64,000 nt of DNA, from sequence record PZ386969.1. The stretch is one strand, 5' to 3'. The position numbers were made by a program, and so were the translations under genes. The DNA is from a phage. Shown here piece by piece: positions 1 through 64,000 of this stretch (within the stretch, counting starts at the first letter, position 1; every line of letters starts with the position of its first letter). Under the pieces are notes generated by a model, which saw nothing but the letters and a program-made list of their open reading frames with translations, ran no database searches and was not told the DNA's origin.

Positions 1-459
1 AGTAATGTTATCGAAAGCAAATGGCAGGGTCTCAGCAACCAGTAAGATTTCGTTAGTACGCCAGCAGTTGTCATACCCGTCAGTCATGAACGCCAGGTTG
101 TTGACGTAGCCGGGTTTCTTCAGGCCGCGCGCAGTATCCATCGCCAGTTTCAATGGCTCAACAAAACCAGTACAGCCGGATGGTTGCAGGAAACGGTCGA
201 TCAGTTTGTTCATCTCGCTCAGGTCAGATGCTGCACTAACCTGACGGCCAGCGAACACAGTACCAAAGTCGCCTTTGGAGGAGAAATACAGAACGCTCAC
301 AGTGTCTTCCGGCTTCACCAGGGATGGCAGGTTCTCCTTCAGGTGCTTGCGGACTTCAGGGAGCGCGCGGTACATAGAGCCGGAAATGTCTACAACGATT
401 ACATGGTTGGACGGAGCAGCAGTCGCAACCGCATTCTTAAATTCTAATGATTCAATCAT
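1..459 (-). CDS. von Willebrand factor A (vWA) domain protein; 3' end lies beyond the left window edge
   Basis: Minus-strand ORF from ATG at 457-459 running off the edge; N-terminus MIESLEFKNAVATAAPSNHVIVVDISGSMY carries the MIDAS DxSxS motif; ATGA overlap with upstream 71-aa ORF. Confidence 0.6.
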   Translation of the reverse strand, partial: MIESLEFKNAVATAAPSNHVIVVDISGSMYRALPEVRKHLKENLPSLVKPEDTVSVLYFSSKGDFGTVFAGRQVSAASDLSEMNKLIDRFLQPSGCTGFVEPLKLAMDTARGLKKPGYVNNLAFMTDGYDNCWRTNEILLVAETLPFAFDNIT

Positions 460-667
460 TGTTCTCTTCGCCTTGTGCGTAAGGGTTAAGTTCAGACTCA
501 TCAGCGGCTTCGATGCGCGTCTTTACAGAGTCCAGCATATTGTTGATAAACTCACGAGACTGCTCCAGCTGAGCCAAGAGCACATCCTTTGGAGCATAGT
601 TCTGAATGCAAGCCGGAATACTTTCAGACGTCGCCTTCAGGTCGGTAAAACATTCTTTCAGTATCAT
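452..667 (-). CDS. hypothetical protein (71 aa)
   Basis: ORF in track; stop overlaps vWA start (translational coupling); no recognisable motif. Confidence 0.4.
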   Translation of the reverse strand: MILKECFTDLKATSESIPACIQNYAPKDVLLAQLEQSREFINNMLDSVKTRIEAADESELNPYAQGEENND

Positions 668-735
668 TAGATCTCACTTAACAGAGACGACGCCCTGTTG
701 GGATTTAATAGCGGTCTTCACAGACATCAGGTTTC

Positions 736-762
736 CCTCAAAACAGGGGAGTCTCCTCCCCT
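736..762 (-). terminator. rho-independent terminator after the Nampt-like gene
   Basis: Stem AGGGGAG/CTCCCCT, loop TCTC, followed by TTTTG on the minus strand. Confidence 0.55.
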
Positions 763-769
763 TCGGTTA

Positions 770-2434
770 TCAGATTTGTGATGCCAGTTCTGCTACCAGA
801 GGAGCGGCGCGGACACGCGCATCTTCCAGTGTTTGAGTATTGAAGAACTCGCCATCACGATACACCAGCTGGTGCTGGTTGTCGGCGTCTTGCACCTGAT
901 CAAAGGTGATACCGTCAACCAACACTAGTTTACCCTGAGAGTCTTTAATGACTTTAAGGAAACCACGCGCAGACTTTTTAGTCCCGCCTTTATCGGTCTT
1001 CGGCTCTTTGAAGATCTCACGGAATTCACCGTTCACCTTACCAGCCGTGGCTTTCACTGCCGTGCCAGTACTGTCGCGGGTGTTCATCTGGTAGGTGTAG
1101 GAACCGATACCGAACACCACGTTGATGGAAGCGAAGTTCCGGCCAGCCAGACGGCTAAAGATCTGGTCTTCACGTGCCAGAGTGATGGAGTCACCGTAGA
1201 TCAGACCGATGTGTTCGTCCAACAGGAAGTGGCCAGTTTCAGTCTGGGTTCCACCAAAGATCTCCCACAGGCGCTGGATAGAGCCGACTGCTTCAGAACG
1301 GCTGATGATATTACGGTCATCTGCCATCAGAGAGTTGATCGTGCCTTCGCCTGTGATCAGGTGATAGGTGTTCGTCTCTTCGATGTGAATAACTTCGGTA
1401 CTGCTAGACACGCCGCTGATGTTCAGCGTGGCACGGTCTTTGAACCCCTCGATGCGGTAGCCGCCGACGATGTGCACAGGGTCGCCCGAGTCGGGGCGAA
1501 TCACGACTTTACCATTGCGCGCCATGATAATGTCTTTCAGGCGAGGTAGATAGTCGTCGATGACCTGCCAGTAATCCCACGCATCAGACACGATACTGAC
1601 GATGCCATCAGGATACACGTCCTGCACTAGGCGGCGGAAGGTTTCGAATTCACCATCCTTCGTGCCCATACACATCACCGCATGTTCCGTTGCGGCAACC
1701 GACCCAGCAACGACATAGTCTTCGTCGATGTCTGCGCCATAATACTCTTCTACGAAGTCCAGGGCAGGGTTGGTGTCGGTGCCTTTGAAGAACACCAGAT
1801 GACCGGAACCGGAAGACGCCGCGTCATGCCATCCGCTCATACCACGGAAGGAGAAGTCGTGGCCTTGGTAGTCGATGAACCAATGGTCTGGTGATACTCC
1901 CGTAGCGAGGGCAGCTTTCACCATCAGTGCCTTGTAATGCAGAGCTATGGTGGCGTTCGTCATCGGCTTCCAGATCTCAGAGCTGAACACAGTCTCCAGA
2001 TAGTTGGTCAGCCAGTAGAACTCCGGCAGGGTATTGAACATCACATACACCGGAACACCATACGGGCACATGGTGCCTTCAGGCAGCGCACGGACTTCGA
2101 TAGGCAGGTAGCCGAGGTCATGCAGGGCTTCAATATGCTCTGTGCCGACGCGGCCTGGACCCAGGACTTTGTTCATGCGACGGGCATACTTCTTCAGCAC
2201 CTTGGCCTTCGGGCACTGGAAGAATGCTTCGTCAAACAGTTCGTGGAACCAGGTCATGAAGCCCTGGATGCCCCAGACCACCACGCCGTTCTTCGGCAGG
2301 TGAGAGTTGAACAGTTTGTTAGAGCGCGGAGTTCCGTTGGAGAACACCAGCTCACTGCCTTCAGGGAACTGATAGATGTGCCCCGATTTGTAGAAGTCGA
2401 TTGCATGGATTGGGTCTAAGTGGCGCATGCTCAT
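770..2434 (-). CDS. nadV: nicotinamide phosphoribosyltransferase family protein (NadV/Nampt-like; candidate Namat)
   Basis: 554-aa ORF with ATG start and AGGA RBS; Nampt-like sequence recognised from memory; ATGA overlap with upstream Prs-like gene. Confidence 0.75.
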   Translation of the reverse strand: MSMRHLDPIHAIDFYKSGHIYQFPEGSELVFSNGTPRSNKLFNSHLPKNGVVVWGIQGFMTWFHELFDEAFFQCPKAKVLKKYARRMNKVLGPGRVGTEHIEALHDLGYLPIEVRALPEGTMCPYGVPVYVMFNTLPEFYWLTNYLETVFSSEIWKPMTNATIALHYKALMVKAALATGVSPDHWFIDYQGHDFSFRGMSGWHDAASSGSGHLVFFKGTDTNPALDFVEEYYGADIDEDYVVAGSVAATEHAVMCMGTKDGEFETFRRLVQDVYPDGIVSIVSDAWDYWQVIDDYLPRLKDIIMARNGKVVIRPDSGDPVHIVGGYRIEGFKDRATLNISGVSSSTEVIHIEETNTYHLITGEGTINSLMADDRNIISRSEAVGSIQRLWEIFGGTQTETGHFLLDEHIGLIYGDSITLAREDQIFSRLAGRNFASINVVFGIGSYTYQMNTRDSTGTAVKATAGKVNGEFREIFKEPKTDKGGTKKSARGFLKVIKDSQGKLVLVDGITFDQVQDADNQHQLVYRDGEFFNTQTLEDARVRAAPLVAELASQI

Positions 2435-3285
2435 TTTACACGTCCTGTATTTTCAGTTTTGAAAGGAAGCCCGTCGGCGGTGATGTTCTCCCACCAGACA
2501 GTGTCGGCATACACAGCATCATAGATCCCGTCGAAAACAGAGAGACCTTTGCTGAAGATGCCATGGGTAACGAAGAGCGTCATGTGCTTAGGCTTGTGCT
2601 TCTGAAGCTCTTTGCCTAACTCAACGAAAGTGCGCCCGCCGTCGCAGATATCATCAACCACAACCAGATAGCGGTCTTTGATCAGTTCAGGGTTCGTAAT
2701 ACTCACCCCAATGATCTCACCAGTCTTGGTGTCACGGTTCTTGTGACCGTAGACAACAGGAACACCGTCCAACGACAGGCTGAGGGCTTCGGTCTTCTTA
2801 GCCGCGCCGCCGTCAGGGGCTACCAACACAGCGTTGTTCCCACGGATGAACCAGCCCAGATACTGACGCACGATGTAATCTTGCGGGACAACATGGACGT
2901 TGTTGATCAGAGAAGACACAACATGGCTGTGAGGATCTTTGATCGCCACGCGGTCAAAGTTCATGCTATTGATGAACTCAGCCGCCCACTTCACAGACAG
3001 AGGCTCACCGAAGTCACAATGGCGGTCCTGGCGAGCATACGGGAAGTAAGGGATATACGCATGGAATGTCGTCAGACGGTCCACGTTACCCAGACCACGA
3101 ACGGCATTAACCAGAAGCGCCAGCTCAATGAAGTCGGCTGATGATTTGATGTGAGCATCAATCACCACGTTCTGAACGTGGCCGATAGGGATACCAGACT
3201 TTTGAATCTTGATATGTTCCTCACCACCTGGGAAGGTGAAGTGTTTGTAGAACACATCTTGGTCGTTCAATTTCAAACGAAACAT
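2431..3285 (-). CDS. ribose-phosphate pyrophosphokinase family protein (Prs-like; candidate ADP-ribose pyrophosphokinase Adps)
   Basis: 284 aa; FPYARQDR signature and VVVDDICDGG phosphoribosyl-binding loop; GAGG RBS. Confidence 0.7.
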   Translation of the reverse strand: MFRLKLNDQDVFYKHFTFPGGEEHIKIQKSGIPIGHVQNVVIDAHIKSSADFIELALLVNAVRGLGNVDRLTTFHAYIPYFPYARQDRHCDFGEPLSVKWAAEFINSMNFDRVAIKDPHSHVVSSLINNVHVVPQDYIVRQYLGWFIRGNNAVLVAPDGGAAKKTEALSLSLDGVPVVYGHKNRDTKTGEIIGVSITNPELIKDRYLVVVDDICDGGRTFVELGKELQKHKPKHMTLFVTHGIFSKGLSVFDGIYDAVYADTVWWENITADGLPFKTENTGRVK

Positions 3286-3393
3286 AATGCAGCCTCATGG
3301 TGTATTGTACAACCGTATTATACTGTGATGCACAAATTGAAACGTCCAGCATTTACGCTGGACGTTATTGATATTGAAAAGGTTTTGACAAAC

Positions 3394-3627
3394 TCAGGAT
3401 TTGGAGGAAGCGCCCTTCCATGTCTGACGTTTGTAGTGGGAAGCCATGGCCATCGACCCGGCGTATTGCGTTTCACCCCTGACTACCACAGCCACAACCA
3501 GCTTATGTCGCAACAGGAAGTCTAGACCTGACTTAGACGGGATATCGCCAATGCTCAGTGGACCACGATTGTACAGGGCATACATGGTGTCAAGCGCCGC
3601 CCCGGTAAAGATAATCTCTTTAGACAT
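3394..3627 (-). CDS. hypothetical protein
   Basis: ORF 3394..3732 in track; start moved to internal ATG (MSKEIIF) to remove a 98-nt overlap with the upstream gene. Confidence 0.3.
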   Translation of the reverse strand: MSKEIIFTGAALDTMYALYNRGPLSIGDIPSKSGLDFLLRHKLVVAVVVRGETQYAGSMAMASHYKRQTWKGASSKS

Positions 3628-3634
3628 GGCGGTC

Positions 3635-3940
3635 TCACTTAAACGAGTCAACGATGGATGTAAGAATTTCGGGGGTGGGTTTGGCGTCTTGTGGTTCACG
3701 GAAACCCACCTTTGCGATGCGGCCCAAGACATTGTACACTTCGCGCGGAAGGGTGTCTACGACCGTGTCCGACATGAACGCCACGTCTTCTTGGATGGCG
3801 TTGTATTCGGCCAGTTTAGCCAGTTCTGATTCTACCAGGGACTTCAGCTTTTGCAATGGGTCGTTGCAATAGTTGAGACGGTTGCAGTTGGTGAGCGCCT
3901 GAGTTAAATTCTCAAACGCTTCTTGTATTTCCTTTGACAT
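3635..3940 (-). CDS. hypothetical protein
   Basis: ORF in track; start taken at ATG MSKEIQEAF. Confidence 0.35.
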   Translation of the reverse strand: MSKEIQEAFENLTQALTNCNRLNYCNDPLQKLKSLVESELAKLAEYNAIQEDVAFMSDTVVDTLPREVYNVLGRIAKVGFREPQDAKPTPEILTSIVDSFK

Positions 3941-4322
3941 TGATATGTGCCTCGTATTGTTGACAGACAACAACTACTTTACGGCACATGTCGATATCGA
4001 ACAAGCCAATATGACACTCACGCTTCTTTATCCCCAGCTTATGCGCCAGCCAACTGTAAGCGTCGCTCCTGCTCCTCTCTCCGCTTTTCCACAATGGGTC
4101 AAACGATCTATGGGCTTCCTGCTTAGCAGCACGGAGAGCGGCATTCGCCATCCTTCCCAAAGGTTGTCTGCCGTCGCCATGGGCATGGCAACCGACACGG
4201 GCATCACATGGAGTGCATACCCAGAACTTCAGATTGCGGAGGTCAGGGCGATGAGGGTAGAGAACATCACCACCGACGAATTCGGCTGGGAGGCCACAGT
4301 AATCACATATAACAGGTTTCAT
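3912..4322 (-). CDS. zinc-ribbon protein (four-Cys CxxC...CxxC motif)
   Basis: MKPVICDYCG...CTPCDARVGCHAHGD; start at internal ATG 4322; follows a terminator hairpin at 4341-4360. Confidence 0.45.
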   Translation of the reverse strand: MKPVICDYCGLPAEFVGGDVLYPHRPDLRNLKFWVCTPCDARVGCHAHGDGRQPLGRMANAALRAAKQEAHRSFDPLWKSGERSRSDAYSWLAHKLGIKKRECHIGLFDIDMCRKVVVVCQQYEAHINVKGNTRSV

Positions 4323-4340
4323 ATTCTTTGTCCAAAAGAA

Positions 4341-4360
4341 ACCCCGCACATGGCGGGGTT
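4341..4360 (-). terminator. rho-independent terminator
   Basis: Stem CCCCGC/GCGGGG followed by TTTCTTTT on the minus strand. Confidence 0.55.
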
Positions 4361-4382
4361 GCTCAGGCCGAGGCCAACAGGG

Positions 4383-4754
4383 TTATTTCAGGAGTGCTTC
4401 CAGTTCTTCAACAGATTTGCTTTCCAGCTCTTGCTGTTTCTTACGCTGGATCAGCTCCAGGATAACCTGGTTGTTCGCCTTACGCTCTGCCGCTTCTCTG
4501 CTGTCGTCACGTTCTTTCAGCTTAACGCCGATGATGTGCTTGACAACGTCGAAGCGCAGCTGCAGTTCGGAGTCAACGTTGCTTTTGGTACCAATGAAAT
4601 CTTCTTCATCGGTTTCTGCTGCTTTCACCTGACGGCTCAGACCTTTCGCCATTTCGTTCAGGGCAGTCAGGCTCAGGTCCCAGACCTGCTCAACAGACAG
4701 CAGACCTTTGTTAGACTCGAAGCGCAGTTTCATACGGGTTGCTTTATCAAACAT
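4383..4754 (-). CDS. hypothetical protein (charged, predicted helical)
   Basis: ORF in track; followed by terminator hairpin 4341-4360. Confidence 0.45.
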   Translation of the reverse strand: MFDKATRMKLRFESNKGLLSVEQVWDLSLTALNEMAKGLSRQVKAAETDEEDFIGTKSNVDSELQLRFDVVKHIIGVKLKERDDSREAAERKANNQVILELIQRKKQQELESKSVEELEALLK

Positions 4755-4798
4755 TTTACTATCCTCAATGATGAATGGGTTACAATTTCAAATCAGGT

Positions 4799-6817
4799 TT
4801 AGAACACAACTTTCACAGTGCGGTTGAAAGAACCGCTCACCTTCACGAACACGTGGTTGCGTTGGGTGGTAGAGAAGCCCAGACCGGACAGCTGCTCAGT
4901 GCTTGGCTGTACTTTAATCTTACCACCTAACATTTCAAAAACCTTGCGGTGTTTATCAAGTTCCGGCTTCAGATATTCGTTATAGAAACCACGGGTGCCG
5001 ACAGGGTTAGCACAACCTTCCAGGATGAAGAACACGTGCTTGTTGCCAGTCTGCTCGCCGTCCCAATGGTTTGGTGAGTTCAGAACCAGCTGTACCTTCT
5101 GGAAGACGGAGGTCTTGATGCCCCAGATTTCCTGAGAGCGAGCGTCGTCTTTCAGGGTAGAACGGATGTCTACCACTTGTCCAGCGCGGACATCAATCAC
5201 AACAGCCAGAGTGCGATCTTTGTGCTTCAGGCCAGGATGCGAAAAACGCTTGGTCTGGCCTTTGTATTCAACTTCGATTTCGAAGCCCATATCACAGGTT
5301 TCACGCTGGCTGAAGTTAGTGACATAGAACTCGTACAGACCATCACGCAGCTTGCGTTCATCGCTGAAGAAGATGTTCTCCACCGGACGGCGGTTTGGAT
5401 CAATGCCGTCCATACCGTTCATGTCGATGTCTAGAGTTGCGCCAGTTGTCGAACGACGGTTGTGATAATACACGTGGTTGTGAAGAGGATCGTTCAGGCT
5501 CAGATCCAGGTCGTCGTTGTTATGCCAAGCCAGTGACACACGGAGGAAGCTGTCGACATTGCCGCCTGCGGTCTTCACGCGCTCTTTGATGGAGTCGGCC
5601 ACTTCGCCATTGTACGACCAGCTGAAGCCGTTGTTCCACTTGAACAGGTTAGGAGCGCCTGCGGTGGCCGGAGCGATCAGGGACATCAGGTTGCCAATGT
5701 GAGAGTTTTCGACCAGCACTTCCAGGGAATGCGCCTTTGGCAACAAGTTGGTCAGGAAGTCGTCGATCGTGATCTCTTCAACCTTGTCCAGGGACTTGGT
5801 CGGAGTCTTCACTTCAGACGCCAGCTGAGCAAACGGGTCCATCTTCTTCTGAGCTGCCAGATCGGCGAACAGAACGTTGTTGATGGTCAGATCGTCATAC
5901 ACGGCATAACGGCGACCCAGTGAATCAGTCAGACCCAGCGCTTCGACTTCTTTCTGCGCGTTTTCAATCATCGACTTCGTGACCAGCGCGGTTGGGCGCT
6001 TGTAGTTCGTCGGAGCGACTTTGGCTTCAAAGGACTTCACGGCGGTTTCCAGATCCCGGCCTTCATTGAGGTCTACCAGCAGAGAGCCAATCACGGTATT
6101 ACGAATGCCGTGAGGGGTATGACCGTTTGCACGGTAGCCAGTGCGCCAAGCCCACAGAGCGCGTTTCTCTTCTGCAGTTTGTTCGTACAGGGTCTTGTTC
6201 ACCACGAACGCCTGCACTGCCGCTTTGTGCTCTTCACCGCGATACAGAGAATTCTGGTCAATCAATTCCAGAACGATTTCAGCCGATTCCAGAGACAGTT
6301 CACGCAGGCCGCGCTCAAACACTTCAATCGCCTGGCGGATTTCACCCTTCTTAGAAGCGATGGTATCTGCCCGCAGAACATAGCTGCCCAGCAGGTCGGT
6401 GTGGAAGTGGTTGTAGGTGCGGACAATACCATCTTTCATTTCGTGATTCGACTCAACACCAACTTTCTTGGTGTCGTTGAAGTACACGTCGACGATTGCG
6501 TGCTGCTTAACGTATGCTGACAGCGCCGCAGCGACAACGTCGTATTCGTTACCCAACTGAATGTTATCCCAGATAGAGATCACGTTCAGGTCGGAGTCGA
6601 TGGTGACCACACCGCCGATGTTACGGATGAATTGTTTACAGCAGGTGCAGTCGTGCTCGGTACGCTCACGATAAAGCGGGTTAGTGCCAGCAGGGAAAGA
6701 AGACAGATACAGATCCCACAGAGCATCTTTATCGATGTTGGTCATGAACAGACCAGTTGCTGACATGGCCAGCACGTTATTGTTGACAGCTACTGCGAAG
6801 GGCTTAAAATCTGACAT
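4799..6817 (-). CDS. large hypothetical protein (672 aa) with N-terminal Cys cluster
   Basis: ATG start with AGGAAG RBS; HDCTCCKQF motif; no P-loop or other catalytic motif recognised. Confidence 0.6.
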   Translation of the reverse strand: MSDFKPFAVAVNNNVLAMSATGLFMTNIDKDALWDLYLSSFPAGTNPLYRERTEHDCTCCKQFIRNIGGVVTIDSDLNVISIWDNIQLGNEYDVVAAALSAYVKQHAIVDVYFNDTKKVGVESNHEMKDGIVRTYNHFHTDLLGSYVLRADTIASKKGEIRQAIEVFERGLRELSLESAEIVLELIDQNSLYRGEEHKAAVQAFVVNKTLYEQTAEEKRALWAWRTGYRANGHTPHGIRNTVIGSLLVDLNEGRDLETAVKSFEAKVAPTNYKRPTALVTKSMIENAQKEVEALGLTDSLGRRYAVYDDLTINNVLFADLAAQKKMDPFAQLASEVKTPTKSLDKVEEITIDDFLTNLLPKAHSLEVLVENSHIGNLMSLIAPATAGAPNLFKWNNGFSWSYNGEVADSIKERVKTAGGNVDSFLRVSLAWHNNDDLDLSLNDPLHNHVYYHNRRSTTGATLDIDMNGMDGIDPNRRPVENIFFSDERKLRDGLYEFYVTNFSQRETCDMGFEIEVEYKGQTKRFSHPGLKHKDRTLAVVIDVRAGQVVDIRSTLKDDARSQEIWGIKTSVFQKVQLVLNSPNHWDGEQTGNKHVFFILEGCANPVGTRGFYNEYLKPELDKHRKVFEMLGGKIKVQPSTEQLSGLGFSTTQRNHVFVKVSGSFNRTVKVVF

Positions 6818-6847
6818 GATGTAATCTTCCTGTTTCAGTTCAAATGT

Positions 6848-6868
6848 GCGCCCCGTTTGCCAGGGCGC
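6848..6868 (-). terminator. terminator-like hairpin
   Basis: Stem GCGCCC/GGGCGC; weak U-tract. Confidence 0.35.
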
Positions 6869-6931
6869 TTCGTTTAAGTGAGGTTAATATACGCTGGATT
6901 GAGTTATTGAAGAACGAAGTAAAGGGAATCT

Positions 6932-8155
6932 TTATTCAGGTTTCTTCAAACGGTCCAGCAAATTGACGGAACCACGTTTGAGCACGACTTCATCACAACG
7001 TTGCTTATACGCACTACCATTCCCGTCATACCCCACCTTTCCTCGAGGTTTCTCCCCGCGCATCACTGCCTCAACACAGCGGGTATATTTCTGAAGTTCA
7101 CAGAACATGTTCTCCAGCTGCATAACATTCATGCAACGATCTTCCGGTTCTTCTGCCGACCAAAATTCATTACGTTTATACCCATACTGAGCGAACAATT
7201 GATCTTGATGATCACGAACCCAGAATATGCATTCTTCATGCGTCATGCCGTCCTTGTCCAAAAATAACAGATCGATACCAGCACGGCAACCTGGACCAGC
7301 GATAGTGAAGTGGTTTTCACTGAATGGATATTCATCGATGTATGTAAAATCAACCCAAATCTGGTATGCCAAGAATGGTCCAAGCCCCTCAATGTCGTCA
7401 TACATCGCCTGGTAAACAGAGTCGGGACGGCTAAATTCCCTGAGGCGATCAAAGTAATGAGGGTGTTTGTTGACGAATGCCTTCAGGGAGCGGATGACAC
7501 GCATTGGCATGTACGGTTCCCAACCTTCGATGGTGTAGAAGTCCGGCTCTGCTTCAGCGATGGCCTTGGCTTCCTTGTAATCCATGTTCTGGGTTGAACC
7601 GTCTTTACAGATCAGATTCACCATCATCCCACCGAAGCGCTGCTCCTTGTGGTTGACAACTAGTTCGGGGAAAGCCAGGCATTGTTTCAGACCGCCTGTA
7701 TTAAACGCATTGGTGAAAACTTTGCCACCTTTAGATTCGAATTCCTGAAGAACACTTCGACACCATTCAAGATTTATGTTTCCGAATTCTTCGATCGTCC
7801 ATGGACCACCCAAAGCCTGTATAGGTTCCCACATGTTGTACATGCGGAACAATACACAGTTGAACATTTTGTCAGATAGCGTGAGATCCTGATTGAGGAT
7901 GATATTATTGATCAAATTTCGAGACTGTCTATCGTGCTCTCTCCGCACGTTACAAAACTTGACTTGGCGTAATACCGGATTATCCGTCCATGGCGCTGGA
8001 AGGCATTGCACGTCCTTCTTGACATGTATCGCATAACGATCCCTCATCCATTCATATGCCAGCTGACGGTGGAATGAACTTAACATAGGATGGGCTGATT
8101 TGATTTTGGTTTCACGGACACCGCAATATGGGATGTCATATGGTTTATCTTTCAT
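6932..8155 (-). CDS. hypothetical protein (407 aa)
   Basis: ATG start with AGAGGA RBS; flanked by terminator hairpins 6848-6868 and 8179-8199; function not recognised. Confidence 0.6.
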   Translation of the reverse strand: MKDKPYDIPYCGVRETKIKSAHPMLSSFHRQLAYEWMRDRYAIHVKKDVQCLPAPWTDNPVLRQVKFCNVRREHDRQSRNLINNIILNQDLTLSDKMFNCVLFRMYNMWEPIQALGGPWTIEEFGNINLEWCRSVLQEFESKGGKVFTNAFNTGGLKQCLAFPELVVNHKEQRFGGMMVNLICKDGSTQNMDYKEAKAIAEAEPDFYTIEGWEPYMPMRVIRSLKAFVNKHPHYFDRLREFSRPDSVYQAMYDDIEGLGPFLAYQIWVDFTYIDEYPFSENHFTIAGPGCRAGIDLLFLDKDGMTHEECIFWVRDHQDQLFAQYGYKRNEFWSAEEPEDRCMNVMQLENMFCELQKYTRCVEAVMRGEKPRGKVGYDGNGSAYKQRCDEVVLKRGSVNLLDRLKKPE

Positions 8156-8178
8156 GGTATCCTCTTAGAATACGAAAA

Positions 8179-8199
8179 CAGAGGCCATTATAGCCTCTG
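8179..8199 (-). terminator. rho-independent terminator
   Basis: Stem CAGAGGC/GCCTCTG followed by TTTTCG on the minus strand. Confidence 0.5.
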
Positions 8200-8223
8200 T
8201 TGTTTAGTGAATAACCGTATATC

Positions 8224-9096
8224 TTAATCGATACGGGTCAGTTGGGTGATAGATGATTGCACTGGGCTGGCCACATAGATACGGACGTTGGCTTTCCATT
8301 CACCCCAGATCAACGGTAGAGTTGGGAAGTTGTCTTCATTGAAAACAAACACGGGAATGTAGCTCTCGACTGTTTCGCCAGAGAACGCCTGGAAGCCCAT
8401 CTTGGTGTATCCCATGATCTCGTCAATAAAATCGAACGGAGCGAAGGCAACACCAGCGTGTTCGTTAGAGCCGAGCTGGCCTGGAATGGCCGTACCCGTC
8501 AGAATGATTTCAGTGATCTGGCGCTTAGGCTCGGCAGTCAGCATATCAGAGAAGTCAGGCTCTTTGAAGGTTGCCATGTTCTTCAGGAACTTGCCAGCCG
8601 GGTATTCTTTGCCGTCGACGGTGATGGTGTCTACCACTTTGATGCACGCCTGAGGGAATTCCCCTTCGATGCGCAGACTTTCGCGTGGGAAGCCTTTGTT
8701 GTAGTAGTAATCCAGTGCAGGCACAACTTCACCTTCATTGCGAATGAACTTGCTCATGTTAGACGCATACACGCGCTGTAGGCATTCGTCGCCGTCGAAA
8801 CCAGCAATATGAGCCAAACCGTCGTTGACTGTTGTGATGTCGCCCTGGGCATCCATGATCTGGCGCATGATGCCTTTGATGTCCACAACGGCAGGTTCTT
8901 TCAGGACTCGTGGAGTTGCAGTGAATTCCACCTTCACATCATGGTCAAAGAACACCGCTTCCAGCAGTTCGCGGGTCTCTTCCAGCACCAGTTTCGCCTG
9001 ATTGCGGATCTTACCAAAGTCAGGCGATGTGACGTCGCCCTTTGCATTACCGAAAGCCAGATTCAGATTCACGTTCTTAGAAAATGTAGTTGTCAT
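8224..9096 (-). CDS. hypothetical protein; N-terminal segment weakly resembles MazG/HisE-type pyrophosphohydrolase helices
   Basis: 290 aa; LVLEETRELLEAV segment; GGAG RBS; weak call. Confidence 0.45.
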   Translation of the reverse strand: MTTTFSKNVNLNLAFGNAKGDVTSPDFGKIRNQAKLVLEETRELLEAVFFDHDVKVEFTATPRVLKEPAVVDIKGIMRQIMDAQGDITTVNDGLAHIAGFDGDECLQRVYASNMSKFIRNEGEVVPALDYYYNKGFPRESLRIEGEFPQACIKVVDTITVDGKEYPAGKFLKNMATFKEPDFSDMLTAEPKRQITEIILTGTAIPGQLGSNEHAGVAFAPFDFIDEIMGYTKMGFQAFSGETVESYIPVFVFNEDNFPTLPLIWGEWKANVRIYVASPVQSSITQLTRID

Positions 9097-9112
9097 GATT
9101 TAGCGACTCCAG

Positions 9113-9577
9113 TTATTCGCTCTTGGCCTTCGTAGGCCGGATAATGTATTTTGGGACCAGCTTCCATTCAGGAACCTGATCGTGTTTAACCACTTTAATG
9201 CGTGACATATCGGCGGCTTCGGTGACCTGCTCGGGATGAATGACCTTCACCATGTTCCACTGCTCCAGCAGCTTGATGATGCGGTTCATCCTCAGGACAT
9301 CTTCGCGGTTAAATCCGTTGTAATGCCCGTCCAGCATGAATAGATGCTTAAAGTGGACGATATAATACTTACCACACTTATGAAGAATATGGCAAGTCTG
9401 ATACAGAGTATTCGGCTCTTGGCGCGTGTTTACCCCAATCCGGCTCAGTGTTTCCTTGATCCCCAGGAATATTCCTGGCCGATCTTGGTTCAATTGAACT
9501 TCAACCATACAATCAACGATGCTGGCCTCATCGTTGACGGCTGAAATGTTCAATATGTCTAGCGTATTGCGCGCCAT
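9113..9577 (-). CDS. regA: translational repressor RegA
   Basis: LYQTCHILHKCGKYYIVHFKHL and EWKLVPKY match T4 RegA (LYQSCHILQKKGLYYIVHFKEM, EWKLVPKY); AAGGAG RBS; about 25-aa N-terminal extension relative to T4. Confidence 0.8.
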   Translation of the reverse strand: MARNTLDILNISAVNDEASIVDCMVEVQLNQDRPGIFLGIKETLSRIGVNTRQEPNTLYQTCHILHKCGKYYIVHFKHLFMLDGHYNGFNREDVLRMNRIIKLLEQWNMVKVIHPEQVTEAADMSRIKVVKHDQVPEWKLVPKYIIRPTKAKSE

Positions 9578-9606
9578 GACTCATTCTCCTTTCACAATAG
9601 TTTGAA

Positions 9607-10029
9607 CTACTTAGCCTTGCGCGGTTTCGCTTTGGCGTTCAGCTCAGTGCGTCTCATCTTCTCGCGTATTTCGGCCAGGACTTCCTTCGGCAAGAAACGG
9701 ACGTACTCGGATGCCTTCTCCATGCTGATGTAGAAGTACTCGGAGAGTAACTTCACGTCAGGATCAATCGGACCTTTCTTAGACCATTTGTCGTAGCGTT
9801 TCCGCGCCGGAATGGTGTGAAAGGCATATGACCATTGCATCCATGGAGTAACAGCATGCAGTTTGTTCATCTGCTGAGCGGTCACTAGAGTGTCTTTGCT
9901 CTGAGCTAAACCACGCCGCGTCATAAACGGGTCGAATCCTTTCAACACTTCTGGGTCATCAGTCCGCAGAAGGTTTTCTTTGCTGCTGTTCAGAGCAGAC
10001 AGGTAATCGAACAATCCAAGGGCGGCCAT
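9607..10029 (-). CDS. gp62: clamp loader small subunit (gp62-like)
   Basis: TIPARKRYDKWSKK resembles T4 gp62 AVPRGKRYGKWAKL; position between gp44 and regA as in T4. Confidence 0.7.
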   Translation of the reverse strand: MAALGLFDYLSALNSSKENLLRTDDPEVLKGFDPFMTRRGLAQSKDTLVTAQQMNKLHAVTPWMQWSYAFHTIPARKRYDKWSKKGPIDPDVKLLSEYFYISMEKASEYVRFLPKEVLAEIREKMRRTELNAKAKPRKAK

Positions 10030-10033
10030 AGTA

Positions 10034-11023
10034 TCACTTCCACTTGATGTTGAGCATGACGTTGGTCAGGAAATACACAGCATGCAGCCAGACATCGCCG
10101 ACCTGACGGTGTTCAATCTGAGACTGACCACACACGCATACCAGATCAGGGATAGACTCATTCTGAACCAACATTTGCTTCTCTTTATCCTGTGGTACAC
10201 AGAACTGGAAGAAGCGGGAATAGAAGTCTTCAGTGATATAGTTCTGGTTGTCGGTCACCCACTGCTTCATCCCAGCCCAGTCATTATCCTTCAACATATT
10301 CACCAACATGCCCATATCGGCCGATTTTAACACAGCCAGTGCACGTTCGTCGATCTTGCCGTAAGTGGTGACGTTATCCTGTAGAACACCCATGATGCGG
10401 CGGTTATCAGGGAAATGGCGCTTGACAATAGCAGCCAACACAGGAGGGTCATACTCAACACCTTCGCAGCGAAGGATTTCAGCACAGCGGCGCATGAACT
10501 GAAGTTTTACCTCATCAGCCTCAGCCTCATTCCAGATAAAGTCGATTTCACGGCAACGAGAGCGCAGAGGTTCGTTCACACGTTGCTTGGCGTTGGTGGT
10601 CAGGATGAATGAACAGTTCTTGGAGACCTTCTCCACAATACCCTTCAGCGACTCCTGTGCCGCCATAGACAGACGCTCTACTTCGTCGAGGATAACGACT
10701 TTGCGACCACCGAATACGCTCACACCAGTAGAGTACTGAATCACGCGGTCACGGATAACGTCGATGCTGTTGTCCAGGGATGCGTTGATCATCAGTGGTT
10801 GCTTACAACCGATTTCATTACACACGGCCAGGGCGGAGGTAGTCTTGCCAGTACCAGGCTGAGGGGAGTAGAACAGCATAGACGGGATGTTGCCGTTGCC
10901 GCTGGTGATGTAGCCATGGATTTTAGCGCGGACGTCTTGAGGGATGATAATCTCGTCCAGGTTGTCAGGGCGGTACTTGTTTTCCCATGCGTACTGGTCG
11001 GAAACGATAGTGATATTAGACAT
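10034..11023 (-). CDS. gp44: clamp loader large subunit (gp44-like AAA+ ATPase)
   Basis: ENKYRP and SPQPGTGKTT Walker A match T4 gp44; start moved from track alternative start (11080) to ATG MSNITIV with GAGG RBS. Confidence 0.85.
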   Translation of the reverse strand: MSNITIVSDQYAWENKYRPDNLDEIIIPQDVRAKIHGYITSGNGNIPSMLFYSPQPGTGKTTSALAVCNEIGCKQPLMINASLDNSIDVIRDRVIQYSTGVSVFGGRKVVILDEVERLSMAAQESLKGIVEKVSKNCSFILTTNAKQRVNEPLRSRCREIDFIWNEAEADEVKLQFMRRCAEILRCEGVEYDPPVLAAIVKRHFPDNRRIMGVLQDNVTTYGKIDERALAVLKSADMGMLVNMLKDNDWAGMKQWVTDNQNYITEDFYSRFFQFCVPQDKEKQMLVQNESIPDLVCVCGQSQIEHRQVGDVWLHAVYFLTNVMLNIKWK

Positions 11024-11103
11024 TTCAGCCTCGTGTAGAAGAATCATTTCAAATAGGCGGGGAACGCCCCGCCCACACATTATAGCATCAGGCTGGAGAT
11101 TGA

Positions 11104-11772
11104 TTACTCAATCTGTGCGCCGACGAAGTAATTGATCGTCGCGTCGGATGATTGGAAGTTCACCATCTGTAGATCAGCACAGGCACGCAGAGTGTAGTTG
11201 CCTTCGATCATTTTCAGGTTGGCAACATCCAGCGGCATTACGAAGTCCGGCAGCGCGGTTTCGCCCAGCTCAACAGTGTAGTTGTTGGAGTTGTCCAGGG
11301 TAGTGGTGGTTGCAACCAGGCGAGTTTTGCCACCCTGAGCAACCAGGCGCACAGTCTTGTGTCCGAGGGTAGAACAGGCGCGGGTCAGTTCTTTCATCTT
11401 CTCTGGAGTGATGATCGCTTCAAAGTCGACAGACGGCAGTTCAATGGTGTCAGCCGGAACAACAGTGAGTTCTTTAGCAGAACGCCAGAATTGCAGCTGA
11501 GAGTTTTCGCCTTTCAACAGGATGTAGTCCTGATGGAATTCGGCTTTACCACCTTTGAAGGAAGGCAGGCGCTGGATGGCCAGAAGTTTGGTCAGGTCCA
11601 GGATAGGGAACTCAAACGGGAAGTCTTCTTCGATCTGTGCCACGGCGATAACAGTAGACGAATCGTTAATGCTGCGCAGCATCTTACCCGGTGTCAGGAC
11701 GATAGATGGGTTGATGGTCTCAAAGTTGGCCAGCAACTGAAGTGTACGTTCGGAGAGAGTGATCTCTTGCAT
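11104..11772 (-). CDS. gp45: sliding clamp (gp45-like)
   Basis: N-terminus LQLLANFETINPS resembles T4 gp45 ALLKNFATINSG; 222 aa; GAGGATA RBS. Confidence 0.8.
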   Translation of the reverse strand: MQEITLSERTLQLLANFETINPSIVLTPGKMLRSINDSSTVIAVAQIEEDFPFEFPILDLTKLLAIQRLPSFKGGKAEFHQDYILLKGENSQLQFWRSAKELTVVPADTIELPSVDFEAIITPEKMKELTRACSTLGHKTVRLVAQGGKTRLVATTTTLDNSNNYTVELGETALPDFVMPLDVANLKMIEGNYTLRACADLQMVNFQSSDATINYFVGAQIE

Positions 11773-11904
11773 TTGTATGTATCCTCAAAATATAGTGGGG
11801 GTTCAAGTCATGTTTGACGCAATCTAGTATCGCTGTGTTTTGTTTATAGAACAAGTGGCAAATTGCGCTACGCGTTATTAATAAATGCCTTCGGCATTTA
11901 TGGA

Positions 11905-11951
11905 CTTTATTAAAGATAATAACCTTTATTAAAGATAATAATCTTTATTAA
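11905..11951. repeat. AT-rich tandem direct repeat (19-nt unit CTTTATTAAAGATAATAAY, about 2.5 copies)
   Basis: Direct reading in the gp45 / plus-gene divergent region; hairpin AAATGCC-TTCG-GGCATTT just upstream at 11883-11900. Confidence 0.6.
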
Positions 11952-11980
11952 TCCTATTCGCTTCGCTCATAAAACAAATA

Positions 11981-12008
11981 CTCGTTGTTCGTTAACACTC
12001 ACAACTCG
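11981..12008. repeat. 28-nt motif CTCGTTGTTCGTTAACACTCACAACTCG, second copy at 52651-52678
   Basis: 27 of 28 identical between the two copies. Confidence 0.6.
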
Positions 12009-12014
12009 TATAAT
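11985..12014 (+). promoter_or_regulatory. sigma70-like promoter TTGTTC-N18-TATAAT
   Basis: -35 at 11985-11990, -10 at 12009-12014; about 120 nt upstream of plus gene 12136. Confidence 0.4.
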
Positions 12015-12135
12015 ACCACGCCATTGTTCAACAGGAAAGCAATTTTTTATTCAACAGCAAAATTAATTTAATTTGGTCTAAACATGCATGCGAAATAATA
12101 TGTATGTCAGGTTAACCAACACACGAGAGTAATAT

Positions 12136-12507
12136 ATGAAACAGTTCGTAGGATTATATGCGGTCGGATGCAGTAAGCCAGACGCCATCCTCACCGCAGG
12201 GCAATTTGTCACAGGCACCCCAGTTTATCTGGCACAGCTGGCGTCAGACAAGAACTTACCATCGGAGCCGCGATTTGTCCCTCTTGGCTTGATGACAGGC
12301 CTGAAAGTTGGTCTGTATGTCGGTGTTGTGACGTTTGAAAACGGCATCGAAGCGAAGGTTCTACCATTCAAAATGGGCAGCGAACAAATGCTGAAGGATA
12401 CGATCAGTGAACACCTGAACTCACAATGTCTGGCTTCTCTGGACAAATTGTTCGGCGTAGTATCTGATGAAGGCGAGGCCACCCCCGCCTATGTGAATCA
12501 AGATTAA
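12136..12507 (+). CDS. hypothetical protein (123 aa), plus strand, divergent from gp45
   Basis: ORF in track with ATG; 4-nt convergent overlap with UvsW 3' end; sigma70-like promoter about 125 nt upstream. Confidence 0.5.
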   Translation: MKQFVGLYAVGCSKPDAILTAGQFVTGTPVYLAQLASDKNLPSEPRFVPLGLMTGLKVGLYVGVVTFENGIEAKVLPFKMGSEQMLKDTISEHLNSQCLASLDKLFGVVSDEGEATPAYVNQD

Positions 12508-14012
12508 TCGTGATTACCCAGCGCCACCTTCATGAATTCCACAGGGTGGCGCTCTGCCAGGTAAAACTTGTAACGCTCGTGAGAGTGCCTAAGAGCGTGG
12601 TTCGTGCTGGCGTTGTACGATGCATCATCCACTAAGTCCCATATCCACGCGACGTCCTTAGAGGAGTGCTGACGCATCAGACGACCCAATGTCTGTATGA
12701 CGCGGATATATGACTTGCTCGGGTGTGCCAGTACAAGGTGGTGTAGCTTCTTGATCGACACTCCCTGCTGCATTGTCCCGTATGATGCCAACAGGGTGAT
12801 GTCCTCTCCATCCTCCATCGCTTTCTGTATGCGGCGGCGGTCTTCGATCTTCACTTCCCCGTTGATGACAAACACGTTGGGCTTGACTGCGCTCAGCATA
12901 TCATACACGACCATCATGTGACCATCAATACGTTCGAACATGATGGCCACGTTTCCTTTCAGATTCAGTGCCATCTTGGCGATCAGTTCGTTGCGGGACT
13001 GGTGTGTGATAAGGTATTCTATTTCCTTGGAATAATCCCCGTCTAGACCAACAGCATCCGCCGGAGTGTGCTTCAGCTGAATCATCTTCACTTTGATGTC
13101 AGTGGCGTACCCGAGATTGATAAGATCGCGAGCCGTGATGATCTTATGGTACGCCCCGAAGTGAGCCACCACCTGAAGCCCGGCAACTTTGGTATTCGCC
13201 AGCGTACCTGTAACCCCCAGGCGCTGGTCGGCATAGATGCAGTTGTTTAGGATGTAAGACAGTTTCTCAGACTTGGAGGTGTGCACTTCATCCACCACGA
13301 TATCACCGAACTGGTGGAACCATTCCTTCGGCTGGTCTTGAATACCCTGCCATGTACTGATGACGATTGGTTTGCTGATTTCCTTTGTCGCGCCCTCAAA
13401 GATCAATTGAGTGTTGACAACGGGCTTCCAATCACTGCCGTGTGCGTACTCTTCAAAGTTGTCGTACAGCTGAGTGACCAGGTGAATTGACGGAACCACG
13501 ATAAGCGTCTTCAGAGGACTTTCGAGAGCTTCTCTGCGCTGCCTGTAGTACCGCGCCATGACATACAGAATAAAGGACTTACCGGCACTCGTAGCCAGTT
13601 CACAGACGCATCTGGTTTGACGCATAGCCTTGGCGATGGTGTCGTACTGGTAGTCACGAGTCTCGGCATCGATATATTCGTGATTTTCGGTGCGGATCTT
13701 TGGATGCAGACTGTTGATGAAGTCATGGATTTCTTGGTCTGGGATGTCCTGAATGTACTTCAGAGCCGGATCCAGTTCAATGGTGTAGTTGTTGTTCTTG
13801 CAGAACTTGAACACCTCAAACAGTAGGCCGATATCAATCAGGCCGGATGACTTGGTGAACAAGCGAACAACCCCGTCCCATTTAGAGAAGGGGTTGGGAA
13901 CGAAGTTCGGGTCTTCGAATTTGAAGTAGTCATTCAGTTCTTCCCTGATAGAAAGATCTGCGATGCAACGCATGCGGACTTCGTTAACCTTAACAATCTG
14001 GATGTCTGCCAT
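12504..14012 (-). CDS. uvsW: UvsW-like SF2 DNA helicase
   Basis: ATSAGKS Walker A, DIVVDEVH box, and extended similarity to T4 UvsW (WQGIQDQPKEWFHQFG vs WQTVVKQPKEWFSQFG; KKLHHLVLAHPSKS vs KNLHHVVLAHGVKS); start at ATG MADIQIVKV with GGGAGA RBS. Confidence 0.85.
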   Translation of the reverse strand: MADIQIVKVNEVRMRCIADLSIREELNDYFKFEDPNFVPNPFSKWDGVVRLFTKSSGLIDIGLLFEVFKFCKNNNYTIELDPALKYIQDIPDQEIHDFINSLHPKIRTENHEYIDAETRDYQYDTIAKAMRQTRCVCELATSAGKSFILYVMARYYRQRREALESPLKTLIVVPSIHLVTQLYDNFEEYAHGSDWKPVVNTQLIFEGATKEISKPIVISTWQGIQDQPKEWFHQFGDIVVDEVHTSKSEKLSYILNNCIYADQRLGVTGTLANTKVAGLQVVAHFGAYHKIITARDLINLGYATDIKVKMIQLKHTPADAVGLDGDYSKEIEYLITHQSRNELIAKMALNLKGNVAIMFERIDGHMMVVYDMLSAVKPNVFVINGEVKIEDRRRIQKAMEDGEDITLLASYGTMQQGVSIKKLHHLVLAHPSKSYIRVIQTLGRLMRQHSSKDVAWIWDLVDDASYNASTNHALRHSHERYKFYLAERHPVEFMKVALGNHD

Positions 14013-14015
14013 ACA

Positions 14016-14044
14016 AAATCTCCCAAGAATTATGGGGTATTTAG
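14016..14044 (-). promoter_or_regulatory. late promoter motif CTAAATACCCCAT with imperfect inverted partner TGGGAGATTT upstream of uvsW
   Basis: Minus strand reads CTAAATACCCCATAATTCTTGGGAGATTTTGT then ATG. Confidence 0.5.
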
Positions 14045-14787
14045 TGATCTGGCCAGACTCCGTTCTGTTCTTTATCCATGCGATGGTACAGACGAACACG
14101 CTCAAACATCTTTGTCAGGATGTCATCACGGTTGAACTCAATGACGGTTGGTAGAGGGGAAGACTCGTTGGCGATCACATTGATGAGGCGGGTGATCTTG
14201 ACACCGAACATCTGCTGGAACATGACCGAATATAAGCACAGCTGGATACTGTAGTCCTCGATCATTCCCCGCGTCTTCATGATGTTCGATGTCTTGAAGT
14301 CGATGATAGCAGGTTTACCCTCATAAATCCCAATAAGGTCCACTCGACCTGCAAGACCAAGCACCTCGCTGTATAATGGGATCTCCTGAGCATAGATCTT
14401 TGTCATCTTGTTCAGATAGGGGAACAGCTGCTTGAACATGAACATGTATTCGCCAGCCGCTTCCAACACTTCTTTCATTGGGCGGTTCTTCAAATACAGT
14501 TCGCATGCAAGGTGCAGCTTCTCCCCTCGGTCAGCGCAACGCATGGTCTCAAGGTCGGCGGCCTCTGCACCTAGCTTCTTCCTCCAAGCCTCAAGCCATT
14601 CATGATCACCAGTACGCCCCAGCATAGTCGTGACGGATGTCAGCTTGACGCCAGTCGGCGATACATAATGACGACCGTTTTCCGTCGTCACACACTCCAG
14701 TTCCTTGTAAGGAAGTTCGTACTGCTGGAATGTGTAATGGCGGTTTTCGAAGTCATTCAGCTTGCGTAGATCCTGGAGAGATGCCAT
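14041..14787 (-). CDS. PD-(D/E)xK nuclease-like protein (Cas4/RecB-type motifs)
   Basis: GRVDLIG, IIDFKTS and QLCLY motifs in canonical order. Confidence 0.5.
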   Translation of the reverse strand: MASLQDLRKLNDFENRHYTFQQYELPYKELECVTTENGRHYVSPTGVKLTSVTTMLGRTGDHEWLEAWRKKLGAEAADLETMRCADRGEKLHLACELYLKNRPMKEVLEAAGEYMFMFKQLFPYLNKMTKIYAQEIPLYSEVLGLAGRVDLIGIYEGKPAIIDFKTSNIMKTRGMIEDYSIQLCLYSVMFQQMFGVKITRLINVIANESSPLPTVIEFNRDDILTKMFERVRLYHRMDKEQNGVWPDH

Positions 14788-14802
14788 TATGTGTGATCCT
14801 TG

Positions 14803-15255
14803 TTATACACCATCGAGATACTTTCTCCATTCAATAGCATTTTTCACTTCGTATCCCAGTTTGTTCAGGCGATCCAAACAAGTCTCTATGAACTTGACTT
14901 TTGCTTTTTGTTCTTGTAACAGAACAGACAACTCCACATAGTCATCGTCTGCTTTGACCCATGTATCCAGGTCAGACTTCAGGGGGCGAACCTTCAGGGG
15001 GCGCTCTGCGTAGATGTTCGGGGGTAACTCCCCTGCATAGTAGCGGCGCAAATAGAGATCTATCTGACGGAAGCGCCCATTGAGGAATTCAAGATAACGC
15101 CCCTCGCGCAGATAATGCCGCTGTACAGCCATCCAAGAGTGCCCGATTTTCAGCGAGATCTGGTCAAGGTTCATGTCTTCTGGGTCCACTGTGATCAGTG
15201 GCTCCAGTTCGTTCATGATGTCCTCGGTAGCCATTGTCTGTAGTTGTTCTTTCAT
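14803..15255 (-). CDS. hypothetical protein
   Basis: ORF in track; start moved from GTG (15303) to ATG MKEQLQT. Confidence 0.45.
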   Translation of the reverse strand: MKEQLQTMATEDIMNELEPLITVDPEDMNLDQISLKIGHSWMAVQRHYLREGRYLEFLNGRFRQIDLYLRRYYAGELPPNIYAERPLKVRPLKSDLDTWVKADDDYVELSVLLQEQKAKVKFIETCLDRLNKLGYEVKNAIEWRKYLDGV

Positions 15256-15299
15256 AAAATATCCCAGCTTGTCAATGTCATAGAGAATTATACCGCATT

Positions 15300-16103
15300 T
15301 CACTGATTAGAATCAATCGCCTTCCCACCAGATAGTGGAACCAGCTGTTGGAACTTGAAGGTCACTGTCGTCACCAGCTGAGGTACAGCCGCGTCTACGT
15401 CCACCAGTACGTTGTCCAAAGCAGTCGGGCGGGCTTCCTCCAGCACTAGAGTGAGGCCAATCGGTCGGTTGAGGTTATCCAGCAATTCAATGGTAATGTC
15501 CTTGCTGACAGGCAAATCCTTGCCGACGTTGCTGGTAATCCATTGGTGGATCTGTAACCATGATTTCCAGTCCTCGTCTATAACGAAAGTAAATACGACG
15601 GGATCATAGGTTAAACGTTCTGAAGGAATAGAAACCAGTACGTCTCCTGGCGACGGACCATCGATGCCTTCGGAGTACACCCCTGGTATACTGAAGTCGT
15701 GGATGTTACGGGTTAGGAGTACAAGGTCTCCGATAGTCAGACGCCACTTATCGGACGCCGCGAAATTAGGGTTTTCGTTCTTGAATTGTACGTTGGACAT
15801 AATAGCACCTTTGCTGTGGAGATATTTTGTGACCCTGATGCGCGGGATCAGTAGATTGTTGTTGGCATGCTCGATGCTCTTGTTTACGAGCTGTCGTATC
15901 TTTGTCACGCCAATAATTTCTGTTTCCGAACTCTGGACCCCGGAAGTGCGCACCGTACCTGTGATGTTGTCGGCCAGCGTTCCCACTTGTAACAAGGGTA
16001 TGCTGGACATCATCGTGCAAGAGTTCCAGCCCTTCCAGAAGCTCGTACCTTTAGGTTGCTTTGATGAGAACATGAGCACCCTCAAGCCATACTGGAAGAC
16101 CAC
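15300..16103 (-). CDS. hypothetical protein (start uncertain; internal ATG at 15800 also possible)
   Basis: GTG start with GGAGAGG RBS; C-terminal two thirds look protein-like; N-terminal 100 codons ambiguous against an opposite-strand ORF. Confidence 0.45.
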   Translation of the reverse strand: MVFQYGLRVLMFSSKQPKGTSFWKGWNSCTMMSSIPLLQVGTLADNITGTVRTSGVQSSETEIIGVTKIRQLVNKSIEHANNNLLIPRIRVTKYLHSKGAIMSNVQFKNENPNFAASDKWRLTIGDLVLLTRNIHDFSIPGVYSEGIDGPSPGDVLVSIPSERLTYDPVVFTFVIDEDWKSWLQIHQWITSNVGKDLPVSKDITIELLDNLNRPIGLTLVLEEARPTALDNVLVDVDAAVPQLVTTVTFKFQQLVPLSGGKAIDSNQ

Positions 16104-16479
16104 AATTCCTCTCCTGCGGCGTGGCGATGAAGGGAAGATTCCATACCTTTCAGCCAGTATTTATTACTCTCAGAACAACAGCATCATTATCACTTTTAAT
16201 CCATCATTCTATGCCAAGCTGAAGCAACGCATGGTTGGACGACTGGGTACAACATCGGATATAATCGTGACGTTCAAGATCATGAATGACTCAGATAAAC
16301 CAGTACGAATCGCAACTCAGGGTGTGTTCGTTAACAACGACGCGGTTGGAAATGGGATGAGTATCTTTGAAGTTAACCCAGGGGGAACGATCTTGATCAG
16401 ACTGAGTAATGTGGGTGTGAACTCCCTGCTGTTGGATGGCATCGAACCAGTGGGAGTTCTTCCGGCGCGGGAGCACTGA
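16072..16479 (+). CDS. hypothetical protein (135 aa), plus strand, embedded in minus-strand block
   Basis: 3' part of plus ORF 15664..16479 fills a 376-nt gap with no minus ORF; protein-like composition; weak RBS. Confidence 0.3.
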   Translation: MSTLKPYWKTTIPLLRRGDEGKIPYLSASIYYSQNNSIIITFNPSFYAKLKQRMVGRLGTTSDIIVTFKIMNDSDKPVRIATQGVFVNNDAVGNGMSIFEVNPGGTILIRLSNVGVNSLLLDGIEPVGVLPAREH

Positions 16480-17250
16480 TTACTTCAGTGCGTTCTTCAG
16501 ATTATCGGAACCAATGCTGTTGATGACACCTCCGGCGCAGATATCTTTCGCCCACTCTGAGATCACGTTGGCAAAAGAGAAGTTAAGACACTTACCAACC
16601 ATGTCTTGGATATGGGCTAACTCTGCTGCAATACCGTTCGTGATGTCCTGAGCAATAGAGGCTACTGATGCGACAGCAGTGTCGATGGCCTGAGTAACTT
16701 CAGCAGCCAGTGCCCGAATAGCATCAAGACCAGCACTGACACCCTGAGCTACCAATTCAGCCAACTCATTCATCTTGTTTGTGATAGTTGTGAGAACACT
16801 TTGCATGGTATTGATCCACTGTTTGCCGAGGTTCTGAATAACCCCAAATGCATTATTGATCAGGTCACAGTTGTTCGGTTCTCGACCTATAGACTTCAGA
16901 GCGGACTTATAAGACACAGATGTACCGATGCGGGAATATGCCTCGTTCACTGACTGGTCGCCATAGTTGATCAGCGTGGTGATGCTGGTGTTTGCTGAGT
17001 CGAACATCGCCGTAGATTCGTTGAGTTTGGCTACAGTCAACCCACCTGCCGTCAGCGCTTCCTGAATCTGCGTATTTCCGGTGTTAGCCAGTGACGCTGT
17101 AGTCGCCTTACCACTGGTGATTAACCCCTGTGAGGCGCTGCTGAGGGACGGGAGAGGATTGGTAAAGGCGTTGCCCTGCGATAGGGCGTCATAGATCTGT
17201 GCGTTCATAAGAAAATACCCCCATGGATGATGGGGGTATTTAGGGATCAT
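16480..17250 (-). CDS. hypothetical late protein (Ala-rich, helical); alternative start at 17208
   Basis: ATG at 17250 overlaps the stop of an upstream small ORF (ATGA); second ATG at 17208 lies just after a late-promoter hairpin. Confidence 0.5.
   Translation of the reverse strand: MIPKYPHHPWGYFLMNAQIYDALSQGNAFTNPLPSLSSASQGLITSGKATTASLANTGNTQIQEALTAGGLTVAKLNESTAMFDSANTSITTLINYGDQSVNEAYSRIGTSVSYKSALKSIGREPNNCDLINNAFGVIQNLGKQWINTMQSVLTTITNKMNELAELVAQGVSAGLDAIRALAAEVTQAIDTAVASVASIAQDITNGIAAELAHIQDMVGKCLNFSFANVISEWAKDICAGGVINSIGSDNLKNALK
17213..17243 (-). promoter_or_regulatory. late promoter CTAAATACCCCC as 5' arm of a 10-bp hairpin; 3' arm GGGGGTATTT 9 nt before ATG 17208
   Basis: Perfect inverted repeat AAATACCCCC / GGGGGTATTT with 9-nt loop. 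Confidence 0.55.
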
Positions 17251-17417
17251 GGTAGTTTGTAAACGAAGTTGGACCAGAACTTACGAACAAACTTCTTGAC
17301 ATAAACCATTCGGTTGGCGTATTCCCCATCCTTCAGGTCATTGTAGGTCTCGATCCATACCGCGCCCAAGAAGTACGCCGTGAAGATATAGCAGAACAGA
17401 TTGATGACGACAAACAT
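17247..17417 (-). CDS. small membrane protein (56 aa), absent from ORF track
   Basis: ATG with GGAG RBS; MFVVINLFCYIFTAYFLGAVWI hydrophobic helix; stop overlaps next start. Confidence 0.35.
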   Translation of the reverse strand: MFVVINLFCYIFTAYFLGAVWIETYNDLKDGEYANRMVYVKKFVRKFWSNFVYKLP

Positions 17418-17458
17418 GATGTATCTCCGCTGTGTGTACTCAAATTATTTATGATATG

Positions 17459-17881
17459 TTACAAAAGGCGCTTGGTCTTCGGCTTACCCATTAGAGTGAT
17501 ATCCACAGGGAGGCCAGCTTTCTTGCAACGGTTGATCATGTCCAGGGTGCCAGTGGACGAACCATCCCACATCGCAATCGGATACACTTCCAGCTTGGTC
17601 TGCCTGACGAGATCCAATGCCTTGTCTAACATGTCCTGATTGCGTTTGTTGCCCATCCCGTTCCCATACTTTTCATAATAGCTCGGAGGGATCGGCATGG
17701 GGGTGATATGAACATAATTGATTTCAGCCCAATCACGGCAAATCGTGTCGACACCCGTGGCCTCACCCTCGATCAACGTATAGACTTCATGAGGATCGAG
17801 GAGTTCGTCCAGCTTGGCGAATACCTTATCCCGCTCGGTGATTGAGCGGGAACCCGTAATGAGAACGATATACTTCTTCAT
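17459..17881 (-). CDS. hypothetical protein
   Basis: ORF in track; start moved to ATG MKKYIVLITGSR. Confidence 0.45.
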   Translation of the reverse strand: MKKYIVLITGSRSITERDKVFAKLDELLDPHEVYTLIEGEATGVDTICRDWAEINYVHITPMPIPPSYYEKYGNGMGNKRNQDMLDKALDLVRQTKLEVYPIAMWDGSSTGTLDMINRCKKAGLPVDITLMGKPKTKRLL

Positions 17882-17886
17882 AGAAC

Positions 17887-18231
17887 TCACAGCGCCCCAA
17901 GATTGCCGATTACGTACAGGGAGCACAGAGGAGTGCCTGACGAACGAGGTTCGATCGTCATCCCGCTCAGGCGGATCAGTTCCAGTAAGCCGTCAGTGGT
18001 CTGATACGCGCGTGTCGAACCGTTCGGTCGATATAGTTCCAGCTCAGTTCGCCCTTCCTTTAATGCATTTCGAATGCGCGTGAACACGCTGTGGTCGCCG
18101 AACTTCTGTTTCAGAATATCCAGTTTGGTGACCAGGCGACGCGATTTGCGTGGCTTACGCTCGCTCGGCTTTTCGAATTTGACGATGTGGGGGATCTCCA
18201 CGGATTTGTTCAGTTTGGTGTCTGCTGCCAT
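17887..18231 (-). CDS. hypothetical protein (basic)
   Basis: ORF in track with ATG. Confidence 0.45.
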   Translation of the reverse strand: MAADTKLNKSVEIPHIVKFEKPSERKPRKSRRLVTKLDILKQKFGDHSVFTRIRNALKEGRTELELYRPNGSTRAYQTTDGLLELIRLSGMTIEPRSSGTPLCSLYVIGNLGAL

Positions 18232-18300
18232 GGTAAAGTCCTCTATTTGTAGGGGATAGGGTATGCGGTTAACATACCCTGTTCAAAGGTTTAGAACAAA

Positions 18301-18630
18301 TCACAGATCCTGACACTGATCGCAGTATTCATCGTATGTGAAGGACTCATCACACAGGCCGTCCACGATCATAGCCGCTTTTGCTTCAGAGAAGATCGCG
18401 AGAGTGATATCATTGTCATCCAAGTCTTGACGGATGAACGGTTCATCTTCAGGGCGATTGAAGAAGACTTCAGCAGGTTCGATATAGAACTCCGCTTCAA
18501 GATCCTTTCGGGTTTGATGGCCAGTGATCCCCATCACCCACTGGCGCATTTCAGAGATGGTTTCCAGCTGCGGGTTGCTCAGCACGTTGGTTTTGGTTGC
18601 GTCGAATGCTACAAAGCCTTTAAAAGTCAT
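18301..18630 (-). CDS. hypothetical protein (acidic)
   Basis: ORF in track with ATG; early-type promoter upstream. Confidence 0.45.
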   Translation of the reverse strand: MTFKGFVAFDATKTNVLSNPQLETISEMRQWVMGITGHQTRKDLEAEFYIEPAEVFFNRPEDEPFIRQDLDDNDITLAIFSEAKAAMIVDGLCDESFTYDEYCDQCQDL

Positions 18631-18679
18631 GATATATTTCCTTCATTTCAGAGTCAATGTTGTGCTGCTTATGGAATGA

Positions 18680-18708
18680 AGTATACGGGGTTTATTGAAG
18701 AATTAAAC
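18680..18708 (-). promoter_or_regulatory. early-type promoter GTTTAA-N17-TATACT (minus strand) with AT-rich upstream region
   Basis: T4 early -35 consensus is GTTTAC; element shares about 75 percent identity with 60352-60414. Confidence 0.4.
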
Positions 18709-18714
18709 CCCGTA
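18683..18714. terminator. terminator hairpin overlapping the early-type promoter
   Basis: Stem TACGGGG/CCCCGTA with long loop. Confidence 0.35.
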
Positions 18715-18733
18715 TATTGAATAAATTTAAAAT

Positions 18734-18970
18734 TTATTTGAAGCGGTCGGGAAGGGTGTCGTGAACCTCGGCGCTCAGCACCAGAAACTTACCATCCGTC
18801 GTTGGGAAGCAATAGTCTTTCTTGATGTGTCGCAAGTGTTCAGCTACAGCTGTCACGCAGTCATCTGTCACGTCGGTCTTCTCACCAACCCACATGCTGG
18901 TTTTGGTGTTCAACCTGCCCTGGAATATAGTACCAGTGAGAGGACTTGCGCCGATCTTTTTGATAATCAT
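18734..18970 (-). CDS. hypothetical protein
   Basis: ORF in track with ATG; terminator hairpin downstream. Confidence 0.4.
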   Translation of the reverse strand: MIIKKIGASPLTGTIFQGRLNTKTSMWVGEKTDVTDDCVTAVAEHLRHIKKDYCFPTTDGKFLVLSAEVHDTLPDRFK

Positions 18971-18978
18971 GTTTGACC

Positions 18979-19422
18979 TCAGTTGTTAATGCGGAACAGT
19001 TGTGGATAACCACCTGGATGCCCTTCTCCGGTCACGAAGACCTCGTACCGGGCACCTTTAACCAAACCGGGCAAATTGCCTGAGTCGAGAAGATAGCGGA
19101 TTTTATCCATAGTGTCCATCCAGGACTTAGCAGGTTCAGCTTCAGCCTCTCCACGATTGAGGACGAGTTCACCTTCAGAATAATACTTCCCGCTGTCCTT
19201 CATGTAGTACAGCTTGATATGGATATACTGAGGGGATGGGACCAAACGCCAGCCGTCATCAATCAGATCCTGGCGATCATTATCCAGGGACTGGTAATCG
19301 ATCTCACCAGACGCCAGACCATAGCTGCGCATGTAGCGGAACTTCTCAACACGGTCTTTCACGTCAGAGATGAAGAACTCCTTCGTGGCTGGACTGATAA
19401 AAATGTATTTCTCTTTTGACAT
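18979..19422 (-). CDS. hypothetical protein
   Basis: ORF in track; start moved to ATG MSKEKYIF. Confidence 0.45.
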   Translation of the reverse strand: MSKEKYIFISPATKEFFISDVKDRVEKFRYMRSYGLASGEIDYQSLDNDRQDLIDDGWRLVPSPQYIHIKLYYMKDSGKYYSEGELVLNRGEAEAEPAKSWMDTMDKIRYLLDSGNLPGLVKGARYEVFVTGEGHPGGYPQLFRINN

Positions 19423-19439
19423 GATATAGTTCCTTCCTT

Positions 19440-19664
19440 TCAAAGAATGATGTGTTTGTCGATATCGGACTGCGTTGCAATCTCCCAGCGGACGATGTTC
19501 TCGGTTGTGATGAAATCACGGTTCAGGTGAGAGGCTGGCACATACACCAATGTGTTGACCATGAAGTAGCGCTGCTCATTGTTCCAGGAGTCAACATAAG
19601 CCTCAATAAGGCACACTTCGATCACTTCGCCTTTCGGCTTCTTCACAGTCTTTTTCAGGTACAT
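19440..19664 (-). CDS. hypothetical protein
   Basis: ORF in track; start moved to ATG MYLKKTVKK. Confidence 0.4.
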   Translation of the reverse strand: MYLKKTVKKPKGEVIEVCLIEAYVDSWNNEQRYFMVNTLVYVPASHLNRDFITTENIVRWEIATQSDIDKHIIL

Positions 19665-19724
19665 GGCACAACCCTCGGATAGTAGACGGGGCAATAATAC
19701 CTCTCGCCCCGTTATTGAAAACTG

Positions 19725-19925
19725 TTATCCTTCTTGTTCTTCCCAACCCCATTCATCTTCCCAAGACTGGCGAGGGGTCTTGCCTGCTTCGTAATCATCA
19801 CGCCAGGCGTCGGCGTCGGCGGCTGAACCGCCCTGGCTTTTCGCGACTTTGCACAATACGTCGTGCCACTCACGGAAAGTGGAGTTGGCGACTGTGGTGT
19901 TTACAGAATCTTCTTTCAGGCTCAT
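19725..19925 (-). CDS. hypothetical protein (66 aa, acidic, Trp-rich)
   Basis: ORF in track with ATG. Confidence 0.35.
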   Translation of the reverse strand: MSLKEDSVNTTVANSTFREWHDVLCKVAKSQGGSAADADAWRDDYEAGKTPRQSWEDEWGWEEQEG

Positions 19926-19977
19926 ACACGTTATCTCCGGTTAAGTTTGGCACATCATATAACGAATCCCCAAAATG

Positions 19978-20003
19978 AAAAACCCCGCCGAAGCGGGGTT
20001 TGT
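19978..20003 (-). terminator. strong terminator after the major capsid gene
   Basis: AACCCCGCCGAAGCGGGGTT flanked by A/T runs. Confidence 0.65.
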
Positions 20004-20026
20004 CAGGGTTAAGGACAACTATTCGA

Positions 20027-21361
20027 TTAGAAAAGTCCCTTAATTAACCCTTTGCGGAAATACACGTTGGTGTCCTTGGCGATACCATCCGCAGTCACAT
20101 AGACCTGTGGATCCTGGTTCGCTGGGATCTGAACGAACGGGTTGGCACAAATCCCGTAGCGGGTCTTGAACGCCATGCGTGGAGCGAAGGTGGTTTCACC
20201 CTGGGTGCGGTACATCTCCAGCGGAACGTATGGGGCGAAGAAGATACCAGCATCCAGCGCGGTTGCGCCTTTGTATGCCAGGGTGATGTACTCTGCTACT
20301 GCATACGGGTCGATGTAGACACGCATACCATTAGACAGCACACCAGCGAAGGTCTGGCCAGTCGGATCAATCGCCAGCTTGGTGTTTTCCTGCAGCGCCG
20401 GAGCATAATCCAGCATGCCGGACATCGCCAGAGCGGATGCTACGTTCGGGGAGCACAGAACACGGTTGCCTTTACCACGACGGGTGTCAACACCGATGCC
20501 GTTCGCTTCGACTTCCAGCATGAAAGTCATGTACTTCCATTTTTCCAGCGCCCAACGACCGGAGATGTCAGTGGAGATATCTACGATACCGTTGGTGCCG
20601 AATTTTTTGAAGCGTACTGCGCTGAAGTTCATGGTGCGGATAAACTCACGGTTCATCTCTGCCTGAATTTCAGTTACCATCACGTCGGACAGGATGCTGT
20701 CAACGTCTTCGCCGTGGATCGCCATCATGTCCTGGCGCAGTTCATGGCTGTAGTCAGCGTACAGGCCGCGAGACTTCGCAGTCACGGTTGCTTTCTGAAC
20801 GGTGATACCAACACGTGCCCATGGGTTAGTGGTGGTGCCCAGCAGTTCAGCGTCGGAAGTTGACATGCCTTTACCGATGGTGGTGGTGGCAGCGCCGGAA
20901 CCTTCGATCTCAGTCTGGGTAAAGCCAGATGGGTCGCCAGCCTGAGCAGTGTCGTCACCAGAGTAGCCAGAATCAGCTTCCTGCATGAACAGTTCTTTAC
21001 GGGAATGTTGGGTGTTGGATCCGCCGTCTGAAATGCCCTGGCGAGCACGCAGAGCAAAGATCTGACCGTCAGGACCAGACAGCGGCTGAACGCCGAAGAA
21101 GTCCATCGCGATGTTGACCGGAGCCAGACGTTTGGCCATGTCGATCAGGACTGGCTGCCATTTGCCCACAGAGGCGTTCACGGAGCCAGGAGCGTCGGAT
21201 TCGCCCAGGTTTTTGGCGTTCCACTCAGCCTGGTTTTGCAGCAGACGGACGGCAACGTTTTCGGCAGAAAGCGGCTGGATGCTTTCAGATTCTTTCTGAA
21301 GAACTGGCAGCCACTGCTCGCGCATTTGTTCGGTAACAAGTTTCTTAGCCATGATGGTCAT
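20027..21361 (-). CDS. gp23: major capsid protein (gp23-like)
   Basis: FGVQPLSGPDGQIFALRA, FAGVLSNGMRVYIDPYA and C-terminal FRKGLIKGLF match T4 gp23; strong terminator hairpin immediately downstream. Confidence 0.9.
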   Translation of the reverse strand: MTIMAKKLVTEQMREQWLPVLQKESESIQPLSAENVAVRLLQNQAEWNAKNLGESDAPGSVNASVGKWQPVLIDMAKRLAPVNIAMDFFGVQPLSGPDGQIFALRARQGISDGGSNTQHSRKELFMQEADSGYSGDDTAQAGDPSGFTQTEIEGSGAATTTIGKGMSTSDAELLGTTTNPWARVGITVQKATVTAKSRGLYADYSHELRQDMMAIHGEDVDSILSDVMVTEIQAEMNREFIRTMNFSAVRFKKFGTNGIVDISTDISGRWALEKWKYMTFMLEVEANGIGVDTRRGKGNRVLCSPNVASALAMSGMLDYAPALQENTKLAIDPTGQTFAGVLSNGMRVYIDPYAVAEYITLAYKGATALDAGIFFAPYVPLEMYRTQGETTFAPRMAFKTRYGICANPFVQIPANQDPQVYVTADGIAKDTNVYFRKGLIKGLF

Positions 21362-21412
21362 TCCTTACATTGATATTCAGTTAAGTTGAAATTACTTAGT
21401 AGTTCAAAATCA

Positions 21413-21430
21413 AGCCCCCTTTCGAGGGCT
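21413..21430 (-). terminator. terminator-like hairpin between scaffold C-part and MCP
   Basis: Stem AGCCC/GGGCT followed by TGATTTTG on the minus strand. Confidence 0.4.
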
Positions 21431-21443
21431 GTGGCTGCTAAAA

Positions 21444-21776
21444 TTAGCCGTTGATGCCGAAGCGACGATTATAGTCGGCCAACTGACGCTTGATAGATTC
21501 TTTCAGCTCTTTGTCTGTTTCATCTTCATCGTCATCTTCATCGCCTTCTTTCTTAGGCTTTTTGCCTTCGGCTTTAACATCTTTGTTGTCGTCATCGCCG
21601 TCTTTTCCGCCGACTTTGTCTTGGAAGTCATCGTCATCGTCATCGCCTTCTTTCTTCACGGACTTACCTTCTACCAGGTTGCGGAAGGTGTGTACGCGGG
21701 AAGCGAATTCGCTTTCGGTGGTGAACTGCACAGCTTCCAGCAGATTGACAACCGTTGCTTTCTTGGTGTCGACCAT
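21444..21776 (-). CDS. acidic protein; probable C-terminal part of the scaffold (gp22-like) gene in a shifted frame
   Basis: VVNLLEAVQFTTESEFASRV resembles T4 gp22 VSALVEGMDYSDAFSSKLSAIV; poly-Asp/Glu tail; overlaps the 3' end of the upstream ORF by 106 nt. Confidence 0.5.
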   Translation of the reverse strand: MVDTKKATVVNLLEAVQFTTESEFASRVHTFRNLVEGKSVKKEGDDDDDDFQDKVGGKDGDDDNKDVKAEGKKPKKEGDEDDDEDETDKELKESIKRQLADYNRRFGING

Positions 21777-22294
21777 ACCTCACAGATACGGGCGATCACA
21801 GAGTCACGCAGAGTCGCATTCGCGGCTTCTTTGATTTGACGGTTTTCGCTTTCGGCAATCGCAGCACGTCGTTCTGCTTCGGTCAGGCGGGCAGTCAGCG
21901 CAGCGATCTGGCCGTTTTCGTCGGTGGCAAAGTTGATACCAGCTTCTTTCAGAACACCAGTCAGGCCAGCCAGCAGATTTTCAGCCGCTTCACGTTTGAT
22001 CTGAGCGTCGATGGCAGGAGCGTTCTTGTTAGCCCACTCTTCTACAACCGCGTTCAGGAAGCCATCGACTTTGGTCGCAATTTCCATCAAGTGAGACTCT
22101 TTCAGCTGAGCAATCTCAGCCTGATGAGCTTCAACCAGACGCAGGCGCTCAATATTGGCAGCGTTTTCGGTTTCTTGAATAGCGGTCAGGCGAGCGGCTT
22201 CTACTTTAGATTCCAGCAGACCAGACACTTTATCCAGGAAGTCGGTGCTGAGGCCGTTAACGCCCTCAAACAGTTTTTGCAATTCAGGTTTCAT
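21671..22294 (-). CDS. gp22: prohead scaffold protein (gp22-like), N-terminal part; 3' tail probably out of frame
   Basis: Helical Ala/Glu-rich sequence similar to T4 gp22; last 35 codons Cys/Trp-rich and atypical; late motif ACTAAATA 27 nt upstream; AGGAAA RBS. Confidence 0.65.
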   Translation of the reverse strand: MKPELQKLFEGVNGLSTDFLDKVSGLLESKVEAARLTAIQETENAANIERLRLVEAHQAEIAQLKESHLMEIATKVDGFLNAVVEEWANKNAPAIDAQIKREAAENLLAGLTGVLKEAGINFATDENGQIAALTARLTEAERRAAIAESENRQIKEAANATLRDSVIARICEVWSTPRKQRLSICWKLCSSPPKANSLPAYTPSATW

Positions 22295-22319
22295 GATTGT
22301 TTCCTTCTGAACGATTTTC

Positions 22320-22330
22320 AGTATTTAGTG
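22320..22330 (-). promoter_or_regulatory. late promoter motif ACTAAATACTG upstream of scaffold gene
   Basis: T4 late consensus is TATAAATA; motif 27 nt before ATG. Confidence 0.45.
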
Positions 22331-22339
22331 AGGCTGAAT

Positions 22340-23008
22340 TCAGCCCAGATGTTTCAATGCGATATCGAGGCGGCGCAGGAAGTCGTCTTCTAACTGAATA
22401 TTGGTTTTCACCAATGAATCGACCACATGCCCCTTAATGTCCTTAGGAACCCAGATTCCTGAAGATTCATCAAGCTGCCATTCCACAGATTCGCTCACAG
22501 CCTTTACATAACAAACTTGTCCAGAAGGACGGTCGACTGCATCAACAGCAGTGAGCATAAAGCCGGGTTGAACGTCATCATAGCCGTTCACTGACTTGGT
22601 CTCACCAAGGCCACGTGTAGACACGGCCAGGTTGAAGTCTGCTTCAGCCAGAGCACGAATGATCTGACCTTTCGGTGTATTCAGGATCCGCGCTCGACCG
22701 ATAGCGTTGGTGCCTTCCCAGCGCAAAGATTCGGTTTTGAGTGCAGCGTGTTCGATATCGGGGAAAGGATAATCCGGATGCTTGAGTTCACCGATTGCAC
22801 GACGATCCTGGATATACTCTTTGTCGTATGCTTCGACAGCAGGGATACCCACCTTTTGGAGATCGTAGTTGCGACCATTACGGTTCACCTGGTTACACAT
22901 CACGAATGGACCTTCGATGTACATGGCTTTGCCGCCAGTAGCCGTGGCCGCTTCACCAATCTGAAGGTCTTTCCCTATCGCAGTGATCTCACGCAACAGT
23001 TTCATCAT
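22340..23008 (-). CDS. gp21: prohead core protease (gp21-like)
   Basis: YIEGPF..NRNGRNY, GELKHP and STRGLG resemble T4 gp21. Confidence 0.8.
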   Translation of the reverse strand: MMKLLREITAIGKDLQIGEAATATGGKAMYIEGPFVMCNQVNRNGRNYDLQKVGIPAVEAYDKEYIQDRRAIGELKHPDYPFPDIEHAALKTESLRWEGTNAIGRARILNTPKGQIIRALAEADFNLAVSTRGLGETKSVNGYDDVQPGFMLTAVDAVDRPSGQVCYVKAVSESVEWQLDESSGIWVPKDIKGHVVDSLVKTNIQLEDDFLRRLDIALKHLG

Positions 23009-23015
23009 TCGCTCC

Positions 23016-23321
23016 TTAACTCAGCCCCATCATACGACGGAACTTCATTGCTTTTTTCTTACGACGCTCGATTTTGCGTTGGTATCCCATACCCATGCGT
23101 TTCTTGGCTCGGATCGCCTTGCGGTTGCCCAGCTTGCGGGTACGGCGCTCACTGGCGACCATCACCTCACAACGGGAACCATCCGCAGACAGTTTGAAAC
23201 CAGGAGCACACTGCAGACGGCGACGGCGTTTGCCTTTTGCGTTCACCTTGTCAATGACTTTCTGCTCATCCATGCGGGAAGCCAGGAAATCAGCGAACGT
23301 TGCAACTTCTTCGATTTCCAT
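23016..23321 (-). CDS. basic prohead core / internal protein (gp68 position)
   Basis: 101 aa, Lys/Arg-rich; synteny between portal and protease. Confidence 0.45.
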   Translation of the reverse strand: MEIEEVATFADFLASRMDEQKVIDKVNAKGKRRRRLQCAPGFKLSADGSRCEVMVASERRTRKLGNRKAIRAKKRMGMGYQRKIERRKKKAMKFRRMMGLS

Positions 23322-23333
23322 GATACATTCCTC

Positions 23334-23504
23334 TTACTGGTCGTCGCCGAAAGGACCCATGTCTTGGCTCAGGGAGTTCAAGACATATTCAGTACCCTGC
23401 TGGACCAGTTCTTGGGCGCGAGCGGACAGCTCCATTTCGCATTCAGCAGCAGCGGCATCAGTATCACCAGCGATGATTGCTTTTACCAGATCGATAGCAG
23501 CCAT
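23334..23504 (-). CDS. small prohead core protein (gp67 position)
   Basis: Track ORF starts at GTG 23555; moved to ATG MAAIDLV with AGAGGA RBS; variant motif CTAAGTA upstream. Confidence 0.35.
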   Translation of the reverse strand: MAAIDLVKAIIAGDTDAAAAECEMELSARAQELVQQGTEYVLNSLSQDMGPFGDDQ

Positions 23505-23541
23505 GTTCATATCCTCTAAATGTTTTCTATACTTAGTCGAA

Positions 23542-25236
23542 TTATTCTTCACCACCAGGAGGGTTAGTCGCTGGGATGACGTTAGGTCTGAATTTCAGTG
23601 GACTGACTTCCCCGCTGCCGAAGCCGCCGGACTCATCTGCCTGCACTTCAGGGTATTTGCCTTCTTTCTTCTCTTTCGCGATCTTCTCTTGCTGGTCTTT
23701 GATGTCTTCATCGGACATACGCAGCAAATTGCGTTGAGCAAAATCGATAGAGAAGAGAGTGCCGATATATGGTTCGATCTGACCGAGAGCCGCCATACGC
23801 TGTGACAAGATTTCGTTCTCTTGTTGTTCACGGATGAAGCTGTCAGAAGTGAATTCGAACTTGACGAACGGCTTGATCTTCTCATTCCAGTCAGCCTGAT
23901 CTGTAATGCCTTTCAATATCAGTTGACGGCGCAGAAGTTCCAGGAAGATACCAGAAGAATAACGACGGCGCAGGCTCGCACAGAACTTGTTGAAGCGCAG
24001 TTCTTCCTGGGTGATTTCAGCAAGATTGGAACCACCAATGTTGATGGAACCTTCCTCTTGTAGACGGCTCTTAGGGATCATCAGAGCCTCGTAGAGCTTC
24101 TCGCGGAAGTATACCACATGATCCATTTGACCCAGTTGATCGCCACCGCCTACGTTGGAGATCTCGGTTGCGTTCTGCCCTTCGCGACGTGGTAGCCAGT
24201 AGTCCTCAGCGATACCCATCAAATGAGTGTTGCCAGCCACCTTACCAGTGGTGCGATCATACGCCAGACGGTTCTTGAATTTACCCATCATGGCTTGCAT
24301 GTATTCTTCGGCCGACTTCTTACCCAGCGTACCCACGTCGAGATAGAACGCTCGCTTCTCAGGAGCACGTGTGATCGCATAGATCACAGTTGCATCTTCA
24401 GTTGTAACAAGGTTGTTCAGGGGACGGATAGCTGGGTTCAGCAGGCTTGGTACAACCCCATTCGCCAGAGGCTCTTCACCACTGTCCAGATACACGATGC
24501 TCTCATCGTCGAACACCAGCTCTTGCTGTGACGGTTGGAAGTTCTGAGACGTACCGGACTGGCCAGTGAATTGGTTGCGGTTGTAGTTCGGGTTGTAGTA
24601 GTATTGAAGTTTTACGTCATTGATGACTTCGATACCGTCGCGCATCGCCTTTTGAACGATGTACACTGGGCGGATACAGCGTGAGTCCATCATGATGAGT
24701 TTGGCGATACCCGCTTTCTTGTTCTTCGGGTCCACTACAACGTGGAATGCCTGACGGCCTTCAATATACCATTTGCGGATCTTCTGATACGCCGTGTTGT
24801 CAAAGTCAAGGAGATGCATGATCTCTTTGAATGCTTCAGTGATCTTCTCTTTGACTTCGTTTGTGATGCCATCTACCTTTTCCAGGTTGATGGTTACAGG
24901 AGTCTCGTCCTCTTCACAGGTGACGATGTCGTTGACAATGATATCCACAGCCTTACGAATCTCAGGCTGCTGAGCCATAGACTGGTACTCTTCGACCAGC
25001 TGTTTGACGTTGAGCAACTCATTCTCAACACCAACGAAATTGAATGTGTTCGCGCCGCCCTGGAGGATGATCGAACCATCCTGAGAATCGTCCAGCGCAA
25101 CAACAGTCGCTTTTGAAAGCAACTTCTCTTCTTGGTTCGTGACCATCTTGTCGGTATCAATCGGCGCTTCTACTTTGCCGCCTCTGCCGAACAAGCCGAA
25201 GAACCCATTTCCGAATGCACCATTACCGAATGCCAT
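23542..25236 (-). CDS. gp20: portal protein (gp20-like)
   Basis: ITRAPEKRAFYLDVGTLGKKSAEEYMQ and EDYWLPRREGQ match T4 gp20 RITRAPDRRVWYVDTGNM and EDYWLQRRDGK. Confidence 0.85.
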   Translation of the reverse strand: MAFGNGAFGNGFFGLFGRGGKVEAPIDTDKMVTNQEEKLLSKATVVALDDSQDGSIILQGGANTFNFVGVENELLNVKQLVEEYQSMAQQPEIRKAVDIIVNDIVTCEEDETPVTINLEKVDGITNEVKEKITEAFKEIMHLLDFDNTAYQKIRKWYIEGRQAFHVVVDPKNKKAGIAKLIMMDSRCIRPVYIVQKAMRDGIEVINDVKLQYYYNPNYNRNQFTGQSGTSQNFQPSQQELVFDDESIVYLDSGEEPLANGVVPSLLNPAIRPLNNLVTTEDATVIYAITRAPEKRAFYLDVGTLGKKSAEEYMQAMMGKFKNRLAYDRTTGKVAGNTHLMGIAEDYWLPRREGQNATEISNVGGGDQLGQMDHVVYFREKLYEALMIPKSRLQEEGSINIGGSNLAEITQEELRFNKFCASLRRRYSSGIFLELLRRQLILKGITDQADWNEKIKPFVKFEFTSDSFIREQQENEILSQRMAALGQIEPYIGTLFSIDFAQRNLLRMSDEDIKDQQEKIAKEKKEGKYPEVQADESGGFGSGEVSPLKFRPNVIPATNPPGGEE

Positions 25237-25302
25237 GATTAAGTCCTCAACATTTTCTTGTAATTAGTGAGGGGGAATATAGATCCCCCAGCACTGAGGA
25301 CA

Positions 25303-25836
25303 TTAGAGAGACTTGTCTGAAATGGCCTGGAAGTAACGCAGGTCAACAGTGAACTGAGTATAAGAGTCCATTGCAGACATGTCCAGTTCCAGCTGACCGA
25401 GGTTCTGAGGCCAGGCGCCCTGAAGGGTCCAGGTCTTGGTGACATTGTCATTCGCATCCAGCAGTTCCATGATTACATCACGGAAATAATCATCTGGGTT
25501 AGCAGACGCACGGTTGTTGTTGCTGCCGTTGATGTACTGCTGCCAGACTTCGAATGCGTTGTACGGGGCGTTGTCCACAACGTTGATAAACGTTACAGGC
25601 AGAGCCTCAAAACGACGGTCACCTGGGAATGGAAGTTCACGACCACCCCATGGGACGAGTATCTCCCCGAGCTGGCCTGTTGGGGTATTTGTGGTCACCG
25701 CCAACAGCGAAACATCACGGATGGTATCGCTTCCAGCCACGAAGGAAGGGAAGTTAACAGTCACACGCCAACGGTGTTGGCGCTGAACGCCACCCCCGCG
25801 TGACATAGCTGCTCTGAATTCATTAACTGTAGCCAT
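25303..25836 (-). CDS. gp19: tail tube protein (gp19-like)
   Basis: 177 aa; position and C-terminal similarity to T4 gp19; late motif ACTAAATATTT and GAGGAGAA RBS. Confidence 0.75.
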   Translation of the reverse strand: MATVNEFRAAMSRGGGVQRQHRWRVTVNFPSFVAGSDTIRDVSLLAVTTNTPTGQLGEILVPWGGRELPFPGDRRFEALPVTFINVVDNAPYNAFEVWQQYINGSNNNRASANPDDYFRDVIMELLDANDNVTKTWTLQGAWPQNLGQLELDMSAMDSYTQFTVDLRYFQAISDKSL

Positions 25837-25860
25837 GGTCGTTCTCCTCTGAATAGTGTA

Positions 25861-25871
25861 AATATTTAGTT
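25861..25871 (-). promoter_or_regulatory. late promoter motif ACTAAATATTT upstream of tail tube gene
   Basis: Motif about 25 nt before ATG. Confidence 0.45.
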
Positions 25872-25917
25872 TTGAAATAAATGGGGGTTAAAATACTCCA
25901 AAGTGAGGATATTTATT

Positions 25918-27702
25918 ATGCCATTCCCCGATAAAAATTGTTTATGCTGCCACAAACCGTTCACCCCAACCAGGAAGGCTGCGTTGTATTGTAGTGACGA
26001 ATGTAAATCATTCATGCTGGGAACGATGAAACGTAATCCGGGTTTGTTGGATGACATCCCGACGACCGAAACCGAATGCCGCTCTTGGGTTGATAGTAAA
26101 CTCAGGAAGAAAGATGGTTCGTTGAACTACAAACTTATCTCTCATCCCCTACTCACGGCCCATACTGGGGTTGATGTTGTTGGATACGTGGTGTCACACA
26201 ACGACCTATTAGAAGAACCACAAGCGATAACTGCTTGGCTGTACGATATTCCGAAGTCGCAGTGTGCCACTTGCGGTGCTGACGTCGGCTTAGAAATGGA
26301 AGTCCAACCACCTAGATACAAAAAGTTTTGTTCCGAAGAATGCCAACGAGAATCAATGAAGGTGGGAGGCTCAGAACGGGCCAACCTAGAAAACGCCATA
26401 ACAGAGAAATATGGCGTAGCCAACATATTCCAACTGGAAGAAGTAAAACAAAAGTCACGGGAAACTGCCCTTAAGAAATATGGGGTCGACCACCCTATGA
26501 AGTCTGATGTTATAAAGGACAGAGTGGCTGCTTCCGTCATGGAACGCTATGGCGTATCACACGTCATGAAAATGCCAGAAGTGAGGGAAAGGGTGATTGA
26601 GACTTGGAGGAAGATCTATGGTGTGGATCATCCAATGTTCCTCAATTCCATTATAGAAAAGAGAAAGAAAACATGCGTCTTAAAATATGGGGTTGATTAT
26701 CCGTTGAAGGTAAAGGCTATATGGGATAGAAGCCAGGCCAATATCAGGATCATTTCAAAAGAAAAATACGGCGTACCTCACTATTTCTCTTCTGAAGAAT
26801 ATAGGAACTCTTTCACATACCCCAGCAGTCAAAGCCAAACACAGCCAGAAATAGAAATATGTTCATACCTGGATTCATTGGGCGTCGTTTATGAATCTGG
26901 TAATTTCTCCGTCCTCAGAGGTAAAATGTTCGACGGGAGGGCGACCACACGCCAGATAGACATATACTGCCCAGAACATAAGTTGGCAATAGAATTTAAT
27001 GGGTTGTATTGGCATTCGGAGAAACATCGATACAAAGACTACCATCTTGAAAAGACCATGCACTGTGAATCACAGGGTATTCAATTAATCCATATCTGGG
27101 AAGATGAGTGGCGTGACAAACAGGAAGTGGTTAAATCACTCCTTAAAGCAAAATTGGGGATAGGGAAACCATTGTCATACGCTCGCCAACATACCATTTT
27201 GGAAGGCTCCTATAGGACGTCCAAGGACTTTCTCGACCGATTCCATATACAAGGCGGTGTGGTGGCGACAGATTATATACACCTTGTAGACAAAACTGGG
27301 AATATCCAGGCGGTGATGTTGTTTACCAAACGAGTGCATGGTATTGAATTGGTGAGATTTGCTTCTAACAATTGCCATGGCGCATTCTCACGCTTGCTGA
27401 AATATTATATCGCTCGACATCGGGGTGAGACAGTATATTCTTTTGGTGATCGTTGTGTTGTCAGTCGTCTGAAAAATGTTTACCTGAATAACGGATTTGT
27501 TGAAAAGGAAATCCTTCCCCCTGATTACAAATATGTGACACCAGACTATAGCTTACGTATACACAAATTCAATTTCAGGAAAGAGAAATTCCTTAAACTT
27601 GGATATGATATAGAAGGTAAAACAGAGGATATGCTGTCGGTAGAAGCTGGGTTGGGGCGTATCTGGGGGTGTGGTCTCATCCGGTATGAACTGGAAAACT
27701 AA
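25918..27702 (+). CDS. free-standing nuclease, probable homing endonuclease (zinc ribbon + five KYGV repeats + PD-(D/E)xK Vsr/DUF559-like domain)
   Basis: Plus-strand ORF between minus-strand sheath and tube genes; RQIDIYCPEHKLAIEFNGLYWHSE...IWEDEW nuclease motif; start moved from GTG 25903 to ATG with GTGAGGA RBS. Confidence 0.7.
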   Translation: MPFPDKNCLCCHKPFTPTRKAALYCSDECKSFMLGTMKRNPGLLDDIPTTETECRSWVDSKLRKKDGSLNYKLISHPLLTAHTGVDVVGYVVSHNDLLEEPQAITAWLYDIPKSQCATCGADVGLEMEVQPPRYKKFCSEECQRESMKVGGSERANLENAITEKYGVANIFQLEEVKQKSRETALKKYGVDHPMKSDVIKDRVAASVMERYGVSHVMKMPEVRERVIETWRKIYGVDHPMFLNSIIEKRKKTCVLKYGVDYPLKVKAIWDRSQANIRIISKEKYGVPHYFSSEEYRNSFTYPSSQSQTQPEIEICSYLDSLGVVYESGNFSVLRGKMFDGRATTRQIDIYCPEHKLAIEFNGLYWHSEKHRYKDYHLEKTMHCESQGIQLIHIWEDEWRDKQEVVKSLLKAKLGIGKPLSYARQHTILEGSYRTSKDFLDRFHIQGGVVATDYIHLVDKTGNIQAVMLFTKRVHGIELVRFASNNCHGAFSRLLKYYIARHRGETVYSFGDRCVVSRLKNVYLNNGFVEKEILPPDYKYVTPDYSLRIHKFNFRKEKFLKLGYDIEGKTEDMLSVEAGLGRIWGCGLIRYELEN

Positions 27703-27728
27703 AACCCCGCCGAAGCGGGGTTTGTTTT
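27703..27728. terminator. bidirectional terminator between nuclease gene (+) and sheath gene (-)
   Basis: AACCCCGCCGAAGCGGGGTT with T-runs on both sides. Confidence 0.65.
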
Positions 27729-29622
27729 AAGAGGCTGCAACGATACCACCGCCGGATTCGATCTCACTGAATTCCATGTCTGGTCGAACGGAAGCAAAAT
27801 CCAAAAATATCCAATTTATTGAGTATTCCGGCTTGAGCCAAATGCCCGCGACCATGGTGTTGGCTGCGATAACTTCCGCAGTATTGTTGTCCTCATCACA
27901 CTTCACCATCCCGTCATAGATCGCGCCCATGTTGGCCAACTGGCGGATATATGGGCGGACAGCGTTGCTGAACAACCCACGAGTGAATGCATCGTTGTTC
28001 TCACCAAGGTAGTATTTGGCGATGGCTGCGATGTTTTGCTCTGCCATAATGAACAGACCACGAACGTTGATGCGGTCGAACGCAGATGGGCGGGTCAGGC
28101 CAGTCTTGTCGCCGTACAACACGATGCCTTCGTTGGAGAAGGTGACAATGCTGTTGATCTGGTTGCGATACAGCACAGCACGCTCATCAGAAGACGCAGA
28201 CCACGCCATTCGATTATAGTTGTTGTATTTACCACGGTTGTGGAACGCCGGAGATTTGTAGATACCCGCGATTTCAATGCTTCGCGCCCAAACACCTGCG
28301 GTGCCGCCACAAGCCGGAATCCAACGCATTTTGTCGTTGTACTTGTCGTACACATACGCCCAGTTGTCATCCATGAAGAAGTAGGAGGAGTCGCGAACAA
28401 GGCTTTCACGCCAGGCCACAACATCATCCATCTCACGACCACGGTTCCCGACGACCGCATCGCGAAGAGGAGACACGAAGGACACGGTGTCTTTACGCTC
28501 AGTGGACAGGTCGATCAGCGCCTGCTGCTCAATCAGTTCTTCACAGAAACCGAACACTGGCTTGGCATCATATGCTTCGGCGTTGTTCAGTGCCTGGATA
28601 GCCGCAACACGGTTCCCAGTGTAATCGTCTACACCACCTTCGAGTTCAATGACACCAGCAGCCAGGGTAGTGGCGAAGGTGTACACCCAATTTGAGGTGC
28701 CGTTGATCACGTCTTTGAAGTACGCATTGGATCCATCAGATTTCTTAGAACCCTGAGCGGTCTGCACCAGTTCATACTTCTCGATGATCGTACCGGAAGC
28801 ACCAACAGTGGTGACGGCAGCGGTAGCAGTCAGACCATTCGCGTCTGGAACAATCGCAGTCGCAGCCTGAGGACCGATTGCTTTGTGAGTGACGGTGACG
28901 GTGTTGGACTTCACAACAACAGAAGAATATACTTCAGACAGCTCCGTCAGCGCAGTTCCGATCTTGGTCGCCAGAGTCGCCGGGGTGTCAGCGTCAGTGT
29001 ACGCCACGGCTTTACCAGCAACAGAGATGGAACCAGCAGCGGTGGCAGTACCGGATACAGAGATACGATCAACCTGACTAACAGCGCCAGAAGAGTCGGT
29101 AATGCGCCCTACTTTGTCAACGATGGCGATATGGTACTCGCCATCCTGCGGAGCATATGCGAAGTTGTTACGGAATTCCCAGGTCGGGAACAGCGTAGCA
29201 TCACAGATGTTCACAGCAATGTCGTTACCCAGAGAGCCAGCATAGCGGCCTGTCCAGGTAATAGACGCAGATGGGGACGCGGTTTCGAAGTCTAGTTTGT
29301 TGCGGATAAGGATTGCAGTCTGACCTTTGGTTACAGCGTTGCGTGCCGCCGGACCGACCACACGGGTCACCCATGCAACAGAGCTGTAAGACAGGAAGTC
29401 AGCAATCACTAAGAAGTCGGTGGCAGTTGCATCGTTTGGCTTGAAGAATTTCTTCACCAGACCAGTTTCACCACCAGTGACCAACACAGGGAGTTCTGCC
29501 TCACCCCATTGGAATTTGCCGACAGTCGCACCCTGAACAACAACGGATGGAGACGTCTGAAGCGTGGCATCACGCTCAGTCCACTGTACGGACGGCGCAA
29601 CGCTGAAGCTTTGAGTTGCCAT
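27727..29622 (-). CDS. gp18: tail sheath protein (gp18-like)
   Basis: GKFQWG near N-terminus as in T4 gp18; 631 aa; late motif CTAAATATC about 35 nt upstream; start moved to ATG MATQSF. Confidence 0.9.
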   Translation of the reverse strand: MATQSFSVAPSVQWTERDATLQTSPSVVVQGATVGKFQWGEAELPVLVTGGETGLVKKFFKPNDATATDFLVIADFLSYSSVAWVTRVVGPAARNAVTKGQTAILIRNKLDFETASPSASITWTGRYAGSLGNDIAVNICDATLFPTWEFRNNFAYAPQDGEYHIAIVDKVGRITDSSGAVSQVDRISVSGTATAAGSISVAGKAVAYTDADTPATLATKIGTALTELSEVYSSVVVKSNTVTVTHKAIGPQAATAIVPDANGLTATAAVTTVGASGTIIEKYELVQTAQGSKKSDGSNAYFKDVINGTSNWVYTFATTLAAGVIELEGGVDDYTGNRVAAIQALNNAEAYDAKPVFGFCEELIEQQALIDLSTERKDTVSFVSPLRDAVVGNRGREMDDVVAWRESLVRDSSYFFMDDNWAYVYDKYNDKMRWIPACGGTAGVWARSIEIAGIYKSPAFHNRGKYNNYNRMAWSASSDERAVLYRNQINSIVTFSNEGIVLYGDKTGLTRPSAFDRINVRGLFIMAEQNIAAIAKYYLGENNDAFTRGLFSNAVRPYIRQLANMGAIYDGMVKCDEDNNTAEVIAANTMVAGIWLKPEYSINWIFLDFASVRPDMEFSEIESGGGIVAAS

Positions 29623-29662
29623 AATCTTATTCCTTCTCTGTAGAGTTTCGCTCAATTTGAAA

Positions 29663-29673
29663 GATATTTAGTG
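29663..29673 (-). promoter_or_regulatory. late promoter motif CACTAAATATC upstream of sheath gene
   Basis: Motif about 40 nt before ATG 29622. Confidence 0.45.
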
Positions 29674-29674
29674 A

Positions 29675-31885
29675 TCACCGTCTCAGCCATTCTTCCATAG
29701 ACATACCAGAGCGTTCATCATAAACCTGAATTCCACCGAACCCTGGGATGTTCTCCACAGAGTGAGGATCTGGCGTCGACATCATACCCCCAAATGGTAG
29801 CATCTGAGATTCTTCCATCGCAGACAACCGTCCTCTCATGTCGACTGAGATACTGGAGTTGGTGAGGTCACTAAACCATTCTTGTTTCACCGCCCATGCA
29901 TACAGCACAAGAGGCATTACACAGTCATCATGACAACCATCATCGGCTTCATACCTTGTTCCAGTCCATACGAATGTACTGAGTTCATCTATCGTGTCCT
30001 GGTCATCTATCACCAGCATTTCACGTTCAATCAGGGCTTTCAGGTTGGCACAGCCGTTTGTGCGCACCTTCTTGTTGGTATTGATACCAGGCTCAGGGCG
30101 GCGACCACCGATTCTCTTGCCTGTGCCCTTGGTATCTGTTGTAGTGAAGATGATCTCGGGATATTCAATTTCCTGGTATAGAATTGTGATCACCTGACCA
30201 CCCACGTCGTTGTTAGTCTCGACTAGCATCGGGCACGTTCCATACTTCTCGCCCATATCGGCGATTGTGTACGCGTACATCATTGGAGGTATCGTGTTAT
30301 TTCGATACTTGGCTGCGATCTTGTGAGGATAGTCTGTGATGTCGATAATGGTCAGCACAGAATAATCCCCTTCGACACCCTTGCCTGTATCTGCGATACC
30401 CATATAGATGCGCTTAGGATCGTAGTCGTGATAAATCTTGGTGAACTCGTTCGGCTCCTGATACAGCTTCGAGGTCATCTTGTCCAGACACTTGGCAGGT
30501 ATCAGTGATCCCACAGAACCACGGAACTTAATGCCAAATTCTTGATCGAAACGTGCATCACCCAGCTTCGCCCTTTGTTTGGATTCCCAGTCTGGATCTT
30601 TGGTGTACGTTGGAACACGATACCATGGGACCTCGGTGAGTTTGAAGTCGTTGTATTGTGGGTGTTCTGGGTTCGCCTTGGTGACGATGTCGTAGAACAA
30701 CCCGCGCTGACCTTTCGGCGTACTGGTCAGAATACAACGTGAAGTCTCTGCAGATGCAATCGCCGGGAATGTAGACTCCCAGAATTCAAAGTCGTTTTCA
30801 ATGAACGCCACTTCGTCCACATACAGGAGCGATACGGATCGACCACGGATGGAGTCGGAAGATGTCGCATAGGCGTAGATCTTTGATCCGTTTTCGAACT
30901 CGATCAGCGTGGAACCGAACTTCTCACAACCCTGTTGGAGGAAGAATGGCAAATCTTGATATGCTTTGCGAATACGATCTAGGATTTCAATCGCCTGCTT
31001 CTCTTTGTTCGCCAGTACTGCGATCTCTTTGTCGGAGTGGAACATCGCATACCAGAGCAGGAACGCTGCCACGACTGTCGTGTTGTGGCTGAGGAAGCCG
31101 TTGGTGTAGTAGCGCTGATCACTAGATTTCACCTGTAGGTCATACATGTGATGTGTCTCACCAGTCTGCCAAATCTCACGGATTTCTTCTGGACCTTCTG
31201 ACGTCATGATGTATGACCCAGAATTCAGGTCTTTGGCAAATATCTCCTTCATTTCCGGAGTGAAGAATATATGTTCGTCGGCCACGTTAATTCGCCGCCC
31301 AGTAACAGTCACAATAACGAATTCCGCATATTTCTTCGTCTTATGCGCTGCGATAACCGGAACCCAACCACTATCGGATTGCACAAAGTAACGTTTGCCG
31401 AAGCGGCTGTCCACGAACTTGTCATGGTTGCCAATGGTATTCAGCGGCACAGCGTGGTTGACGTCCTCGAAGCGGCTGTGAAGCTCCCCTATGGTCAGGA
31501 GCAACTGCTCTTGGCTGAGAGTATCGTAAACTGTGACAAGCGTGTCACCTTTTACACATTTCCCAGACTGACGAGCCTGGACGACCGCATTGAATCGATA
31601 GTCCTGGAAGTCATGGAACAACTGCTTCTGGTAATCGTGCATGTCAAAGAGGATGAAGCCTTTATCGATGGTCGTGATCTTGTAGTAGTTGGCGGCGAAG
31701 TAATGGGCGTCCATCGCGCACTCGACGAACTCCGATTCCTGCTCATCTGTTAGCATCAACTCCACACGAGGAGCGCGCACAGACGGCTTGCGCATGAACG
31801 TTTGGTCCATACGCAGTCTGACGTCTTCTGTCTTAAACCCCGTCTTGAGTGGGGCGTATTCTACATCACGCTTCTGATACGCCAT
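29675..31885 (-). CDS. terL: terminase large subunit (gp17-like) containing a mini-intein
   Basis: ARQSGK...TTVVAAFLLWYAMFHSDKEIAVLA matches T4 gp17 [30 protein letters not shown] once the insert is removed; C-terminal HDDCVMPLV; start at ATG with AAGGTG RBS. Confidence 0.9.
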   Translation of the reverse strand: MAYQKRDVEYAPLKTGFKTEDVRLRMDQTFMRKPSVRAPRVELMLTDEQESEFVECAMDAHYFAANYYKITTIDKGFILFDMHDYQKQLFHDFQDYRFNAVVQARQSGKCVKGDTLVTVYDTLSQEQLLLTIGELHSRFEDVNHAVPLNTIGNHDKFVDSRFGKRYFVQSDSGWVPVIAAHKTKKYAEFVIVTVTGRRINVADEHIFFTPEMKEIFAKDLNSGSYIMTSEGPEEIREIWQTGETHHMYDLQVKSSDQRYYTNGFLSHNTTVVAAFLLWYAMFHSDKEIAVLANKEKQAIEILDRIRKAYQDLPFFLQQGCEKFGSTLIEFENGSKIYAYATSSDSIRGRSVSLLYVDEVAFIENDFEFWESTFPAIASAETSRCILTSTPKGQRGLFYDIVTKANPEHPQYNDFKLTEVPWYRVPTYTKDPDWESKQRAKLGDARFDQEFGIKFRGSVGSLIPAKCLDKMTSKLYQEPNEFTKIYHDYDPKRIYMGIADTGKGVEGDYSVLTIIDITDYPHKIAAKYRNNTIPPMMYAYTIADMGEKYGTCPMLVETNNDVGGQVITILYQEIEYPEIIFTTTDTKGTGKRIGGRRPEPGINTNKKVRTNGCANLKALIEREMLVIDDQDTIDELSTFVWTGTRYEADDGCHDDCVMPLVLYAWAVKQEWFSDLTNSSISVDMRGRLSAMEESQMLPFGGMMSTPDPHSVENIPGFGGIQVYDERSGMSMEEWLRR
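31082..31558 (-). mobile_element. mini-intein (159 aa) in the TerL Walker A motif
   Basis: Insert begins CVKGDTLV right after SGK and ends SHN followed by Thr; no endonuclease domain. Confidence 0.8.
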
Positions 31886-32588
31886 TGTCTTCACCTTCTT
31901 CCTTCGGCTGCGGCTCGGCCTGAACGTCGATTACATCTTCTTCGGGATCAGGTCCTTTGGACGCAGCTTTCGCTGCAGCACGTTCTTCAGCACGTTTACG
32001 GGCGTCTTCGATGGTCTTCAGTAGATCACGGGAAGACCTGGCCTGTTTACCGACGTTGACCGTGGTTGTGCCATCAGGGGACGTGGTGACCTCGACGGTT
32101 GTTTCATCTCCAGGAGGTGGCTCTCTGTCGCCCGTGACTGCCTTGATAGTTTTCTGGTTCTCCATCAGGTCTTTGTTCAGACCGCGCATGAGTTCACCCA
32201 ACTCTTTAAAGACTGTGAAGGCACGGGGTGCTTCAGTCGTCGTCGCAAGTTTGGCTGCCTGTCCCATCATGAACATCGTGGCTTCCTGCATGGCATAAGT
32301 CGTGTCACGGATGCGTTTGTAGTCGGTGGTGGCATCAGTGTCTTCGAAGTCTGGAACCTTAGACTCCTTGGGCTTCAGCTCTTCTGGGTCCAATGAAGGA
32401 GGAAACACCACAGGCTCATACCCCGCAGACTCATACCCCGCAGGCTTTTCACCCAACCATTCACCTGTATCCGGATCGTAATCTTTTCCAGCCACAGGCG
32501 AGGTCTTCTCCATGACTTCTTGAGCGACCTCATCTCGCGCTTGGATAGCACTGAGGGTGGATAATAGGCGTTCTGACATAGCACTCAT
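31866..32588 (-). CDS. terS: terminase small subunit (gp16-like)
   Basis: Central region resembles T4 gp16; overlaps terL start by 20 nt; start moved from TTG to ATG with GGAG RBS. Confidence 0.6.
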   Translation of the reverse strand: MSAMSERLLSTLSAIQARDEVAQEVMEKTSPVAGKDYDPDTGEWLGEKPAGYESAGYEPVVFPPSLDPEELKPKESKVPDFEDTDATTDYKRIRDTTYAMQEATMFMMGQAAKLATTTEAPRAFTVFKELGELMRGLNKDLMENQKTIKAVTGDREPPPGDETTVEVTTSPDGTTTVNVGKQARSSRDLLKTIEDARKRAEERAAAKAASKGPDPEEDVIDVQAEPQPKEEGEDNGVSEA

Positions 32589-32590
32589 AA

Positions 32591-33286
32591 TCAATCTCCA
32601 GGATGATGTACACCGTCTTTGTCAACACGGAACCACTCTGGCAGTTCCGTCCACGGTGTTTTCAAATCATTAGACATTTCGATAATTATCTCTTTGATCC
32701 CGTTAGGATCCCCACCTCCACCGTTGTCCACCCAATAGTCATACCCGTAGATGAAGCCACTCAGCTGGAACATGAAGGAGCAGTCGACGTGTGGTGAATC
32801 AGAAGCATCCCCTTCCCAGTTATCGGACATCTGGTGGCTAACCAGTTGGATCTTGATCTTCTGGTCTTGCTGTAGTGTATCGTTGTCCTTGATACCACAG
32901 TCTAGAGAGGGAGTGAATACCGAATAAACCTGCTCTAGCACCTGTAACATCTCAACCAATTTCTTGGTTCGGATATTGTACTCAAAATCGATAATCAGGG
33001 GGATTCGCTGCTTCGCCCCTGCTGTTGGTGTCGATTGTCGATTGTGGTACGTCTTCGTCACCTGTTTGTTGATCTCAAACTGACCAAAAGAGAAAGTCGC
33101 AAATGGAAGCATGTTGGACGGCACGTTCCTGTTGAGGTCATTGCGTCTCCCGATGGCCATGTGTAATGGGACTTCCATAAGTCCACGCTCTGTGTTCACC
33201 TTCAGGTCAGACATAATGGTGGCAAACAGATTGATGTATTTCATCAATGAATCATGGTAGAAGTAATTTTCAAATGGTCTGGCCAT
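32591..33286 (-). CDS. tail sheath stabiliser / tail completion protein (gp15 position)
   Basis: Synteny between gp14 and terS; weak resemblance to T4 gp15. Confidence 0.5.
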   Translation of the reverse strand: MARPFENYFYHDSLMKYINLFATIMSDLKVNTERGLMEVPLHMAIGRRNDLNRNVPSNMLPFATFSFGQFEINKQVTKTYHNRQSTPTAGAKQRIPLIIDFEYNIRTKKLVEMLQVLEQVYSVFTPSLDCGIKDNDTLQQDQKIKIQLVSHQMSDNWEGDASDSPHVDCSFMFQLSGFIYGYDYWVDNGGGGDPNGIKEIIIEMSNDLKTPWTELPEWFRVDKDGVHHPGD

Positions 33287-33288
33287 GA

Positions 33289-33939
33289 TTATTCTCCAAA
33301 GTCGATCTTCATCTTGTCTGTTGCAAGTCCCTTCTCAAGAACATCTGCTAAAGCATTGTCGGTCTGTAGAGAAGAATCCTTGTACACGTCCGGTTCGTTC
33401 TCTTCGTCCAAGATGGACAGACGTTTGTCGATATCGTCGATCTCCGGAACGCCCGTATCGAAGTTTTCGTTGCCGTACTGGAACAACGTGCACGGTAGAG
33501 AGAACGTATACCATTTGCCAAATTGCATGAAGTCTTCATCGTTGTTCGGGTTGTTGACCTTGAAGATCTTGTTCGCCAGTGGTAGATAGATCAGGTCACC
33601 TTCCTGAGGTTGTTGTTCAAACCCAACACCGTTGCCTATCACCTCAGCAAATCGGCGGCGCGAGATAGAGAACGTCACTTCGTCTTGCAATTGGATACCC
33701 CCAAACTTCTCCCACATCTGGGTGTTGAAGCCCTGGTAATCCTGCATGTATGCTTCGATGTCGAACGCCTGGTCGAATCTGTGGTTAGCATCGTTGGTGA
33801 TAGGAAATTTTTCAACGATGGAACGGGGTATATACTTGATGTCTATCCCGCGCAACTCAATCATTTCCTGTACCAAATCTTCAATCAGCTTCTGTGTGCC
33901 TTGGTGATTGGTGGCGTTGAAATATTTAGAAGTGGCCAT
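33289..33939 (-). CDS. neck protein (gp14 position)
   Basis: Synteny; late motif GACTAAATACC about 25 nt upstream. Confidence 0.5.
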   Translation of the reverse strand: MATSKYFNATNHQGTQKLIEDLVQEMIELRGIDIKYIPRSIVEKFPITNDANHRFDQAFDIEAYMQDYQGFNTQMWEKFGGIQLQDEVTFSISRRRFAEVIGNGVGFEQQPQEGDLIYLPLANKIFKVNNPNNDEDFMQFGKWYTFSLPCTLFQYGNENFDTGVPEIDDIDKRLSILDEENEPDVYKDSSLQTDNALADVLEKGLATDKMKIDFGE

Positions 33940-33960
33940 ATCGATACCCTCAATTTTGAA

Positions 33961-33971
33961 GGTATTTAGTC
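33961..33971 (-). promoter_or_regulatory. late promoter motif GACTAAATACC upstream of gp14-position gene
   Basis: Motif about 25 nt before ATG 33939. Confidence 0.45.
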
Positions 33972-33998
33972 GAAGTTTATTCTTTTGAGGAATAGCTC

Positions 33999-34211
33999 AT
34001 GCAAGTGGAAGACATCAAAGAAGTTCGCAGCGGTCGTCGCGTCCGAATCATCTGTGTAGACGCCAAGATTGGAGGTGGTGATTACGACATCGTCGGTCTG
34101 GTGAAAGAAGTAGATGGCACAGACTTCATTGAGTGGTGGAACTCCAAAGACAAGACAGAAGACGGTCTGCTGCGTGGTAGTGGCAACGGAAACCTGGATT
34201 TGAAAATCTAA
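33999..34211 (+). CDS. hypothetical protein (70 aa), plus strand inside the neck module
   Basis: ATG with GAGGAA RBS; bidirectional terminator hairpin downstream. Confidence 0.4.
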   Translation: MQVEDIKEVRSGRRVRIICVDAKIGGGDYDIVGLVKEVDGTDFIEWWNSKDKTEDGLLRGSGNGNLDLKI

Positions 34212-34217
34212 AAGAAG

Positions 34218-34240
34218 GGCGGGTAATCCCGCCTTTCCTT
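34218..34240. terminator. bidirectional terminator
   Basis: Stem GGCGGG/CCCGCC, loop TAAT, T-runs on both strands. Confidence 0.55.
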
Positions 34241-34997
34241 ATCCCATGTAGAAGTCGATAGGGTACTGCTGACCAGTACGCAATTCTTCCTCTAAACGCT
34301 CGATCTCCGCTTCAGCCTCACTGAACATACTATCGCCATCCAGCTCGATACCGCCAGGGAGACGGATGCCTCTTGCCTTCTTGAGCACTTCTGCCCAGCG
34401 GCGCTTGACCAACGCAGTTGCATATGCCTTCAGCCACATATCATTCCATGCTTCTTCATTACCCTCAACCTCTGGGTCGATGTTCTGGAAGCATTTGAAC
34501 GCCAACACCTCGTCCTTTATCAGGGCGAATTGTGGGTAGAGTTTGCGCTGGAATTTCTTGTAAACGAAGGTGCGCTTCACGTTCAGCACACTGGTTATGT
34601 CAGACAAACGCTGTTGCATTGAAACATAGTCGACCAAGCGGATGGAAACGAGGGCGGCCTTTGGTACCAACATGGCTTGGGCCATCTGCCATTGAGGGGT
34701 TGCCCAGTTACCGATCGATTCAATCGGAGGGCCAACGATGACTTCAACCACGTCGTCGATGTCTTTGGGGAATTCGATGTAACCGTTGGTGATAGTTTCT
34801 TCAGTCACCTGGTGAACAAAGAATGCGTCCTGACTGCCATCACGATGATACTCCCAAAACTTCTGTAGAGCATCGTCTACAGCATCCGAAACTTGCGTTG
34901 GGTCAAGGTTGATCTGAATTACAGGTGCCCCCAATTTCTTGAGAATGTAATTCATAAATCCTTTACGATCAACAATAGAATTAACGGCCATTGCCAT
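34239..34997 (-). CDS. gp13: neck protein (gp13-like)
   Basis: KKLGAPVIQINLDPTQVSDAVDDAL matches T4 gp13 [25 protein letters not shown]; C-terminal LPGGIELDG. Confidence 0.8.
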   Translation of the reverse strand: MAMAVNSIVDRKGFMNYILKKLGAPVIQINLDPTQVSDAVDDALQKFWEYHRDGSQDAFFVHQVTEETITNGYIEFPKDIDDVVEVIVGPPIESIGNWATPQWQMAQAMLVPKAALVSIRLVDYVSMQQRLSDITSVLNVKRTFVYKKFQRKLYPQFALIKDEVLAFKCFQNIDPEVEGNEEAWNDMWLKAYATALVKRRWAEVLKKARGIRLPGGIELDGDSMFSEAEAEIERLEEELRTGQQYPIDFYMG

Positions 34998-35343
34998 TCC
35001 CCTTGTTGCTCTGGATATCAGCGACGGTGATACGTAAAGTGCGAACGTCGTCAGATAGACTGTTGCTATTGAGTTTCAACTCAGCAACGTTCTGCTTAAC
35101 GTAGTTGACGTCTGTGTTTAACACAGCAATCTTCTCATTCATATCGTTCACCTTGGTGAGGATTAGGTCGACCTTGTTGGAGTCACGCTCAACCACATCA
35201 AGGCGATTCTCAAATTTACCCATCATCCAAACAACCGAGCCAACAGAGACTATCGTCGCCGTCAGCACCCCGGTGAGGATCGCTTTCACATCGATCACAG
35301 TGTCAGTTTGGGTTGCCATCTTGGCCTCCTGACGGGAGTTCAA
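34981..35343 (-). CDS. membrane-anchored coiled-coil protein
   Basis: Hydrophobic helix ILTGVLTATIVSVGSVVWMMG followed by heptad-like segment. Confidence 0.45.
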   Translation of the reverse strand: MNSRQEAKMATQTDTVIDVKAILTGVLTATIVSVGSVVWMMGKFENRLDVVERDSNKVDLILTKVNDMNEKIAVLNTDVNYVKQNVAELKLNSNSLSDDVRTLRITVADIQSNKGNGNGR

Positions 35344-35551
35344 TCCCGAGGTGTTCTGCCATGAGTTGTACCATCGCTGTCAGTTGATCTATTTGCGCTG
35401 CCTGCGCTGCAATAGTTCTGTCCTTTTCTTCCTGATTTCGACGAGCGTTCAATGCTGCCAAACCGGCAGCATTGTCTGTGCAGATGATAGCCCCAGGGCA
35501 AGAGCTACTTCTCATCATCGATGCATGCCCTTGTACTTTTACACCACGCAT
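35303..35551 (-). CDS. hypothetical protein (82 aa)
   Basis: ORF in track with ATG; overlaps downstream gene by 41 nt. Confidence 0.35.
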   Translation of the reverse strand: MRGVKVQGHASMMRSSSCPGAIICTDNAAGLAALNARRNQEEKDRTIAAQAAQIDQLTAMVQLMAEHLGIELPSGGQDGNPN

Positions 35552-35600
35552 GATAATATCCTCTGTTAATGGCGGGGCAACCCCGCCTTGTTAATACTAC

Positions 35601-38600
35601 TTATGCCAGAGCAATCAAACGGAAATCTTTGAATGACGGCGGTGCTATGCGGTTGCCTCTGACCAGCAGGCGGATCTTCAGGCCAACGAAAGGATTGGTG
35701 CTGTCTACAGTCTTGTCATACTCATATTCGAAGAATGTAGAACCGTCATTGACCAGAGGGGATGTCGGTGCCACAGTTTCCCATGCCACATTATCCATCT
35801 CCTGGCCTGCGCGCAGCAGTTTAACCTGCACAGTCATTGAAGACTGAGAAGGTAGCATCGCGCCGAAGTATTGCTTCAGAGTGGTGCAAGGGTTATCGAA
35901 TCCGATATCCTTGGTCACATAGCTGAACACATCTTCAAACGGATCCACACCGTAGGTGTTGAAGATGATAGTGAAATCATCACCGTCGATCATTGGAGCC
36001 GTGTAGACATTACTCTCGTTGCGAGTCATGGTTGCACGAACCTGGAAGTCGCCCACCTGACGATAGATACCTTCTGTCTCCAGAGACACGTCCGTGTCGG
36101 ATTCGAACTCAACCCAATCAGAGAATGAGTTGGAGGTCGCATCGCGATAGCGGTATTCCAGTTTCAATACAGATCCTTCTAGGGCTGAATTGGTGACGCT
36201 TGCGTAGAACATGTCTACCAAGTAGTTGCCTAGGAAAGAAGCCGCTTCACCACCAATCTGACCGTCGGAGTCGGCGTTGGAACTCAGAACGAATTTGAAC
36301 GTCGTGAACGTCGCATCAGTCACAGTGTGTTGAGCGTTCAGTTGCTCAGGAGTGAAACCGCAACCACCCGTCAACCCAGACAGAGTAACACTTTCACCCG
36401 CAGTCAGGCCATGCCCCGGAGCGTACACAGTAACAGTTGAAGAACCGTTGACACATTTCACGGTGTTCAGACCCAGAGGGCGGATCTTCGGACCGACTTT
36501 AGCATCGAAGGTCACGATGTTTGAACCAGCGGAGAAGTTACAGCGATACACACGGAACTTCATATCGGCAGTCTGGTTTGGAGTCCAGGTCGTACCATTT
36601 GAAGATGTGAAGAACACGCCAGTGTACGGCTGTTTGGCAATGAACTCGTTGGTCAGCAAGTTCTTCTTACCCATCTCTGCGATGTATGCGTTGTAGTCCT
36701 GAGTGTTGGCCAAGAGAACAATCGCGAACTCAGTCTGCGCCTGCAGATACACAGGATAATCAAACTTGAACATCGTCGGCACAGAAGAGTCTGTGGAGAT
36801 GGAAACTTCTGATGGATTCAGAGTCTTACGAGTGACGACAGTCGTCGCTGGCAGACCATTGCTCATCTCACGGATTTCCAGAGTGATCGGGATATCACGG
36901 GACTTGGTAGAGAAGAACACTTCAATACCTTCGATGTATTCGCCGCCGATATTGGTGGCAACCATGAAGGACTGGGCGATAGGATCTTTCCACTTCGCGA
37001 CTTCAACCGTCTCTGTTTTGTTTTCCGTAGACTTGGTCGCAGTGTATCCCAGGACGCGAGTGTTGACATAAGTCTTCTGGATGCCCTGTTTCTTGCCGAA
37101 GGACTTATGAACAGCCTCGGCATTGGTCAGGGTATCATCAGCAGACTTGCTATCCACAGGACTGTCAGTCAGACGGAAGACGTTGTCGCCCGTGTTAAAC
37201 TTGATAGTCTCGTTCTGAGGAACCGCAAACACACCTTTGATGTTGCCGTTGGCATCAGTGTTCAACGCACCACCCAGTACACCACCGTTTGGGGTACAGT
37301 ACGCGCTCACATCACGTCCAGAGAAGAACGGATACACACGAGTGAACGGACGTAGACCTGTGGCTTCGAAGTTGATATTCGTTTTGCGCATGTATGGGAT
37401 TACCTGCGTTTCAACGATCTGCTCGCCAGTCAGGGTAGTGGTCGTCTTGTCGGTGTACGTGTACGTGGTGACGTCACGGGTAGACACAGTCGTGCGGTAG
37501 CGATAGCCCCACCATACACCACCTGCACCATGCGGTTCCCACACACGCTCAGACACAGACACAGTACGCCATGTGCCATACACAGAACCTTCTTTGATCG
37601 CACCACGGGTGTTGATCGTTTCGTTGATCACACGTGGGGTGACATAGTAGTTCTCAAACCAGTAATCAGTAGTCGGGTTCAGCTTCAAGAAGCCTTCCCA
37701 GTTGAACACCGCATACGGGTTCACGTTGATGGTCGTGGTTGCATAGTCCTGGCGGACAGAGATCTCACGGGTGTAGTTGCATACAACCATGCCATCCTGA
37801 ACGTTGTTCCAACCGACTGGCGTCAGGTCAATCGCGTTCTGCTGAACAAACGGGCGTAGGCGACCATTGTCAGTGTCGATTGAACCCACCCAGTCTGCAG
37901 ACAAATCGTCGATCAGACGGAAGTCTTTGAACGGGTCTGCTGCGATACCGTTCTTGAAGCGCGGGTTACCAGTAATTGGATCGAACACCTGTTGTGACAT
38001 CGCCGAGGATTCCAGCTGAGACAGTGAGGTGTAATATTCGACATTGGAGATACGGGTCTCCAGTTTACCGATATCGCGCATCGTGTAGCGGCGGTTGTCG
38101 ATAGTACGAATCTGGATGTCGTCAATGTTGGCCGTGTATGGTGGGATCATCAATTCATACAGGCGCATGCCGTTGTCTGGGATCGCAGGGGAAGCCAGGT
38201 TGTTGGAACTCACACCACGAGCAACGTTGAACACGCCGTTGTCTGCCAGATACACAGCATCAATACGAGGCAGATAGTACTCTGCATCTAGGATGATCGC
38301 GGTGTTCGGACGAACCATGTCCGTGTCAGACGCTCCGCTGGTGATCTTGGGACGGAAATCCAGACTGTCGGCCAATCCATACACAGTACCAGAACTGGAT
38401 GAAACATAGTTCGGGATGTCTGGGTAGTTGATGGACGAATAGGAGTCCGCTGTGAAGAAATCACCAGAGCTGTGAGCGAAATACTGATACACCACCGTGA
38501 ACGTCCCTGAAATGGCTCCTGTGGACGATATGAGGTTAGAAAGGTAGTATGCCGCATCGCGTTGACCACCGTCCAGAGTGAAGTTCGAGGTGACGTCAGC

Positions 38601-40439
38601 GCCATTTGCGTTCTTCACGCTGATCAGCTTGTAACCATCATGGTTCCCAAGTTGTGCGCTGGCCGCCGCAGTAAACGTCACAGTCTCGGTGGCTTCGGTA
38701 ACAGTCTTGGTCTTGATCGTCGCTGTGGTGCGGACCATCAATGCCAACAGGTTGATAGACTGGTTGGCATACCCCGCACCCAGGGAAATCTGCAGTGCTG
38801 AACCAACCGGAGTACCAGCCAGGGACAGTCCCGAAGAGATATCAAACTGAGCTGCAGTGCCATCTGCCTTCGCTGCGGAGTACAGTGAAAACTCAGGGCT
38901 GAAGCTGTAACCCAGAGGAGCAGAGATTGAGCCTGCACCAGCGGCGTTCAACGTGATCTTGTTTGACCGCAGGACGGTGTAGTTGATGTCGATGGTGCCT
39001 GTAGGTGCTAGAGTCTTCACACCAAATACAGGCAGAGGGAAGATCAGGTCAATTGCTGAACTCTGGCTGAACTGATTGGACTCCAGTTCGCAGGAGAACA
39101 TGGTTGTGCCGCTTTCTTCGTATGCAACTTTGGTAACAGTACCCATGTCCCCAGTCACAACCAGGTCGCGCATATACAGACGGAATTCAGTACCGGAGCG
39201 CTCTGCCGAAATCAGCAGGGCGGTGGCCTGCACATCGCTGGATGCGTTCAGGAACTTGTAGCGGATTGTGCGGGAGACAACCGGAACCCCTTTGGAGTTC
39301 TTGGACACCAGATAGTTGCCAGTCGAAACAGCCACAGGGTTGTTGTTCAGGATATCAGTGTCACGGGCTTTGTCAATTATGACCAGCTCTTCGCCGAGGT
39401 TTTCGATACGACGACCACGAACGTAGGAAATGCCTGGCTTCATAACAGCCACGAATTTGCTTTCATCACCACCTTCAGCCGGAGTGTATACGCCACCGTT
39501 GTTGTTCTGTTTCAGATGTTCGCGTAGGTCGATCTGGTGAGTAGAGACGTTGTAGTCACCATTGGTCTCATAGGTACGCTGAGCCATGGCGTCTTCGAGG
39601 ATGTTGTATGTTGACTGGGTGACCATGGACTGAATGCGACCGTCTTTCACCTTCGCCAGTTCGACGAAGTCGGCCACTTCTTCATCATAACCGTAGCGAG
39701 ACAACACGAGGTCGACGCGCAGGCGATGCGCACCAGGGGCTTTAGAGTTCGGAGTACCCTGAGCATTGGAGAACAGACTTTCATCTTCTGCTTCAGTCAC
39801 GATTGTTTCTGTAACTTTGAAGCCAATGCGGTGAGATGTAGAGTTCGATGCGTTGTCTACGATCAAAGTGGTTGGTTCAACATCCAGGAACATACCACGA
39901 ACGAAATAAACACCCTTTGTCATGCGAGCGACAATCGAACCGCCAACAGTATCGGCCACACCATAGCCGACACGGATGAAGTTATCGTTCACGTCATAGG
40001 TGTTGAAGTATAGATTGTCACCAGCTTCGAAACCGTCTGAACTACCACTCTCAGTCATCTCTAAGATGGCATACATTGTATCCGGCTCAGCTGGATAACG
40101 TTCCAAGGACAGGACGCGTGCTTTCGCATTGTTGTCCTTGCCCAGAACATAGAGTTCGGAGATACCTTCCAGATCAGTGAACTCACTACCGCCAGCCAGA
40201 GTGAACTTCATGGACACAGCAGTGTTGGTGATCGTTAGGCCGCCGGGGATAACCATTGAACCGTCTTTGAACAGATGGTTGCCAAGTTTCTCCAGTTGAT
40301 CCTGGAAGATGGTCTGCATCTGGTTCAGTTCACGCGTCTGAACTTTGATAGGTGCCGGACGGAATAGGATGCGCGAAAAACGCTTCTCTGGATTCCAGTC
40401 ATCCCAATATGGGCGGCGGTTGAGGTTCATTTCTTGCAT
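35601..40439 (-). CDS. giant virion structural protein (1612 aa), function unknown
   Basis: Continuous ORF; start moved from TTG 40487 to ATG MQEMNLN with GGAG RBS; late motif ACTAAATATC upstream; Ser/Thr/Asn/Gly-rich. Confidence 0.7.
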   Translation of the reverse strand: MQEMNLNRRPYWDDWNPEKRFSRILFRPAPIKVQTRELNQMQTIFQDQLEKLGNHLFKDGSMVIPGGLTITNTAVSMKFTLAGGSEFTDLEGISELYVLGKDNNAKARVLSLERYPAEPDTMYAILEMTESGSSDGFEAGDNLYFNTYDVNDNFIRVGYGVADTVGGSIVARMTKGVYFVRGMFLDVEPTTLIVDNASNSTSHRIGFKVTETIVTEAEDESLFSNAQGTPNSKAPGAHRLRVDLVLSRYGYDEEVADFVELAKVKDGRIQSMVTQSTYNILEDAMAQRTYETNGDYNVSTHQIDLREHLKQNNNGGVYTPAEGGDESKFVAVMKPGISYVRGRRIENLGEELVIIDKARDTDILNNNPVAVSTGNYLVSKNSKGVPVVSRTIRYKFLNASSDVQATALLISAERSGTEFRLYMRDLVVTGDMGTVTKVAYEESGTTMFSCELESNQFSQSSAIDLIFPLPVFGVKTLAPTGTIDINYTVLRSNKITLNAAGAGSISAPLGYSFSPEFSLYSAAKADGTAAQFDISSGLSLAGTPVGSALQISLGAGYANQSINLLALMVRTTATIKTKTVTEATETVTFTAAASAQLGNHDGYKLISVKNANGADVTSNFTLDGGQRDAAYYLSNLISSTGAISGTFTVVYQYFAHSSGDFFTADSYSSINYPDIPNYVSSSSGTVYGLADSLDFRPKITSGASDTDMVRPNTAIILDAEYYLPRIDAVYLADNGVFNVARGVSSNNLASPAIPDNGMRLYELMIPPYTANIDDIQIRTIDNRRYTMRDIGKLETRISNVEYYTSLSQLESSAMSQQVFDPITGNPRFKNGIAADPFKDFRLIDDLSADWVGSIDTDNGRLRPFVQQNAIDLTPVGWNNVQDGMVVCNYTREISVRQDYATTTINVNPYAVFNWEGFLKLNPTTDYWFENYYVTPRVINETINTRGAIKEGSVYGTWRTVSVSERVWEPHGAGGVWWGYRYRTTVSTRDVTTYTYTDKTTTTLTGEQIVETQVIPYMRKTNINFEATGLRPFTRVYPFFSGRDVSAYCTPNGGVLGGALNTDANGNIKGVFAVPQNETIKFNTGDNVFRLTDSPVDSKSADDTLTNAEAVHKSFGKKQGIQKTYVNTRVLGYTATKSTENKTETVEVAKWKDPIAQSFMVATNIGGEYIEGIEVFFSTKSRDIPITLEIREMSNGLPATTVVTRKTLNPSEVSISTDSSVPTMFKFDYPVYLQAQTEFAIVLLANTQDYNAYIAEMGKKNLLTNEFIAKQPYTGVFFTSSNGTTWTPNQTADMKFRVYRCNFSAGSNIVTFDAKVGPKIRPLGLNTVKCVNGSSTVTVYAPGHGLTAGESVTLSGLTGGCGFTPEQLNAQHTVTDATFTTFKFVLSSNADSDGQIGGEAASFLGNYLVDMFYASVTNSALEGSVLKLEYRYRDATSNSFSDWVEFESDTDVSLETEGIYRQVGDFQVRATMTRNESNVYTAPMIDGDDFTIIFNTYGVDPFEDVFSYVTKDIGFDNPCTTLKQYFGAMLPSQSSMTVQVKLLRAGQEMDNVAWETVAPTSPLVNDGSTFFEYEYDKTVDSTNPFVGLKIRLLVRGNRIAPPSFKDFRLIALA

Positions 40440-40481
40440 TTTGATGCTCCATCGATAGGTGCCATTATAGAGATATTTAGT

Positions 40482-40492
40482 ATACAACCAAC
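40482..40492 (-). promoter_or_regulatory. late promoter motif ACTAAATATCT upstream of giant structural gene
   Basis: Motif about 45 nt before ATG 40439. Confidence 0.45.
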
Positions 40493-40643
40493 CGAGGAAT
40501 AGAAAGAAATAAGCCCGAAGGGGCTTTGATTATCTTTCTGTGGTTATGGTCATGGATTCGAGACCTCTGCCATTCATGGTAGATGGTATTCAATTAGGTA
40601 TGTTTAATATATCAGGTCAGACTATTACCTTAACTGCTGTATC

Positions 40644-40681
40644 GATTAGGGTAATGCAAACAGTAAACTCTATATAAAAAG
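40644..40681. repeat. 3'-flank repeat shared by tailspike cassettes (copy 1)
   Basis: AGGGTAATGCAAACAGTAAACTCTATATAA aligns with 45503-45535. Confidence 0.55.
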
Positions 40682-40696
40682 TATTATTAATAAGTA

Positions 40697-40727
40697 AAAA
40701 CAACCCCATAGAAGTGGGGTTGTTTTT
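40697..40727 (-). terminator. terminator after tailspike 1
   Basis: Stem CAACCCCA/TGGGGTTG followed by T5. Confidence 0.6.
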
Positions 40728-40740
40728 AAGTGATTATTAC

Positions 40741-42657
40741 TTACATAACAACTGCGGCAGATATGTATCCTGAATCTTGATACGATCCAGAAAGGTCAAA
40801 AACTTCTAAGTTAAAAGAGTCAGGGGATGTACTTACGACATTAATTACTAATTTCCCTCCGCTAGTGGTATTGCCAACACTGCATAAAACAGCATAAGCA
40901 GAGGAGGGCATAGTATTAGATAGGTTGACGGTATATTTACCGGTCCCGGTTTTAGTTACAGTTGCTCCATCCGCATACACTGACGACCCCGAAATTCCAT
41001 TAAAATTGATCATTGCCCGTGTACATGCACTCGACCTTTTTGCGACGGTAGACCCAATAAATGCGTATTCTTGGGCCTTGTTAATATAAATCTTATTAAC
41101 AGAAGTGTCAGGTACTTGTAAGACGTTATCTATAACAACATTACAGGCTGTTGCTCCAGATACGGTAGAGCATCTATCTATCTCATAATTGTCGATATTA
41201 ATAGCCCTTACAAAACCTATACCCCCAAATGCTGACCAGTTTTGTTTAACAAGAACACCGGAAATACCGGACAGGAAAATAAGATCGCCTGTCGTATCTT
41301 TGCTAAACGTGTTGTTGGTTATTGAAACAGAAGAAGAACGCGGTGAGTGACTATCATCTGCAACATATACCCTGGCTAAAGAAGAAGCAGTATTCTCTTC
41401 AAAGTAGTTACCATCTACCAGTAACTGCTGTGCACCCCCGGCGACAACACCTACGTCATAGCCCGTGTTTGCTTCAAATAGAGAGTCTCTGACTATGAAA
41501 TTTCGTACACTACTTGCAGTACCTGAGTCTCCGATAAGAACACCGTTAACACCATCAAAGAAAGTACAATTATCAACTTTAACTACGTTGATATCTACTT
41601 TTGACGTTTTTACACCATTTGCACATTTAGCGAAATAGCATGAAGTTAGCTCAGCCACCCCGGAAAAATAGTCTGGGGCGTCGTAATGTAAATAAACACC
41701 GTACCGGGCGTTTCTGACAACGCAATCTTGAAGTTTTAGGTACCAAGCCCCTCCGAAATCAAAACCATCAGACGATGAGTCCTGAATATCCAAGAAAAGT
41801 CCAGAAATCTTAGCTCCTATCGCACCACCTTGAACCCGAATGGCGGGTGACGCTAACCCGGTAAACTTAATTACTGAACCTGTTGTTTGGTCATTAACAT
41901 GTCCAAAACTATTACCAACAATACATAGACTATCAGTGGCAGTTATGATTAAAGTAGAGCTTATAAGATAAATACCATCCGGTATGTATAAACTCTTTTT
42001 CGAATCTATTGCTGCCTGAAACGCGGCGGTATCATCGGTCACACCGTCGCCAACAGCCCCGAAGTCCTTGACTGACACCAGGTCTTTATTTTTATCATGT
42101 AGTGTTCGCTTAATGGAGTTGGCCAGAGGTGACTTAAATCCGACCAGACCAGCGCCATCATCAGATGCAAGATTGATTCTCAAGGCTGCATCACCAACAC
42201 TAACCCACTTGTCTAACCCAGTACCTCCAGCACTTTCAGGAGTTGAGCCAGAAGAAACGGTTTTAGGTAACTCACCATCCCAGCGATACTTACCTGTTGT
42301 ATGGGTAAGCAATTCATTTTTAACATTAAGTGTAGCACCATTGTCAAACGACCCAGACAATGTAACGTATTCTTCACGAGATACGGCTAATTCCCCAAGA
42401 TCTACGGAACCAGCTGAATGTACAAGTACGGCATTAGTACCAAGACTTACAGCAGTCACCCCCGAACCAATGTCAGCAGGCAAGGAATAGGCACGCTGAG
42501 TAGCCTTATCATAAATTACTTTGTAACCACCTAAGTCTACACCTACAGCAAAGTAGACTACCTCATTCTGTTTAACACCAAACTTACGGGCAATGGCTTG
42601 CTTATTGGTAAGAATACCAGTAGAGCCTTTACCACCTTGTGAGAACATTTCGTTCAT
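40741..42657 (-). CDS. tailspike-like protein 1 (638 aa)
   Basis: Gly/Ser/Thr/Asn-rich repetitive body; N-proximal module shared with the other two spikes; own terminator. Confidence 0.7.
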   Translation of the reverse strand: MNEMFSQGGKGSTGILTNKQAIARKFGVKQNEVVYFAVGVDLGGYKVIYDKATQRAYSLPADIGSGVTAVSLGTNAVLVHSAGSVDLGELAVSREEYVTLSGSFDNGATLNVKNELLTHTTGKYRWDGELPKTVSSGSTPESAGGTGLDKWVSVGDAALRINLASDDGAGLVGFKSPLANSIKRTLHDKNKDLVSVKDFGAVGDGVTDDTAAFQAAIDSKKSLYIPDGIYLISSTLIITATDSLCIVGNSFGHVNDQTTGSVIKFTGLASPAIRVQGGAIGAKISGLFLDIQDSSSDGFDFGGAWYLKLQDCVVRNARYGVYLHYDAPDYFSGVAELTSCYFAKCANGVKTSKVDINVVKVDNCTFFDGVNGVLIGDSGTASSVRNFIVRDSLFEANTGYDVGVVAGGAQQLLVDGNYFEENTASSLARVYVADDSHSPRSSSVSITNNTFSKDTTGDLIFLSGISGVLVKQNWSAFGGIGFVRAINIDNYEIDRCSTVSGATACNVVIDNVLQVPDTSVNKIYINKAQEYAFIGSTVAKRSSACTRAMINFNGISGSSVYADGATVTKTGTGKYTVNLSNTMPSSAYAVLCSVGNTTSGGKLVINVVSTSPDSFNLEVFDLSGSYQDSGYISAAVVM

Positions 42658-42681
42658 AACGACCTCTTTGTTTTTCTAAGA

Positions 42682-42705
42682 AACCCCGCCGAAGCGGGGT
42701 TAGTT
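42682..42705 (-). terminator. terminator after tailspike 2
   Basis: AACCCCGCCGAAGCGGGGTT, same sequence as at 19981 and 27703. Confidence 0.6.
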
Positions 42706-45210
42706 TTACGAGTAAGCACTCTCGAACTTACAAAACCAGGTTGCTCCTTCATCAGTTGTTGACAACCTAAAAACTTGTGTTCCAGCTGCTGTCAAAGATG
42801 GGGTATTGCTTGCTAATTTAACATTTGCACCAAATGTTATTGTTTTAGATGTTGTTGAACAGACAGCCAAAAGAACCTCAACATAACCAATTAGTGTATT
42901 TGTTAATACTGCTGGAGTTATTGTTACATCTCCTGTAACTGTAGCTGCGATGTAAGATGCGTCTGAAAAGTCAGGCGCATAACTTGCTGTTGGCGTCTCG
43001 AACTTTGGATTTCTTACCAATACAGGAACTCCAACATTTTTCCTGAAAATTGTACTATTGCAAACCATATCATACTCTATACCAACAAAATTCTTAGCTG
43101 CAAGTATGTTAGTAAATGTCTGGTCCGCAGAGTAAATATGAGTTATCAGCCTTGCCACCCATGCTGGTGAGTTTGAGTTTTCACACTCAATGAATGAACA
43201 GTTGATACTACCAACGGCGAATGGCATTAGTGATGCCGTATATGAAGATAGCCCTGCGTCATTAAACGCATTCATATTCACAAACGTCTGGCATTGAGAG
43301 AACGTATTACCGGTGGCTCCACCATCAATAAAAAAGCCAATCCCGCCGTTAATATAACCATCTACAGGATCTAAATTAGCTTTCGCGTAGTCCCATTTTG
43401 ATGGAGAATCTGCAAAACATTGATTGAAGGAATTGTTTATTGAGTTCTGTACAACAAAGCAGCATTTCATCCTTGAGTTCTGGTCAGTGACTGTATCGTC
43501 ATACATGCCCCAGTTGTGCACCTTACTAATTCTGTTATTGCCACCACCACGAACCCAGGTACCAAATCGGAAATAACGACCTTCACCCATACTAACCTGA
43601 TGATCGCTACCTTCAACAATGTGGGCTGTGCTGAGTGGATTAGTTGGTTTTAATACACCAACAGCATAAAACTTCAATAGGTGCACACCCATACCGCCAG
43701 CAATATGGATGCCATGACCATCAATATTGGCTACGTAAATGCCATCTAACTTGTTGGCATAACCATCAGATATTTTAAATCCATTAACAGTTTTTGCACG
43801 GGCATCAATTAAAAGATTGCTAATGTGCCCAGCGTATTGATTACCTGTACCTTTATCACACTTTACAGCATAACCAGATGAGTCTGCTATGAAGTCATCT
43901 GTCAGGTATACCCCACCGAAACCAGCATCAATGCTAACATCTCCGTGAATGTGTAGTGTCGTACTGATAGGATATTTCTTCCCATTCAGCCTGATAACTT
44001 TGCTTACAGTGTTAGGTTGTAGCCAGTCAGGATGGTTAGCAGCACTACTTGGTGCATGTTCTAAACCTGTTAAAGCTGCCGCAGCATCAATCGCATCCTG
44101 TAATGATGGATACATATCCGGGTTGACATTTATAATTTTCTTAAGCGCATTGCCAACAGTACCAGTTTCGTAATCAATTGACTTATCAAAACCTGAAAAA
44201 CCTGCTCCTGTAGGTTTAGCCAATTCTGACTTCAATGAAGCATCACCAACACTAACCCATGCACCTGTTCCAACACCACCGGTTGATGTAGTGGTTGAGT
44301 CAGCGGGGACAACTTTAGGTAGTGCACCCTCCCACGTATAGCACTGACCACCAGCGATGTGCCAAACAGCATCCGTTTCACTATTAACTGTTGCACCTTC
44401 TTCAAAGCTACCAGCAACGAGAGATAAACCTGCTTCTGCAAGTAAACGTCTCCACAATTCTCTGGTATTCGACTCTTGATGAGTAGGTAACAAAGTAACA
44501 GTAATATTACCTGGATTGTACGTTAACTGCCCATTACTAACGGATGAGATGTATATGTTAGAGGGTAATGAAGGTAACCCATATGACTTCTGCTCACTAA
44601 CAGAGTAGACAATCTTTTTACCATTCAATAATTGCGTAGTGTCAGTGCTAAGAATTACTTCACTGTCCTTAACGTTAGTTGCACGAGCGATTTCTTGAAT
44701 ACTTCGGTCAAACAACGGACTGATATTCGGTTGTTTAACAGACATTTCAGCGACTACCCAAACGCCTGCAGTCAGCGCAGTTTGTAAAGACACTTTCCCT
44801 GTCGTGCTGTCATAGGAATATTCAATTTCGGGTGTTTTGTACTCACCACCGATATAAAGAGATTGGACTCCATAATATGTGTAATCAGGAGTGAACTCGG
44901 TTTCACCTCCTATAGCCTGAAACTTATAGATTCGAACCCCGGTTTTATAATCTTCTGGAGACAGAATCTTATCAAACAGACAGAACACAACGTCACCTTT
45001 GGATAATGCGCGTCCGAGATTCAACGTATTTCCATCGATTTCAAAGTTGTCTAACGGAACTTGCATGCCACCGTTGATTGTGACTATACCAGTGACAGGG
45101 TAGAAAGGGAGGGAGATAAACTTCTCTCCACCCGTTGCTGTGTAAGTGTATGGAATCTGGTGCGGAGCTGTTACGACCGCTCCAAAGATGCTCTCGACGT
45201 TTCTGGTCAT
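42706..45210 (-). CDS. tailspike-like protein 2 (834 aa)
   Basis: Shared NVKD[ST]EV ... GGVGxGAW.SVGDA module; start moved to ATG MTRNVE after a late-promoter hairpin. Confidence 0.7.
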   Translation of the reverse strand: MTRNVESIFGAVVTAPHQIPYTYTATGGEKFISLPFYPVTGIVTINGGMQVPLDNFEIDGNTLNLGRALSKGDVVFCLFDKILSPEDYKTGVRIYKFQAIGGETEFTPDYTYYGVQSLYIGGEYKTPEIEYSYDSTTGKVSLQTALTAGVWVVAEMSVKQPNISPLFDRSIQEIARATNVKDSEVILSTDTTQLLNGKKIVYSVSEQKSYGLPSLPSNIYISSVSNGQLTYNPGNITVTLLPTHQESNTRELWRRLLAEAGLSLVAGSFEEGATVNSETDAVWHIAGGQCYTWEGALPKVVPADSTTTSTGGVGTGAWVSVGDASLKSELAKPTGAGFSGFDKSIDYETGTVGNALKKIINVNPDMYPSLQDAIDAAAALTGLEHAPSSAANHPDWLQPNTVSKVIRLNGKKYPISTTLHIHGDVSIDAGFGGVYLTDDFIADSSGYAVKCDKGTGNQYAGHISNLLIDARAKTVNGFKISDGYANKLDGIYVANIDGHGIHIAGGMGVHLLKFYAVGVLKPTNPLSTAHIVEGSDHQVSMGEGRYFRFGTWVRGGGNNRISKVHNWGMYDDTVTDQNSRMKCCFVVQNSINNSFNQCFADSPSKWDYAKANLDPVDGYINGGIGFFIDGGATGNTFSQCQTFVNMNAFNDAGLSSYTASLMPFAVGSINCSFIECENSNSPAWVARLITHIYSADQTFTNILAAKNFVGIEYDMVCNSTIFRKNVGVPVLVRNPKFETPTASYAPDFSDASYIAATVTGDVTITPAVLTNTLIGYVEVLLAVCSTTSKTITFGANVKLASNTPSLTAAGTQVFRLSTTDEGATWFCKFESAYS

Positions 45211-45216
45211 TTGAAG

Positions 45217-45253
45217 ATACCCCATAGAGGATTTGCCAATATGGGGTATTTAG
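45217..45253 (-). promoter_or_regulatory. late promoter CTAAATACCCCAT as 5' arm of hairpin; 3' arm ATGGGGTAT 6 nt before ATG 45210
   Basis: Inverted repeat ATACCCCAT / ATGGGGTAT with 15-nt loop. Confidence 0.55.
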
Positions 45254-45290
45254 TCTGAACTAATAAATTTATGAACAAAGGTATAACAAG

Positions 45291-45314
45291 AACCCCGCCA
45301 AAGCGGGGTTTGAC
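45291..45314 (-). terminator. terminator
   Basis: AACCCCGCCAAAGCGGGGTT followed by TG-rich tract. Confidence 0.5.
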
Positions 45315-45318
45315 ACTC

Positions 45319-45474
45319 CTATTCCAGACACATTTCAAAATGTATACCAACATCACCCCACCCATCATAAACAGACGACCCCGATATTCTTGATCCATCT
45401 ATGTTGGCGAAATAAAAATACGCTGACCCATCATTGATATCACCTATAAAGTTCTTATACCCGTTTGATGACAA
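45319..45474 (-). pseudogene. possible remnant of a tailspike C-terminus (51 codons, TTG start only)
   Basis: Frame reads ...ANIDGSRISGSSVYDGWGDVGIHFEMCLE stop, resembling the C-terminal end of spike 1; lies between a 3'-flank repeat and a terminator. Confidence 0.3.
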
Positions 45475-45490
45475 CCCGAGAGAGAGCCAA

Positions 45491-45540
45491 CAGCATTATC
45501 AATCAGGGTAATGAAAACAGTAAACTCTATATAATAAAAG
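45491..45540. repeat. 3'-flank repeat shared by tailspike cassettes (copy 2)
   Basis: AGGGTAATGAAAACAGTAAACTCTATATAA. Confidence 0.55.
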
Positions 45541-45562
45541 CCCCCAAAATTGGGGGCTTTTT
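45536..45562 (-). terminator. terminator after tailspike 3
   Basis: Stem AGCCCCC/GGGGGCT flanked by A/T runs. Confidence 0.6.
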
Positions 45563-45568
45563 ATTATA

Positions 45569-48500
45569 CTACCAGTAATACCAATCACCTTTTTTACTTC
45601 TGACTAGAATAGAACAATCGGTAACAGCTACTGTAGACACCCCACCAATCCTTATCTCATACAGTTTACTAGGCAATCTTTTCTTAGTTAGAGAGACTTT
45701 AAAATCTGTACCAGTTACAGTGATATATTCCGTCCCATCCTCACTATCTATCTGTAAATCTAGGCCGCTGGGACTTGCTGGGAGCTTAACATAAAGCTGT
45801 TGTTCTGCTGTACTACCAGCAAAATGACCGATAACTGTAGATGTCCACTCACTTAAAGTCAACCCTGAACGCACAAAGTCTACATTGAGCGGTTCCTTAA
45901 TAAGTGCAGCAGGTGCATTGTAATTATGCCCGTTAAGTACATAGTAGTTGCTGCTACCAACCTCTACTGTGTCTGCTGTGCAGTAAGAGTGGAAGGTTTT
46001 TGCGTTATCAAAGCGATATAGACTTCTGATTAGCACACGCTCTTGATTGCTTCTGGTTAAAATGCCACAACCTGCGGAAAGGTGGAGTGTGGAGATGGTA
46101 AGCGTATGACTTTCACTGTTGGCCTTGGATGACAGCAATGACACCTTGGGTTCACCCTCTTGAGTAAAGTCTTTACTATTACCCTCACAGTACATGACCC
46201 CAATGTCCCACGCAGCAGGGTCCATTGTTACTACCCCAGCACCTGCCGTATTCTCAGAGCAAATCACACCAACACTGGTAGACAAACCACGACCTAAGAT
46301 AATACCAGCACCTATTGTATATTTACTCGCATCATCCGTGATTGGGTCATAACCTAGTCCCGTAGACTTATCAGTACCCCATGCACTAATGTGAGGGAAG
46401 TGTGTAGCATTCACATAGGTATCCCCTTGCTCACCTTCTGTTGAATAACCTAATGCCATACCCCTTGCACAGTTGTTTGCATGGAGAGTGCCCATTTGAA
46501 AATACCAGCAAGCAAACATTACAATGCCATATCTATTAGCATTATATGCATAGATGCTACCCATCTCAGATTCTGCACACAGAAGACGTGCATAAAAACC
46601 ATATGATGCAATATCTGCACAGTCTACGTTTAAGCTACCGATTAAGCGTAATCCTCGCACTTGATTCTCTGTATTAGCCACATCCACTGTTGCTGTACCG
46701 ACAGGAAATTTACTAACGCGTACAACAGCTTTTAACGTAGGCCATACGGAGCCAATTGCTTTAATTGTTGCCCCGTTTAGATTCCCACGTAAGTAAGAAG
46801 GTATAACAACCTCATCCGTTACGTGGTAGGTAGAATTCCCATTCAGATTTAATGTACCTGTGGCTATAGCTAGTTTTATAGCAGGTAAACAGTCAAAACT
46901 AGGGTCATTGGGGATTGCACCAAAATTCTCAGGTGAGTGTTCATTAAACCCTGTTAGCTTACCAACGTTAGTCCAAGAAGAGTCTGGGGCAGCACCATAA
47001 CTAACAGGTAGTGTCCCATTGTACTTGTACCAGAACCCATCTGAATGTAGAACAACCTGATATTTATCGGATACATTCCCACCATCACCGAATACACCGC
47101 TCTTTTTGTAAAGAGACAGACTACCGGAATCAATAAGAGAAGAACCTTTCCAGGAGGCTAAACGTTGCTCTAATCCAACAACACCAACTACAAGCCATGC
47201 CCCTGGACCAACACCTCCTGTACCCAATGGGGTAGATTCTGGAGGGACTACTTTGGGTACAGAACCATCCCAACGATATTTAATATCGTTACTCACAACC
47301 AACTCATTCTTGGTATTAACAGTTACACCTGTATCGAATGAACCAGGTAAGGTCACATACTCCTCACGAGATACGGCTAATGCGCCCAGATCAACACTAC
47401 CAGCAGAATGCACAAGTACAGCCGAAGAACTAAGGCTGACTGCCGTGGTTCCAGTCGGTAGCTCTGGAATAAAATATGATCTCTGTGTTACTTTATCATA
47501 GATAACTTTATACCCGCTTAGCACAGCACCAACACTAAAATAAACGACCTCTGTATCTTTAACATTGGTTACACGAGCCACTTCCCGCAAAGTATGATCA
47601 ATTTGATTATAGATGTTTGGTGTTCCATTGATAATTACAACAACTTCATCTTCTGGTTCCAGTTCTTGCGCCAGAGTGATTTTACTGGTTAATGGATCGA
47701 ATGTGAATCCCAGATTTTTATACTGACGACTTCCGTTTATATCAATGGCCGGAACATCATCAACAACGACGTCCAACGTGATTTCGGTTTCACCGCCAAT
47801 CGCTGAACCCCCATTATAGACCCAAGTAATCGTAGAAGAACTAGAACCACCGCCATTACCCAATTGAATAGGAGTATATTCAATCACCTGAAGTTCTGTG
47901 CTGGCTGGCAAAGAAGGACTGAAAGTGATTACATTCCCATCTAGTGAATATTTGGATTCCGCAAGGCGTTTTCCGTCAGCATACACGTCCACGATTGTTG
48001 GTGGAGTATTGAGAGTGACAGTACTTGTTTCAGACGCCAAAATTTTTGTAAAGATTTCACGACTGTAGACACGGCCTTGGCCAAGACCGACGCCGGATGT
48101 AATAATCCAACCTTGTTCAGGTCCAGACCAAGTGAACGTTGCTGATACGTTATCAGTTGTTATAGCCATGTCTTCAGTGGAGCCATACAAATTATTTCCA
48201 GAAGGAGACACGGTCAATGGGTAAGTGGCAAATTTCCCATAAGCATCACAAATAGTAACGGAATCCCCAATACGCGTAGGGGAAGGGAGAACCACTGTAG
48301 ATGCCCCTGTGGTATTATTAATGAGATAGCCTCGCCCTTCAGTGAGCGTTGCCGTAGAGGCATGCGGAAGGACTTCCCAGCGGATGCCACCGCCACCCAG
48401 CGGCAACCAACCACCATTTTCGTAATAACCTTCGAATTCGTCGGAGTCGGCATTGTAGCGAACGGAAGACGGGAGTCCTGCGCTGGCATTACCCTCGGGT

Positions 48501-48622
48501 AAAGTCAGGACAGCATCTGGTCCATGCTCAATCGTACCCGTGTTGAGGACACCAGCCAAAGTAGACTGCTCTTCAGCCGCCAGACCGAGAGGGAAAACAG
48601 GCTGTGTTGGTTTATTAGCCAT
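45569..48622 (-). CDS. tailspike-like protein 3 (1017 aa) with extended N-terminal region
   Basis: Shared module in mid-protein; start moved to ATG MANKPTQ after a late-promoter hairpin. Confidence 0.7.
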   Translation of the reverse strand: MANKPTQPVFPLGLAAEEQSTLAGVLNTGTIEHGPDAVLTLPEGNASAGLPSSVRYNADSDEFEGYYENGGWLPLGGGGIRWEVLPHASTATLTEGRGYLINNTTGASTVVLPSPTRIGDSVTICDAYGKFATYPLTVSPSGNNLYGSTEDMAITTDNVSATFTWSGPEQGWIITSGVGLGQGRVYSREIFTKILASETSTVTLNTPPTIVDVYADGKRLAESKYSLDGNVITFSPSLPASTELQVIEYTPIQLGNGGGSSSSTITWVYNGGSAIGGETEITLDVVVDDVPAIDINGSRQYKNLGFTFDPLTSKITLAQELEPEDEVVVIINGTPNIYNQIDHTLREVARVTNVKDTEVVYFSVGAVLSGYKVIYDKVTQRSYFIPELPTGTTAVSLSSSAVLVHSAGSVDLGALAVSREEYVTLPGSFDTGVTVNTKNELVVSNDIKYRWDGSVPKVVPPESTPLGTGGVGPGAWLVVGVVGLEQRLASWKGSSLIDSGSLSLYKKSGVFGDGGNVSDKYQVVLHSDGFWYKYNGTLPVSYGAAPDSSWTNVGKLTGFNEHSPENFGAIPNDPSFDCLPAIKLAIATGTLNLNGNSTYHVTDEVVIPSYLRGNLNGATIKAIGSVWPTLKAVVRVSKFPVGTATVDVANTENQVRGLRLIGSLNVDCADIASYGFYARLLCAESEMGSIYAYNANRYGIVMFACWYFQMGTLHANNCARGMALGYSTEGEQGDTYVNATHFPHISAWGTDKSTGLGYDPITDDASKYTIGAGIILGRGLSTSVGVICSENTAGAGVVTMDPAAWDIGVMYCEGNSKDFTQEGEPKVSLLSSKANSESHTLTISTLHLSAGCGILTRSNQERVLIRSLYRFDNAKTFHSYCTADTVEVGSSNYYVLNGHNYNAPAALIKEPLNVDFVRSGLTLSEWTSTVIGHFAGSTAEQQLYVKLPASPSGLDLQIDSEDGTEYITVTGTDFKVSLTKKRLPSKLYEIRIGGVSTVAVTDCSILVRSKKGDWYYW

Positions 48623-48625
48623 TTC

Positions 48626-48666
48626 AAATACCCCTAAATGTGTTCGTTTCATCTAGGGGTATTTAG
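48626..48666 (-). promoter_or_regulatory. late promoter CTAAATACCCCTA as 5' arm of hairpin; 3' arm TAGGGGTATTT 3 nt before ATG 48622
   Basis: Inverted repeat AAATACCCCTA / TAGGGGTATTT with 17-nt loop. Confidence 0.55.
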
Positions 48667-48668
48667 TT

Positions 48669-49859
48669 TTAGAAAGAAGCTACAATAGAATAATCGACCG
48701 AACAAGCAGTTGTTGTATTCGCATTAACAACGGAAACTCTCAATTTACCACCCACCACAGCCCCTGTGAACGTCACTGTACCGCTCGTACTTTTCTGAAC
48801 CAACAACTCCGACTTGATAGTTCCGTCGCGAGTTATGGTTACTCGATATGTATCAACAACGTTACCTGTTCCCCATTGCGCGGTCACCAGTATTTGACAA
48901 AGGTTCACCAAATCAAAATCTGGAAGAGCCGTCGTCCCAGAAGCCGAAACCGTGTAAGAAGACAAATTCGTTTTGGTACGATAAACGGCGTTCCCTAAAC
49001 TATTGTCGACAGAGGTCATCTTGGCATTATACGTTGATACGCTAACTTTATCACTGGAAAGAGAACTGATGCTGTTATCCAGAGATGACATCTTCGTGTT
49101 GTACGTGCTAACCTCGACTTTATTACCCAGAGACGTATTGATATTGGAGATACTCAAATCCAATGACGCCATCTTCGTGTTGTAAGTCGAGGTGTTAACT
49201 TTCCCGTTTAACGATGTGTTGATGTTATTGATTCGGGACTCTAGACTCAGCATATCTGCGTCATACGCTGTCGTTGTCACATATCCATTAAATCGGTTAT
49301 CTGCAAACAACGCATCAAAAAATGCAGTCATTGTCCAATAACGCGCTCCAGAATCTGTTTGTACTGGAATTGAAGTTGGCATCGTTGATCCGGTATACGC
49401 AGACAATCTGGTGAAATCCAAATTGAATTTGTAATATCCGGATGTCAACAACTCCCCAGCCAAACCAGAACCAGGTGGGGTAGTGTCTTCACTGACACCA
49501 TGCTTTCTCAACATGCTCAGGTTAACACCATCTGTCGCTATCGTAGGCTCATCCACGATAGACAGTTTCTTCCCAGCCGGAACAGTCAGGCCGCCGTTGG
49601 CGGTCAACAACGCAACAAAAGTCTTGCTCCCATTGATCGTTTGTTCACCACCGTCGGTGCGGATCACTTTGTTTTTCAGTGTGTCGTAGATATTATCCAC
49701 AGAACGCTTCAGCTCGTATGTCAGATGAGCTGAAGGAGGGAACAACGGATCATCAACAGCGAAATCGTTGACAACATCAGTCTTGCTTATTTTATCGTCA
49801 ACAGAAGAAAGGATTGCATCAATCTGCTGACCTGTGTATCGACTCAGAAAATCGGCCAT
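48669..49859 (-). CDS. tail fibre protein with tandem 20-aa repeats
   Basis: Repeats of the STYNTKM..SISNINTSLGNKVEV type; AAGGAG RBS. Confidence 0.6.
   Translation of the reverse strand: MADFLSRYTGQQIDAILSSVDDKISKTDVVNDFAVDDPLFPPSAHLTYELKRSVDNIYDTLKNKVIRTDGGEQTINGSKTFVALLTANGGLTVPAGKKLSIVDEPTIATDGVNLSMLRKHGVSEDTTPPGSGLAGELLTSGYYKFNLDFTRLSAYTGSTMPTSIPVQTDSGARYWTMTAFFDALFADNRFNGYVTTTAYDADMLSLESRINNINTSLNGKVNTSTYNTKMASLDLSISNINTSLGNKVEVSTYNTKMSSLDNSISSLSSDKVSVSTYNAKMTSVDNSLGNAVYRTKTNLSSYTVSASGTTALPDFDLVNLCQILVTAQWGTGNVVDTYRVTITRDGTIKSELLVQKSTSGTVTFTGAVVGGKLRVSVVNANTTTACSVDYSIVASF
48990..49245 (-). repeat. in-frame tandem repeats (about 60-nt unit, 4 copies) inside the tail fibre gene
   Basis: Protein-level repeats of the STYNTKM..SISNINTSLGNKVEV type. 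Confidence 0.55.
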
Positions 49860-49860
49860 T

Positions 49861-50715
49861 TTAACTCCTTGAACTTTCTAGGAATACAGTAAACCCAGCA
49901 GGATGGAAATGCTGACGGAAGACGCGATCAAACACACCTTCAAAATCAGATACGTTGCCAGGAACTCTTATCACATACGTGAATTCATCATAGTAGTAAT
50001 CGTCACGCATTCCTGTCGCGCCGTCACATTCAAAGTTGTCATCCAGGCCACCAATTTCTTCCTTGGGATAATACACACTCACTGGGCAACCAAAGTAAAT
50101 CCAGAAGAACAATTCAATCGCTTTCTTCGTCCCGCGAATGCGATAAATGTGTTTAAGTAACTTCAACCAGCGTACATGGTCCAGTGTCCGGCGTTCAGTT
50201 CCCTCGACATACACAGAGAGAGTGTCTCCGTCTGAAGTCACCAAACTGTCCGAACCAACTGGCACAAACTTCCCGAACTCCAGGAAGGACTTATCAACCG
50301 TTCTCTGGAATCCAAAATCAGCATACCAATCGTCGATGCGTTCGTTCTTGTCTTCCATTGAGATTAATGGCCGACCGTCCACGTCCAGCAAATCTTCGAA
50401 GTCTAGCGCCATCATGTTCTCAAACGTGCGCGTCAGGAACTTGTCTTCCAAGAAGTCTTTGGCCTCAGTACCTGGCGTCTTGCGCTTCTTGATGTCAATC
50501 AACTGCTCAATAGGAGACTGATCCGTATTTGGGTTCACCCAGCCACCAGTGTCTGCCAGATACGCCAAGATCTCCTCTTCGGTGAATCCCTGCTGGCGGT
50601 ACAACCAGTTGAAGAACGTATCCATAAACTCGATGAATACTGGGAATTCATTCTGGTAAAACAATGGGGTTTCATATTTCACCCCATTGTGTCCGTTATT
50701 AAGATCTTTGGACAT
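49861..50715 (-). CDS. baseplate wedge protein (putative)
   Basis: GGAGG RBS; directly downstream of and overlapping the gp6-like gene; assignment by position only. Confidence 0.45.
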   Translation of the reverse strand: MSKDLNNGHNGVKYETPLFYQNEFPVFIEFMDTFFNWLYRQQGFTEEEILAYLADTGGWVNPNTDQSPIEQLIDIKKRKTPGTEAKDFLEDKFLTRTFENMMALDFEDLLDVDGRPLISMEDKNERIDDWYADFGFQRTVDKSFLEFGKFVPVGSDSLVTSDGDTLSVYVEGTERRTLDHVRWLKLLKHIYRIRGTKKAIELFFWIYFGCPVSVYYPKEEIGGLDDNFECDGATGMRDDYYYDEFTYVIRVPGNVSDFEGVFDRVFRQHFHPAGFTVFLESSRS

Positions 50716-52477
50716 AACGCACCTCCGGCTCCACAGTCACAGCACCGATGCGGAGCACCTGATTCTGTGTGGCCTGAATGTTCTGGTCAAGACCGTCTGG
50801 AGACACAATTATTGTCACACCCTCAGTGTTGTAGTTGGATACTATGATACGCTGGAGTTCAACAACGCCAGTCACATAATCAACCATTCCAACAGCTTGT
50901 ACCAGATATTCCTTGGTCGTGTCTGTTGTACTCACCTTGTACATATTCAGGACACCACTGACGTCGCGTATGTAGTAAGTGAATTCGACCTCGGCCGGAA
51001 GCGGCTTAAACCCACTGATACGCACAGAACCAGACGCAATCGAGCGCCCATAATCGAATGTGAAGCTGTCCAGTACCCCATAGTCTGGCTTGAAATGGCG
51101 CTTATACTTCACAGAAGTGATGTTTGACACTATCGATCTGTCCATGTCGGTGATGGCCGACTGCAACTGCTCTTTATCGAACAGTTCGTCGAATCCTTCT
51201 AGGTTCCCCAAGCCCCAGTTGACAACACCGTTCTTCACGACTGTCTTCAACTGCTCTTCGGTATAGGACGTGGAAGTCGGATCCCAGAACACGCGGGTGG
51301 TGACATCAACATAAGTCAGTTCAGCGTCGACAATCTTGGGTGTGATCGTGCCCACATTGTACTTGTCTAACGTCGCCACGATATCTGCCTTCTCAGCGTC
51401 CGAGAGCGCCTCACCAACAGAAGGTATCACAGCAATGTAAACGTATCCGGAGTCAGGCGGAGAGAGCGTGTCGCCGCCATATGCTTTGGCGCGGGAGACG
51501 TTGGAGAACAGACGCTCGGTCAACACAGCATAATCGACTTCGGCCACTGCCGCACCCTCAGCCTGATAAGCCAGCGGAGCAAGGCGCTTGATGTCCTCAA
51601 TGCTCTCTGGGTCCGCACCGCCGGAAGAACGTTCTGACACCAGCTCAACATCCACAAGGTTGAATCCCCCGATGGAAGACGCGGAGGACAAGGTAGTGAT
51701 GTCATTGCCGTCTGCACCAGCTGTCTCCAGATACTGGAGGTACACGACGTTCCCGTCTTCTACTCGCTTACAGATATACCCATCACCGAATTCGAACGTG
51801 TACATCCCGTCCAACCCCAGCTCAACGAAGTAGAGTTGCGCATACTGGCTCAAATCGAACGGGCTGACATATCGTGAGAAGGTAGACCGCACGTCAGATG
51901 TCTCAGATTCCTGCACCTGCACCACCATATGGTCGATGTCCACGGAAGAAGATGGGATCACATAGGTAGAGATCGCGCTACCTTCCACATCATAGGACTT
52001 GTACAGCCAGTTACCCTGTATGAGTTTGATGTTCTCGAACTTGTAAGAGCCGTCTACAAGAGAGGCGCTCACAGGTTGGTCAACCGTGAAGTTGTAGGAT
52101 TTGCCATCCTTCGCCCCAATGAACATCGCGCGGCGATCCATTATAATCGTGTCCGGAGCCGTGCTGGCGTCATATGGAGTGACTGTGACGTTTGCGTACA
52201 GGTACGCCGCCTGGTAGTTGTGAGGGGTGTACGACAAGAACCCGGCCGCAAGACCGACATTAGAACGCTGTTGAGCAGAGTGAAGATGGCTTTCGCCATT
52301 CAGCATGTTCTGCATGAACCCGATAGAGTTGGCATCCGAGGCCAAGATACGCACGATTGCACTGAGACCAGAACCTTCAAAGTCATAATCCTTGAAAGTT
52401 GGATCAGCTTTCATGCGCTTCTTGATAAGATACTCGAAAGCCCTGACATCGAGTGAAGGGACTGTTTGCGTGGCCAT
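50699..52477 (-). CDS. baseplate wedge protein (gp6 / J-like, putative)
   Basis: 592 aa; start moved from TTG 52528 to ATG MATQTV with GGAGA RBS; late motif GCTAAATATC upstream. Confidence 0.55.
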   Translation of the reverse strand: MATQTVPSLDVRAFEYLIKKRMKADPTFKDYDFEGSGLSAIVRILASDANSIGFMQNMLNGESHLHSAQQRSNVGLAAGFLSYTPHNYQAAYLYANVTVTPYDASTAPDTIIMDRRAMFIGAKDGKSYNFTVDQPVSASLVDGSYKFENIKLIQGNWLYKSYDVEGSAISTYVIPSSSVDIDHMVVQVQESETSDVRSTFSRYVSPFDLSQYAQLYFVELGLDGMYTFEFGDGYICKRVEDGNVVYLQYLETAGADGNDITTLSSASSIGGFNLVDVELVSERSSGGADPESIEDIKRLAPLAYQAEGAAVAEVDYAVLTERLFSNVSRAKAYGGDTLSPPDSGYVYIAVIPSVGEALSDAEKADIVATLDKYNVGTITPKIVDAELTYVDVTTRVFWDPTSTSYTEEQLKTVVKNGVVNWGLGNLEGFDELFDKEQLQSAITDMDRSIVSNITSVKYKRHFKPDYGVLDSFTFDYGRSIASGSVRISGFKPLPAEVEFTYYIRDVSGVLNMYKVSTTDTTKEYLVQAVGMVDYVTGVVELQRIIVSNYNTEGVTIIVSPDGLDQNIQATQNQVLRIGAVTVEPEVRYVQRS

Positions 52478-52515
52478 GATAATCTCCATCACCTGAGTTT
52501 GAATATGGTGTTGAA

Positions 52516-52526
52516 GATATTTAGCC
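52516..52526 (-). promoter_or_regulatory. late promoter motif GCTAAATATCT upstream of gp6-like gene
   Basis: Motif about 40 nt before ATG 52477. Confidence 0.45.
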
Positions 52527-52650
52527 AACGGGAATCAAAACGCTCGCGCGCGTTTAATTTATTCGAATATAACTCGCGAGGGGGCTGACGCCCTCGCTCG
52601 TAACACCGCCCTATGCGGGCAGCACCATTCCACAGCCATGGAGGCTGCTT

Positions 52651-52678
52651 CTCGTTGTTCGTTGACACTCACAACTCG
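52651..52678. repeat. 28-nt motif CTCGTTGTTCGTTGACACTCACAACTCG, copy of 11981-12008
   Basis: Located in the strand-switch region between the baseplate block and the plus-strand block. Confidence 0.6.
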
Positions 52679-52842
52679 AAGGGCACTGCGTTAGGATACA
52701 GTTTCTTGATGTTGTAGAAAAGTAGTTTTTACCTATTAATAATCACTGTCATTATTTTATTGGTCATTCCTGTGTTTATATTCAATAAACATACTCCCAA
52801 TATAATAACGGAGACATTTAATCAATCCAGTGAGGCTCCGGA

Positions 52843-53412
52843 ATGCACATTAACACAGCAATCATGAAACACATTATTCCTTTGTTAGCAAAATACGAAG
52901 GGGAACGCGCCGCGAAAATCCCTTTTGGAACAATTACCGAAGAAGTGAAACGCCTGACAGGTAAAAGTATCAATTTCCGTCGCGTTATTGAATCTGCCTT
53001 AGAGTTGGCTCGTTCTGATTTACGAAATCCAACATTTTCATTTAATATTGACATAACTTCTTCGCTTCGACAAGAAATGGAAGAATCATCACAAGCGCGG
53101 CGCAATCGTTTCCGTCATTTATATGTTCGTAACGAATTCTCTGAAGGTCGTGTTGGTATGAAACTGGAGTCTATTCGTTCTGACATTTGCTTCACTGTCA
53201 ACTATGTTTTAGAGCCAGAAAGCGGGCGCATTTATTTTGGCGCGATTATCGGTTTCTATGGGAACTCCATTAATGGTTGGGCAGAACGCGTTGGATTAAA
53301 AGAAACCCAGAACACTCATTCCACACCTTCTACCCATTATATGACGCATGAAGCTGCTGGCGAATATGTTTACCTTCTGCGTCGTGTTGTGAAGTTAGAA
53401 GTGTTAAAATAA
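52843..53412 (+). CDS. hypothetical protein (189 aa)
   Basis: ATG with GAGG RBS; first gene of the plus-strand block. Confidence 0.5.
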   Translation: MHINTAIMKHIIPLLAKYEGERAAKIPFGTITEEVKRLTGKSINFRRVIESALELARSDLRNPTFSFNIDITSSLRQEMEESSQARRNRFRHLYVRNEFSEGRVGMKLESIRSDICFTVNYVLEPESGRIYFGAIIGFYGNSINGWAERVGLKETQNTHSTPSTHYMTHEAAGEYVYLLRRVVKLEVLK

Positions 53413-53469
53413 CGCTTTATTCAATAAATAATTGCAGTAAAGTTATTTGCATGGAAGGGAGGGAACACT

Positions 53470-53616
53470 ATGTTTTACATGATGTTACTCCTCATCCTTC
53501 TGATCGGGATTACCTTTACTCTCCTGGGTCTACTCGATCAGTCCGGTAAACAGACGCCCACTTCGGCGCATCCGGTTTTGTGTGAAGGTTCGTCCGCACT
53601 GCTGTGGGCAGTGTAG
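53470..53616 (+). CDS. small hydrophobic protein (48 aa), absent from ORF track
   Basis: ATG preceded by AAGGGAGGG RBS; MFYMMLLLILLIGITFTLLGLL transmembrane-like segment. Confidence 0.4.
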   Translation: MFYMMLLLILLIGITFTLLGLLDQSGKQTPTSAHPVLCEGSSALLWAV

Positions 53617-55444
53617 CACAAAGAGGAGAGGACTTTTCAAATTAGCTTGGCTGTAGTAAAGTATTAAACACGAGGCGAATAGCGCGGTGGTAGTAGGGCT
53701 GGAACCCGAAACCAGGAAAGCCCAGTCTCAGGGCACCGTGACGAATAGAGGCGTAATATCAACCTCGCTGGTGTCGGTGGACGCACTGACCGTCGGAGAA
53801 CGAAACTCCCTGTTGTAGCGTGATTAGCTCAGAGAAGAGAGCGCCCCGTTGGCGAGTCGACACCAACACATAGGGGAGGTCGGGTCTGCCAAAATCCATC
53901 ACGCCGACAACATTATGAGTCTTCCATAGAGGGTTCATAATGTTGCGTCAAAGGGCAACACAAAGGTTCCTGTTGGTTGAATTAACTTGATTCATAGTTC
54001 CTACTGATCTTCCCGGATTCGAAGGATCACCAACAGGCGAGGCCGGATGCGTAAGTTCCGGTAAATCGATGGTGACGCCCTCGCAAACAAAAATAAAAGG
54101 TTTTATCAATAACGGGTTACAAAGTATAGTTAACCCACTGAACGGCAAGCTGTTTGAGTCCTGGCCACTCATAGTGTTGTGAGACCAAGACAGGTACGTT
54201 TAGGACTCAAACAGGTTTTCGTTTTCGTTGTGCGTGACTTTGCGGGTTTTTAGAAACTGACCAAGCAAATAACTGCTAATGATTCCGAAGTTCTGATGGC
54301 GGCGTAACAGCCTATAAGTCAGTGAGGTCTTCCGATTCCTCATCACCAAATTCGGCGCACTAAAATAGACGGGAGGGTGTGATTAATAAGCTCCCGTCGA
54401 CAATGCCGTTATATCTGACTGTCCAAAGGGGATAAGCTCCTGAGTAAGCAGAGGTGGGTTGCCTAAGTCAGATGGGATGTAAGGTCAGCGCTGGCCAAGC
54501 ATTTGGGTTCGACTCCTAAAAACGGCTCCACATCTTTGAGGATATTCTCACGAGTATCTTGAAAGATGTGAGCGAAGTCTTGCCATCAGCCCTGATCCCT
54601 GGCAGGTGAAGGGCACACAAATCGAAGTGCCTTGACAATTTATCTTAAACCCAAAGGTTGATCTACAAATTTGGGCGGCCAATCCGGTGGACGATAACAG
54701 CATATTGGGCCATACTGTTGAGTCAGGGCACTTCGATTTGTGAACTTTAGAGAGCATTGGGTGAAATAGACCATGCCTTGCAGATTGCGATGCCTACACA
54801 TTCCGGACACTGGTGGGCACCAAGAAGAACTCAGTAGCAGACGAGCCATCAGGGTTAGCTACCCGGCGCGGCGAGGACTGGGAGGCCGAACTAAGGGGAA
54901 ACCCGAGACAGGCGTAGTATTCTCAAGTTCACAAAATGAAGAGCATTTAAAGAGTTCGATTCTCTTTCAGGCCATTCGTGGTGTGATGTGAGTCATGAAT
55001 GTTCTTCATCTTTGGGTGATTCTATGTTGTCGGGCTATCAACCCATGCTTGCTGGAGCAACCAGCGGCTCTGAATCAACCAGCCAGCCTCGTTTGGTCCG
55101 AGCGTTAGAGGACAAGTTGCTTCTACATGGAAGCTGCGAGTTGCGACATTGGTTGCAACTTTGATGGCTCTGGATTTTATAAACCATGTCTATGGGTGAC
55201 GCGGGATCTTTAGTACCAGAGCTATCAAAGTTGTGTCCAACCCGATCTTACAAGCCCGTATCCCGGTCTGGTTAAGACTTGTAAGTGGAAAGCCCTGGAA
55301 AAATAAACGCCTGTGGCGAGGCTATGGTGCAAGCCAAAGACCCACAGAAGCGCGTTGCCGTGAGGCGCACAAACAGGCATGCATGAACTGATCATGCACA
55401 AACGGGATAAAGGGTTGACAGTCCTTGGTTGGTCACAATAATTT

Positions 55445-55521
55445 GGTCCTGTAGCTCAGTCGGTTAGAGCAGTGAACTCATAATTCATTGGTCATTGGTT
55501 CAAACCCAATCAGGATCACCA
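55445..55521 (+). tRNA. tRNA-Met (CAU)
   Basis: Manual cloverleaf: acceptor GGTCCTG/CAGGATC, D-arm GCTC-AGTCGGTTA-GAGC, anticodon loop CTCATAA, T-arm ATTGG-TTCAAAC-CCAAT, encoded CCA. Confidence 0.8.
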
Positions 55522-55655
55522 TATTGAGGGGCGATAGTTTAATGGATAGCTGTCCGGACAGTGAATCCTCATAGAGAACGGCTGGGCGGCCAAACCCAGC
55601 AGGTGAGGTGAAAAGCCTCAGACCCCGCCAATACAGTTTGTTGTAAAATAAATGT

Positions 55656-55683
55656 TTGTTCAATAAACTTTATATGGTATAGT
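55656..55683 (+). promoter_or_regulatory. sigma70-like promoter TTGTTC-N16-TATAGT upstream of tRNA-Asn
   Basis: -10 ends 9 nt before tRNA 5' end. Confidence 0.4.
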
Positions 55684-55692
55684 GATTTGCAA

Positions 55693-55768
55693 GACGATGT
55701 AGTTCAGTCGGTAGAACGGCGGTCTGTTAAACCGTATGTCGCAGGTTCAAGTCCTGCCATCGTCGCCA
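55693..55768 (+). tRNA. tRNA-Asn (GUU)
   Basis: Acceptor GACGATG/CATCGTC, anticodon loop CTGTTAA, T-arm GCAGG-TTCAAGT-CCTGC, encoded CCA. Confidence 0.8.
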
Positions 55769-56025
55769 GACAATGGGTGTGAACGAAAGTGAATAGGCAT
55801 AAAGTACGCGACCGACAAGCTCCAAGCCTCTGTCCAATAGCCGAACGGAATCCGAAGACGACGATAGTAGCGCCCACCAAATTCAGAGTGTAGAGGCTAC
55901 AGTAGTGCGCACCTCACGGGTTGCTACACCGGACACTCTGATACAAATCTACCGCCGCGTGGATTAGCTGAGGAAGGATGGCCGATGTCCTCGAGCGTGG
56001 CCCAGCACGCAGCGGCAGACCAAAT

Positions 56026-56109
56026 GTGAGTGTGGCAGAGCGGTCGAATGCAGGAGACTGTAAATCTCCCCGTAACAGCGCGGTGGTTCGAATCCATCCA
56101 CTCACACCA
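56026..56109 (+). tRNA. tRNA-Tyr (GUA), long variable arm
   Basis: Acceptor GTGAGTG/CACTCAC, anticodon loop CTGTAAA, T-arm GGTGG-TTCGAAT-CCATC, encoded CCA. Confidence 0.75.
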
Positions 56110-56329
56110 AACACAGTAAGCGTTGCAGCCAGCTGTGTATAAAATGGGGTGACTCCACATCGGAAACGATGCCCCAACTTCCAGAAATGGTCGGGCGCAA
56201 AGTCTGTAAAGTTCCAGGAGATCGAACCAGAAGGCACTGGTCGCCAGTTAACCAATCGGCGCTGAGAAGCGCGGGGAGTTGGGCTACGGCAGATCAAATG
56301 CTCAATCGGGTGTGAAGCCCGTCCAAATT

Positions 56330-56418
56330 GGAAGGTTGCCCGAGAGGTTTAAGGGACTCGACTGCTAATCGAGTGGGGCTTTTAGCCCCCGAAGGTTCGA
56401 ATCCTTCACCTTCCGCCA
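56330..56418 (+). tRNA. tRNA-Ser (GCU), long variable arm
   Basis: Acceptor GGAAGGT/ACCTTCC, anticodon loop CTGCTAA, variable-arm hairpin GGGGC/GCCCC, T-arm GAAGG-TTCGAAT-CCTTC, encoded CCA. Confidence 0.8.
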
Positions 56419-56634
56419 AATTACGGGCGTGACTTCCTGAAGAGTTAGAAGATGTGCATGTCGACTCTCTCGTAATCGGGTGTTTAGGAAGTTAAGAAAA
56501 TCGCGGCGAGGATAGTGAAATGCAAATAGCTTTCTCTACGTCGACGACTTCAGGTTCGACTCCTGACGCGCTCTCCCATAGGGTAGTACCAGTGCAAGCG
56601 TGTAGTCTTTCAACCCATCCCATCGATGTGGTGT

Positions 56635-56665
56635 AGCCGGATATCCTATCCGGCTTTCTTTTTAT
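56635..56665 (+). terminator. rho-independent terminator closing the tRNA cluster
   Basis: Stem AGCCGG/CCGGCT followed by TTCTTTTTAT. Confidence 0.65.
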
Positions 56666-56787
56666 CCCTGTCTTATTATCTTCTTATCGACCCAAGCATG
56701 TCCTCCTTTATCGTAGTTTGTTCAATGATACAAAGGGGGTTTAAAATTTAACCGTTAACCCCCTATCATAGATTTGAGGATACACTA

Positions 56788-57444
56788 ATGCGTAATGTTT
56801 CTATCTGGGAATTGAACGAAGTGATTTCCCGTGACACCCCTCCAATTGTCAGACTCTTCCGATACAAGGGTGTCAAGCGTACTCTGAATGAGTTCCTGTC
56901 GCCTGTTTACGTCTACCGTGATGGCGGGTTCTTCCGCCGCGATAAAAACATCCCGAACCTTGGTATGACGTTTGATTTGAGTATCAAAGGCCAGGTTGTA
57001 TTGATGGGTTATGATAGCCTGGAACAATCTGAGAAAGGCCAGGGCGCTCCACTTATGGTCTTCGGTTCGTTTGAACAAGCCGTGCACTGGCTGATCAGAA
57101 ACGGATATGATTTCTATGGCGAAGAAAGCGCCAATTGGCGTCGTCGCAAGGTCAAGTCTGTTGATCTGGTGGATTTGAATCTGATGTACCAGGCCATGGC
57201 TCGCGAGTACGAAAAGAATCTCGTCAAGCCTGTCGCCCAGGAGAACAATGTTGTTAACGACGCAACTGAGTCTTCTCATCATGACGTGAACATCGTTCCA
57301 GCCTGTGAAACGAAAGCGCCGACACCGCCCACTCCTCCGGCCAGTCGTGTTCTGAATGATCAGGGTGCTCCAGTAAAACAAAAGGTCAAAAAGCCAACTT
57401 TCATGGATAACATGATGAAGTTCCTTCGTCTGTTCAAGAAGTAA
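56788..57444 (+). CDS. hypothetical protein (218 aa)
   Basis: ATG with GAGGA RBS; follows the tRNA-cluster terminator. Confidence 0.5.
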   Translation: MRNVSIWELNEVISRDTPPIVRLFRYKGVKRTLNEFLSPVYVYRDGGFFRRDKNIPNLGMTFDLSIKGQVVLMGYDSLEQSEKGQGAPLMVFGSFEQAVHWLIRNGYDFYGEESANWRRRKVKSVDLVDLNLMYQAMAREYEKNLVKPVAQENNVVNDATESSHHDVNIVPACETKAPTPPTPPASRVLNDQGAPVKQKVKKPTFMDNMMKFLRLFKK

Positions 57445-57513
57445 TCCGAGATTCTCCTTTTCTATATTCCTGTAGATACGCTATGATAAGCCAATGTCTA
57501 CAGGAGAAATAGA

Positions 57514-58707
57514 ATGAACAAGACCATCTTCGATACCCTTTCCCTCGACCGCAACCTGGTCCATTGGGAAGATTATCTCTACAAGCACACCCCGTGCGAA
57601 CTTGTCGTCAACCCCGAAACCAACCAGCAGGTCTGGTTCAAGCGTGAAGATTATTTTGCGCCGCTGTCTAACTATGCCAACGCCAAGCAGGGCATCAATG
57701 GCAGCAAACTCCGCCAGGCCATCTGGTTGATGGTTGAGCACCTCAAGGCCGGAGGCTCCCCTGACATCATCCATGGTACTGTCGTTGGTAGTCCGCAGTC
57801 CCCTATGGCGACAGCAGTCTCTCGGCACTTCGGCGGCAAGACAACCACTGTACTCGGAGCGACCAAACCCACCACCTGTATGAACCACGACATGGTGGCA
57901 ATGTCAGCCTGGTTTGGTAGTGAGTTCAACTTCGTCGGCTCGGGTTACAACAGCACGATCCAGCCGCGCTGTAAGAAGTTGATCGAACAACAGAATCCAA
58001 AGGCGTATTATCTGGAGTATGGTATCACCCTCGACCATACAACCCACTCCCCTGAGCGCATTGCTGGGTTCCATATGCTGGGTGGCGAGCAGGTTGCCAA
58101 CATCCCTGACCATATTACCGATCTGATTATCCCTGCTGGATCCTGCAACTCGTGCACAAGCATCCTGACCGGGCTGGCAATGCATCCGAAGCCTAATCTG
58201 AAGCGTGTGTATCTGATCGGCATCGGTCCGAACCGCCTGGACTTCATTGAGAGCCGTCTGCGCATCATCGGCAAACATGCCAATCTACCGCACATTGTCG
58301 ACTTCACCCGTCGCTATCACGACAACCCAGACTATGTACACGGCAAGAAGGAGCTTCAGCATGCCTCTAAGAGCGTTTCGCTGGCTGGCCTCCTGAGTGG
58401 TATCAGGCAGAAGGAAGAGCCAGAGGTCGTGCTTCCTCGCTTTGAGGTACACCATTGGGATCTTCATACCACTAATTGGGTTCGTTATAATGACCTGATG
58501 GAATATCAGTGGGGTGATATTGAGTTGCATCCTCGCTATGAAGGCAAGGTCATGACCTGGGTTCAGCAACACAAGCCCGAGTTGCTCAATGAGAACACTC
58601 TGTTCTGGATTGTGGGTAGCAAGCCGTACATTGAGCCAATGAAGGCTGCATGCCCTGAACTGGCTATCCCTGAAACAGTTCCTGTAAACGACTTCACCCC
58701 TTCCTGA
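57514..58707 (+). CDS. PLP-dependent enzyme, fold type II (ACC deaminase / D-cysteine desulfhydrase family)
   Basis: TPCELV...FKREDY...NGSKLRQ (PLP-lysine region) and IIPAGSCNSCTSILTGL Gly-rich loop align with E. coli DcyD motifs KRDD, GGNKLRK, VVASGSAGTHAGL. Confidence 0.7.
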   Translation: MNKTIFDTLSLDRNLVHWEDYLYKHTPCELVVNPETNQQVWFKREDYFAPLSNYANAKQGINGSKLRQAIWLMVEHLKAGGSPDIIHGTVVGSPQSPMATAVSRHFGGKTTTVLGATKPTTCMNHDMVAMSAWFGSEFNFVGSGYNSTIQPRCKKLIEQQNPKAYYLEYGITLDHTTHSPERIAGFHMLGGEQVANIPDHITDLIIPAGSCNSCTSILTGLAMHPKPNLKRVYLIGIGPNRLDFIESRLRIIGKHANLPHIVDFTRRYHDNPDYVHGKKELQHASKSVSLAGLLSGIRQKEEPEVVLPRFEVHHWDLHTTNWVRYNDLMEYQWGDIELHPRYEGKVMTWVQQHKPELLNENTLFWIVGSKPYIEPMKAACPELAIPETVPVNDFTPS

Positions 58708-58713
58708 TCCATC

Positions 58714-58747
58714 CTAAATACCCCATACAAACCAGTGTGGGGTATTT
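58714..58747 (+). promoter_or_regulatory. late promoter CTAAATACCCCAT as 5' arm of hairpin; 3' arm TGGGGTATTT abuts ATG 58748
   Basis: Inverted repeat AAATACCCCA / TGGGGTATTT with 11-nt loop. Confidence 0.55.
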
Positions 58748-59212
58748 ATGAAAACCTTTCTTGAATATCTTAAAGAGGCGTCTGAGGCTGAACCCAAGTT
58801 CGATAACATGCGCCTCTTTCACGGCTCCAACGTAGAATTCGATGTCTTCGACTTTGAGCGCTTCGGTCAGACCGACTGTGGTACGATGGGACCTGGGTTC
58901 TATCTGACAGGCAACGAAGAAGAGGCACAGCGCTATGCAGAGAATGCCGTCCGCTACCGCCAGAGTGGTGAACCCCATGTTCTGGTGTTTAACGTCAGTG
59001 TTAAGAAGCCCCTCGAACTTGACTCTAACAATGTCTCGGCCTGGGAAGACGCTATGCGTGAACTTGGTATCGAACCGGGTAAGATCCATGAGAACGCCGC
59101 CGAGCTAATTGCTCAGGGCTATGACTCCACCATCGTGCTGGACCGCTTTGGGTTGCCTATGGTACGTGAGATCGTCCTGTACAAACCAGGCCTGGCAGTG
59201 CGGGAAGCCTAA
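58748..59212 (+). CDS. PARP-like (H-Y-E class) ADP-ribosyltransferase domain protein (154 aa)
   Basis: LFHGSNVEF ... GPGFYLTGNEEEAQRYA ... REIVLY parallels the PARP catalytic signature LWHGS ... GKGIYFADMVSKSANY ... NEYIVY; late-promoter hairpin immediately upstream. Confidence 0.5.
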   Translation: MKTFLEYLKEASEAEPKFDNMRLFHGSNVEFDVFDFERFGQTDCGTMGPGFYLTGNEEEAQRYAENAVRYRQSGEPHVLVFNVSVKKPLELDSNNVSAWEDAMRELGIEPGKIHENAAELIAQGYDSTIVLDRFGLPMVREIVLYKPGLAVREA

Positions 59213-59221
59213 ATACCCCCA
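59209..59221 (+). promoter_or_regulatory. late promoter motif CTAAATACCCCC upstream of acidic protein gene
   Basis: Motif 28 nt before ATG 59249. Confidence 0.45.
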
Positions 59222-59248
59222 TATGGCTAACCCACTGAGGAACCTAAC

Positions 59249-59707
59249 ATGCCAACCTCCAAATTGTTTGAATCAGAATACACCAATGACATCCCTGTAT
59301 GGACTGGTGTTCAAGACGGTATCACGATTGAGCTGTTTAATCGTGAAGAGACAGGCGCGGAAGAGATCTATGCAGGCGTTGAAGGCACTGATGTTGTCCG
59401 CGCCGCCGTAGCACTTGCTACCTTCCTGGAAGATGCACCGATTGATGGTGTGCCGTTCGAGGCGCACGTAGATCCCAAGGATCCGACCTCTATCATCATT
59501 ACAGTGAATGGGGTGCCATACACTTCGTACAGTATCGAGACGGACGAAGAGGGAAGCGGAGCGCTGTATATTGCCACCGACCTGCAGCTGGAAGACGATG
59601 AGATGGATTATCTGATTCAGAACGGGGTGCTGCCACCGTTTACCGATGAAGAACTGGACACGGAACTGGCTGCTGTCGGGGACGACGAAGACTTCTGGGA
59701 AGAATAA
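59249..59707 (+). CDS. acidic hypothetical protein (152 aa)
   Basis: ATG with GAGGAA RBS; CTAAATACCCCC motif upstream; Asp/Glu-rich. Confidence 0.5.
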   Translation: MPTSKLFESEYTNDIPVWTGVQDGITIELFNREETGAEEIYAGVEGTDVVRAAVALATFLEDAPIDGVPFEAHVDPKDPTSIIITVNGVPYTSYSIETDEEGSGALYIATDLQLEDDEMDYLIQNGVLPPFTDEELDTELAAVGDDEDFWEE

Positions 59708-59709
59708 GA

Positions 59710-59740
59710 AAAGGGGCGTTAAGCCCCTTTCTTATTTCTT
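59710..59740. terminator. bidirectional terminator between convergent genes
   Basis: Stem AAGGGGC/GCCCCTT with T-rich flanks on both strands. Confidence 0.6.
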
Positions 59741-59744
59741 CACA

Positions 59745-60302
59745 TTAAAGGCGGGAATCCAGCCAGGCGTTCTTTTCGTTCTGCCACTCCCAAGCGGCCT
59801 GACCGCCTGCCATGATCACTTCCAGGGAAGGAGTATTGTCATCCTCGCCACCGTGAAGGTCAGGGTCGAAGCCGTCATCTTCAGGATCGTCTTCGCATTC
59901 ATTCTGATAAGCGGAATATTCGATGTAATGGGCTTCAGCATCGCAATCCATGTCACCCAGAGCAGCCTCAAGAGTCATTTTACCTTCGGCAATCAGCTCG
60001 GCAGTCGCATCGTCCAGGCCTGCGTCTTTCGCTTCAACGAACAGTTCGTGACGTTTCTGGAAAAGGAAGAAGTTCATGGCTTCAATGCGTGAGTCGAAGT
60101 ACTCTTTGCGGGGAATCATGATTTCACGACCATCGACTTTGCTTACCATCAGCAGGCATGAACCGTATTCAACCAGGTAGCGACCGCCTTTCACTGGGTT
60201 GGAACCGTCAATTGTTCCCAGAGTGGTGATTGCGCGGCCTTCTTCAGTTCCGTACATTACAGTTTTACCAGATTTGGATTGAGTGATAATTTCGATTGCC
60301 AT
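59745..60302 (-). CDS. hypothetical protein
   Basis: Track ORF starts at TTG 60389; moved to ATG MAIEIITQ with AAGGAA RBS; early-type promoter upstream. Confidence 0.45.
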   Translation of the reverse strand: MAIEIITQSKSGKTVMYGTEEGRAITTLGTIDGSNPVKGGRYLVEYGSCLLMVSKVDGREIMIPRKEYFDSRIEAMNFFLFQKRHELFVEAKDAGLDDATAELIAEGKMTLEAALGDMDCDAEAHYIEYSAYQNECEDDPEDDGFDPDLHGGEDDNTPSLEVIMAGGQAAWEWQNEKNAWLDSRL

Positions 60303-60351
60303 GATGTATTTCCTTCTCTTCAGATTGTTGTTTGTTCGTACTACAATTAGA

Positions 60352-60380
60352 AGTATACGCCAGTTATTGAAGAAGTAAAC
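60352..60380 (-). promoter_or_regulatory. early-type promoter GTTTAC-N17-TATACT (minus strand)
   Basis: Exact T4-like -35 GTTTAC; AT-rich upstream block; drives gene 59745..60302. Confidence 0.45.
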
Positions 60381-60397
60381 TTTATTCAATAAATATT

Positions 60398-60610
60398 TTA
60401 ATAAATTTTGAACTCTGCTCCCCTGTACGTCGCCTTCCCTCGTTCTATGAGGCCGTCAGGGACAATTACCTTTGTCGGCCAACCACCATCTGGAGCCTTA
60501 ACAGTCAGGCGCGTCTTGTGATCGCCTAGCTGTGTTTGTTCATAAATCCTTCCGCGCACTATCGTCGCCCCGCCTTGGGTGACAAGCAATCTCTTGTTTA
60601 CCACATTCAT
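60398..60610 (-). CDS. hypothetical protein (70 aa)
   Basis: ORF in track with ATG. Confidence 0.4.
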   Translation of the reverse strand: MNVVNKRLLVTQGGATIVRGRIYEQTQLGDHKTRLTVKAPDGGWPTKVIVPDGLIERGKATYRGAEFKIY

Positions 60611-60652
60611 TCCCTAAACACCAAAAGAAAGGGGAGTTTCCTCCCCTTGAAC

Positions 60653-61225
60653 TTATTTCTTCAGATCAGGCCACGCACCAGAGGTCGCAGTAGACCCAGC
60701 TGGGGGAGCAGACTCAAGATCGGGAGCACCCGACTGAGTAACAACAGTGGGATCTTTCTGTACGACCCGAACCCCAAATTGCTTGAGAGCATCCATAGCT
60801 TGGGCTTTTCGCCTGTTGCTTTTGTAGTGGTTGTAGCCTTTGATACCGAATGATGCACTAATTGCTGTCAATAACGAATAGGTATACCATTCAGGTGCGG
60901 TATCTAGTGCCTGAAGGCCACCGATTACTGCTTTGATGAAATCCCCTTTATGATACTCACCAGGGAACAGAAACAGTTCCACAACCGGAGCAGTCATGAC
61001 GAGGATGGCGGGTATGGCCAACACGATAGTCCAGAATTCGTCTTTCCAAGACCCGCCGACTTCGGTAATCTTAGACAGCTCCCAATCTGAGGAGGACTTG
61101 ATGGCCTCCAGCTTGACGTCGTGTTTGGCCTGTACAACTTCCCGCTTATATTGGATCAAATCAGTCCCGAGGTTCCAGAGTTGCTTGAGCGCCCCTGGGA
61201 TCATACCAACGAGGGGGATTGCCAT
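60653..61225 (-). CDS. membrane protein (two hydrophobic segments)
   Basis: Start moved to ATG MAIPLVGM with AAGGAG RBS; segment FWTIVLAIPAILVMTAPVV. Confidence 0.45.
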   Translation of the reverse strand: MAIPLVGMIPGALKQLWNLGTDLIQYKREVVQAKHDVKLEAIKSSSDWELSKITEVGGSWKDEFWTIVLAIPAILVMTAPVVELFLFPGEYHKGDFIKAVIGGLQALDTAPEWYTYSLLTAISASFGIKGYNHYKSNRRKAQAMDALKQFGVRVVQKDPTVVTQSGAPDLESAPPAGSTATSGAWPDLKK

Positions 61226-61304
61226 AATAAACTCCTTGGTCAATGAATGGCTCTATGGTTAAATATGCCCACGTGCTAACGGCACGGATAACCTGGAGAA
61301 TTAC

Positions 61305-64000
61305 ATGACCGTTTTCTATACGAACGTTGCCCGCAGGGGCAATGACCTGTTGATTCGAATTGCAGATGACATGGGTAATCGCCGTCTGTTGAAAAAGAAA
61401 TTCGAACCCACTCTCTATTTACCCACGGCTGACTATTCAAATGTTGAAAAGGTCGGCCTTCTCAATGAACCCCTGGTAGCCAAGCAGTTCCCTTCCATGC
61501 GTGACGCTGATAACTATCTTGAAGAGTACAAGGAAGTCCAGGGTGCTGCCATTTACGGGCAGACCGATTATGCATACCAGTTCATCGCCCATAGCTTTCC
61601 TGGAAAGATTGAGCCGGATTATTCCAACATCCATATTGCTAACCTCGATATCGAAGTGTTCTCCGCCGGGTGGAAAGATGGAAAGATGACCAAAGGTCCA
61701 TTCCCTCACCCAACCATTGAGCAGCAGACGTTCAAAGGGAATGAGGCGCGCATTCGCCGCTTCCATCAGCAGGTACTGGCCAACCATGACTTCATCCGTG
61801 AGCACTTTCCCAGTTCCTTTATCAGCAACAACGTCACTGATAAGTTCCCTATCATTGACAGCAACGGCAAGATCACCCAAGACATGAATGCGGCGTTCCC
61901 CATTACCCTGATCCAGCTTCAGGACATGGCGACCAATAAGTTCATGGTGTGGGGTATGCCGTGCGCGAAGGATCGTGCGAAGTTCAGATACGATCCAGAA
62001 GACGCGGAGATCGGTGGACTTGAGGTGGAGTACAAGGAGTTTGTCACCGAGCAGGATCTGCTGCGATCTTTCCTTGACTTCTGGTCACAGCGTCAGTTCG
62101 ACGGCTGGACAGGTTGGAACATTGAGACGTTTGATAGTCCTTATCTTGTTGAGCGCATGAATCAGGTTCTGGGTGAGGCTGAAACGTCGCGCCTCAGTCC
62201 TTGGGGCATCATTAAGAAGCGCATCATCCGTGATAAGAAGGGTGACATCACGACGTATCAGTTCGTGGGTTGCCCTATGCTCGATTATATGCAGATCTAC
62301 AAGAAGCACACGTACACCACCCGTGAACGCTACTCTCTTGACTGGATTGCTTACTGTGAGCTGGGTGAGAAGAAGATGGACTACAGTGAGAGCAAGTCGC
62401 TCTTTGATCTGTACTTCAACGACTACTGCAAACACACCCGATATGGTATCAAAGACGTTAAGCTGGTATGGCGACTTGAACAGAAGCTGCGCCTGCTCCA
62501 GCTGATGTTCGTCCTGGCCTACCGCACCAAGTCCAACTATGAAGACGGTCTGGGCACTGTGGCTCCGTGGCTGGCCATGTGCTACTATCGCCTGTACGAG
62601 AAGGGGATAGTGCCTAAGATCCAGCGTGTATACGATGGTCCGACCGAATTTGAGGGTGCATACGTCATGGATGTGACACCAGGAATCTACTTCTGGGTCT
62701 TCTCGGAAGATTTGAACTCCCTGTATCCTCACATCATTCAGCAGTACAACCTCGGTCCTGAGACTATCGTTGGCGACAAACACCAGCGCCGTGAGATCAT
62801 TGAGGCTATGTGTGAAGAGCTTGCTGCTCAGATGAATAACATGGCAACGCCGATGCACAAACGTCGGTTGATGAAAGCCCTTCACGACAAGCTGTTGCGT
62901 GCGGTTGACGAACGCCTGCAGGTTGTTGATGAGTTGGTTGCCCTGGGTGAGTTCCACTTTGAAACCCTGCGCCGCTACAACGTGTCGTTCACGCCGAACG
63001 TTCAATTCTTCAGCAACGAGAAGATGTCGTTCCTGTCTGAAATCATGCGTGGTATCTACAGCGACCGTAAAGTAGAGAAAGCCAAGGGTCTGAAGTATGA
63101 GCAGTGGGCTGGTTGGTGTAAAGAGATGTCGAAGGGCGACTTCCATCTTGAGTCTGCCATGAAGTCTCGCTACTATGACCCAGAGTGGTATGAAGAGCAC
63201 AAGAACATTGATCTTGATGCCCTGACCGAAGTGATGAAGAAGTGGGAAGATCTGGGTGTTGCTCAAGATACCCTTCAGCAAGGTCTGAAGATCTTGATGA
63301 ACGCAGGTTATGGCGCGATCTCAAACGTCTGGTTCAAAGAGTACTTCAACCTCAACATTGCCGAAGCCATCACCACATCCGGTCAGCTGATCAACAAGTG
63401 GAACAAGCGTTACACTGATGACTATCTGAACAAGCTGTGTGGTACAACAGGCCAGGACTTCGTCATCGCAGGGGATACCGACTCCAACTACATCTGTATT
63501 GAGCGTCTTGTCAAGCAGTTGTGGCCTGATGTTACTGACCATCATGCTATGGTTGATAATATCGACCAATGGATCAAAGACAACTACCAGCCGAAGACCA
63601 ATGAGTGGGCACAGCTTCTGTGTAACACCATGAACGGATTTGAACAGCGTATGGTATGGGAGCGTGAGGTCATTGCGTCAGCCGCTGTCTGGCGAGCCAA
63701 GAAGATGTATGCCATGGCCGTGTACGACAGTGAGGGTATCAAGTATGAGAAGCCGAAGATCAAGTTCAAAGGTCTGGAAGCCCGCAAGTCCACCACGCCG
63801 GAATGGTGTCGTGAGCGCCTTGTCAAGTGCTATGAGAAGATCCTACTCGGCACCGAAGAGGAAGTACAGACGCTCATCTCCCAGTACAAAGAGGAGTATA
63901 TGAAACTCTCTGTAGACGATATCGCCAAGGCGTCAGGCGTGTCCGACATAGAGAAGTGTGTGGCTGCTGACGGATCGTTTATATCTGGTGCTCATTTTGC
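61305..64000 (+). CDS. gp43: DNA polymerase, family B (gp43-like); 3' end beyond right window edge
   Basis: Open frame from ATG 61305 with GGAG RBS to the window end; exo I ANLDIEVF, motif A DLNSLYPHII, motif C IAGDTDSNYI; N-terminus resembles T4 gp43. Confidence 0.9.
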   Translation, partial: MTVFYTNVARRGNDLLIRIADDMGNRRLLKKKFEPTLYLPTADYSNVEKVGLLNEPLVAKQFPSMRDADNYLEEYKEVQGAAIYGQTDYAYQFIAHSFPGKIEPDYSNIHIANLDIEVFSAGWKDGKMTKGPFPHPTIEQQTFKGNEARIRRFHQQVLANHDFIREHFPSSFISNNVTDKFPIIDSNGKITQDMNAAFPITLIQLQDMATNKFMVWGMPCAKDRAKFRYDPEDAEIGGLEVEYKEFVTEQDLLRSFLDFWSQRQFDGWTGWNIETFDSPYLVERMNQVLGEAETSRLSPWGIIKKRIIRDKKGDITTYQFVGCPMLDYMQIYKKHTYTTRERYSLDWIAYCELGEKKMDYSESKSLFDLYFNDYCKHTRYGIKDVKLVWRLEQKLRLLQLMFVLAYRTKSNYEDGLGTVAPWLAMCYYRLYEKGIVPKIQRVYDGPTEFEGAYVMDVTPGIYFWVFSEDLNSLYPHIIQQYNLGPETIVGDKHQRREIIEAMCEELAAQMNNMATPMHKRRLMKALHDKLLRAVDERLQVVDELVALGEFHFETLRRYNVSFTPNVQFFSNEKMSFLSEIMRGIYSDRKVEKAKGLKYEQWAGWCKEMSKGDFHLESAMKSRYYDPEWYEEHKNIDLDALTEVMKKWEDLGVAQDTLQQGLKILMNAGYGAISNVWFKEYFNLNIAEAITTSGQLINKWNKRYTDDYLNKLCGTTGQDFVIAGDTDSNYICIERLVKQLWPDVTDHHAMVDNIDQWIKDNYQPKTNEWAQLLCNTMNGFEQRMVWEREVIASAAVWRAKKMYAMAVYDSEGIKYEKPKIKFKGLEARKSTTPEWCRERLVKCYEKILLGTEEEVQTLISQYKEEYMKLSVDDIAKASGVSDIEKCVAADGSFISGAHF

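Follow-up and report, generated by a model that had tools for sequence, protein, structure and literature searches.

The region at positions 40,741-48,622 of the window (the whole 64,000-nt stretch of phage DNA analysed, record PZ386969.1) is highly probably the tailspike (tsp) cluster of an Agtrevirus-like Ackermannviridae phage, with the assembly, tsp3 history, exchanges and transcription proposed below taken jointly. The locus is a further member of a well-described Ackermannviridae cluster type. It is notable only for encoding three spikes where four are usual, and for its clearly visible swap points.

Identity and layout of the tailspike cluster

Three successive minus-strand genes encode proteins of 638, 834 and 1017 aa, as the preliminary description had stated (Table 1). 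VriC borders the cluster on one side and the 396-aa and baseplate-wedge genes on the other, as in the Ackermannviridae arrangement; the flank at 48669-52528 contains the 396-aa gene, a Baseplate_wedge gene and a gp6-like gene. This order agrees with the compared clusters of AV101, YX22, LHE287, vB_CECAV_050 and S115. Backbone membership was judged from identity over 12.5 kb to named Agtrevirus-type members, among them coliphages such as AV101, YX22 and LHE287. The identity was 97.7-98.4% to ten relatives, RPN242 through fGh-Ecl02 and ZQ1, which include LHE287, A221, YX22, AV101 and vB_CECAV_050, and 91% to SKML-39 and Ag3. The record of vB_CECAV_050 is classified as Agtrevirus.

The locus had been described as similar to the multi-tailspike array of Ackermannviridae. 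With flanks of about 98% identity and structure matches to TSP4-N, TSP2 and TSP1 of phage CBA120, it is that arrangement itself, one spike short of the usual set in that tsp3 is absent.

Table 1. Features of the tailspike cluster, in window positions.
Feature	Position	Strand	Details and basis
tsp4 leader	48623-48668	minus	CTAAATACCCC motif 48656-48666, then 16-bp hairpin, -21.0 kcal/mol
tsp4	45569-48622	minus	1017 aa; start is the ATG matching PDB 7REJ residue 1
tsp4 anchor + XD1-XD3	~47609-48622	minus	PDB 7REJ/7RFO match
tsp4 TD/Tail_spike_N module	~47138-47608	minus	PF18668
tsp4 receptor-binding beta-helix body (predicted)	45569-47137	minus	AF2 + Foldseek
tsp4-tsp2 spacer	45211-45568	minus	358 nt; chimeric; terminator hairpin 45530-45568; D2 repeat 45489-45537; second hairpin 45291-45310; late-promoter-like motif 45243-45253; RBS hairpin up to ATG 45210
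tsp2	42706-45210	minus	834 aa; start is the ATG matching PDB 6W4Q residue 1
tsp2 XD2-XD3 N-terminus	~44479-45210	minus	PDB 6W4Q match
tsp2 Tail_spike_N module	~44206-44478	minus	PF18668
tsp2 body	42706-44205	minus	boundary from unrelated carrier
tsp2-tsp1 spacer	42658-42705	minus	hairpin AACCCCGCTTCGGCGGGGTT (42682-42701) + RBS; without promoter motif
tsp1	40741-42657	minus	638 aa
tsp1 TD1-TD2 N-terminus	~42163-42657	minus	PDB 4OJ5 match
tsp1 pectate-lyase-like beta-helix body	40741-42162	minus	PF12708
tsp1-VriC spacer	40440-40740	minus	hairpins 40695-40728 and 40511-40526; D2 repeat 40632-40680; left edge assumes VriC ATG at 40439 (deduced, with the 1612-aa VriC of relatives)
VriC (DUF4815)	35601-40487		ORF + Pfam

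N-terminal domains and the shared Tail_spike_N module

The N-terminal domains were assigned from sequence matches to CBA120 structures. TSP4 residues 1-338 match PDB 7REJ/7RFO/7RFV (CBA120 TSP4-N; E 5e-198), corresponding to a predicted N-terminal anchor and gp10-like XD1-XD3. TSP2 residues 1-244 match residues 1-245 of PDB 6W4Q (CBA120 TSP2; E 1.6e-127), corresponding to predicted XD2-XD3, and TSP1 residues 1-217 match residues 1-209 of PDB 4OJ5 (CBA120 TSP1; E 2e-86), corresponding to a predicted TD1-TD2 N-terminus. Against four TSP1s, the N-terminus of the 638-aa protein showed 75-93% identity, and against the TSP3 group 67-72%; the N-termini within that group are 86-97% alike across genera. 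Because it is nearer to the TSP1s, the 638-aa spike was assigned as TSP1 and the absent one as TSP3.

Pfam PF18668 (Tail_spike_N) was found in TSP1, TSP2 and TSP4 above the curated cut-off (E 1e-20 to 2e-22), which bears out the earlier claim of a module common to the three genes. The likeness is strong only between TSP1 and TSP4 (59% identity over 153 aa); the TSP2 module is much weaker (29-34%). The module is also visible at the DNA level, as had been reported, in a repeat between 42307-42456 and 47297-47446 (72% over 150 nt, E 9e-19).

Different nearest relatives of the three bodies

The three C-terminal bodies differ, and each has its own nearest relative. The TSP1 body contains PF12708. 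TSP1 is 97.6% identical to YX22 TSP1 as a protein, tsp1 with its 3' flank (40000-42685) is 97.4% identical to YX22 at the nucleotide level, and 40488-40740 is 100% identical to the tsp1-VriC spacer of YX22.

The AF2 model of the TSP4 body reached a pLDDT of 86, and its best Foldseek matches were tailspike depolymerases. Positions 45570-46976 are 88.9% identical at the nucleotide level to the fibre gene of Kayfunavirus TM1. The C-terminal 473 aa of the TM1 fibre correspond to the tsp4 body module, ungapped up to the stop codon, at 88.5% nucleotide identity.

The tsp2 gene joins an N-terminus with 92-97% nucleotide identity to Agtrevirus tsp2 genes to a body known from tsp4 of YX22 and vB_CECAV_050, which it matches at 96.7% nucleotide identity over 42678-44262, terminator included. 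YX22, whose host is the O2:K1 strain IMT5155, shares two of the bodies. The point near aa 326 at which the TSP2 body begins was set by the unrelated carrier P0068. No match to the TSP2 body was obtained in Pfam, NCBIfam or PDB sequence searches, and its AF2 model, built on a shallow alignment, was poor (pLDDT 51). Beta-helix proteins were reached only by a profile built from distant representatives, so that a beta-helix fold is suggested for TSP2 only transitively. The expectation of beta-helix bodies thus held for TSP1 and TSP4, and for TSP2 only through distant homologues.

Because each body has a different nearest relative, horizontal exchange of these cassettes, as proposed in the preliminary description, is directly evident. 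The conserved Tail_spike_N motif (Y.W.G.LPK...GAW.SVGDA.L) would have served as the junction for body exchanges that put the body known from YX22 tsp4 onto tsp2 and the Kayfunavirus-fibre-type body onto tsp4.

A larger segment of tsp4 has another close relative. Positions 45217-48250, covering the spacer and tsp4 past its anchor, are 95-100% (about 97%) identical at the nucleotide level to the Kuttervirus contig L009; the backbone of this contig is 70-80% identical to the window, and its baseplate genes 64-83%. The tsp4 N-terminus is 94% identical to that of AV101 at the protein level. Position 48250 was considered as the left end of a Kuttervirus import and was dropped, since after the addition of seven more relatives 47500-48300 proved 93-100% identical in nearly all of those compared. 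The left crossover is therefore placeable only between 47500 and 48300.

A chimeric tsp4-tsp2 spacer and the absence of tsp3

The usual fourth spike of Kuttervirus and Agtrevirus phages, TSP3, is absent. The window ORF list contains no ORF between tsp4 and tsp2, where only the spacer lies, and the TSP3 bodies of relatives gave no tblastn match in the window. TSP3 is not universal within Ackermannviridae; phages with three spikes are on record for Kuttervirus and Limestonevirus.

The 5' part of the spacer matches the pre-tsp3 spacer of AV101 and contig L009, and part of the spacer is 95-97% identical to the tsp4 3' spacer of AV101. From the second hairpin through CATATTGG it is identical to the tsp3-upstream spacer of L009. 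Two sites differ from L009 further upstream of the second hairpin, and two differ from AV101 inside the module. In its last 30 nt, which comprise the loop, RBS and start, the spacer agrees fully with the tsp2 leader of AV101 and YX22. On these sequence comparisons, the spacer is a chimera with its crossover within a shared 66-nt terminator/late-promoter module. The exact junction had no match in other public viral, genome or metagenome contigs, and look-ups of the exact spike sequences likewise gave no record.

The most likely history would be homologous recombination with a Kuttervirus-like partner, which brought in tsp4 from its XD/TD part onward together with the 3' spacer. The downstream crossover would have fallen in the module of about 66 nt, of which one copy precedes tsp3 and another tsp2; having used the tsp2 copy, it would therefore have lost tsp3. 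We infer loss of tsp3 rather than gain on the basis of the majority state and of the context of the spacer.

The spacer was also considered as the fossil 3' end of a spike. It contains a 58-codon open frame ending in ...ISGSSVYDGWGDVGIHFEMCLE and, in frame, 24 nt that match the tsp1 C-terminus. This reading is unsupported because tblastn against all phage records found only the AV101 spacer.

Two other accounts of the missing gene were weighed. The phage might have four real spikes, tsp3 having been dropped by an assembler that jumped between the near-identical modules upstream of tsp3 and tsp2. The repeat in which the junction lies is indeed at least 66 nt long, and its two copies are identical in relatives; a collapse would yield exactly such a chimera, a short-read mis-assembly would place the junction exactly there, and the same junction occurs in no other public contig. 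However, the sequence has no ambiguity, LHE287 is independently three-spiked with a different crossover point, three-spike phages are on record as noted, and tsp3 loss was observed experimentally in engineered S117, which makes the artefact unlikely. Slightly less probable again is that three spikes are the older state of the lineage, and that the relatives gained a tsp3 cassette between duplicated promoter modules. A module-bounded cassette is insertable as readily as deletable, and Limestonevirus phages, which belong to the same subfamily, Aglimvirinae, are without tsp3. Against this, the post-tsp4 spacer of about 290 nt is the one that stands ahead of tsp3 in two genera (AV101 and L009), all but one of six Agtrevirus-type relatives compared have four spikes, the TSP3 N-termini are closely alike across genera as given above, and the TSP2 N-terminus here still matches those of relatives with four spikes and with three at 84-92% identity. 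Loss of tsp3 by crossover in the repeated module remains the preferred reading.

Base composition of the cluster

The GC content was 0.429 within the cluster compared to 0.495 outside, with 1-kb windows at 0.405-0.44. GC3 was 0.33-0.35 in the TSP genes (segments 0.25-0.41) and 0.55-0.61 in VriC, the gp6-like gene and the 284-aa wedge gene. The composition is not uniform, with a robust dip in GC and GC3 across the TSP genes; the figure of 32-43% given earlier from single lines overstated this dip.

The dip might be taken to mean that the whole array was recently imported into this phage from a low-GC donor, and the GC3 difference from the neighbouring genes and the near-identity of tsp4 to a Kuttervirus contig would fit this. 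However, similar composition was found in most TSP genes of six Agtrevirus-type relatives and of Kuttervirus S115, conserved N-terminal modules included (the exceptions among the six relatives were three TSP genes at GC 0.47-0.52), and the separate segments of the array have separate donors. Import of the whole array is therefore very improbable, and low GC failed as a sign of recent import. Because the TSP genes of relatives share this composition, the dip is a standing property of a cross-genus TSP gene pool and not of an event here.

Terminators and promoter-like motifs

A GC-rich hairpin follows each of the three tsp stop codons (-23.5, -15.1 and -19.2 kcal/mol), in agreement with the proposal of one terminator per gene. 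The flanks are also repeated as described, with the 49-nt D2 repeat (40632-40680 and 45489-45537, 86%) and three related terminator hairpins. Scanning the region against Rfam yielded sub-threshold matches only, on the terminator hairpin.

The motif CTAAATACCCC followed by a hairpin was found upstream of tsp4 and tsp2, and the window motif scan found none before tsp1, so that the hairpin promoter-like elements noticed at two genes were recovered. The window contains six exact copies and seven with one mismatch, compared to 0.56 expected at one-mismatch tolerance. At five of the seven CTAAATACCCC sites in the window, promoter and RBS pair in the same way, with stems that covary, and the 3' arm of the tsp4 leader hairpin, GGGGTATTT, adjoins the start codon. 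We infer that CTAAATACCCC is a late promoter. According to the CBA120 paper, no late promoter had been identified for this family, and no published CTAAATACCCC late promoter emerged from our literature search. A sigma-70 promoter scan performed no better than on shuffled sequence. Transcription probably starts at the CTAAATACCCC motifs ahead of tsp4 and tsp2, and tsp1 would be transcribed by read-through from tsp2.

The last 100 nt or so of the spacer form a unit of terminator hairpin, CTAAATACCCC and RBS-sequestering hairpin. Most of the 277 Ackermannviridae records that match it retain it at about 96% identity, while backbones differ by 20-40%. Given this conservation and its recurrence ahead of both tsp3 and tsp2, the unit could tentatively be regarded as a portable cassette boundary, and its hairpin may also gate how late structural genes are translated. 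If so, the unit would be a homology block for the gain, loss and moving of whole tailspike genes between genera.

Proposed assembly and significance

The branched assembly, the predicted polysaccharide cleavage and the host specificities are taken over from the CBA120 model and should apply here. TSP4 would anchor to the baseplate via its first ~107 residues and then carry XD1-XD3, TD and the beta-helix body. TSP2 would join TSP4 by an XD2-XD2 contact, and TSP1 would attach via its TD domains to XD3 of TSP4. In CBA120, TSP3 docks on XD3 of TSP2. Each body may recognise and cut a surface polysaccharide of its own, so that the phage would have three host specificities.

The value of the locus is practical and not conceptual. 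Phages of the Ackermannviridae serve in biocontrol and are engineered for it; the spikes that they carry set their host range. The cluster is a clean natural example of processes already proposed: body exchange at the Tail_spike_N motif, a body shift between spike positions (tsp4 to tsp2), and exchange across genera and with podophages. The small addition is a sequence-level account of whole-spike loss via crossover in a repeated terminator/promoter module, which could serve as a homology arm for engineering spike number.

Comparison with known systems

The branched assembly model and TSP exchange have been described previously (PMC11721090, PMC8432352, PMC10791037, PMC11414711). The CBA120 cluster (Kuttervirus; Plattner 2019, Chao 2022, PMC11721090) has the same place between VriC and the baseplate genes and the same N-terminal architecture of TSP4 anchor and XD1-3, TSP2 XD2-3 and TSP1 TD1-2 (E 2e-86 to 5e-198). 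Beta-helix bodies like its own are supported here for TSP1 and TSP4, and for TSP2 through distant homologues. However, it includes tsp3, all three bodies here differ from its own, and it belongs to a different genus with 44.5% GC compared to about 50% here.

AV101 (Agtrevirus, PMC10791037) shares a backbone of ~98% identity and the gene order, but it has four spikes, and none of the four bodies is as here. In the same paper, bodies were also common to prophages and distant lytic phages, and AV101 TSP4 resembled a Kayfunavirus fibre. In Kayfunavirus (T7-like) TM1 and its relatives, a Y.W.G.LPK-type motif lies just upstream of the junction, as it does in TSP4, whereas the N-terminal adaptor of the TM1 fibre is of the T7 gp17 type (PF03906) and not of the anchor/XD type.

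In Limestonevirus clusters and the engineered S117-tsp4-tsp5 (PMC11414711), tsp3 is absent; they show the complex to tolerate TSP3 loss, and tsp3 to be removable by recombination inside the cluster. TSP4 is cut there to its structural N-terminus, whereas TSP4 here keeps its full body. A further Agtrevirus-type phage with three spikes is Escherichia phage LHE287 (PP761450; backbone 98.4%), which has three tsp genes without tsp3 and a tsp2 leader that is likewise a mix of tsp3 type and tsp2 type. Because its tsp4-tsp2 spacer is only 88 nt long, and its crossover point and bodies differ from those here, LHE287 looks like an independent event.

Gene content and identity of the locus

The preliminary description reported three consecutive minus-strand ORFs sharing an N-proximal module. 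All three were present as given, and, with the start codons chosen for them, their first residues line up with residue 1 of the CBA120 (Kuttervirus) proteins whose structures are solved. The common module is shared strongly only by TSP1 and TSP4. The Tail_spike_N family (PF18668) was found in all three spikes above the curated Pfam cut-off, and TSP1 and TSP4 were close (59% identity over 153 aa), whereas TSP2 was only 29–34% identical to the other two. The repeat of the module at the DNA level was recovered between tsp1 and tsp4 at 72% over 150 nt (42307–42456 versus 47297–47446).

The 12.5 kb adjoining the genes on the left was 97.7–98.4% identical to Escherichia phages RPN242, LHE287, A221, YX22, PC3/PH4, and AV101, versus 91% to Ag3 and SKML-39, and the right flank showed the same pattern of relatives and identities. 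Judged by these matches, the window itself belongs to an Ackermannviridae phage. The three genes are flanked by VriC (DUF4815) on one side and by the 396-aa, baseplate-wedge, and gp6-like genes on the other. The mechanically called VriC ORF starts at TTG 40487 and gives 1628 aa; annotations of VriC in relatives give 1612 aa, a length that agrees with a start at ATG 40439 (MQEMNLNRRPYW...).

Coordinates of the tailspike genes, tRNA genes, and promoter-like motif sites
Feature	Position	Strand	Description
tsp1 ORF	40741-42657	minus	638 aa
tsp2 ORF	42706-45210	minus	834 aa
tsp4 ORF	45569-48622	minus	1017 aa
Four tRNA genes	55445-56418	plus	Met-CAT, Asn-GTT, Tyr-GTA, Ser-GCT
CTAAATACCCC sites	14034, 17233, 45243, 48656, 58714/58739, 59209		30-45 nt upstream of start codons

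Domain anatomy and receptor-binding bodies

Residues 1–338 of the 1017-aa protein matched the N-terminal fragment of CBA120 TSP4 (anchor and XD1–XD3; 7REJ, 7RFO) at E 5e-198, and the TD region of 5W6H was matched after the XD part. Residues 1–244 of the 834-aa protein matched CBA120 TSP2 (6W4Q) at E 1.6e-127. The best match of the 638-aa protein was CBA120 TSP1 (4OJ5, E 2e-86), and its first 160 residues were 75–93% identical to the TSP1s of AV101, LHE287, YX22, and fGh-Ecl02 but only 67–72% to those of the TSP3 group, which are 86–97% alike among themselves. Because of these N-terminal matches, the genes were assigned as tsp4, tsp2, and tsp1.

The C-terminal TSP1 body contained a pectate-lyase-like domain (PF12708, Pfam). 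AlphaFold modeled the TSP4 body with confidence (pLDDT 86), and the best Foldseek matches of this model were phage tailspike depolymerases throughout, CBA120 TSP2 among them. The TSP2 body had no sequence match in Pfam, NCBIfam, or PDB and was poorly modeled (pLDDT 51). An exhaustive search tied it through distant homologues to PF12708, the Sf6 tailspike, and beta-1,3-glucanase beta-helices. Its close homologues in E. coli prophages are carried on P22-type head-binding adaptors.

Base composition and mosaic origin

The reported drop in GC was reproduced (0.429 within the region versus 0.495 outside), and GC3 was 0.25–0.41 across all TSP segments versus 0.55–0.61 in the adjacent structural genes. 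Most TSP genes of six Agtrevirus-type relatives and Kuttervirus S115 had GC of 0.39–0.46 and GC3 of 0.27–0.41, the exceptions being TSP1 of vB_CECAV_050 and TSP3 and TSP4 of fGh-Ecl02 (GC 0.47–0.52); backbone GC is 0.50 in Agtrevirus and 0.44–0.45 in Kuttervirus. Therefore, the dip is a standing trait of a TSP gene pool common to the genera. Recent import into this phage was rejected as its cause, since the TSP genes of relatives are mostly equally low.

The stretch 45217–48250, covering tsp4 after its first ~125 codons and the spacer, was 95–100% identical to L009, a Kuttervirus contig in Salmonella assembly GCA_026553415.1, while the baseplate genes of the two phages were 64–83% identical. 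The first ~107 codons of tsp4 (48300–48600) were 92–100% identical to Agtrevirus relatives versus 60–79% to Kuttervirus, and by this comparison are genus-specific. The left crossover could be placed no finer than 47500–48300, because in almost every relative of either genus this XD region is 93–100% identical. The pattern is consistent with an anchor that co-evolves with its own baseplate, the remaining tsp4 circulating freely across genera.

The tsp4 body (aa 545–1017) matched the tail-fibre gene of Kayfunavirus TM1 at 88.5% of nucleotides, ungapped and through the stop codon, and also occurred on many ~39-kb contigs joined to a T7-type adaptor. The tsp2 body with its terminator (42678–44262) matched the tsp4 body of YX22 and vB_CECAV_050 at 96.7% identity; on this evidence, it has changed spike position relative to them. 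Its upstream boundary adjoins the conserved ...GAWVSVGDASL motif. tsp1 and all sequence to its left were 97.4% identical to YX22.

L009 is a phage genome of complete size (157.6 kb) within a bacterial assembly. In it, the 396-aa gene is followed by a gap of 500 nt (L009 7423–7923), and tsp4 is called as 866 aa; probably, the start was mis-called or a frameshift is present, since a full-length gene would be about 1017 aa. Upstream of tsp4, the 396-aa gene of the window (48669–49859; PHROG 3838) has a fibritin-like annotation in LIMEstone1, and its product carries repeated STYNTKM.SLD.SISN motifs. It was 90–98% identical to Kuttervirus over most of 48600–49500 and only 70–74% over 49500–49800; thus, the zone homogenised between genera reaches past the tsp genes.

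Terminators, repeats, and promoter-like motif

A GC-rich hairpin lies 3' of all three genes, in agreement with the terminators proposed earlier, and the repeated flanks correspond to a 49-nt direct repeat (40632–40680 and 45489–45537, 86% identical) immediately 3' of the tsp1 and tsp4 terminator hairpins. In YX22 this element is found after tsp3 and tsp1, and in AV101 and L009 it is found after tsp4.

The hairpin late promoters claimed before two genes correspond to CTAAATACCCC and a hairpin preceding tsp4 and tsp2. The motif occurred in the window six times exactly and seven times when one mismatch was tolerated, against 0.56 expected at that tolerance. At five of the seven sites, GGGGTAT lies 12–60 nt after TAAATACCCC (a chance of about 0.01 per site), with a start codon at most 10 nt further on, and CTAAATACCCC pairs with this RBS-adjacent GGGGTAT. 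The stem covaries past the motif (CCCCTA/TAGGGG, CCCCATA/TATGGGG, CCCCCAT/ATGGGGG). The hairpin at 58714–58749 carries the motif on both strands, pointing at divergent genes. Among 277 matching phage records, from hosts that include Salmonella, Escherichia, Klebsiella, and Dickeya, most preserve the final ~100 nt upstream of tsp2 at about 96% identity. TAAATA is similar to the -10 element of T4 late promoters, and Ackermannviridae encode gp55, gp33, and gp45 homologues. The motif is a candidate late promoter; a literature search found no published definition of it as such. The motif scan of the window found no copy upstream of tsp1, and the tsp2–tsp1 interval is a 48-nt spacer with a hairpin.

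Probable loss of tsp3

In AV101, YX22, vB_CECAV_050, RPN242, fGh-Ecl02, and S115, tsp3 lies between tsp4 and tsp2. Here, this interval is only a 358-nt spacer without tsp3, and the spacer is chimeric. The part running from the tsp4 stop codon as far as CATATTGG is of the tsp4–tsp3 spacer type of L009, and partly also of AV101, including the hairpin AACCCCGCTTTGGCGGGGTT and the CTAAATACCCC motif. The final ~30 nt (loop, GGGGTATC, RBS, ATGACCAGAAAC) are identical to the tsp2 leader of AV101 and YX22 and unlike the tsp3 leader. In four-spike relatives, the tsp3 and tsp2 leaders share a nearly identical ~66-nt block, so a crossover within it deletes tsp3 precisely.

The tsp4–tsp2 junction could instead have been created by the assembler, which we consider improbable; deletion by crossover is the preferred reading. 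One further three-spike relative was found, LHE287. Its leader turns from tsp3-type to tsp2-type elsewhere, and this different switch point suggests an independent event.

The spacer also holds a 58-codon open frame (45330–45500, minus strand, ending ISGSSVYDGWGDVGIHFEMCLE*) and a 24-nt in-frame match to the C-terminal coding sequence of tsp1 (40974–40997). A reading of the frame as a fossil spike 3' end was not supported, since phage records matched it only in the AV101 spacer.

Comparison with known tailspike systems

By analogy with the CBA120 assembly model (PMC11721090), TSP4 would attach to the baseplate by its genus-specific anchor, and TSP2 would join it via XD2. XD3 of TSP4 would be the docking site for TSP1, and XD3 of TSP2 would stay empty. 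The three putative beta-helix bodies would confer three polysaccharide specificities.

The reported tRNA set of CBA120 and its relatives is similar to the four tRNA genes found here. Engineered S117 has been seen to lose tsp3, and the gene is absent from Limestonevirus phages. The earlier interpretation as an exchanged receptor-binding cassette array of the Ackermannviridae multi-tailspike type was right, and the finding is real. What is new is the spike combination of this particular phage and the sequence-level account of tsp3 loss. Both the system and the family are already known, and the cluster occupies the same location as in AV101, YX22, vB_CECAV_050, LHE287, and Kuttervirus S115.

Follow-up and report, generated by a model that had tools for sequence, protein, structure and literature searches.

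What does the spacer of 343 nt that separates the TSP4-like from the TSP2-like tailspike gene in this Ackermannviridae phage contain, and how did it arise? The window, that is, the whole 64,000-nt stretch of phage DNA that was analysed (PZ386969.1), carries in this region the TSP4-like gene (spike 3; 45569-48652, ORF call, 1027 aa, with Pfam Tail_spike_N at residues 426-490), the TSP2-like gene (spike 2; 42706-45225, ORF call and Pfam match), a 638-aa spike gene (spike 1; 40741-42657, ORF call and Pfam, with a TSP1-type N-terminus and a pectate-lyase-like module) and a VriC-like gene (35601-40487, ORF call), and the minus strand is the coding strand for all genes called in the region. The second ATG of the TSP2-like gene, at 45210 (MTRNVESIF...), is probably its true start, since PhiSH19 annotates the homologous start at ATGACCAGAAAT. 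Elsewhere the spacers measure 48 nt (TSP2/spike 1) and 16 nt (upstream of TSP4). Three spike genes are present in the window and in phage YX22, and four in AV101 and PhiSH19; the usual order in most relatives is TSP4-TSP3-TSP2-TSP1. With a probability of about 0.8, the 343-nt spacer is layered non-coding debris from successive replacements of receptor modules.

Between spikes 2 and 3, a 51-codon frame without ATG had been noticed in a sequence-only reading, and translation confirmed it: the minus-strand frame 45319-45474 reads LSSNGYKNFIGDINDGSAYFYFANIDGSRISGSSVYDGWGDVGIHFEMCLE up to a stop codon (45319-45321), as had been quoted, with TTG as its one start codon and 58 codons open back to the preceding stop. 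Since an open length of 51-58 codons is weak evidence alone, the reality of the frame rests on homology. In an exhaustive HMMER search of 1.84 billion representatives (phmmer), the fragment matched the 336-aa protein P0003 with an E value of 2.7e-8 and 63% identity; 34 of 48 positions (71%) were identical to the related P0006, and the likeness to the P0003 gene was recognisable in a DNA alignment too. From phmmer and the DNA alignment, the feature spans 45319-45486 on the minus strand, with clear homology over 45334-45474, and corresponds to residues ~189-249 of P0003. Its stop codon falls where the carbohydrate-binding-module (CBM) domain ends (~residue 251 of P0003), and the fragment covers the last strands of a predicted CBM4-like beta-sandwich from a putative receptor-binding protein gene. 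The earlier description as the remnant of a tailspike C-terminus holds insofar as a receptor-binding protein gene appears to have decayed here; the residues come from the end of the CBM domain of the relative and not from its own last residues. Because the prophage relatives continue for a further 85-residue domain, the fragment may instead lack a native 3' end and be an internal piece left between two deletions.

The P0003 family is found in P22-like prophages of E. coli, E. albertii and Citrobacter (proteins of ~336 aa), in which the P0003 gene lies directly 3' of a tailspike gene with Head_binding and SASA (esterase) domains. P0003 matched PHROG tail-fibre families (E 1e-16) and annotated tail fibres of Stenotrophomonas, Rhizobium and Ralstonia phages (E 6e-15), and its AlphaFold2 model (pLDDT 74) matched CBM4/11/61 folds and TSP4 of phage CBA120. 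A link to the C-terminal domain of the Bp4 spike (G7C gp63.1-type) is weak: hmmsearch was suggestive (E 3.7e-4 in a small set), but hhalign gave it no support (probability 6%). A tblastn search of P0003 against phages returned distant tail fibres only, none of them in Ackermannviridae or Schitoviridae, and no intact parent of the fragment was found in the phage genomes searched, the nearest relatives being the prophage genes. Compared with that family, the fragment shows 63-71% amino acid identity over 48 residues, but only ~60 codons are left, and its reading frame is interrupted at the 5' joint.

Three copies of the fragment are known, in the window, in the As2-like N4-like contig L006 and in AV101. 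The indels between them are not multiples of 3: L006 has lost 2 nt at each of two places, and AV101 a stretch of 64 nt. Truncated, without ATG and differing between copies by frame-breaking changes, the fragment is best described as a decaying pseudogene, because of the frameshifts and the 64-nt deletion among the three copies. In a tblastn search of 50,697 phage records, the non-coding relic of AV101 was the sole match and no tailspike was hit. A word-indexed protein search gave only P0001, in which this relic had been called as an ORF, and a scan of viral contigs with the back-translated fragment gave no relative. Neither the fragment nor the joint of the relics, searched as degenerate and as exact DNA patterns, had a match in viral or metagenome contigs, and no further copies came to light. 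Its likeness to the spike 1 end, pointed out earlier, does not exceed chance level: the local score of 37 (shared ISGSSVY) was reached in 59 of 500 shuffles, and the scores for TSP2 and TSP4 in 13 and 330 of 500, respectively. An origin from the C-terminus of an Ackermannviridae tailspike was therefore dropped, the spike scores being at chance level and the only tblastn match being the AV101 non-coding copy.

The second feature of the spacer, a ~40-nt element said to recur downstream of spike 1 (40644-40681), is real. Its 29-nt core, TATATAGAGTTTACTGTTTKCATTACCCT on the minus strand, occurs in exactly two copies (45505-45533 and 40648-40676), with no other copy at up to three mismatches in the window and 0 expected from 100 shuffles. 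The wider similarity extends over ~46 nt (45490-45535 against 40633-40678), with 40 of 46 positions identical as counted by hand from the alignment. The copies are direct, and both lie outside the spike coding regions, which, with their reading as gene stumps, gave little reason to see in them the sites of a dedicated cassette-switching system (site-specific inversion, shufflon or diversity-generating retroelement). They mark only the TSP4/TSP2 and spike 1/VriC boundaries; no copy is present in the TSP2/spike 1 spacer or in the spacer upstream of TSP4.

By homology, the element is not a recombination repeat as such but the 3' end, on the opposite strand, of a gene like gp17/orf14 of Gamaleyavirus (G7C-like, Schitoviridae), which is named gp17 in pSb-1, orf14 in Bp4 and 'tail needle knob' in UE-S5b and belongs to phrog_17779. 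Copy 1 (45487-45534, plus strand) translates as the last ~14-16 codons and stop of this gene, ending in TALSIRVMKTVNSI, antisense to the spikes, and copy 2 (40570-40677, plus strand) as its last 35 codons and stop, ending in PFMVDGIQLGMFNISGQTITLTAVSIRVMQTVNSI. In tblastn with pSb-1 gp17, copy 2 was 91% identical over 35 aa (residues 174-208), and in blastn, window positions 40570-40721 matched the gp17 3' end and downstream region of pSb-1 with 85.6% identity over 152 nt (E 2e-41). Copy 1 matched residues 195-208, a 14-codon match that is weak alone (E ~0.1 in a small database); its assignment to the gp17-like gene draws on the identity of the core with copy 2 and on the AV101 intermediate. 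In AV101, no break separates the copy from the Gamaleyavirus spacer and terminator, and its identity to pSb-1 is 93.5% over 92 nt. Both copies are thus relics of a gp17/orf14-like gene.

The parent gene encodes 208 aa and is annotated in pSb-1, UE-S5b and Bp4 on the strand opposite to the spikes, on which it converges. Matches to gp17 with at least 80% coverage (tblastn) were obtained in 24 phage records, all N4-like (Gamaleyavirus and Salmonella relatives), and partial ones (~70% coverage) in Kayfunavirus and in Aeromonas and Klebsiella phages, while the Ackermannviridae matches were C-terminal pieces only. These comprise residues 129-208 at 89-94% identity in A221, RPN242, PC3, PH4, LHE287 and SKML-39, residues 135-208 in YX22 and residues 174-208 in CAU_YEP3. 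The Agtrevirus-type stumps are truncated to 14-85 codons and some are frameshifted (by 11 nt in SKML-39, by 1 nt and 2 nt in LHE287). The stumps resemble the Gamaleyavirus gene in their 85-94% identity to its last 35-85 codons, in their convergence with the neighbouring spike and in the same downstream spacer and terminator alleles, two such terminator alleles being shared with the intact donor-type genes. Those in the window differ from it in being 14- and 35-codon 3' ends without start or upstream part, set in a myovirus spike cluster, whereas the intact gene lies beside an N4-type gp63. Relics and intact genes have in common the translated C-terminus ...PFMVDGIQLGM.NISGQ.ITLTAVS.RVMQTVNSI, followed by the stop. 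The repeat core is kept in 13 of 13 aligned relics and intact genes, which could hint at a function. The AV101 spike/VriC boundary lacks the element, and so does the Kuttervirus cluster examined (PhiSH19). A derivation of the CBM-type fragment from a diverged part of the gp17-like gene was rejected, all plus-strand frames containing stops and scoring at background.

The two relics meet at a (CT)n run (45475-45489, defined by alignments, without strand). The frame shift at this joint results from one CT unit more in the window than in L006, where AVGSLKLSSNG is kept in frame and aligns to residues 189-206 of P0003 across a 7-residue gap. The motif CTGTT at the joint is common to both parents and is a possible microhomology.

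Next to TSP4, terminator 1 (45531-45568, minus strand) is predicted from a hairpin AAAAGCCCCCAA..TTGGGGGCTTTT (45536-45561, RNA fold) followed by a T-rich tail. The hairpin is the strongest local one in the RNA fold, though unflagged by a simple terminator scan; the U-tract and the stop codon of the opposite-strand relic overlap, and there is a resemblance to the type II terminator downstream of intact orf14-like genes, e.g., in Bp4. The tail fibre gene of phage TM1 was rejected as its source, the homology ending at the stop codon. Copy 1 thus retains of the donor context the stop codon alone, followed by a type II-like terminator. At copy 2, the Gamaleyavirus-type spacer AAAGTATTATTAATAAGTAAAAAC is identical to that after pSb-1 gp17 and is followed, at the donor's position, by a predicted bidirectional terminator hairpin (40695-40728, terminator scan on both strands; whole element 40678-40728). 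On the TSP2 side, terminator 2 (45291-45310, minus strand, terminator scan) consists of AACCCCGCTTTGGCGGGGTT and a T-rich tail. The same hairpin stands after the stop codon of TSP3 in Kuttervirus PhiSH19 and closes the spike flank in L006, and terminator 2 would be the native terminator of a conserved inter-spike block. Each predicted intrinsic terminator combines a G+C-rich hairpin with a T-run.

The conserved block upstream of the next spike gene (45226-45290, minus strand), a putative 5' UTR or promoter region, contains a hairpin ATACCCCATA..TATGGGGTAT at 45217-45249. A search with positions 45228-45311 gave matches in 198 phage records; identity was 95-99% in 162, and a genome often had two such sites. 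The block is located before TSP3 and TSP2 in AV101, before TSP2 in YX22 and also in other Ackermannviridae clusters. The two terminators and this block are likely the only parts of the spacer with a function; an Rfam search of the spacer gave no family.

The spikes next to the relics are themselves mosaic. The C-terminal 513 aa of the TSP4-like protein, which from this homology would be its present receptor-binding module, share 87-89% identity with gp17, the tail fibre of the Kayfunavirus phages TM1, EFA-1 and EFA-2, and the homology ends exactly at the stop codon. Compared with L006, the flank is 86-97% identical and the neighbouring 300 nt of the spike ~60%, and a 5' identity switch is located at ~47416 on the GTTAVSL/TD1 motif, which has been proposed as an exchange point of Ackermannviridae spikes (PMC8432352). 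A pair of arms, each ~85% identical to pSb-1, frames the 638-aa spike: a 5' arm of 530 nt formed by the N-terminal module of the spike and the 48-nt upstream spacer (42177-42706, minus strand; local blastn against L003 5198-5726, 85%) and a 3' arm of 153 nt. The receptor-binding module of this spike turned up in just two other phages, YX22 (99%) and Phapecoctavirus dw-ec (93.5%). YX22 TSP4 ends in 877 nt that share 94% identity with a Gamaleyavirus endosialidase gene. Judged from this pattern, the upstream crossover would lie in the conserved N-terminal motif and the downstream one in, or carried along with, the relic scraps.

Homologies, truncations, frame disruptions, positions and the mosaic identity pattern having been observed, we infer an order of events in which a gp17-like scrap was transferred into Ackermannviridae and in which the scraps are themselves without function. 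The oldest layer would be the 3' end of a gene with a CBM-type beta-sandwich product (P0003 family), bringing along a stop codon of its own, terminator 2 and the conserved block that precedes the next spike. The second would be the last ~14 codons, antisense, of the gp17/orf14-like gene, dragged in with an incoming spike module from a G7C-like N4-like phage (Gamaleyavirus) in which this gene converges on the tailspike gene and shares a terminator with it; illegitimate recombination at the CT-rich joint, possibly at the CTGTT microhomology, would have joined it to the first layer. The third would be terminator 1 together with the present TSP4 receptor module, which resembles the gp17 tail fibre of a Kayfunavirus and has its 3' joint at the stop codon of the relic. 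Copy 2 after the 638-aa spike would be a longer, 35-codon stump of the same gene that has kept the donor spacer and terminator position. As the composite flank is also present in L006, some steps may have occurred outside Ackermannviridae, and several orders and hosts of the events may apply, the L006 context included. The scraps would play a part only in a terminator U-tract and as passive sequence identity for later exchanges. The region does, in line with what had been suggested at the outset, carry footprints of cassette replacement, but the reasons then given (likeness to spike 1 and a flank repeat) have to be corrected.

A role under selection is an unlikely alternative, although the best of those considered: relic and terminator would form a 3' landing pad or docking arm and, with the TD1 5' arm, a portable receptor-module cassette for double homologous recombination between G7C-like/Gamaleyavirus or As2-like podophages and Agtrevirus-type myophages co-infecting E. 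coli. The paired arms around the 638-aa spike agree with it, as do the two terminator alleles common to both families, the minimal core present in every relic, and a flank identity of 95-97% among the window, AV101 and L006 beside unrelated or ~60%-identical spike ends. However, arms of about 50-150 nt with ~85% identity are poor substrates, the stumps shrink and frameshift as expected without selection, and the conservation between the window and AV101 may be mere vertical backbone identity. In addition, Kuttervirus (PhiSH19) and the AV101 spike/VriC boundary still swap modules without the element, and the modules of dw-ec and Kayfunavirus TM1 stop exactly at the stop codon with no common flank. 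If true, this arrangement would give unrelated phage families a common 'standard connector' for their host-range modules.

The reading of the fragment as the in-place remainder of the phage's own missing third spike (TSP3) is improbable and was rejected. It would fit the spike counts, the position of the fragment at the expected TSP3 site and the upstream block, which stands before both TSP3 and TSP2 in AV101 and once in the window, a pattern consistent with deletion between block copies; but AV101 has the relic at the same site and then an intact TSP3, and the L006 relic lies in an N4-like context without any TSP3. Loss of TSP3 and origin of the fragment are therefore separate events. Least credible of all is that the repeat is a regulatory element (promoter, small RNA or antisense RNA) or that a small frame (51 codons, minus strand; 45 codons, plus strand, 40540-40677) encodes a peptide: the sigma-70-like TTTACT-18-GATAAT of copy 1, the core conserved across copies and a spacer folding somewhat better than shuffles (z = -2.4) stand against promoter-like sites that are not enriched (9 found, 13.7 expected), a -10 position reading GATACA in copy 2, a copy 1 transcript that would reach terminator 2 ahead of TSP2 (the three grounds on which a promoter was rejected), the empty Rfam search, a fold signal accounted for by the two terminator hairpins, and frames without ATG that are broken in L006, AV101, SKML-39 and LHE287. 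A MITE, raised by a literature match, was discarded, the paper in question merely citing the TSP paper.

Layered debris from module replacement has a parallel in lambdoid phages, where 'novel joints', scars of illegitimate recombination, occur at module boundaries of mosaic genomes. Common to both is a truncated gene piece fused to unrelated sequence at a short microhomology beside an exchanged module; the spacer differs in holding several layers within 343 nt and in exchange across at least three phage families. It is a clear case of a known process, ordinary phage mosaicism between families, and does not reveal a new mechanism.

Exchange of tailspike modules in Ackermannviridae, also with distant phages, has been described (Sorensen et al. 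2021, PMC8432352; 2023, PMC10791037; 2024, PMC11414711). Like the systems reported there, the locus shows a 5' identity switch at the TD1/GTTAVSL motif and receptor modules common with G7C-like phages, Kayfunavirus and Phapecoctavirus, and the natural loss of tsp3 parallels the deletions made in those engineering experiments. Host-change work on this family centres on conserved 5' spike ends as crossovers, and the 3' side is not discussed in the three papers: in a term search, 'intergenic' and 'remnant' were absent from all three, 'pseudogene' from PMC10791037 and 'terminator' from PMC8432352. The stump of a hitchhiked opposite-strand gene and the layered spacer are added detail. Such scraps would be direct, datable footprints of incoming modules that brought pieces of the donor's neighbouring gene; they point to at least one G7C-like podophage donor lineage and suggest 3' joints that were partly illegitimate and later reused.

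The relics could serve as markers for the ancestry and direction of spike exchanges. For phage engineering, the scraps in the spacer are probably dispensable, and the terminators and the upstream block are worth keeping. For annotation, small ORFs in this spacer should not be called; in a metagenome, one relic copy has been annotated as a 69-aa protein (P0001).

The source phage is of the Agtrevirus type (Ackermannviridae, Aglimvirinae), and the closest matches to the window are Escherichia phages YX22, AV101, A221 and LHE287. Every gene in the spike region is carried by the minus strand. In transcription order, a T4 gp6-like wedge gene and two small structural genes are followed by the genes for a TSP4-like spike of 1027 aa (45569-48652), a TSP2-like spike (ORF at 42706-45225) and a 638-aa spike whose N-terminus is of the TSP1 type (40741-42657), and then by the VriC gene (35601-40487). 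The three spikes correspond, in this order, to spikes 3, 2 and 1 of the sequence-only reading. The 343-nt spacer between TSP4 and TSP2 is the site of both a gene fragment and the first copy of a repeat. Three spike genes (TSP4, TSP2 and TSP1-type) were found at 40741-48652, as in YX22, and four are present in AV101 and PhiSH19. The conserved upstream block (45226-45316) occurs once in the window and twice in AV101; the single copy would fit a loss of TSP3 via recombination between block copies. A cluster of four tRNA genes was also present at 55445-56415 on the plus strand.

The fragment is a 51-codon frame at 45319-45474 with a TTG start and no ATG, extending to 58 codons when followed back to the preceding stop. 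The sequence-only reading compared it with the end of the 638-aa spike, but this likeness (common ISGSSVY) is not significant because its score was reached by 59 of 500 shuffles, and tblastn against 50,697 phage records gave no spike match, returning only AV101's own spacer. A back-translated scan of viral contigs found no relatives. Exhaustive searching of 1.84 billion cluster representatives with phmmer gave two real relatives, namely P0001, which is the same relic annotated as a 69-aa ORF on L006, a metagenome contig of 2.5 kb, and P0003, a protein with a predicted carbohydrate-binding module (CBM) fold (E 2.7e-8, 63% identity, query residues 7-55 against residues 201-250). The P0003 family is small, with members of about 336 aa in E. 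coli, E. albertii and Citrobacter. P0006, which comes from Citrobacter, shares 34 of 48 positions with the fragment, and the likeness between the fragment and the P0003 gene is detectable in DNA alignment.

The P0003 gene lies in a P22-like prophage, directly after the gene for a 550-aa tailspike that combines a Head_binding and a SASA-esterase domain, and P0003 matches PHROG tail-fibre families in their C-terminal parts (E 1e-16) as well as annotated tail fibres of Stenotrophomonas, Rhizobium and Ralstonia phages. Its AlphaFold2 model (mean pLDDT 74) resembles CBM4, CBM11, CBM61 and CBM16 beta-sandwiches, and among phage proteins CBA120 TSP4 and a Klebsiella K2 spike. The fragment spans P0003 residues ~189-249, the final strands of the modelled sandwich. 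Since its stop codon coincides with the end of the modelled CBM domain (~251), and terminator 2 (45291-45310, minus strand) starts 10 nt past this stop in a layout like that after the PhiSH19 TSP3 stop codon, it is plausible that the stop is the native gene end, although this is not proven because the prophage relatives run 85 residues further. In E. coli P22-like prophages (L007 8001-9011; L008) the P0003-family gene begins at the last annotated base of the spike gene; the family has no Pfam domain, is predicted to form a CBM4-like sandwich with a small beta domain at the C-terminus, and may represent a second spike subunit or a split-off C-terminal spike part.

To judge from its three known copies, the fragment is dead, because they differ by changes that no coding sequence tolerates. 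The window copy has an additional CT unit at the 5' joint that shifts the frame, the L006 copy keeps the 5' part in frame (AVGSLKLSSNG against SVGSLSKLVTRFWLSSNG) but lacks 2 nt close to the 3' end, and the AV101 copy has lost 64 nt. P0001 (L006 2139-2348, Logan contig SRR33701177_21557) is the composite of the two dead scraps, listed as a 69-aa protein in a public collection; it illustrates how pseudogene junctions find their way into protein databases.

The repeat beside the fragment exists. Its 29-nt core, which includes one ambiguous position, lies on the minus strand at both 45505-45533 and 40648-40676; the window holds no further copies within 3 mismatches, none being expected by chance, and the similarity reaches ~46 nt (40/46 identical, counted by hand from the alignment). 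It had been taken for a cassette-flanking element, and blastn and translation identified it instead as the 3' end of an opposite-strand gp17/orf14-like gene. With the spacer between the 638-aa spike and VriC as the blastn query, 40570-40721 was 84-86% identical to Gamaleyavirus phages, which are N4-like podophages of ~72 kb (pSb-1, UE-S5a/b, Bp4, ECBP1 and others) and in which this region is the 3' end of an annotated 208-aa gene (218 aa as annotated in Bp4; pSb-1 gp17, Bp4 orf14, UE-S5b 'tail needle knob', phrog_17779) that converges on the tailspike genes from the opposite strand. The plus-strand translations of 40570-40677 (ending PFMVDGIQLGMFNISGQTITLTAVSIRVMQTVNSI and a stop) and 45490-45534 (ending TALSIRVMKTVNSI and a stop) agree with the C-terminus of intact gp17-like proteins, and the two repeat copies are therefore the terminal 35 and 14 codons, respectively, of such a gene, antisense to the spikes.

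In tblastn searches, at least 80% of gp17 was covered in 24 phage records, all N4-like (Gamaleyavirus and Salmonella relatives), partial matches of ~70% coverage were found in Kayfunavirus, Aeromonas and Klebsiella phages, and Ackermannviridae carried C-terminal stumps only. These stumps comprise 80-85 codons in A221, RPN242, PC3, PH4, LHE287 and SKML-39, 74 codons downstream of TSP4 in YX22, 35 codons upstream of VriC in CAU_YEP3, YX22 and the window, and 14 codons downstream of TSP4-type modules in the window, AV101 and L006, with frameshifts of 11 nt in SKML-39 and of 1 nt and 2 nt in LHE287. The stump was absent from the one Kuttervirus cluster examined, that of PhiSH19. Since the intact gene is found in N4-like phages and only stumps in Ackermannviridae, the piece appears to have moved into Agtrevirus-type phages. 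What follows the gene in the donor has been retained behind the stumps as two alleles, type I (spacer AAAGTATTATTAATAAGTAAAAAC plus hairpin; pSb-1, UE-S5b) and type II (GAAAAGGCCC...GGGCC; Bp4), both present among intact Gamaleyavirus genes, which suggests more than one exchange.

The surrounding modules are mosaic. The TSP4 receptor module (C-terminal 513 aa, 45572-47149, minus strand) is 87-89% identical to gp17, the tail fibre, of the T7-like Kayfunavirus phages TM1, EFA-1 and EFA-2 (the latter two labelled 'Enterococcus phage', EFA-1 also UNVERIFIED_ORG). This homology stops exactly at the stop codon, so Kayfunavirus was ruled out as the source of terminator 1 (45531-45568, minus strand). 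Contig L006 derives from an As2-like N4-like phage whose 693-aa spike joins a TSP1-type N-terminus to the same module. After this spike come terminator 1, the stump of 14 codons, the CBM relic, terminator 2 and a convergent gene that shares 97% identity with Salmonella phage As2. Its identity to the window is 67% upstream of ~47416, 94-99% over 47416-46517, 77-79% over 46516-45920, about 60% over 45919-45620 and 86-97% over the flank (45619-45321), and the 5' switch falls on the GTTAVSL/TD1 motif, proposed as the upstream crossover site (PMC8432352). The AV101 flank is ~95% identical to that of the window, though the adjoining TSP4 module is unrelated, and still runs unbroken into the type I spacer and terminator of Gamaleyavirus.

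Two further findings show exchange with G7C-like phages to be both recent and real. The 638-aa spike lies between two arms with ~85% identity to pSb-1, one of 530 nt on the 5' side and one of 153 nt on the 3' side, and the final 877 nt of YX22 TSP4 (L002 6327-7203) match the 3' part of the 'endosialidase' spike gene of Gamaleyavirus UE-S5b at 94% identity. In YX22 the 74-codon stump abuts the conserved block directly, without terminator 2.

The most likely history, we infer, has three steps, each in a myovirus or a podovirus. At first, terminator 2 and the conserved block would have been preceded by a gene with a terminal CBM-type domain. This gene would then have given way to a spike module of G7C-like phage origin, which imported the stump of the donor's convergent neighbour and was joined illegitimately on its 3' side, within the old CBM domain. 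The present module would finally have displaced the G7C-derived one, the new joint falling at the stop codon of the stump. The joint of the two scraps (45475-45489) is CT-rich, and the pentamer CTGTT, common to both parental sequences there, is a possible microhomology. The terms remnant and footprint of replacement hold for this spacer, but not the basis first given for them or the nature assigned to the repeat.

Other scraps and shared modules were also observed. The receptor module of the 638-aa spike (40744-42180, minus strand) shows 93.5% protein and 89% DNA identity to an unannotated gene (L018 6899-8452) of Phapecoctavirus dw-ec, from a different myovirus group; another spike gene, starting MNEMFSQGGKG, follows there, and the repeat is absent after the module at that locus. 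The AV101 TSP3-TSP2 spacer (L001 3610-3795) holds another Gamaleyavirus-derived scrap (83-85% identical over 197 nt), consisting of the 5' end of pSb-1 gp16 (N4 gp63-like) and the gp16-gp17 divergent spacer, with a 51-aa 'hypothetical protein' annotated beside it; SKML-39 has a similar piece (L014 16049-16166).

Mosaic phage genomes classically carry pieces of truncated genes where modules meet. Tailspike module exchange in Ackermannviridae, with G7C-like phages, T7-like phages and prophages as partners, and the 5' crossover motif are well documented (PMC8432352, PMC10791037, PMC11414711). The spacer scraps are therefore a new, well-resolved case of a known process and not a new kind. In term searches of these papers, 'intergenic' and 'remnant' were absent from all three papers, 'pseudogene' from the 2023 paper (PMC10791037) and 'terminator' from the 2021 paper (PMC8432352).

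No sign of scrap function emerged from the promoter scan, Rfam or RNA folding: promoter-like matches were below shuffle expectation, no Rfam family was found in the spacer, and the terminator hairpins account for its modest fold signal (z = -2.4). A promoter in the first repeat copy was rejected, as the second copy has no conserved match and the transcript would meet terminator 2. That the scraps are retained because they serve as homology for later exchanges is improbable; they may supply such homology passively. The functional parts of the spacer are likely the two terminators and the conserved 65-nt block upstream of TSP2, which is shared by 198 phage records and often has two copies in a genome. 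A perfect 10-bp inverted repeat (ATACCCCATA..TATGGGGTAT, 45217-45249) spans the first ATG of the TSP2 ORF (45225), the PhiSH19 homologue is annotated from the second ATG (window 45210, MTRNVESIF), and the hairpin is conserved across Ackermannviridae.

Follow-up and report, generated by a model that had tools for sequence, protein, structure and literature searches.

HK022 carries two cis-acting antiterminator stem-loop sites per genome, putL and putR, which are located downstream of its early promoters. The put RNAs consist of two adjacent stem-loops with specific bulges and show covariation between the copies. REP/MITE hairpins and the subterminal hairpins of IS200/IS605 and RAYT are recognized as single strands by HUH/Y1 transposases. 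In T4-like phages, a stem-loop and a sigma-70-like promoter are combined in intergenic modules (PeSL/PmSL) that are repeated in the genome (PMC2839356, PMC4122927). In a PeSL, a terminator stem-loop lies just upstream of a near-consensus -35/-10 pair, after which come the Shine-Dalgarno sequence and the start codon of the next gene. PeSLs occur in many copies, are enriched in hyperplastic regions and mark indels between close relatives, and the cassettes have been implicated in recombination between otherwise unrelated flanks (PMC2839356, PMC4122927). The T4 replication origins oriF (uvsY) and oriG (gene 34) each combine a MotA-dependent promoter with any unwinding element and share no common motif; R-loops form without a requirement for any particular sequence, and another unwinding element can take the place of the native one (PMC3016281).

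We analyzed a stretch of 64,000 nt from the sequence record PZ386969.1 (the window), which belongs to an Ag3-like phage of the Ackermannviridae. This family (ViI, CBA120, Det7, Ag3, LIMEstone and relatives) includes common biocontrol and therapy phages. We found neither a published map of its promoters, noncoding RNAs or replication origins nor a paper on the motif described below or on transcript or origin mapping in these phages. An initial sequence-only reading had pointed out a 28-nt motif which is shared, with one mismatch, by two strand-switch regions. The two copies were confirmed on the plus strand: CTCGTTGTTCGTTAACACTCACAACTCG at 11981-12008 (site 1) and CTCGTTGTTCGTTGACACTCACAACTCG at 52651-52678 (site 2) differ only at position 14 (A/G). 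In 100 dinucleotide-preserving shuffles, no such pair occurred (0 matches), and identity is lost abruptly beyond either edge of the 28-mer.

Each site is an intergenic region between divergent genes. Site 1 is located between the genes for uvsW and gp45 and is flanked by the gp45 sliding clamp gene (11104..11772, minus strand) and a small plus-strand gene (12136..12507). Site 2 is flanked by a baseplate wedge gene (minus strand, ATG at 52477) and a plus-strand gene (52843..53412). It is the main divergent strand switch and, in a complete related genome, the global minimum of the cumulative GC skew. Next to both sites are 100-nt windows that rank among the most AT-rich of the genome. The phage carries a T4-like replication set (UvsW, a gp59-like loader, gp41/61-like proteins and RNase H). 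The two flanking plus-strand genes were considered as regulators and rejected: they have no Pfam domain and no recognizable DNA-binding domain, are assigned to PHROGs whose function is unknown and show no mutual homology.

The 28-mer forms the core of a larger unit, an imperfect hairpin of about 34 nt (hairpin A) on the minus strand:

11978..12011, minus strand: hairpin A at site 1, the 28-mer plus three flanking pairs ATA/TAT
52648..52681, minus strand: hairpin A at site 2, the 28-mer plus three flanking pairs CTT/AAG

The inverted repeat GTTGT...ACAAC, which had already been seen in the motif, is present and matters, but it is only the middle part of this longer hairpin. On the minus strand, site 2 reads cuu-CGAG-UUGU-GA-GU-GUCA-AC-GA-ACAA-CGAG-aag, and the consensus is 5'-(3 flank pairs)-C-GA-GUUGU-GA-Gy-loop-rC-GA-ACAAC-GA-G-(3 flank pairs)-3'. 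The invariant TC/TC positions, which count as two internal "mismatches", form tandem G·A pairs when read on the minus strand, in the favorable 5'-YGAR-3' context. Sequence and length of the apical loop are variable (GUUA, GUCA, UUU, GAA, GAAA, GCGG, GGCC, UAUGA), but its closing pairs persist, and the distance between the arms ranges from 5 to 10 nt among homologues. The outermost flank pair at site 2 (52681/52648) competes with the first pair of the adjacent hairpin B1 (see below).

Pairing is maintained in 93.8% of the cells over 12 distinct instances from independent contexts, compared with 79.7 +/- 2.1% for shuffled sequences (0/500 reach the observed value). The covariation score is 0.364 versus 0.131 for shuffled sequences (0/500), and slid controls gave 25-53%; much of this signal comes from paralogous or distant copies, because most pairs never vary within the phage family (in the site-2 block, 19 of the 24 pairs are invariable). 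Paralogous or very distant copies were found with patterns that fix 16-20 bases. Across contexts, two-sided changes affect 5 of the 11 pairs of hairpin A. They occur in the core pairs 1-28 (C-G/U-A) and 12-17 (U-A/C-G/A-U) and in the flank pairs (CTT/AAG, ATA/TAT, TGG/CCG), the latter being unconstrained by any search pattern.

The pairing is strand-asymmetric. Of 360 cells in the site-2 block, 357 are paired on the minus strand versus 301 on the plus strand. The one-sided substitutions in this block are without exception G·U-compatible, but only on the minus strand, while the pairs are broken on the plus strand; similarly, the A->G variant of site 1 preserves a U·G pair on the minus strand only. 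The predicted RNA fold is also better on the minus strand, at site 2 (-48.9 kcal/mol, z -2.86, versus -41.0, z -1.61), at site 1 (-14.2 versus -5.7) and for the 28-mer by itself (-6.9 versus -3.4), which is thermodynamically a weak hairpin. Strand asymmetry cannot separate RNA from displaced single-stranded DNA, because the non-template strand has the RNA sequence.

In Agtrevirus, Limestonevirus and Kuttervirus-type phages, both sites are conserved; Taipeivirus shares site 2. At site 2, the 28-mer is nearly invariant among 271 phage records from these four genera. Site 1 is also kept in a divergent contig (L120). The block that contains hairpin A at site 2 has an identity of 87-95%, while that of the adjoining coding DNA is mostly 74-84%. 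Each genome has two copies, which occupy the same loci across at least three or four genera. A recombination footprint, as had been proposed, therefore fits poorly; since the loci are fixed across genera, the copies are old maintained features rather than scars. Recombination near the element was observed, with a mosaic junction that maps to the block and a chimeric contig (L128), and the element may have a secondary role as a recombination hotspot.

No further copies were detected within the genome by mismatch search, self-BLAST or covariance model. A third copy of the 28-mer is absent from the window even when up to 8 mismatches are allowed. With filters switched off, the covariance model of hairpin A scored 57.6 and 55.2 bits in the window, followed by 12.9 bits for the next hit, and it detected no more than the two copies in either the window or the complete related genome. 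What recurs at a third locus (site 3, RPN242, ~45.1 kb) are modules B and C only (see below). The two copies are 40 kb apart and do not form a CRISPR-type array. A search of 185,579 species genomes with the hairpin pattern gave no matches outside MITE-like contexts. The sequence-only reading had regarded a lack of additional copies as counting against the element. Such a lack was indeed found (two copies per genome), but it is uninformative, because conservation across genera and covariation show that the element is under selection.

Hairpin A is the first module of a noncoding block of ~180 nt, which is conserved throughout the family and better than the surrounding genes. The first elements on the minus strand are a -10-like TATnnT and hairpin A, to which hairpins B1 and B2 are added only at site 2; mini-hairpin C, an AT-rich tract and the CGCGCGAG element come next, before a candidate late promoter and the gene. 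At site 2, the elements around hairpin A are the following:

52716..52742, minus strand: invariant upstream block TTATTAATAGGyArAAACTACTTTTCT, with a weak -35-like TTTTCT (52721..52716), 17 nt from the -10
52693..52698, minus strand: putative -10 hexamer TATCCT, assigned by its conservation pattern
52633..52648, minus strand: hairpin B1, GCAGCC-uccau-GGCUGy, with a closing pair that alternates between G-C and G·U
52603..52626, minus strand: hairpin B2, GCUGCCC-gcaua-GGGCGGU
52573..52600, minus strand: module C', 28 nt, CGAG-CGAGGG-cgucagcc-CCCUCG-CGAG
52538..52572, minus strand: AT-rich tract, then the conserved CGCGCGAG (module D) and the small palindrome AAACGCgcgcgaGCGTTT
52518..52524, minus strand: CTAAATA, similar to T4-type late promoters, ~45 nt before the wedge ATG (52477)

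The -10-like hexamer is TATCCT, TATCTT, TATCGT or TATGCT across genera; T1, A2, T3 and T6 are fixed, while the middle is variable. From this hexamer, transcription would start near 52686 (the G of GTGCCCTT). Hairpin B2, which is also present at the third locus outside the window, shows the changes A-U<->G·U, U·G<->C-G and U-A<->C-G. Most relatives have a 13-nt mini-hairpin, CGAGCG(A/T)AGCGAG, in place of C'. CTAAATA, which we take to be a late promoter by analogy with the T4 consensus TATAAATA, is nearly invariant in all relatives, including those which lack hairpin A. For the plus-strand gene at site 2, a separate conserved TTCAATAA...TATAAT element exists at a distance of ~100 nt, so this gene does not need the 28-mer. 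No conserved reading frame passes through the block: minus-strand frames through the motif are broken at indels, and a plus-strand mini-ORF found in some phages (MEAASRCSLTLTTRRALR) was rejected, its ATG being lost in Taipeivirus-type sequences. Three hairpins in the window share the form CGAG-[palindrome]-CGAG, each with a length of 28 nt. This form was rejected as a genome-wide family, because counts do not exceed those in shuffled sequences and no good examples were found besides these three, at the two loci.

At site 1, hairpin A is accompanied by three elements:

12009..12015, both strands: AT-rich heptamer abutting hairpin A, with TATAAT on the plus strand (12009-12014) and TATTAT on the minus strand (12015..12010)
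11958..11968, minus strand: module C, GAGCGAAGCGA, 12 nt downstream of hairpin A on this strand
11905..11952, strand not assigned: 2.5 tandem copies of the 19-bp AT-rich CTTTATTAAAGATAATAAy, between module C and the hairpin upstream of gp45 (11881-11901)

In the minus orientation, the heptamer is preceded by a -35-like TTTCCT (12038..12033) with a 17-nt spacer. Its Kuttervirus-like versions are TATAGT and TACTAT. CTTTyCT-N15-17-TAnnnT-like arrangements precede site 1 as well as the paralogous site 3. Hairpin A directly adjoins the promoter-like hexamer at site 1, whereas at site 2 the hexamer precedes it by 15 nt. The overlap of the motif with a -35/-10 pair at site 1, which the sequence-only reading had noted, is literally present on the plus strand: TTGTTC (11985-11990) is followed after an 18-nt spacer by TATAAT (12009-12014). 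It is weak, however, as the -35 matches at only 3 of 6 positions, and a consensus promoter scan called neither this pair nor the putative minus-strand promoters. In Kuttervirus-like phages, where the motif is 1 nt shorter, the pair is TTGCTC-17-TATAGT. At site 2, a -10 is indeed missing, since AAGGGC comes after the motif on the plus strand. The earlier view that conservation is not explained by promoter function alone is supported.

Hairpin A looks like an undescribed structured signal which is read from one strand. As the best explanation, which we hold tentatively, we suggest that the block is a strand-specific structured RNA leader or small RNA of the minus strand. The single-stranded hairpin would act on this strand, which is the sense strand of the downstream genes, and we infer RNA, rather than displaced single-stranded DNA, to be its active form. 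Host RNA polymerase would initiate at the conserved -10 (at ~52686 for site 2), and the product would be a structured leader or a short noncoding RNA. Hairpin A, close to the 5' end, could serve as a module for sequence-specific recognition or stability and might govern the fate of the transcript, e.g., by protecting it from 5'-end-dependent decay. Alternatively, it might allow polymerase, with the help of a factor, to read through the hairpins downstream and enter the wedge and gp45 operons. No clear intrinsic terminator that would delimit a discrete small RNA was found. At site 1, a start ~7 nt downstream of the -10-like hexamer would be situated inside the 5' arm and would remove the outer helix. 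The outer helix and the flanking pairs are nonetheless conserved at this site, so a role at the DNA level or in a read-through transcript fits better than a start at that promoter.

Such a DNA-level role, which avoids the start-site problem at site 1, is the basis of an alternative that we consider possible, if on the doubtful side: hairpin A may be a single-stranded DNA signal at a T4-type replication origin, with sites 1, 2 and 3 as origins. A promoter would fire into the block, the RNA would form an R-loop toward the AT-rich tract, and the displaced minus-sense strand would fold into A, B and C, which might stabilize the R-loop or recruit a loader or primosome. Covariation and strand asymmetry fit equally well with this, as the displaced non-template strand has the sequence of the RNA. 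Site 2 coincides with the main strand switch and the minimum of the cumulative GC skew, although both are confounded with the direction of transcription. AT-rich windows are found at sites 1 and 2, with the 19-bp tandem repeats at site 1 being iteron-like, but the AT-rich tract begins only 60-115 nt downstream of the putative start, after the GC-rich hairpins. At sites 2 and 3, the putative promoters are directed into late baseplate genes; because these already have their own late promoters, the transcripts would be without an obvious coding purpose. The phage encodes a T4-like replication set, with site 1 placed between uvsW and gp45. T4 oriF and oriG consist of a promoter and a downstream AT-rich unwinding element and act via an R-loop that leaves the non-template strand single-stranded; the extreme conservation of hairpin A is, however, not predicted by this model, as T4 R-loops need no specific sequence (PMC3016281). 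In addition, invariant G·U-type pairs, as found in B2, are more typical of RNA. If true, the structured RNA and the origin would each offer a first way into the logic by which the family organizes early regulation or replication. The block, located at the main genomic strand switch and upstream of the clamp/clamp-loader operon, would then also be a conserved target for engineering or diagnostics.

The 28-mer is not confined to phages. It occurs inside elements of ~200 nt with long terminal inverted repeats, which are present at different chromosomal sites in uncultured Alphaproteobacteria and an Acidobacteriaceae MAG. One bacterial copy (L125) is identical at 28 of 28 positions to the site-1 copy of RPN242. 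In the bacterial elements, hairpin A and a C-like mini-hairpin are found at equivalent places in the two arms. Rfam returned only sub-threshold, generic long-hairpin noise for the bacterial element. Other pattern matches (L119, L121, L122, L124, L127, L141, L143) are likely due to chance or low complexity and were not used. The 28/28 identity with a repeat from uncultured soil Alphaproteobacteria is hard to explain other than by a shared recognition partner or by horizontal transfer. It is tempting to speculate, though we regard this as rather unlikely, that hairpin A is an unrecognized, sequence-specific single-strand signal built on tandem G·A pairs, which a conserved cellular or phage factor reads in the phage family and in bacterial mobile palindromes alike. 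In the phage, R-loops of early transcripts might then form at sites marked by hairpin A, which would define the replication origins of Ackermannviridae, or hairpin A might load a factor by which early transcription is coupled to the neighboring late promoters. If hairpin A were such a general signal, it would be of interest beyond phages.

The sharing with bacterial elements has another reading, namely that hairpin A is the vestige of a mobile MITE-like palindrome from bacteria, which came into an ancestral Ackermannviridae genome and has little or no function in the phage or is mainly a recombination substrate. The identical 28-mers and the equivalent arm positions of A and the C-like mini-hairpin are consistent with this, as are the mosaic sharing of modules among the three phage loci, the location of the mosaic junction and of the chimeric contig at the block, and the CGAG-[palindrome]-CGAG form, which is reminiscent of short direct repeats around an insert. 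The phage copies, however, lack flanking terminal inverted repeats, and with two copies per genome there is no sign of spread. Near-invariance at fixed positions in four genera, above that of the neighboring genes, is unlike a functionless relic, and compensatory changes are unexpected for one, so we consider a vestige improbable.

A double-stranded operator, at which a dimeric phage or host regulator would control divergent promoters, is more improbable again. An imperfect palindrome of operator-like size within divergent promoter regions is what one would look for, two copies per genome would be normal, and the site 1 copy covers the plus-strand -35 and spacer as well as a possible minus-strand promoter start region. 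For a dimer, however, the spacing of the arms should not vary by up to 5 bp among homologues, and only 8 of 14 positions are symmetric, while the non-symmetric TC/TC is invariant. The sequences of the pairing flanks differ from site to site, one-sided changes are strand-biased, the placement relative to promoter-like elements differs between the sites, and the neighboring plus-strand genes, which are unrelated, lack a recognizable DNA-binding domain. The suggestion of a regulator binding site is, in this double-stranded form, a poor fit to arms 5-10 nt apart, to paired co-changes and to G·U/G·T tolerance on one strand. It is hardly credible that the motif is simply the -35 and spacer of a sigma-70 promoter for the small plus-strand gene at site 1, with site 2 as a decayed duplicate: this lone gene needs some promoter in its intergenic region and both TTGTTC-18-TATAAT and the Kuttervirus-like TTGCTC-17-TATAGT are promoter-like, but the -35 has 3 of 6 matches and is not called by the scan, a spacer is not expected to be invariant or covarying, the copy without a -10 (site 2) is the one kept more widely and strictly, and bacterial repeats have the 28-mer without a promoter context.

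Several described elements were compared with hairpin A and rejected. An intrinsic terminator would have a GC-rich stem and then a U/T run, while the bases after hairpin A are AAGCAG at site 2 and TATTTG at site 1 when the minus strand is read, and AAGGGC and TATAAT, respectively, when the plus strand is read, and terminator scans were negative. Rfam scans of the three phage loci gave no match with gathering thresholds and only sub-threshold noise with permissive ones; in the window, only the four tRNAs passed the gathering threshold. By inspection, a kink-turn, which has a 3-nt bulge beside the G·A pairs, does not apply, as both internal loops are symmetric (2x2) without a bulge, nor does a hammerhead with its CUGAnGA...GAAA core, as the equivalents of C3, G5 and A6 are G, U and G; neither has an Rfam match. 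The primosome-site region of ColE1/pBR322, a comparison sequence that was verified as real, scores 2.4 bits with the hairpin A model and folds no better than its shuffles. With the lac operator, TTGTGAGCG is common, but on inspection the gap between the half-sites is too long by 4 bp, and the second half-site is different. The similarity of GUUCGUUAACAC (plus strand) to a NusB/E boxA falls into the freely variable apical part.

Among the known systems, PeSLs resemble these loci in being short conserved intergenic modules; modules are shared among loci here too, and a mosaic junction and a chimeric contig were observed. Unlike a PeSL, hairpin A has two copies, is located downstream of a promoter-like element or overlaps it, and is 115-200 nt away from the nearest start codons. 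It neighbors core replication and baseplate genes, is fixed across genera and has internal tandem G·A pairs. Hairpin A thus differs from PeSLs in layout, copy number and location and is not counted among them. With the T4 origins, the loci share a candidate promoter that points into a noncoding AT-rich region near replication or late genes, the small number of sites and the same replication and UvsW machinery. They differ in their specific, conserved series of hairpins and in the AT-rich tract being 60-115 nt downstream, and no MotA-type box is evident at sites 1 and 2. REP and IS200 hairpins are, like hairpin A, imperfect palindromes of 20-40 nt with conserved mismatches, and A itself is found in bacterial MITE-like elements, but the phage has two fixed copies without a transposase or a GTAG-type guide tetranucleotide. 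The put sites of HK022 have no similarity to hairpin A in sequence or structure, and the putative start at site 1 would truncate hairpin A. In arrangement, both systems have two copies of covarying stem-loops, each downstream of an early promoter (a putative one for hairpin A) and on the strand that is, or for hairpin A would be, transcribed, followed by terminator-like hairpins and then by genes.

The 28-nt motif is present on the plus strand at 11981-12008 (site 1) and 52651-52678 (site 2), as the sequence-only reading had claimed, with position 14 (A/G) as the sole difference. The chance expectation for such a match is low (0 in 100 dinucleotide-preserving shuffles), and similarity is lost sharply at either edge of the 28-mer. 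A third copy is not found in the window at up to 8 mismatches. The window is ~97% identical to Ag3-like Ackermannviridae phages, e.g., Escherichia phage vB_EcoM-RPN242, and the genome-wide search for further copies that had been proposed returned only the same two sites in the complete RPN242 genome (assembled from four pieces). With a covariance model of the hairpin described below, the window yields two copies and no more (57.6 and 55.2 bits; runner-up 12.9), and RPN242 likewise yields two. The neighbouring genes are as follows.

Site 1, left, minus strand: gp45 sliding-clamp gene, heading a clamp / clamp-loader / regA cluster
Site 1, right, plus strand: lone 123-aa gene beside uvsW
Site 2, left, minus strand: baseplate wedge (gp6-like) gene, the first of a long minus-strand structural gene block
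Site 2, right, plus strand: 189-aa gene

The actual unit is a hairpin (hairpin A), which is longer than the 28-mer and strand-specific. The flanks of the 28-mer are unrelated between sites, yet at any one site the two flanks can pair with each other (site 2, CTT...AAG; site 1, ATA...TAT; bacterial copies, (T)GG...CC(G)). When pairs are counted with the structure ...((((..(((((..((....))..)))))..))))... over 12 distinct instances from independent contexts (the sequences not being phylogenetically independent, and the distant ones having been found by patterns that fix 16-20 bases), 93.8% of cells are paired versus 79.7 +/- 2.1% in shuffles (0/500 reach the observed value), and the covariation score is 0.364 versus 0.131 in the control (0/500). 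With the partners slid as a control, 25-53% of cells are paired. Changes on both sides are seen in 5 of the 11 pairs; within the phage family, 19 of 24 pairs never vary. The apex varies in sequence and length (GUUA, GUCA, UUU, GAA, GAAA, GCGG, GGCC, UAUGA), its closing pairs being kept despite this. Four invariant positions give apparent mismatches on the plus strand (TC/TC, twice). The minus strand has two tandem G·A pairs there, in a 5'-YGAR-3' context, in which such pairs are stabilizing.

In the site-2 block, 357/360 cells are paired on the minus strand versus 301/360 on the plus strand, and all one-sided substitutions are G·U-compatible on the minus strand only. The site-1 A to G variant likewise retains a U·G pair on that strand only. 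Folding energies (kcal/mol) are as follows.

Site 2 block: minus strand -48.9 (z -2.86); plus strand -41.0 (z -1.61)
Site 1 block: minus strand -14.2 (z -2.02); plus strand -5.7 (z -1.74)
28-mer alone: minus strand -6.9; plus strand -3.4

Site 2, with ~180 nt around it, occurs in 271 phage records (Kuttervirus, Agtrevirus, Limestonevirus, Taipeivirus). Its 28-mer is near-invariant across these four genera, differing only in its first and last bases, which switch as a pair (terminal C...G to T...A), and in one loop base. Site 1 is kept in Agtrevirus and LIMEstone1 and in a divergent contig with gp45-gp44-gp62 synteny (L120), where the inner pair is A-T; in Kuttervirus-like contigs the variant is 27 nt long and its inner stem-loop differs. 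Two further viral contigs, L123 and L015 (the latter in a T7-like context), contain the hairpin core. Several other pattern matches resemble chance matches and were put aside.

Hairpin A is a family-wide, strand-specific, tandem-G·A hairpin at the head of a conserved noncoding block. At site 2, the parts of this block are, in minus-strand order:

1, minus strand: invariant TTATTAATAGGyArAAACTACTTTTCT
2, minus strand: hexamer T-A-T-n-n-T, its middle varying by genus (TATCCT, TATCTT, TATCGT, TATGCT)
3, minus strand: GTGCCCTT, between hexamer and hairpin A
4, minus strand: hairpin A
5, minus strand: hairpin B1 (GCAGCC/GGCUGy)
6, minus strand: hairpin B2
7, minus strand: module C, CGAGCG(A/T)AGCGAG in most phages, expanded in the window to another 28-nt CGAG-palindrome-CGAG (52573-52600)
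8, minus strand: AT-rich tract
9, minus strand: CGCGCGAG
10, minus strand: near-invariant CTAAATA, ~45 nt upstream of the wedge ATG, which we take to resemble a T4-type late promoter

The stretch from the putative promoter through A and B is 87-95% identical between genera, versus mostly 74-84% for adjoining coding DNA, and no conserved reading frame runs through it. Two distant IMG/VR contigs (L054 and L055; wedge protein 65% identical) retain module C (CCGAGCGTAGCGAG), the CGCGCGAG element and CTAAATA and have another hairpin, TTGAAC-gagta-GTTCGA, in the position of hairpin A; the architecture thus predates the specific 28-mer.

At site 1, a comparable hexamer (TATTAT or TACTAT) abuts hairpin A, and module C is found 12 nt downstream, followed by AT-rich repeats; Kuttervirus-like phages also have the CGCGCGAG element there. 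Upstream of gp45, 11905-11952 consists of 2.5 tandem copies of a 19-bp AT-rich unit (CTTTATTAAAGATAATAAy) and is among the most AT-rich regions of the genome. Beside these repeats lies a perfect hairpin, ATAAATGCC-ttcg-GGCATTTAT (11881-11901).

A paralogous noncoding locus (site 3) lies between baseplate genes at ~44.9-45.26 kb of RPN242 (44900-45260 in the genome part L003) and has modules B and C without hairpin A. Its order is terminator, extended -10 promoter (TGcTATAAT), ~110 nt of unrelated sequence, modules B and C, AT-rich tract, hairpin GGAAGCagaGCTTCC and late-promoter-like CATAAATA. BLAST place counts suggest that it is restricted to Aglimvirinae. Module C looks like a truncated hairpin A, since hairpin A of one bacterial copy, L139, has at its apex GAGCGAAGCGA, identical to module C.

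Bacterial copies were retrieved by pattern scans of metagenomes and species genomes. In uncultured Alphaproteobacteria MAGs (L139, L142) and similar contigs (L125, L129, L130), the hairpin is contained in ~200-nt MITE-like elements with ~30-bp terminal inverted repeats (TTCCCCTCTCCCCTTGTGGGAGAGG...), inserted at unrelated intergenic chromosomal sites in GC-rich contigs. Hairpin A is in one arm and a mini-hairpin, CGAGCGAAGCGAG, in the other. An Acidobacteriaceae MAG (L140) also carries the hairpin in an element of ~200 nt whose long termini are inverted, with different flanks. One bacterial copy is identical to the RPN242 site-1 copy (28/28), and the T...A outer-pair switch and pairing-preserving apex changes also occur among the bacterial copies. 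In the ColE1-type plasmid pAK51 (L144, 133-150, upstream of rop), GTTGTTtaccCTCACAAC has 14 bases in common with the motif arms; it has neither an inner stem nor CGAG closures, the hairpin model gives it 9.7 bits, and the likeness is probably a coincidence.

We favour the reading of hairpin A as part of a structured RNA, whether leader or short noncoding transcript, on three grounds: the -10-like hexamer is conserved, several hairpins rich in G·U pairs follow one another, and there is a thermodynamic signal. The minus-strand transcript would start near 52686, from the hexamer. A T4-type R-loop origin is a serious rival because the displaced non-template DNA strand, which would then be the hairpin-bearing form, has the same sequence as the RNA. 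The main strand switch is at site 2, where GC skew also reaches its global minimum, the sites are adjoined by AT-rich tracts and iteron-like repeats, and T4 oriF and oriG are promoter-plus-unwinding-element units (PMC3016281). Moreover, the promoters postulated at sites 2 and 3 are directed into late genes for which late promoters are already present, and a transcript starting where predicted at site 1 would begin inside the hairpin. R-loop formation in T4, however, does not need a specific sequence.

Arm spacing that varies, flanks that pair although unrelated, wobble changes biased to one strand and G·A positions that never change argue for a one-strand hairpin and against a promoter spacer or a duplex operator, so that the earlier proposal of a regulator binding site, in the latter sense, fits poorly. 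A promoter spacer fits the pairing, strand bias and spacing poorly, and conservation is indeed not due to promoter function alone. A separate conserved element, TTCAATAA...TATAAT, belongs to the plus-strand gene at site 2; it lies ~100 nt away and resembles other promoter cassettes in the genome, and the motif is therefore not the promoter of that gene. Positions fixed across genera speak against a recombination scar, the footprint proposed earlier, and against a drifting relic.

A mosaic junction separates 52478-53232 from 52088-52477. The intergenic block and the plus-strand gene at site 2 are 94-99% identical to Kuttervirus Det7, whereas for the wedge gene next to them identity is 97% with Agtrevirus ChubbyThor and just 77% with Det7. 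This pattern implies that genera have recombined at, or close to, the conserved late-promoter / leader sequence. In metagenome contig CYGL01000298.1 (L128, ~position 1504), the site-1 left flank, A and C are joined to the site-3 right flank exactly at the shared module C; the contig is a natural recombinant or else a chimera that assembly produced across a ~25-nt repeat. Terminator-promoter cassettes (a GC hairpin, then ACTTCTTCAATA-N8-10-TATACTTCATTCC) recur in RPN242 at ~48.1, 61.2 and 95.3 kb (L003/L004), the last of which should match ~18.3 kb in the window. They appear to be a phage-specific promoter class, similar to the TTCAATAA...TATAAT before the plus-strand gene at site 2. Further along, ~2 kb (53413-55444) without an ORF of at least 80 aa precede four tRNA genes (Met, Asn, Tyr, Ser; 55445-56418), only two of which (Met, Ser) are annotated in RPN242.

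The motif has no match among Rfam families, and literature searches found neither a published description nor transcript or origin maps for Ackermannviridae phages. Likenesses to lacO, boxA, the hammerhead core, the K-turn (all by inspection) and the ColE1 primosome-site region were examined and dismissed. The observation exceeds the sequence-only reading, as the 28-mer belongs to a family-wide hairpin with an unexpected twin in bacterial repeat elements. Hairpin A may best be described by likeness to known phage cis-elements, as a structured leader or an origin hairpin. The nearest described phage element is the PeSL cassette of T4-like phages, a stem-loop plus early promoter that is repeated and recombinogenic (PMC4122927), from which the hairpin A block differs in how its parts are ordered, how many copies there are, where they lie and how stable they are.
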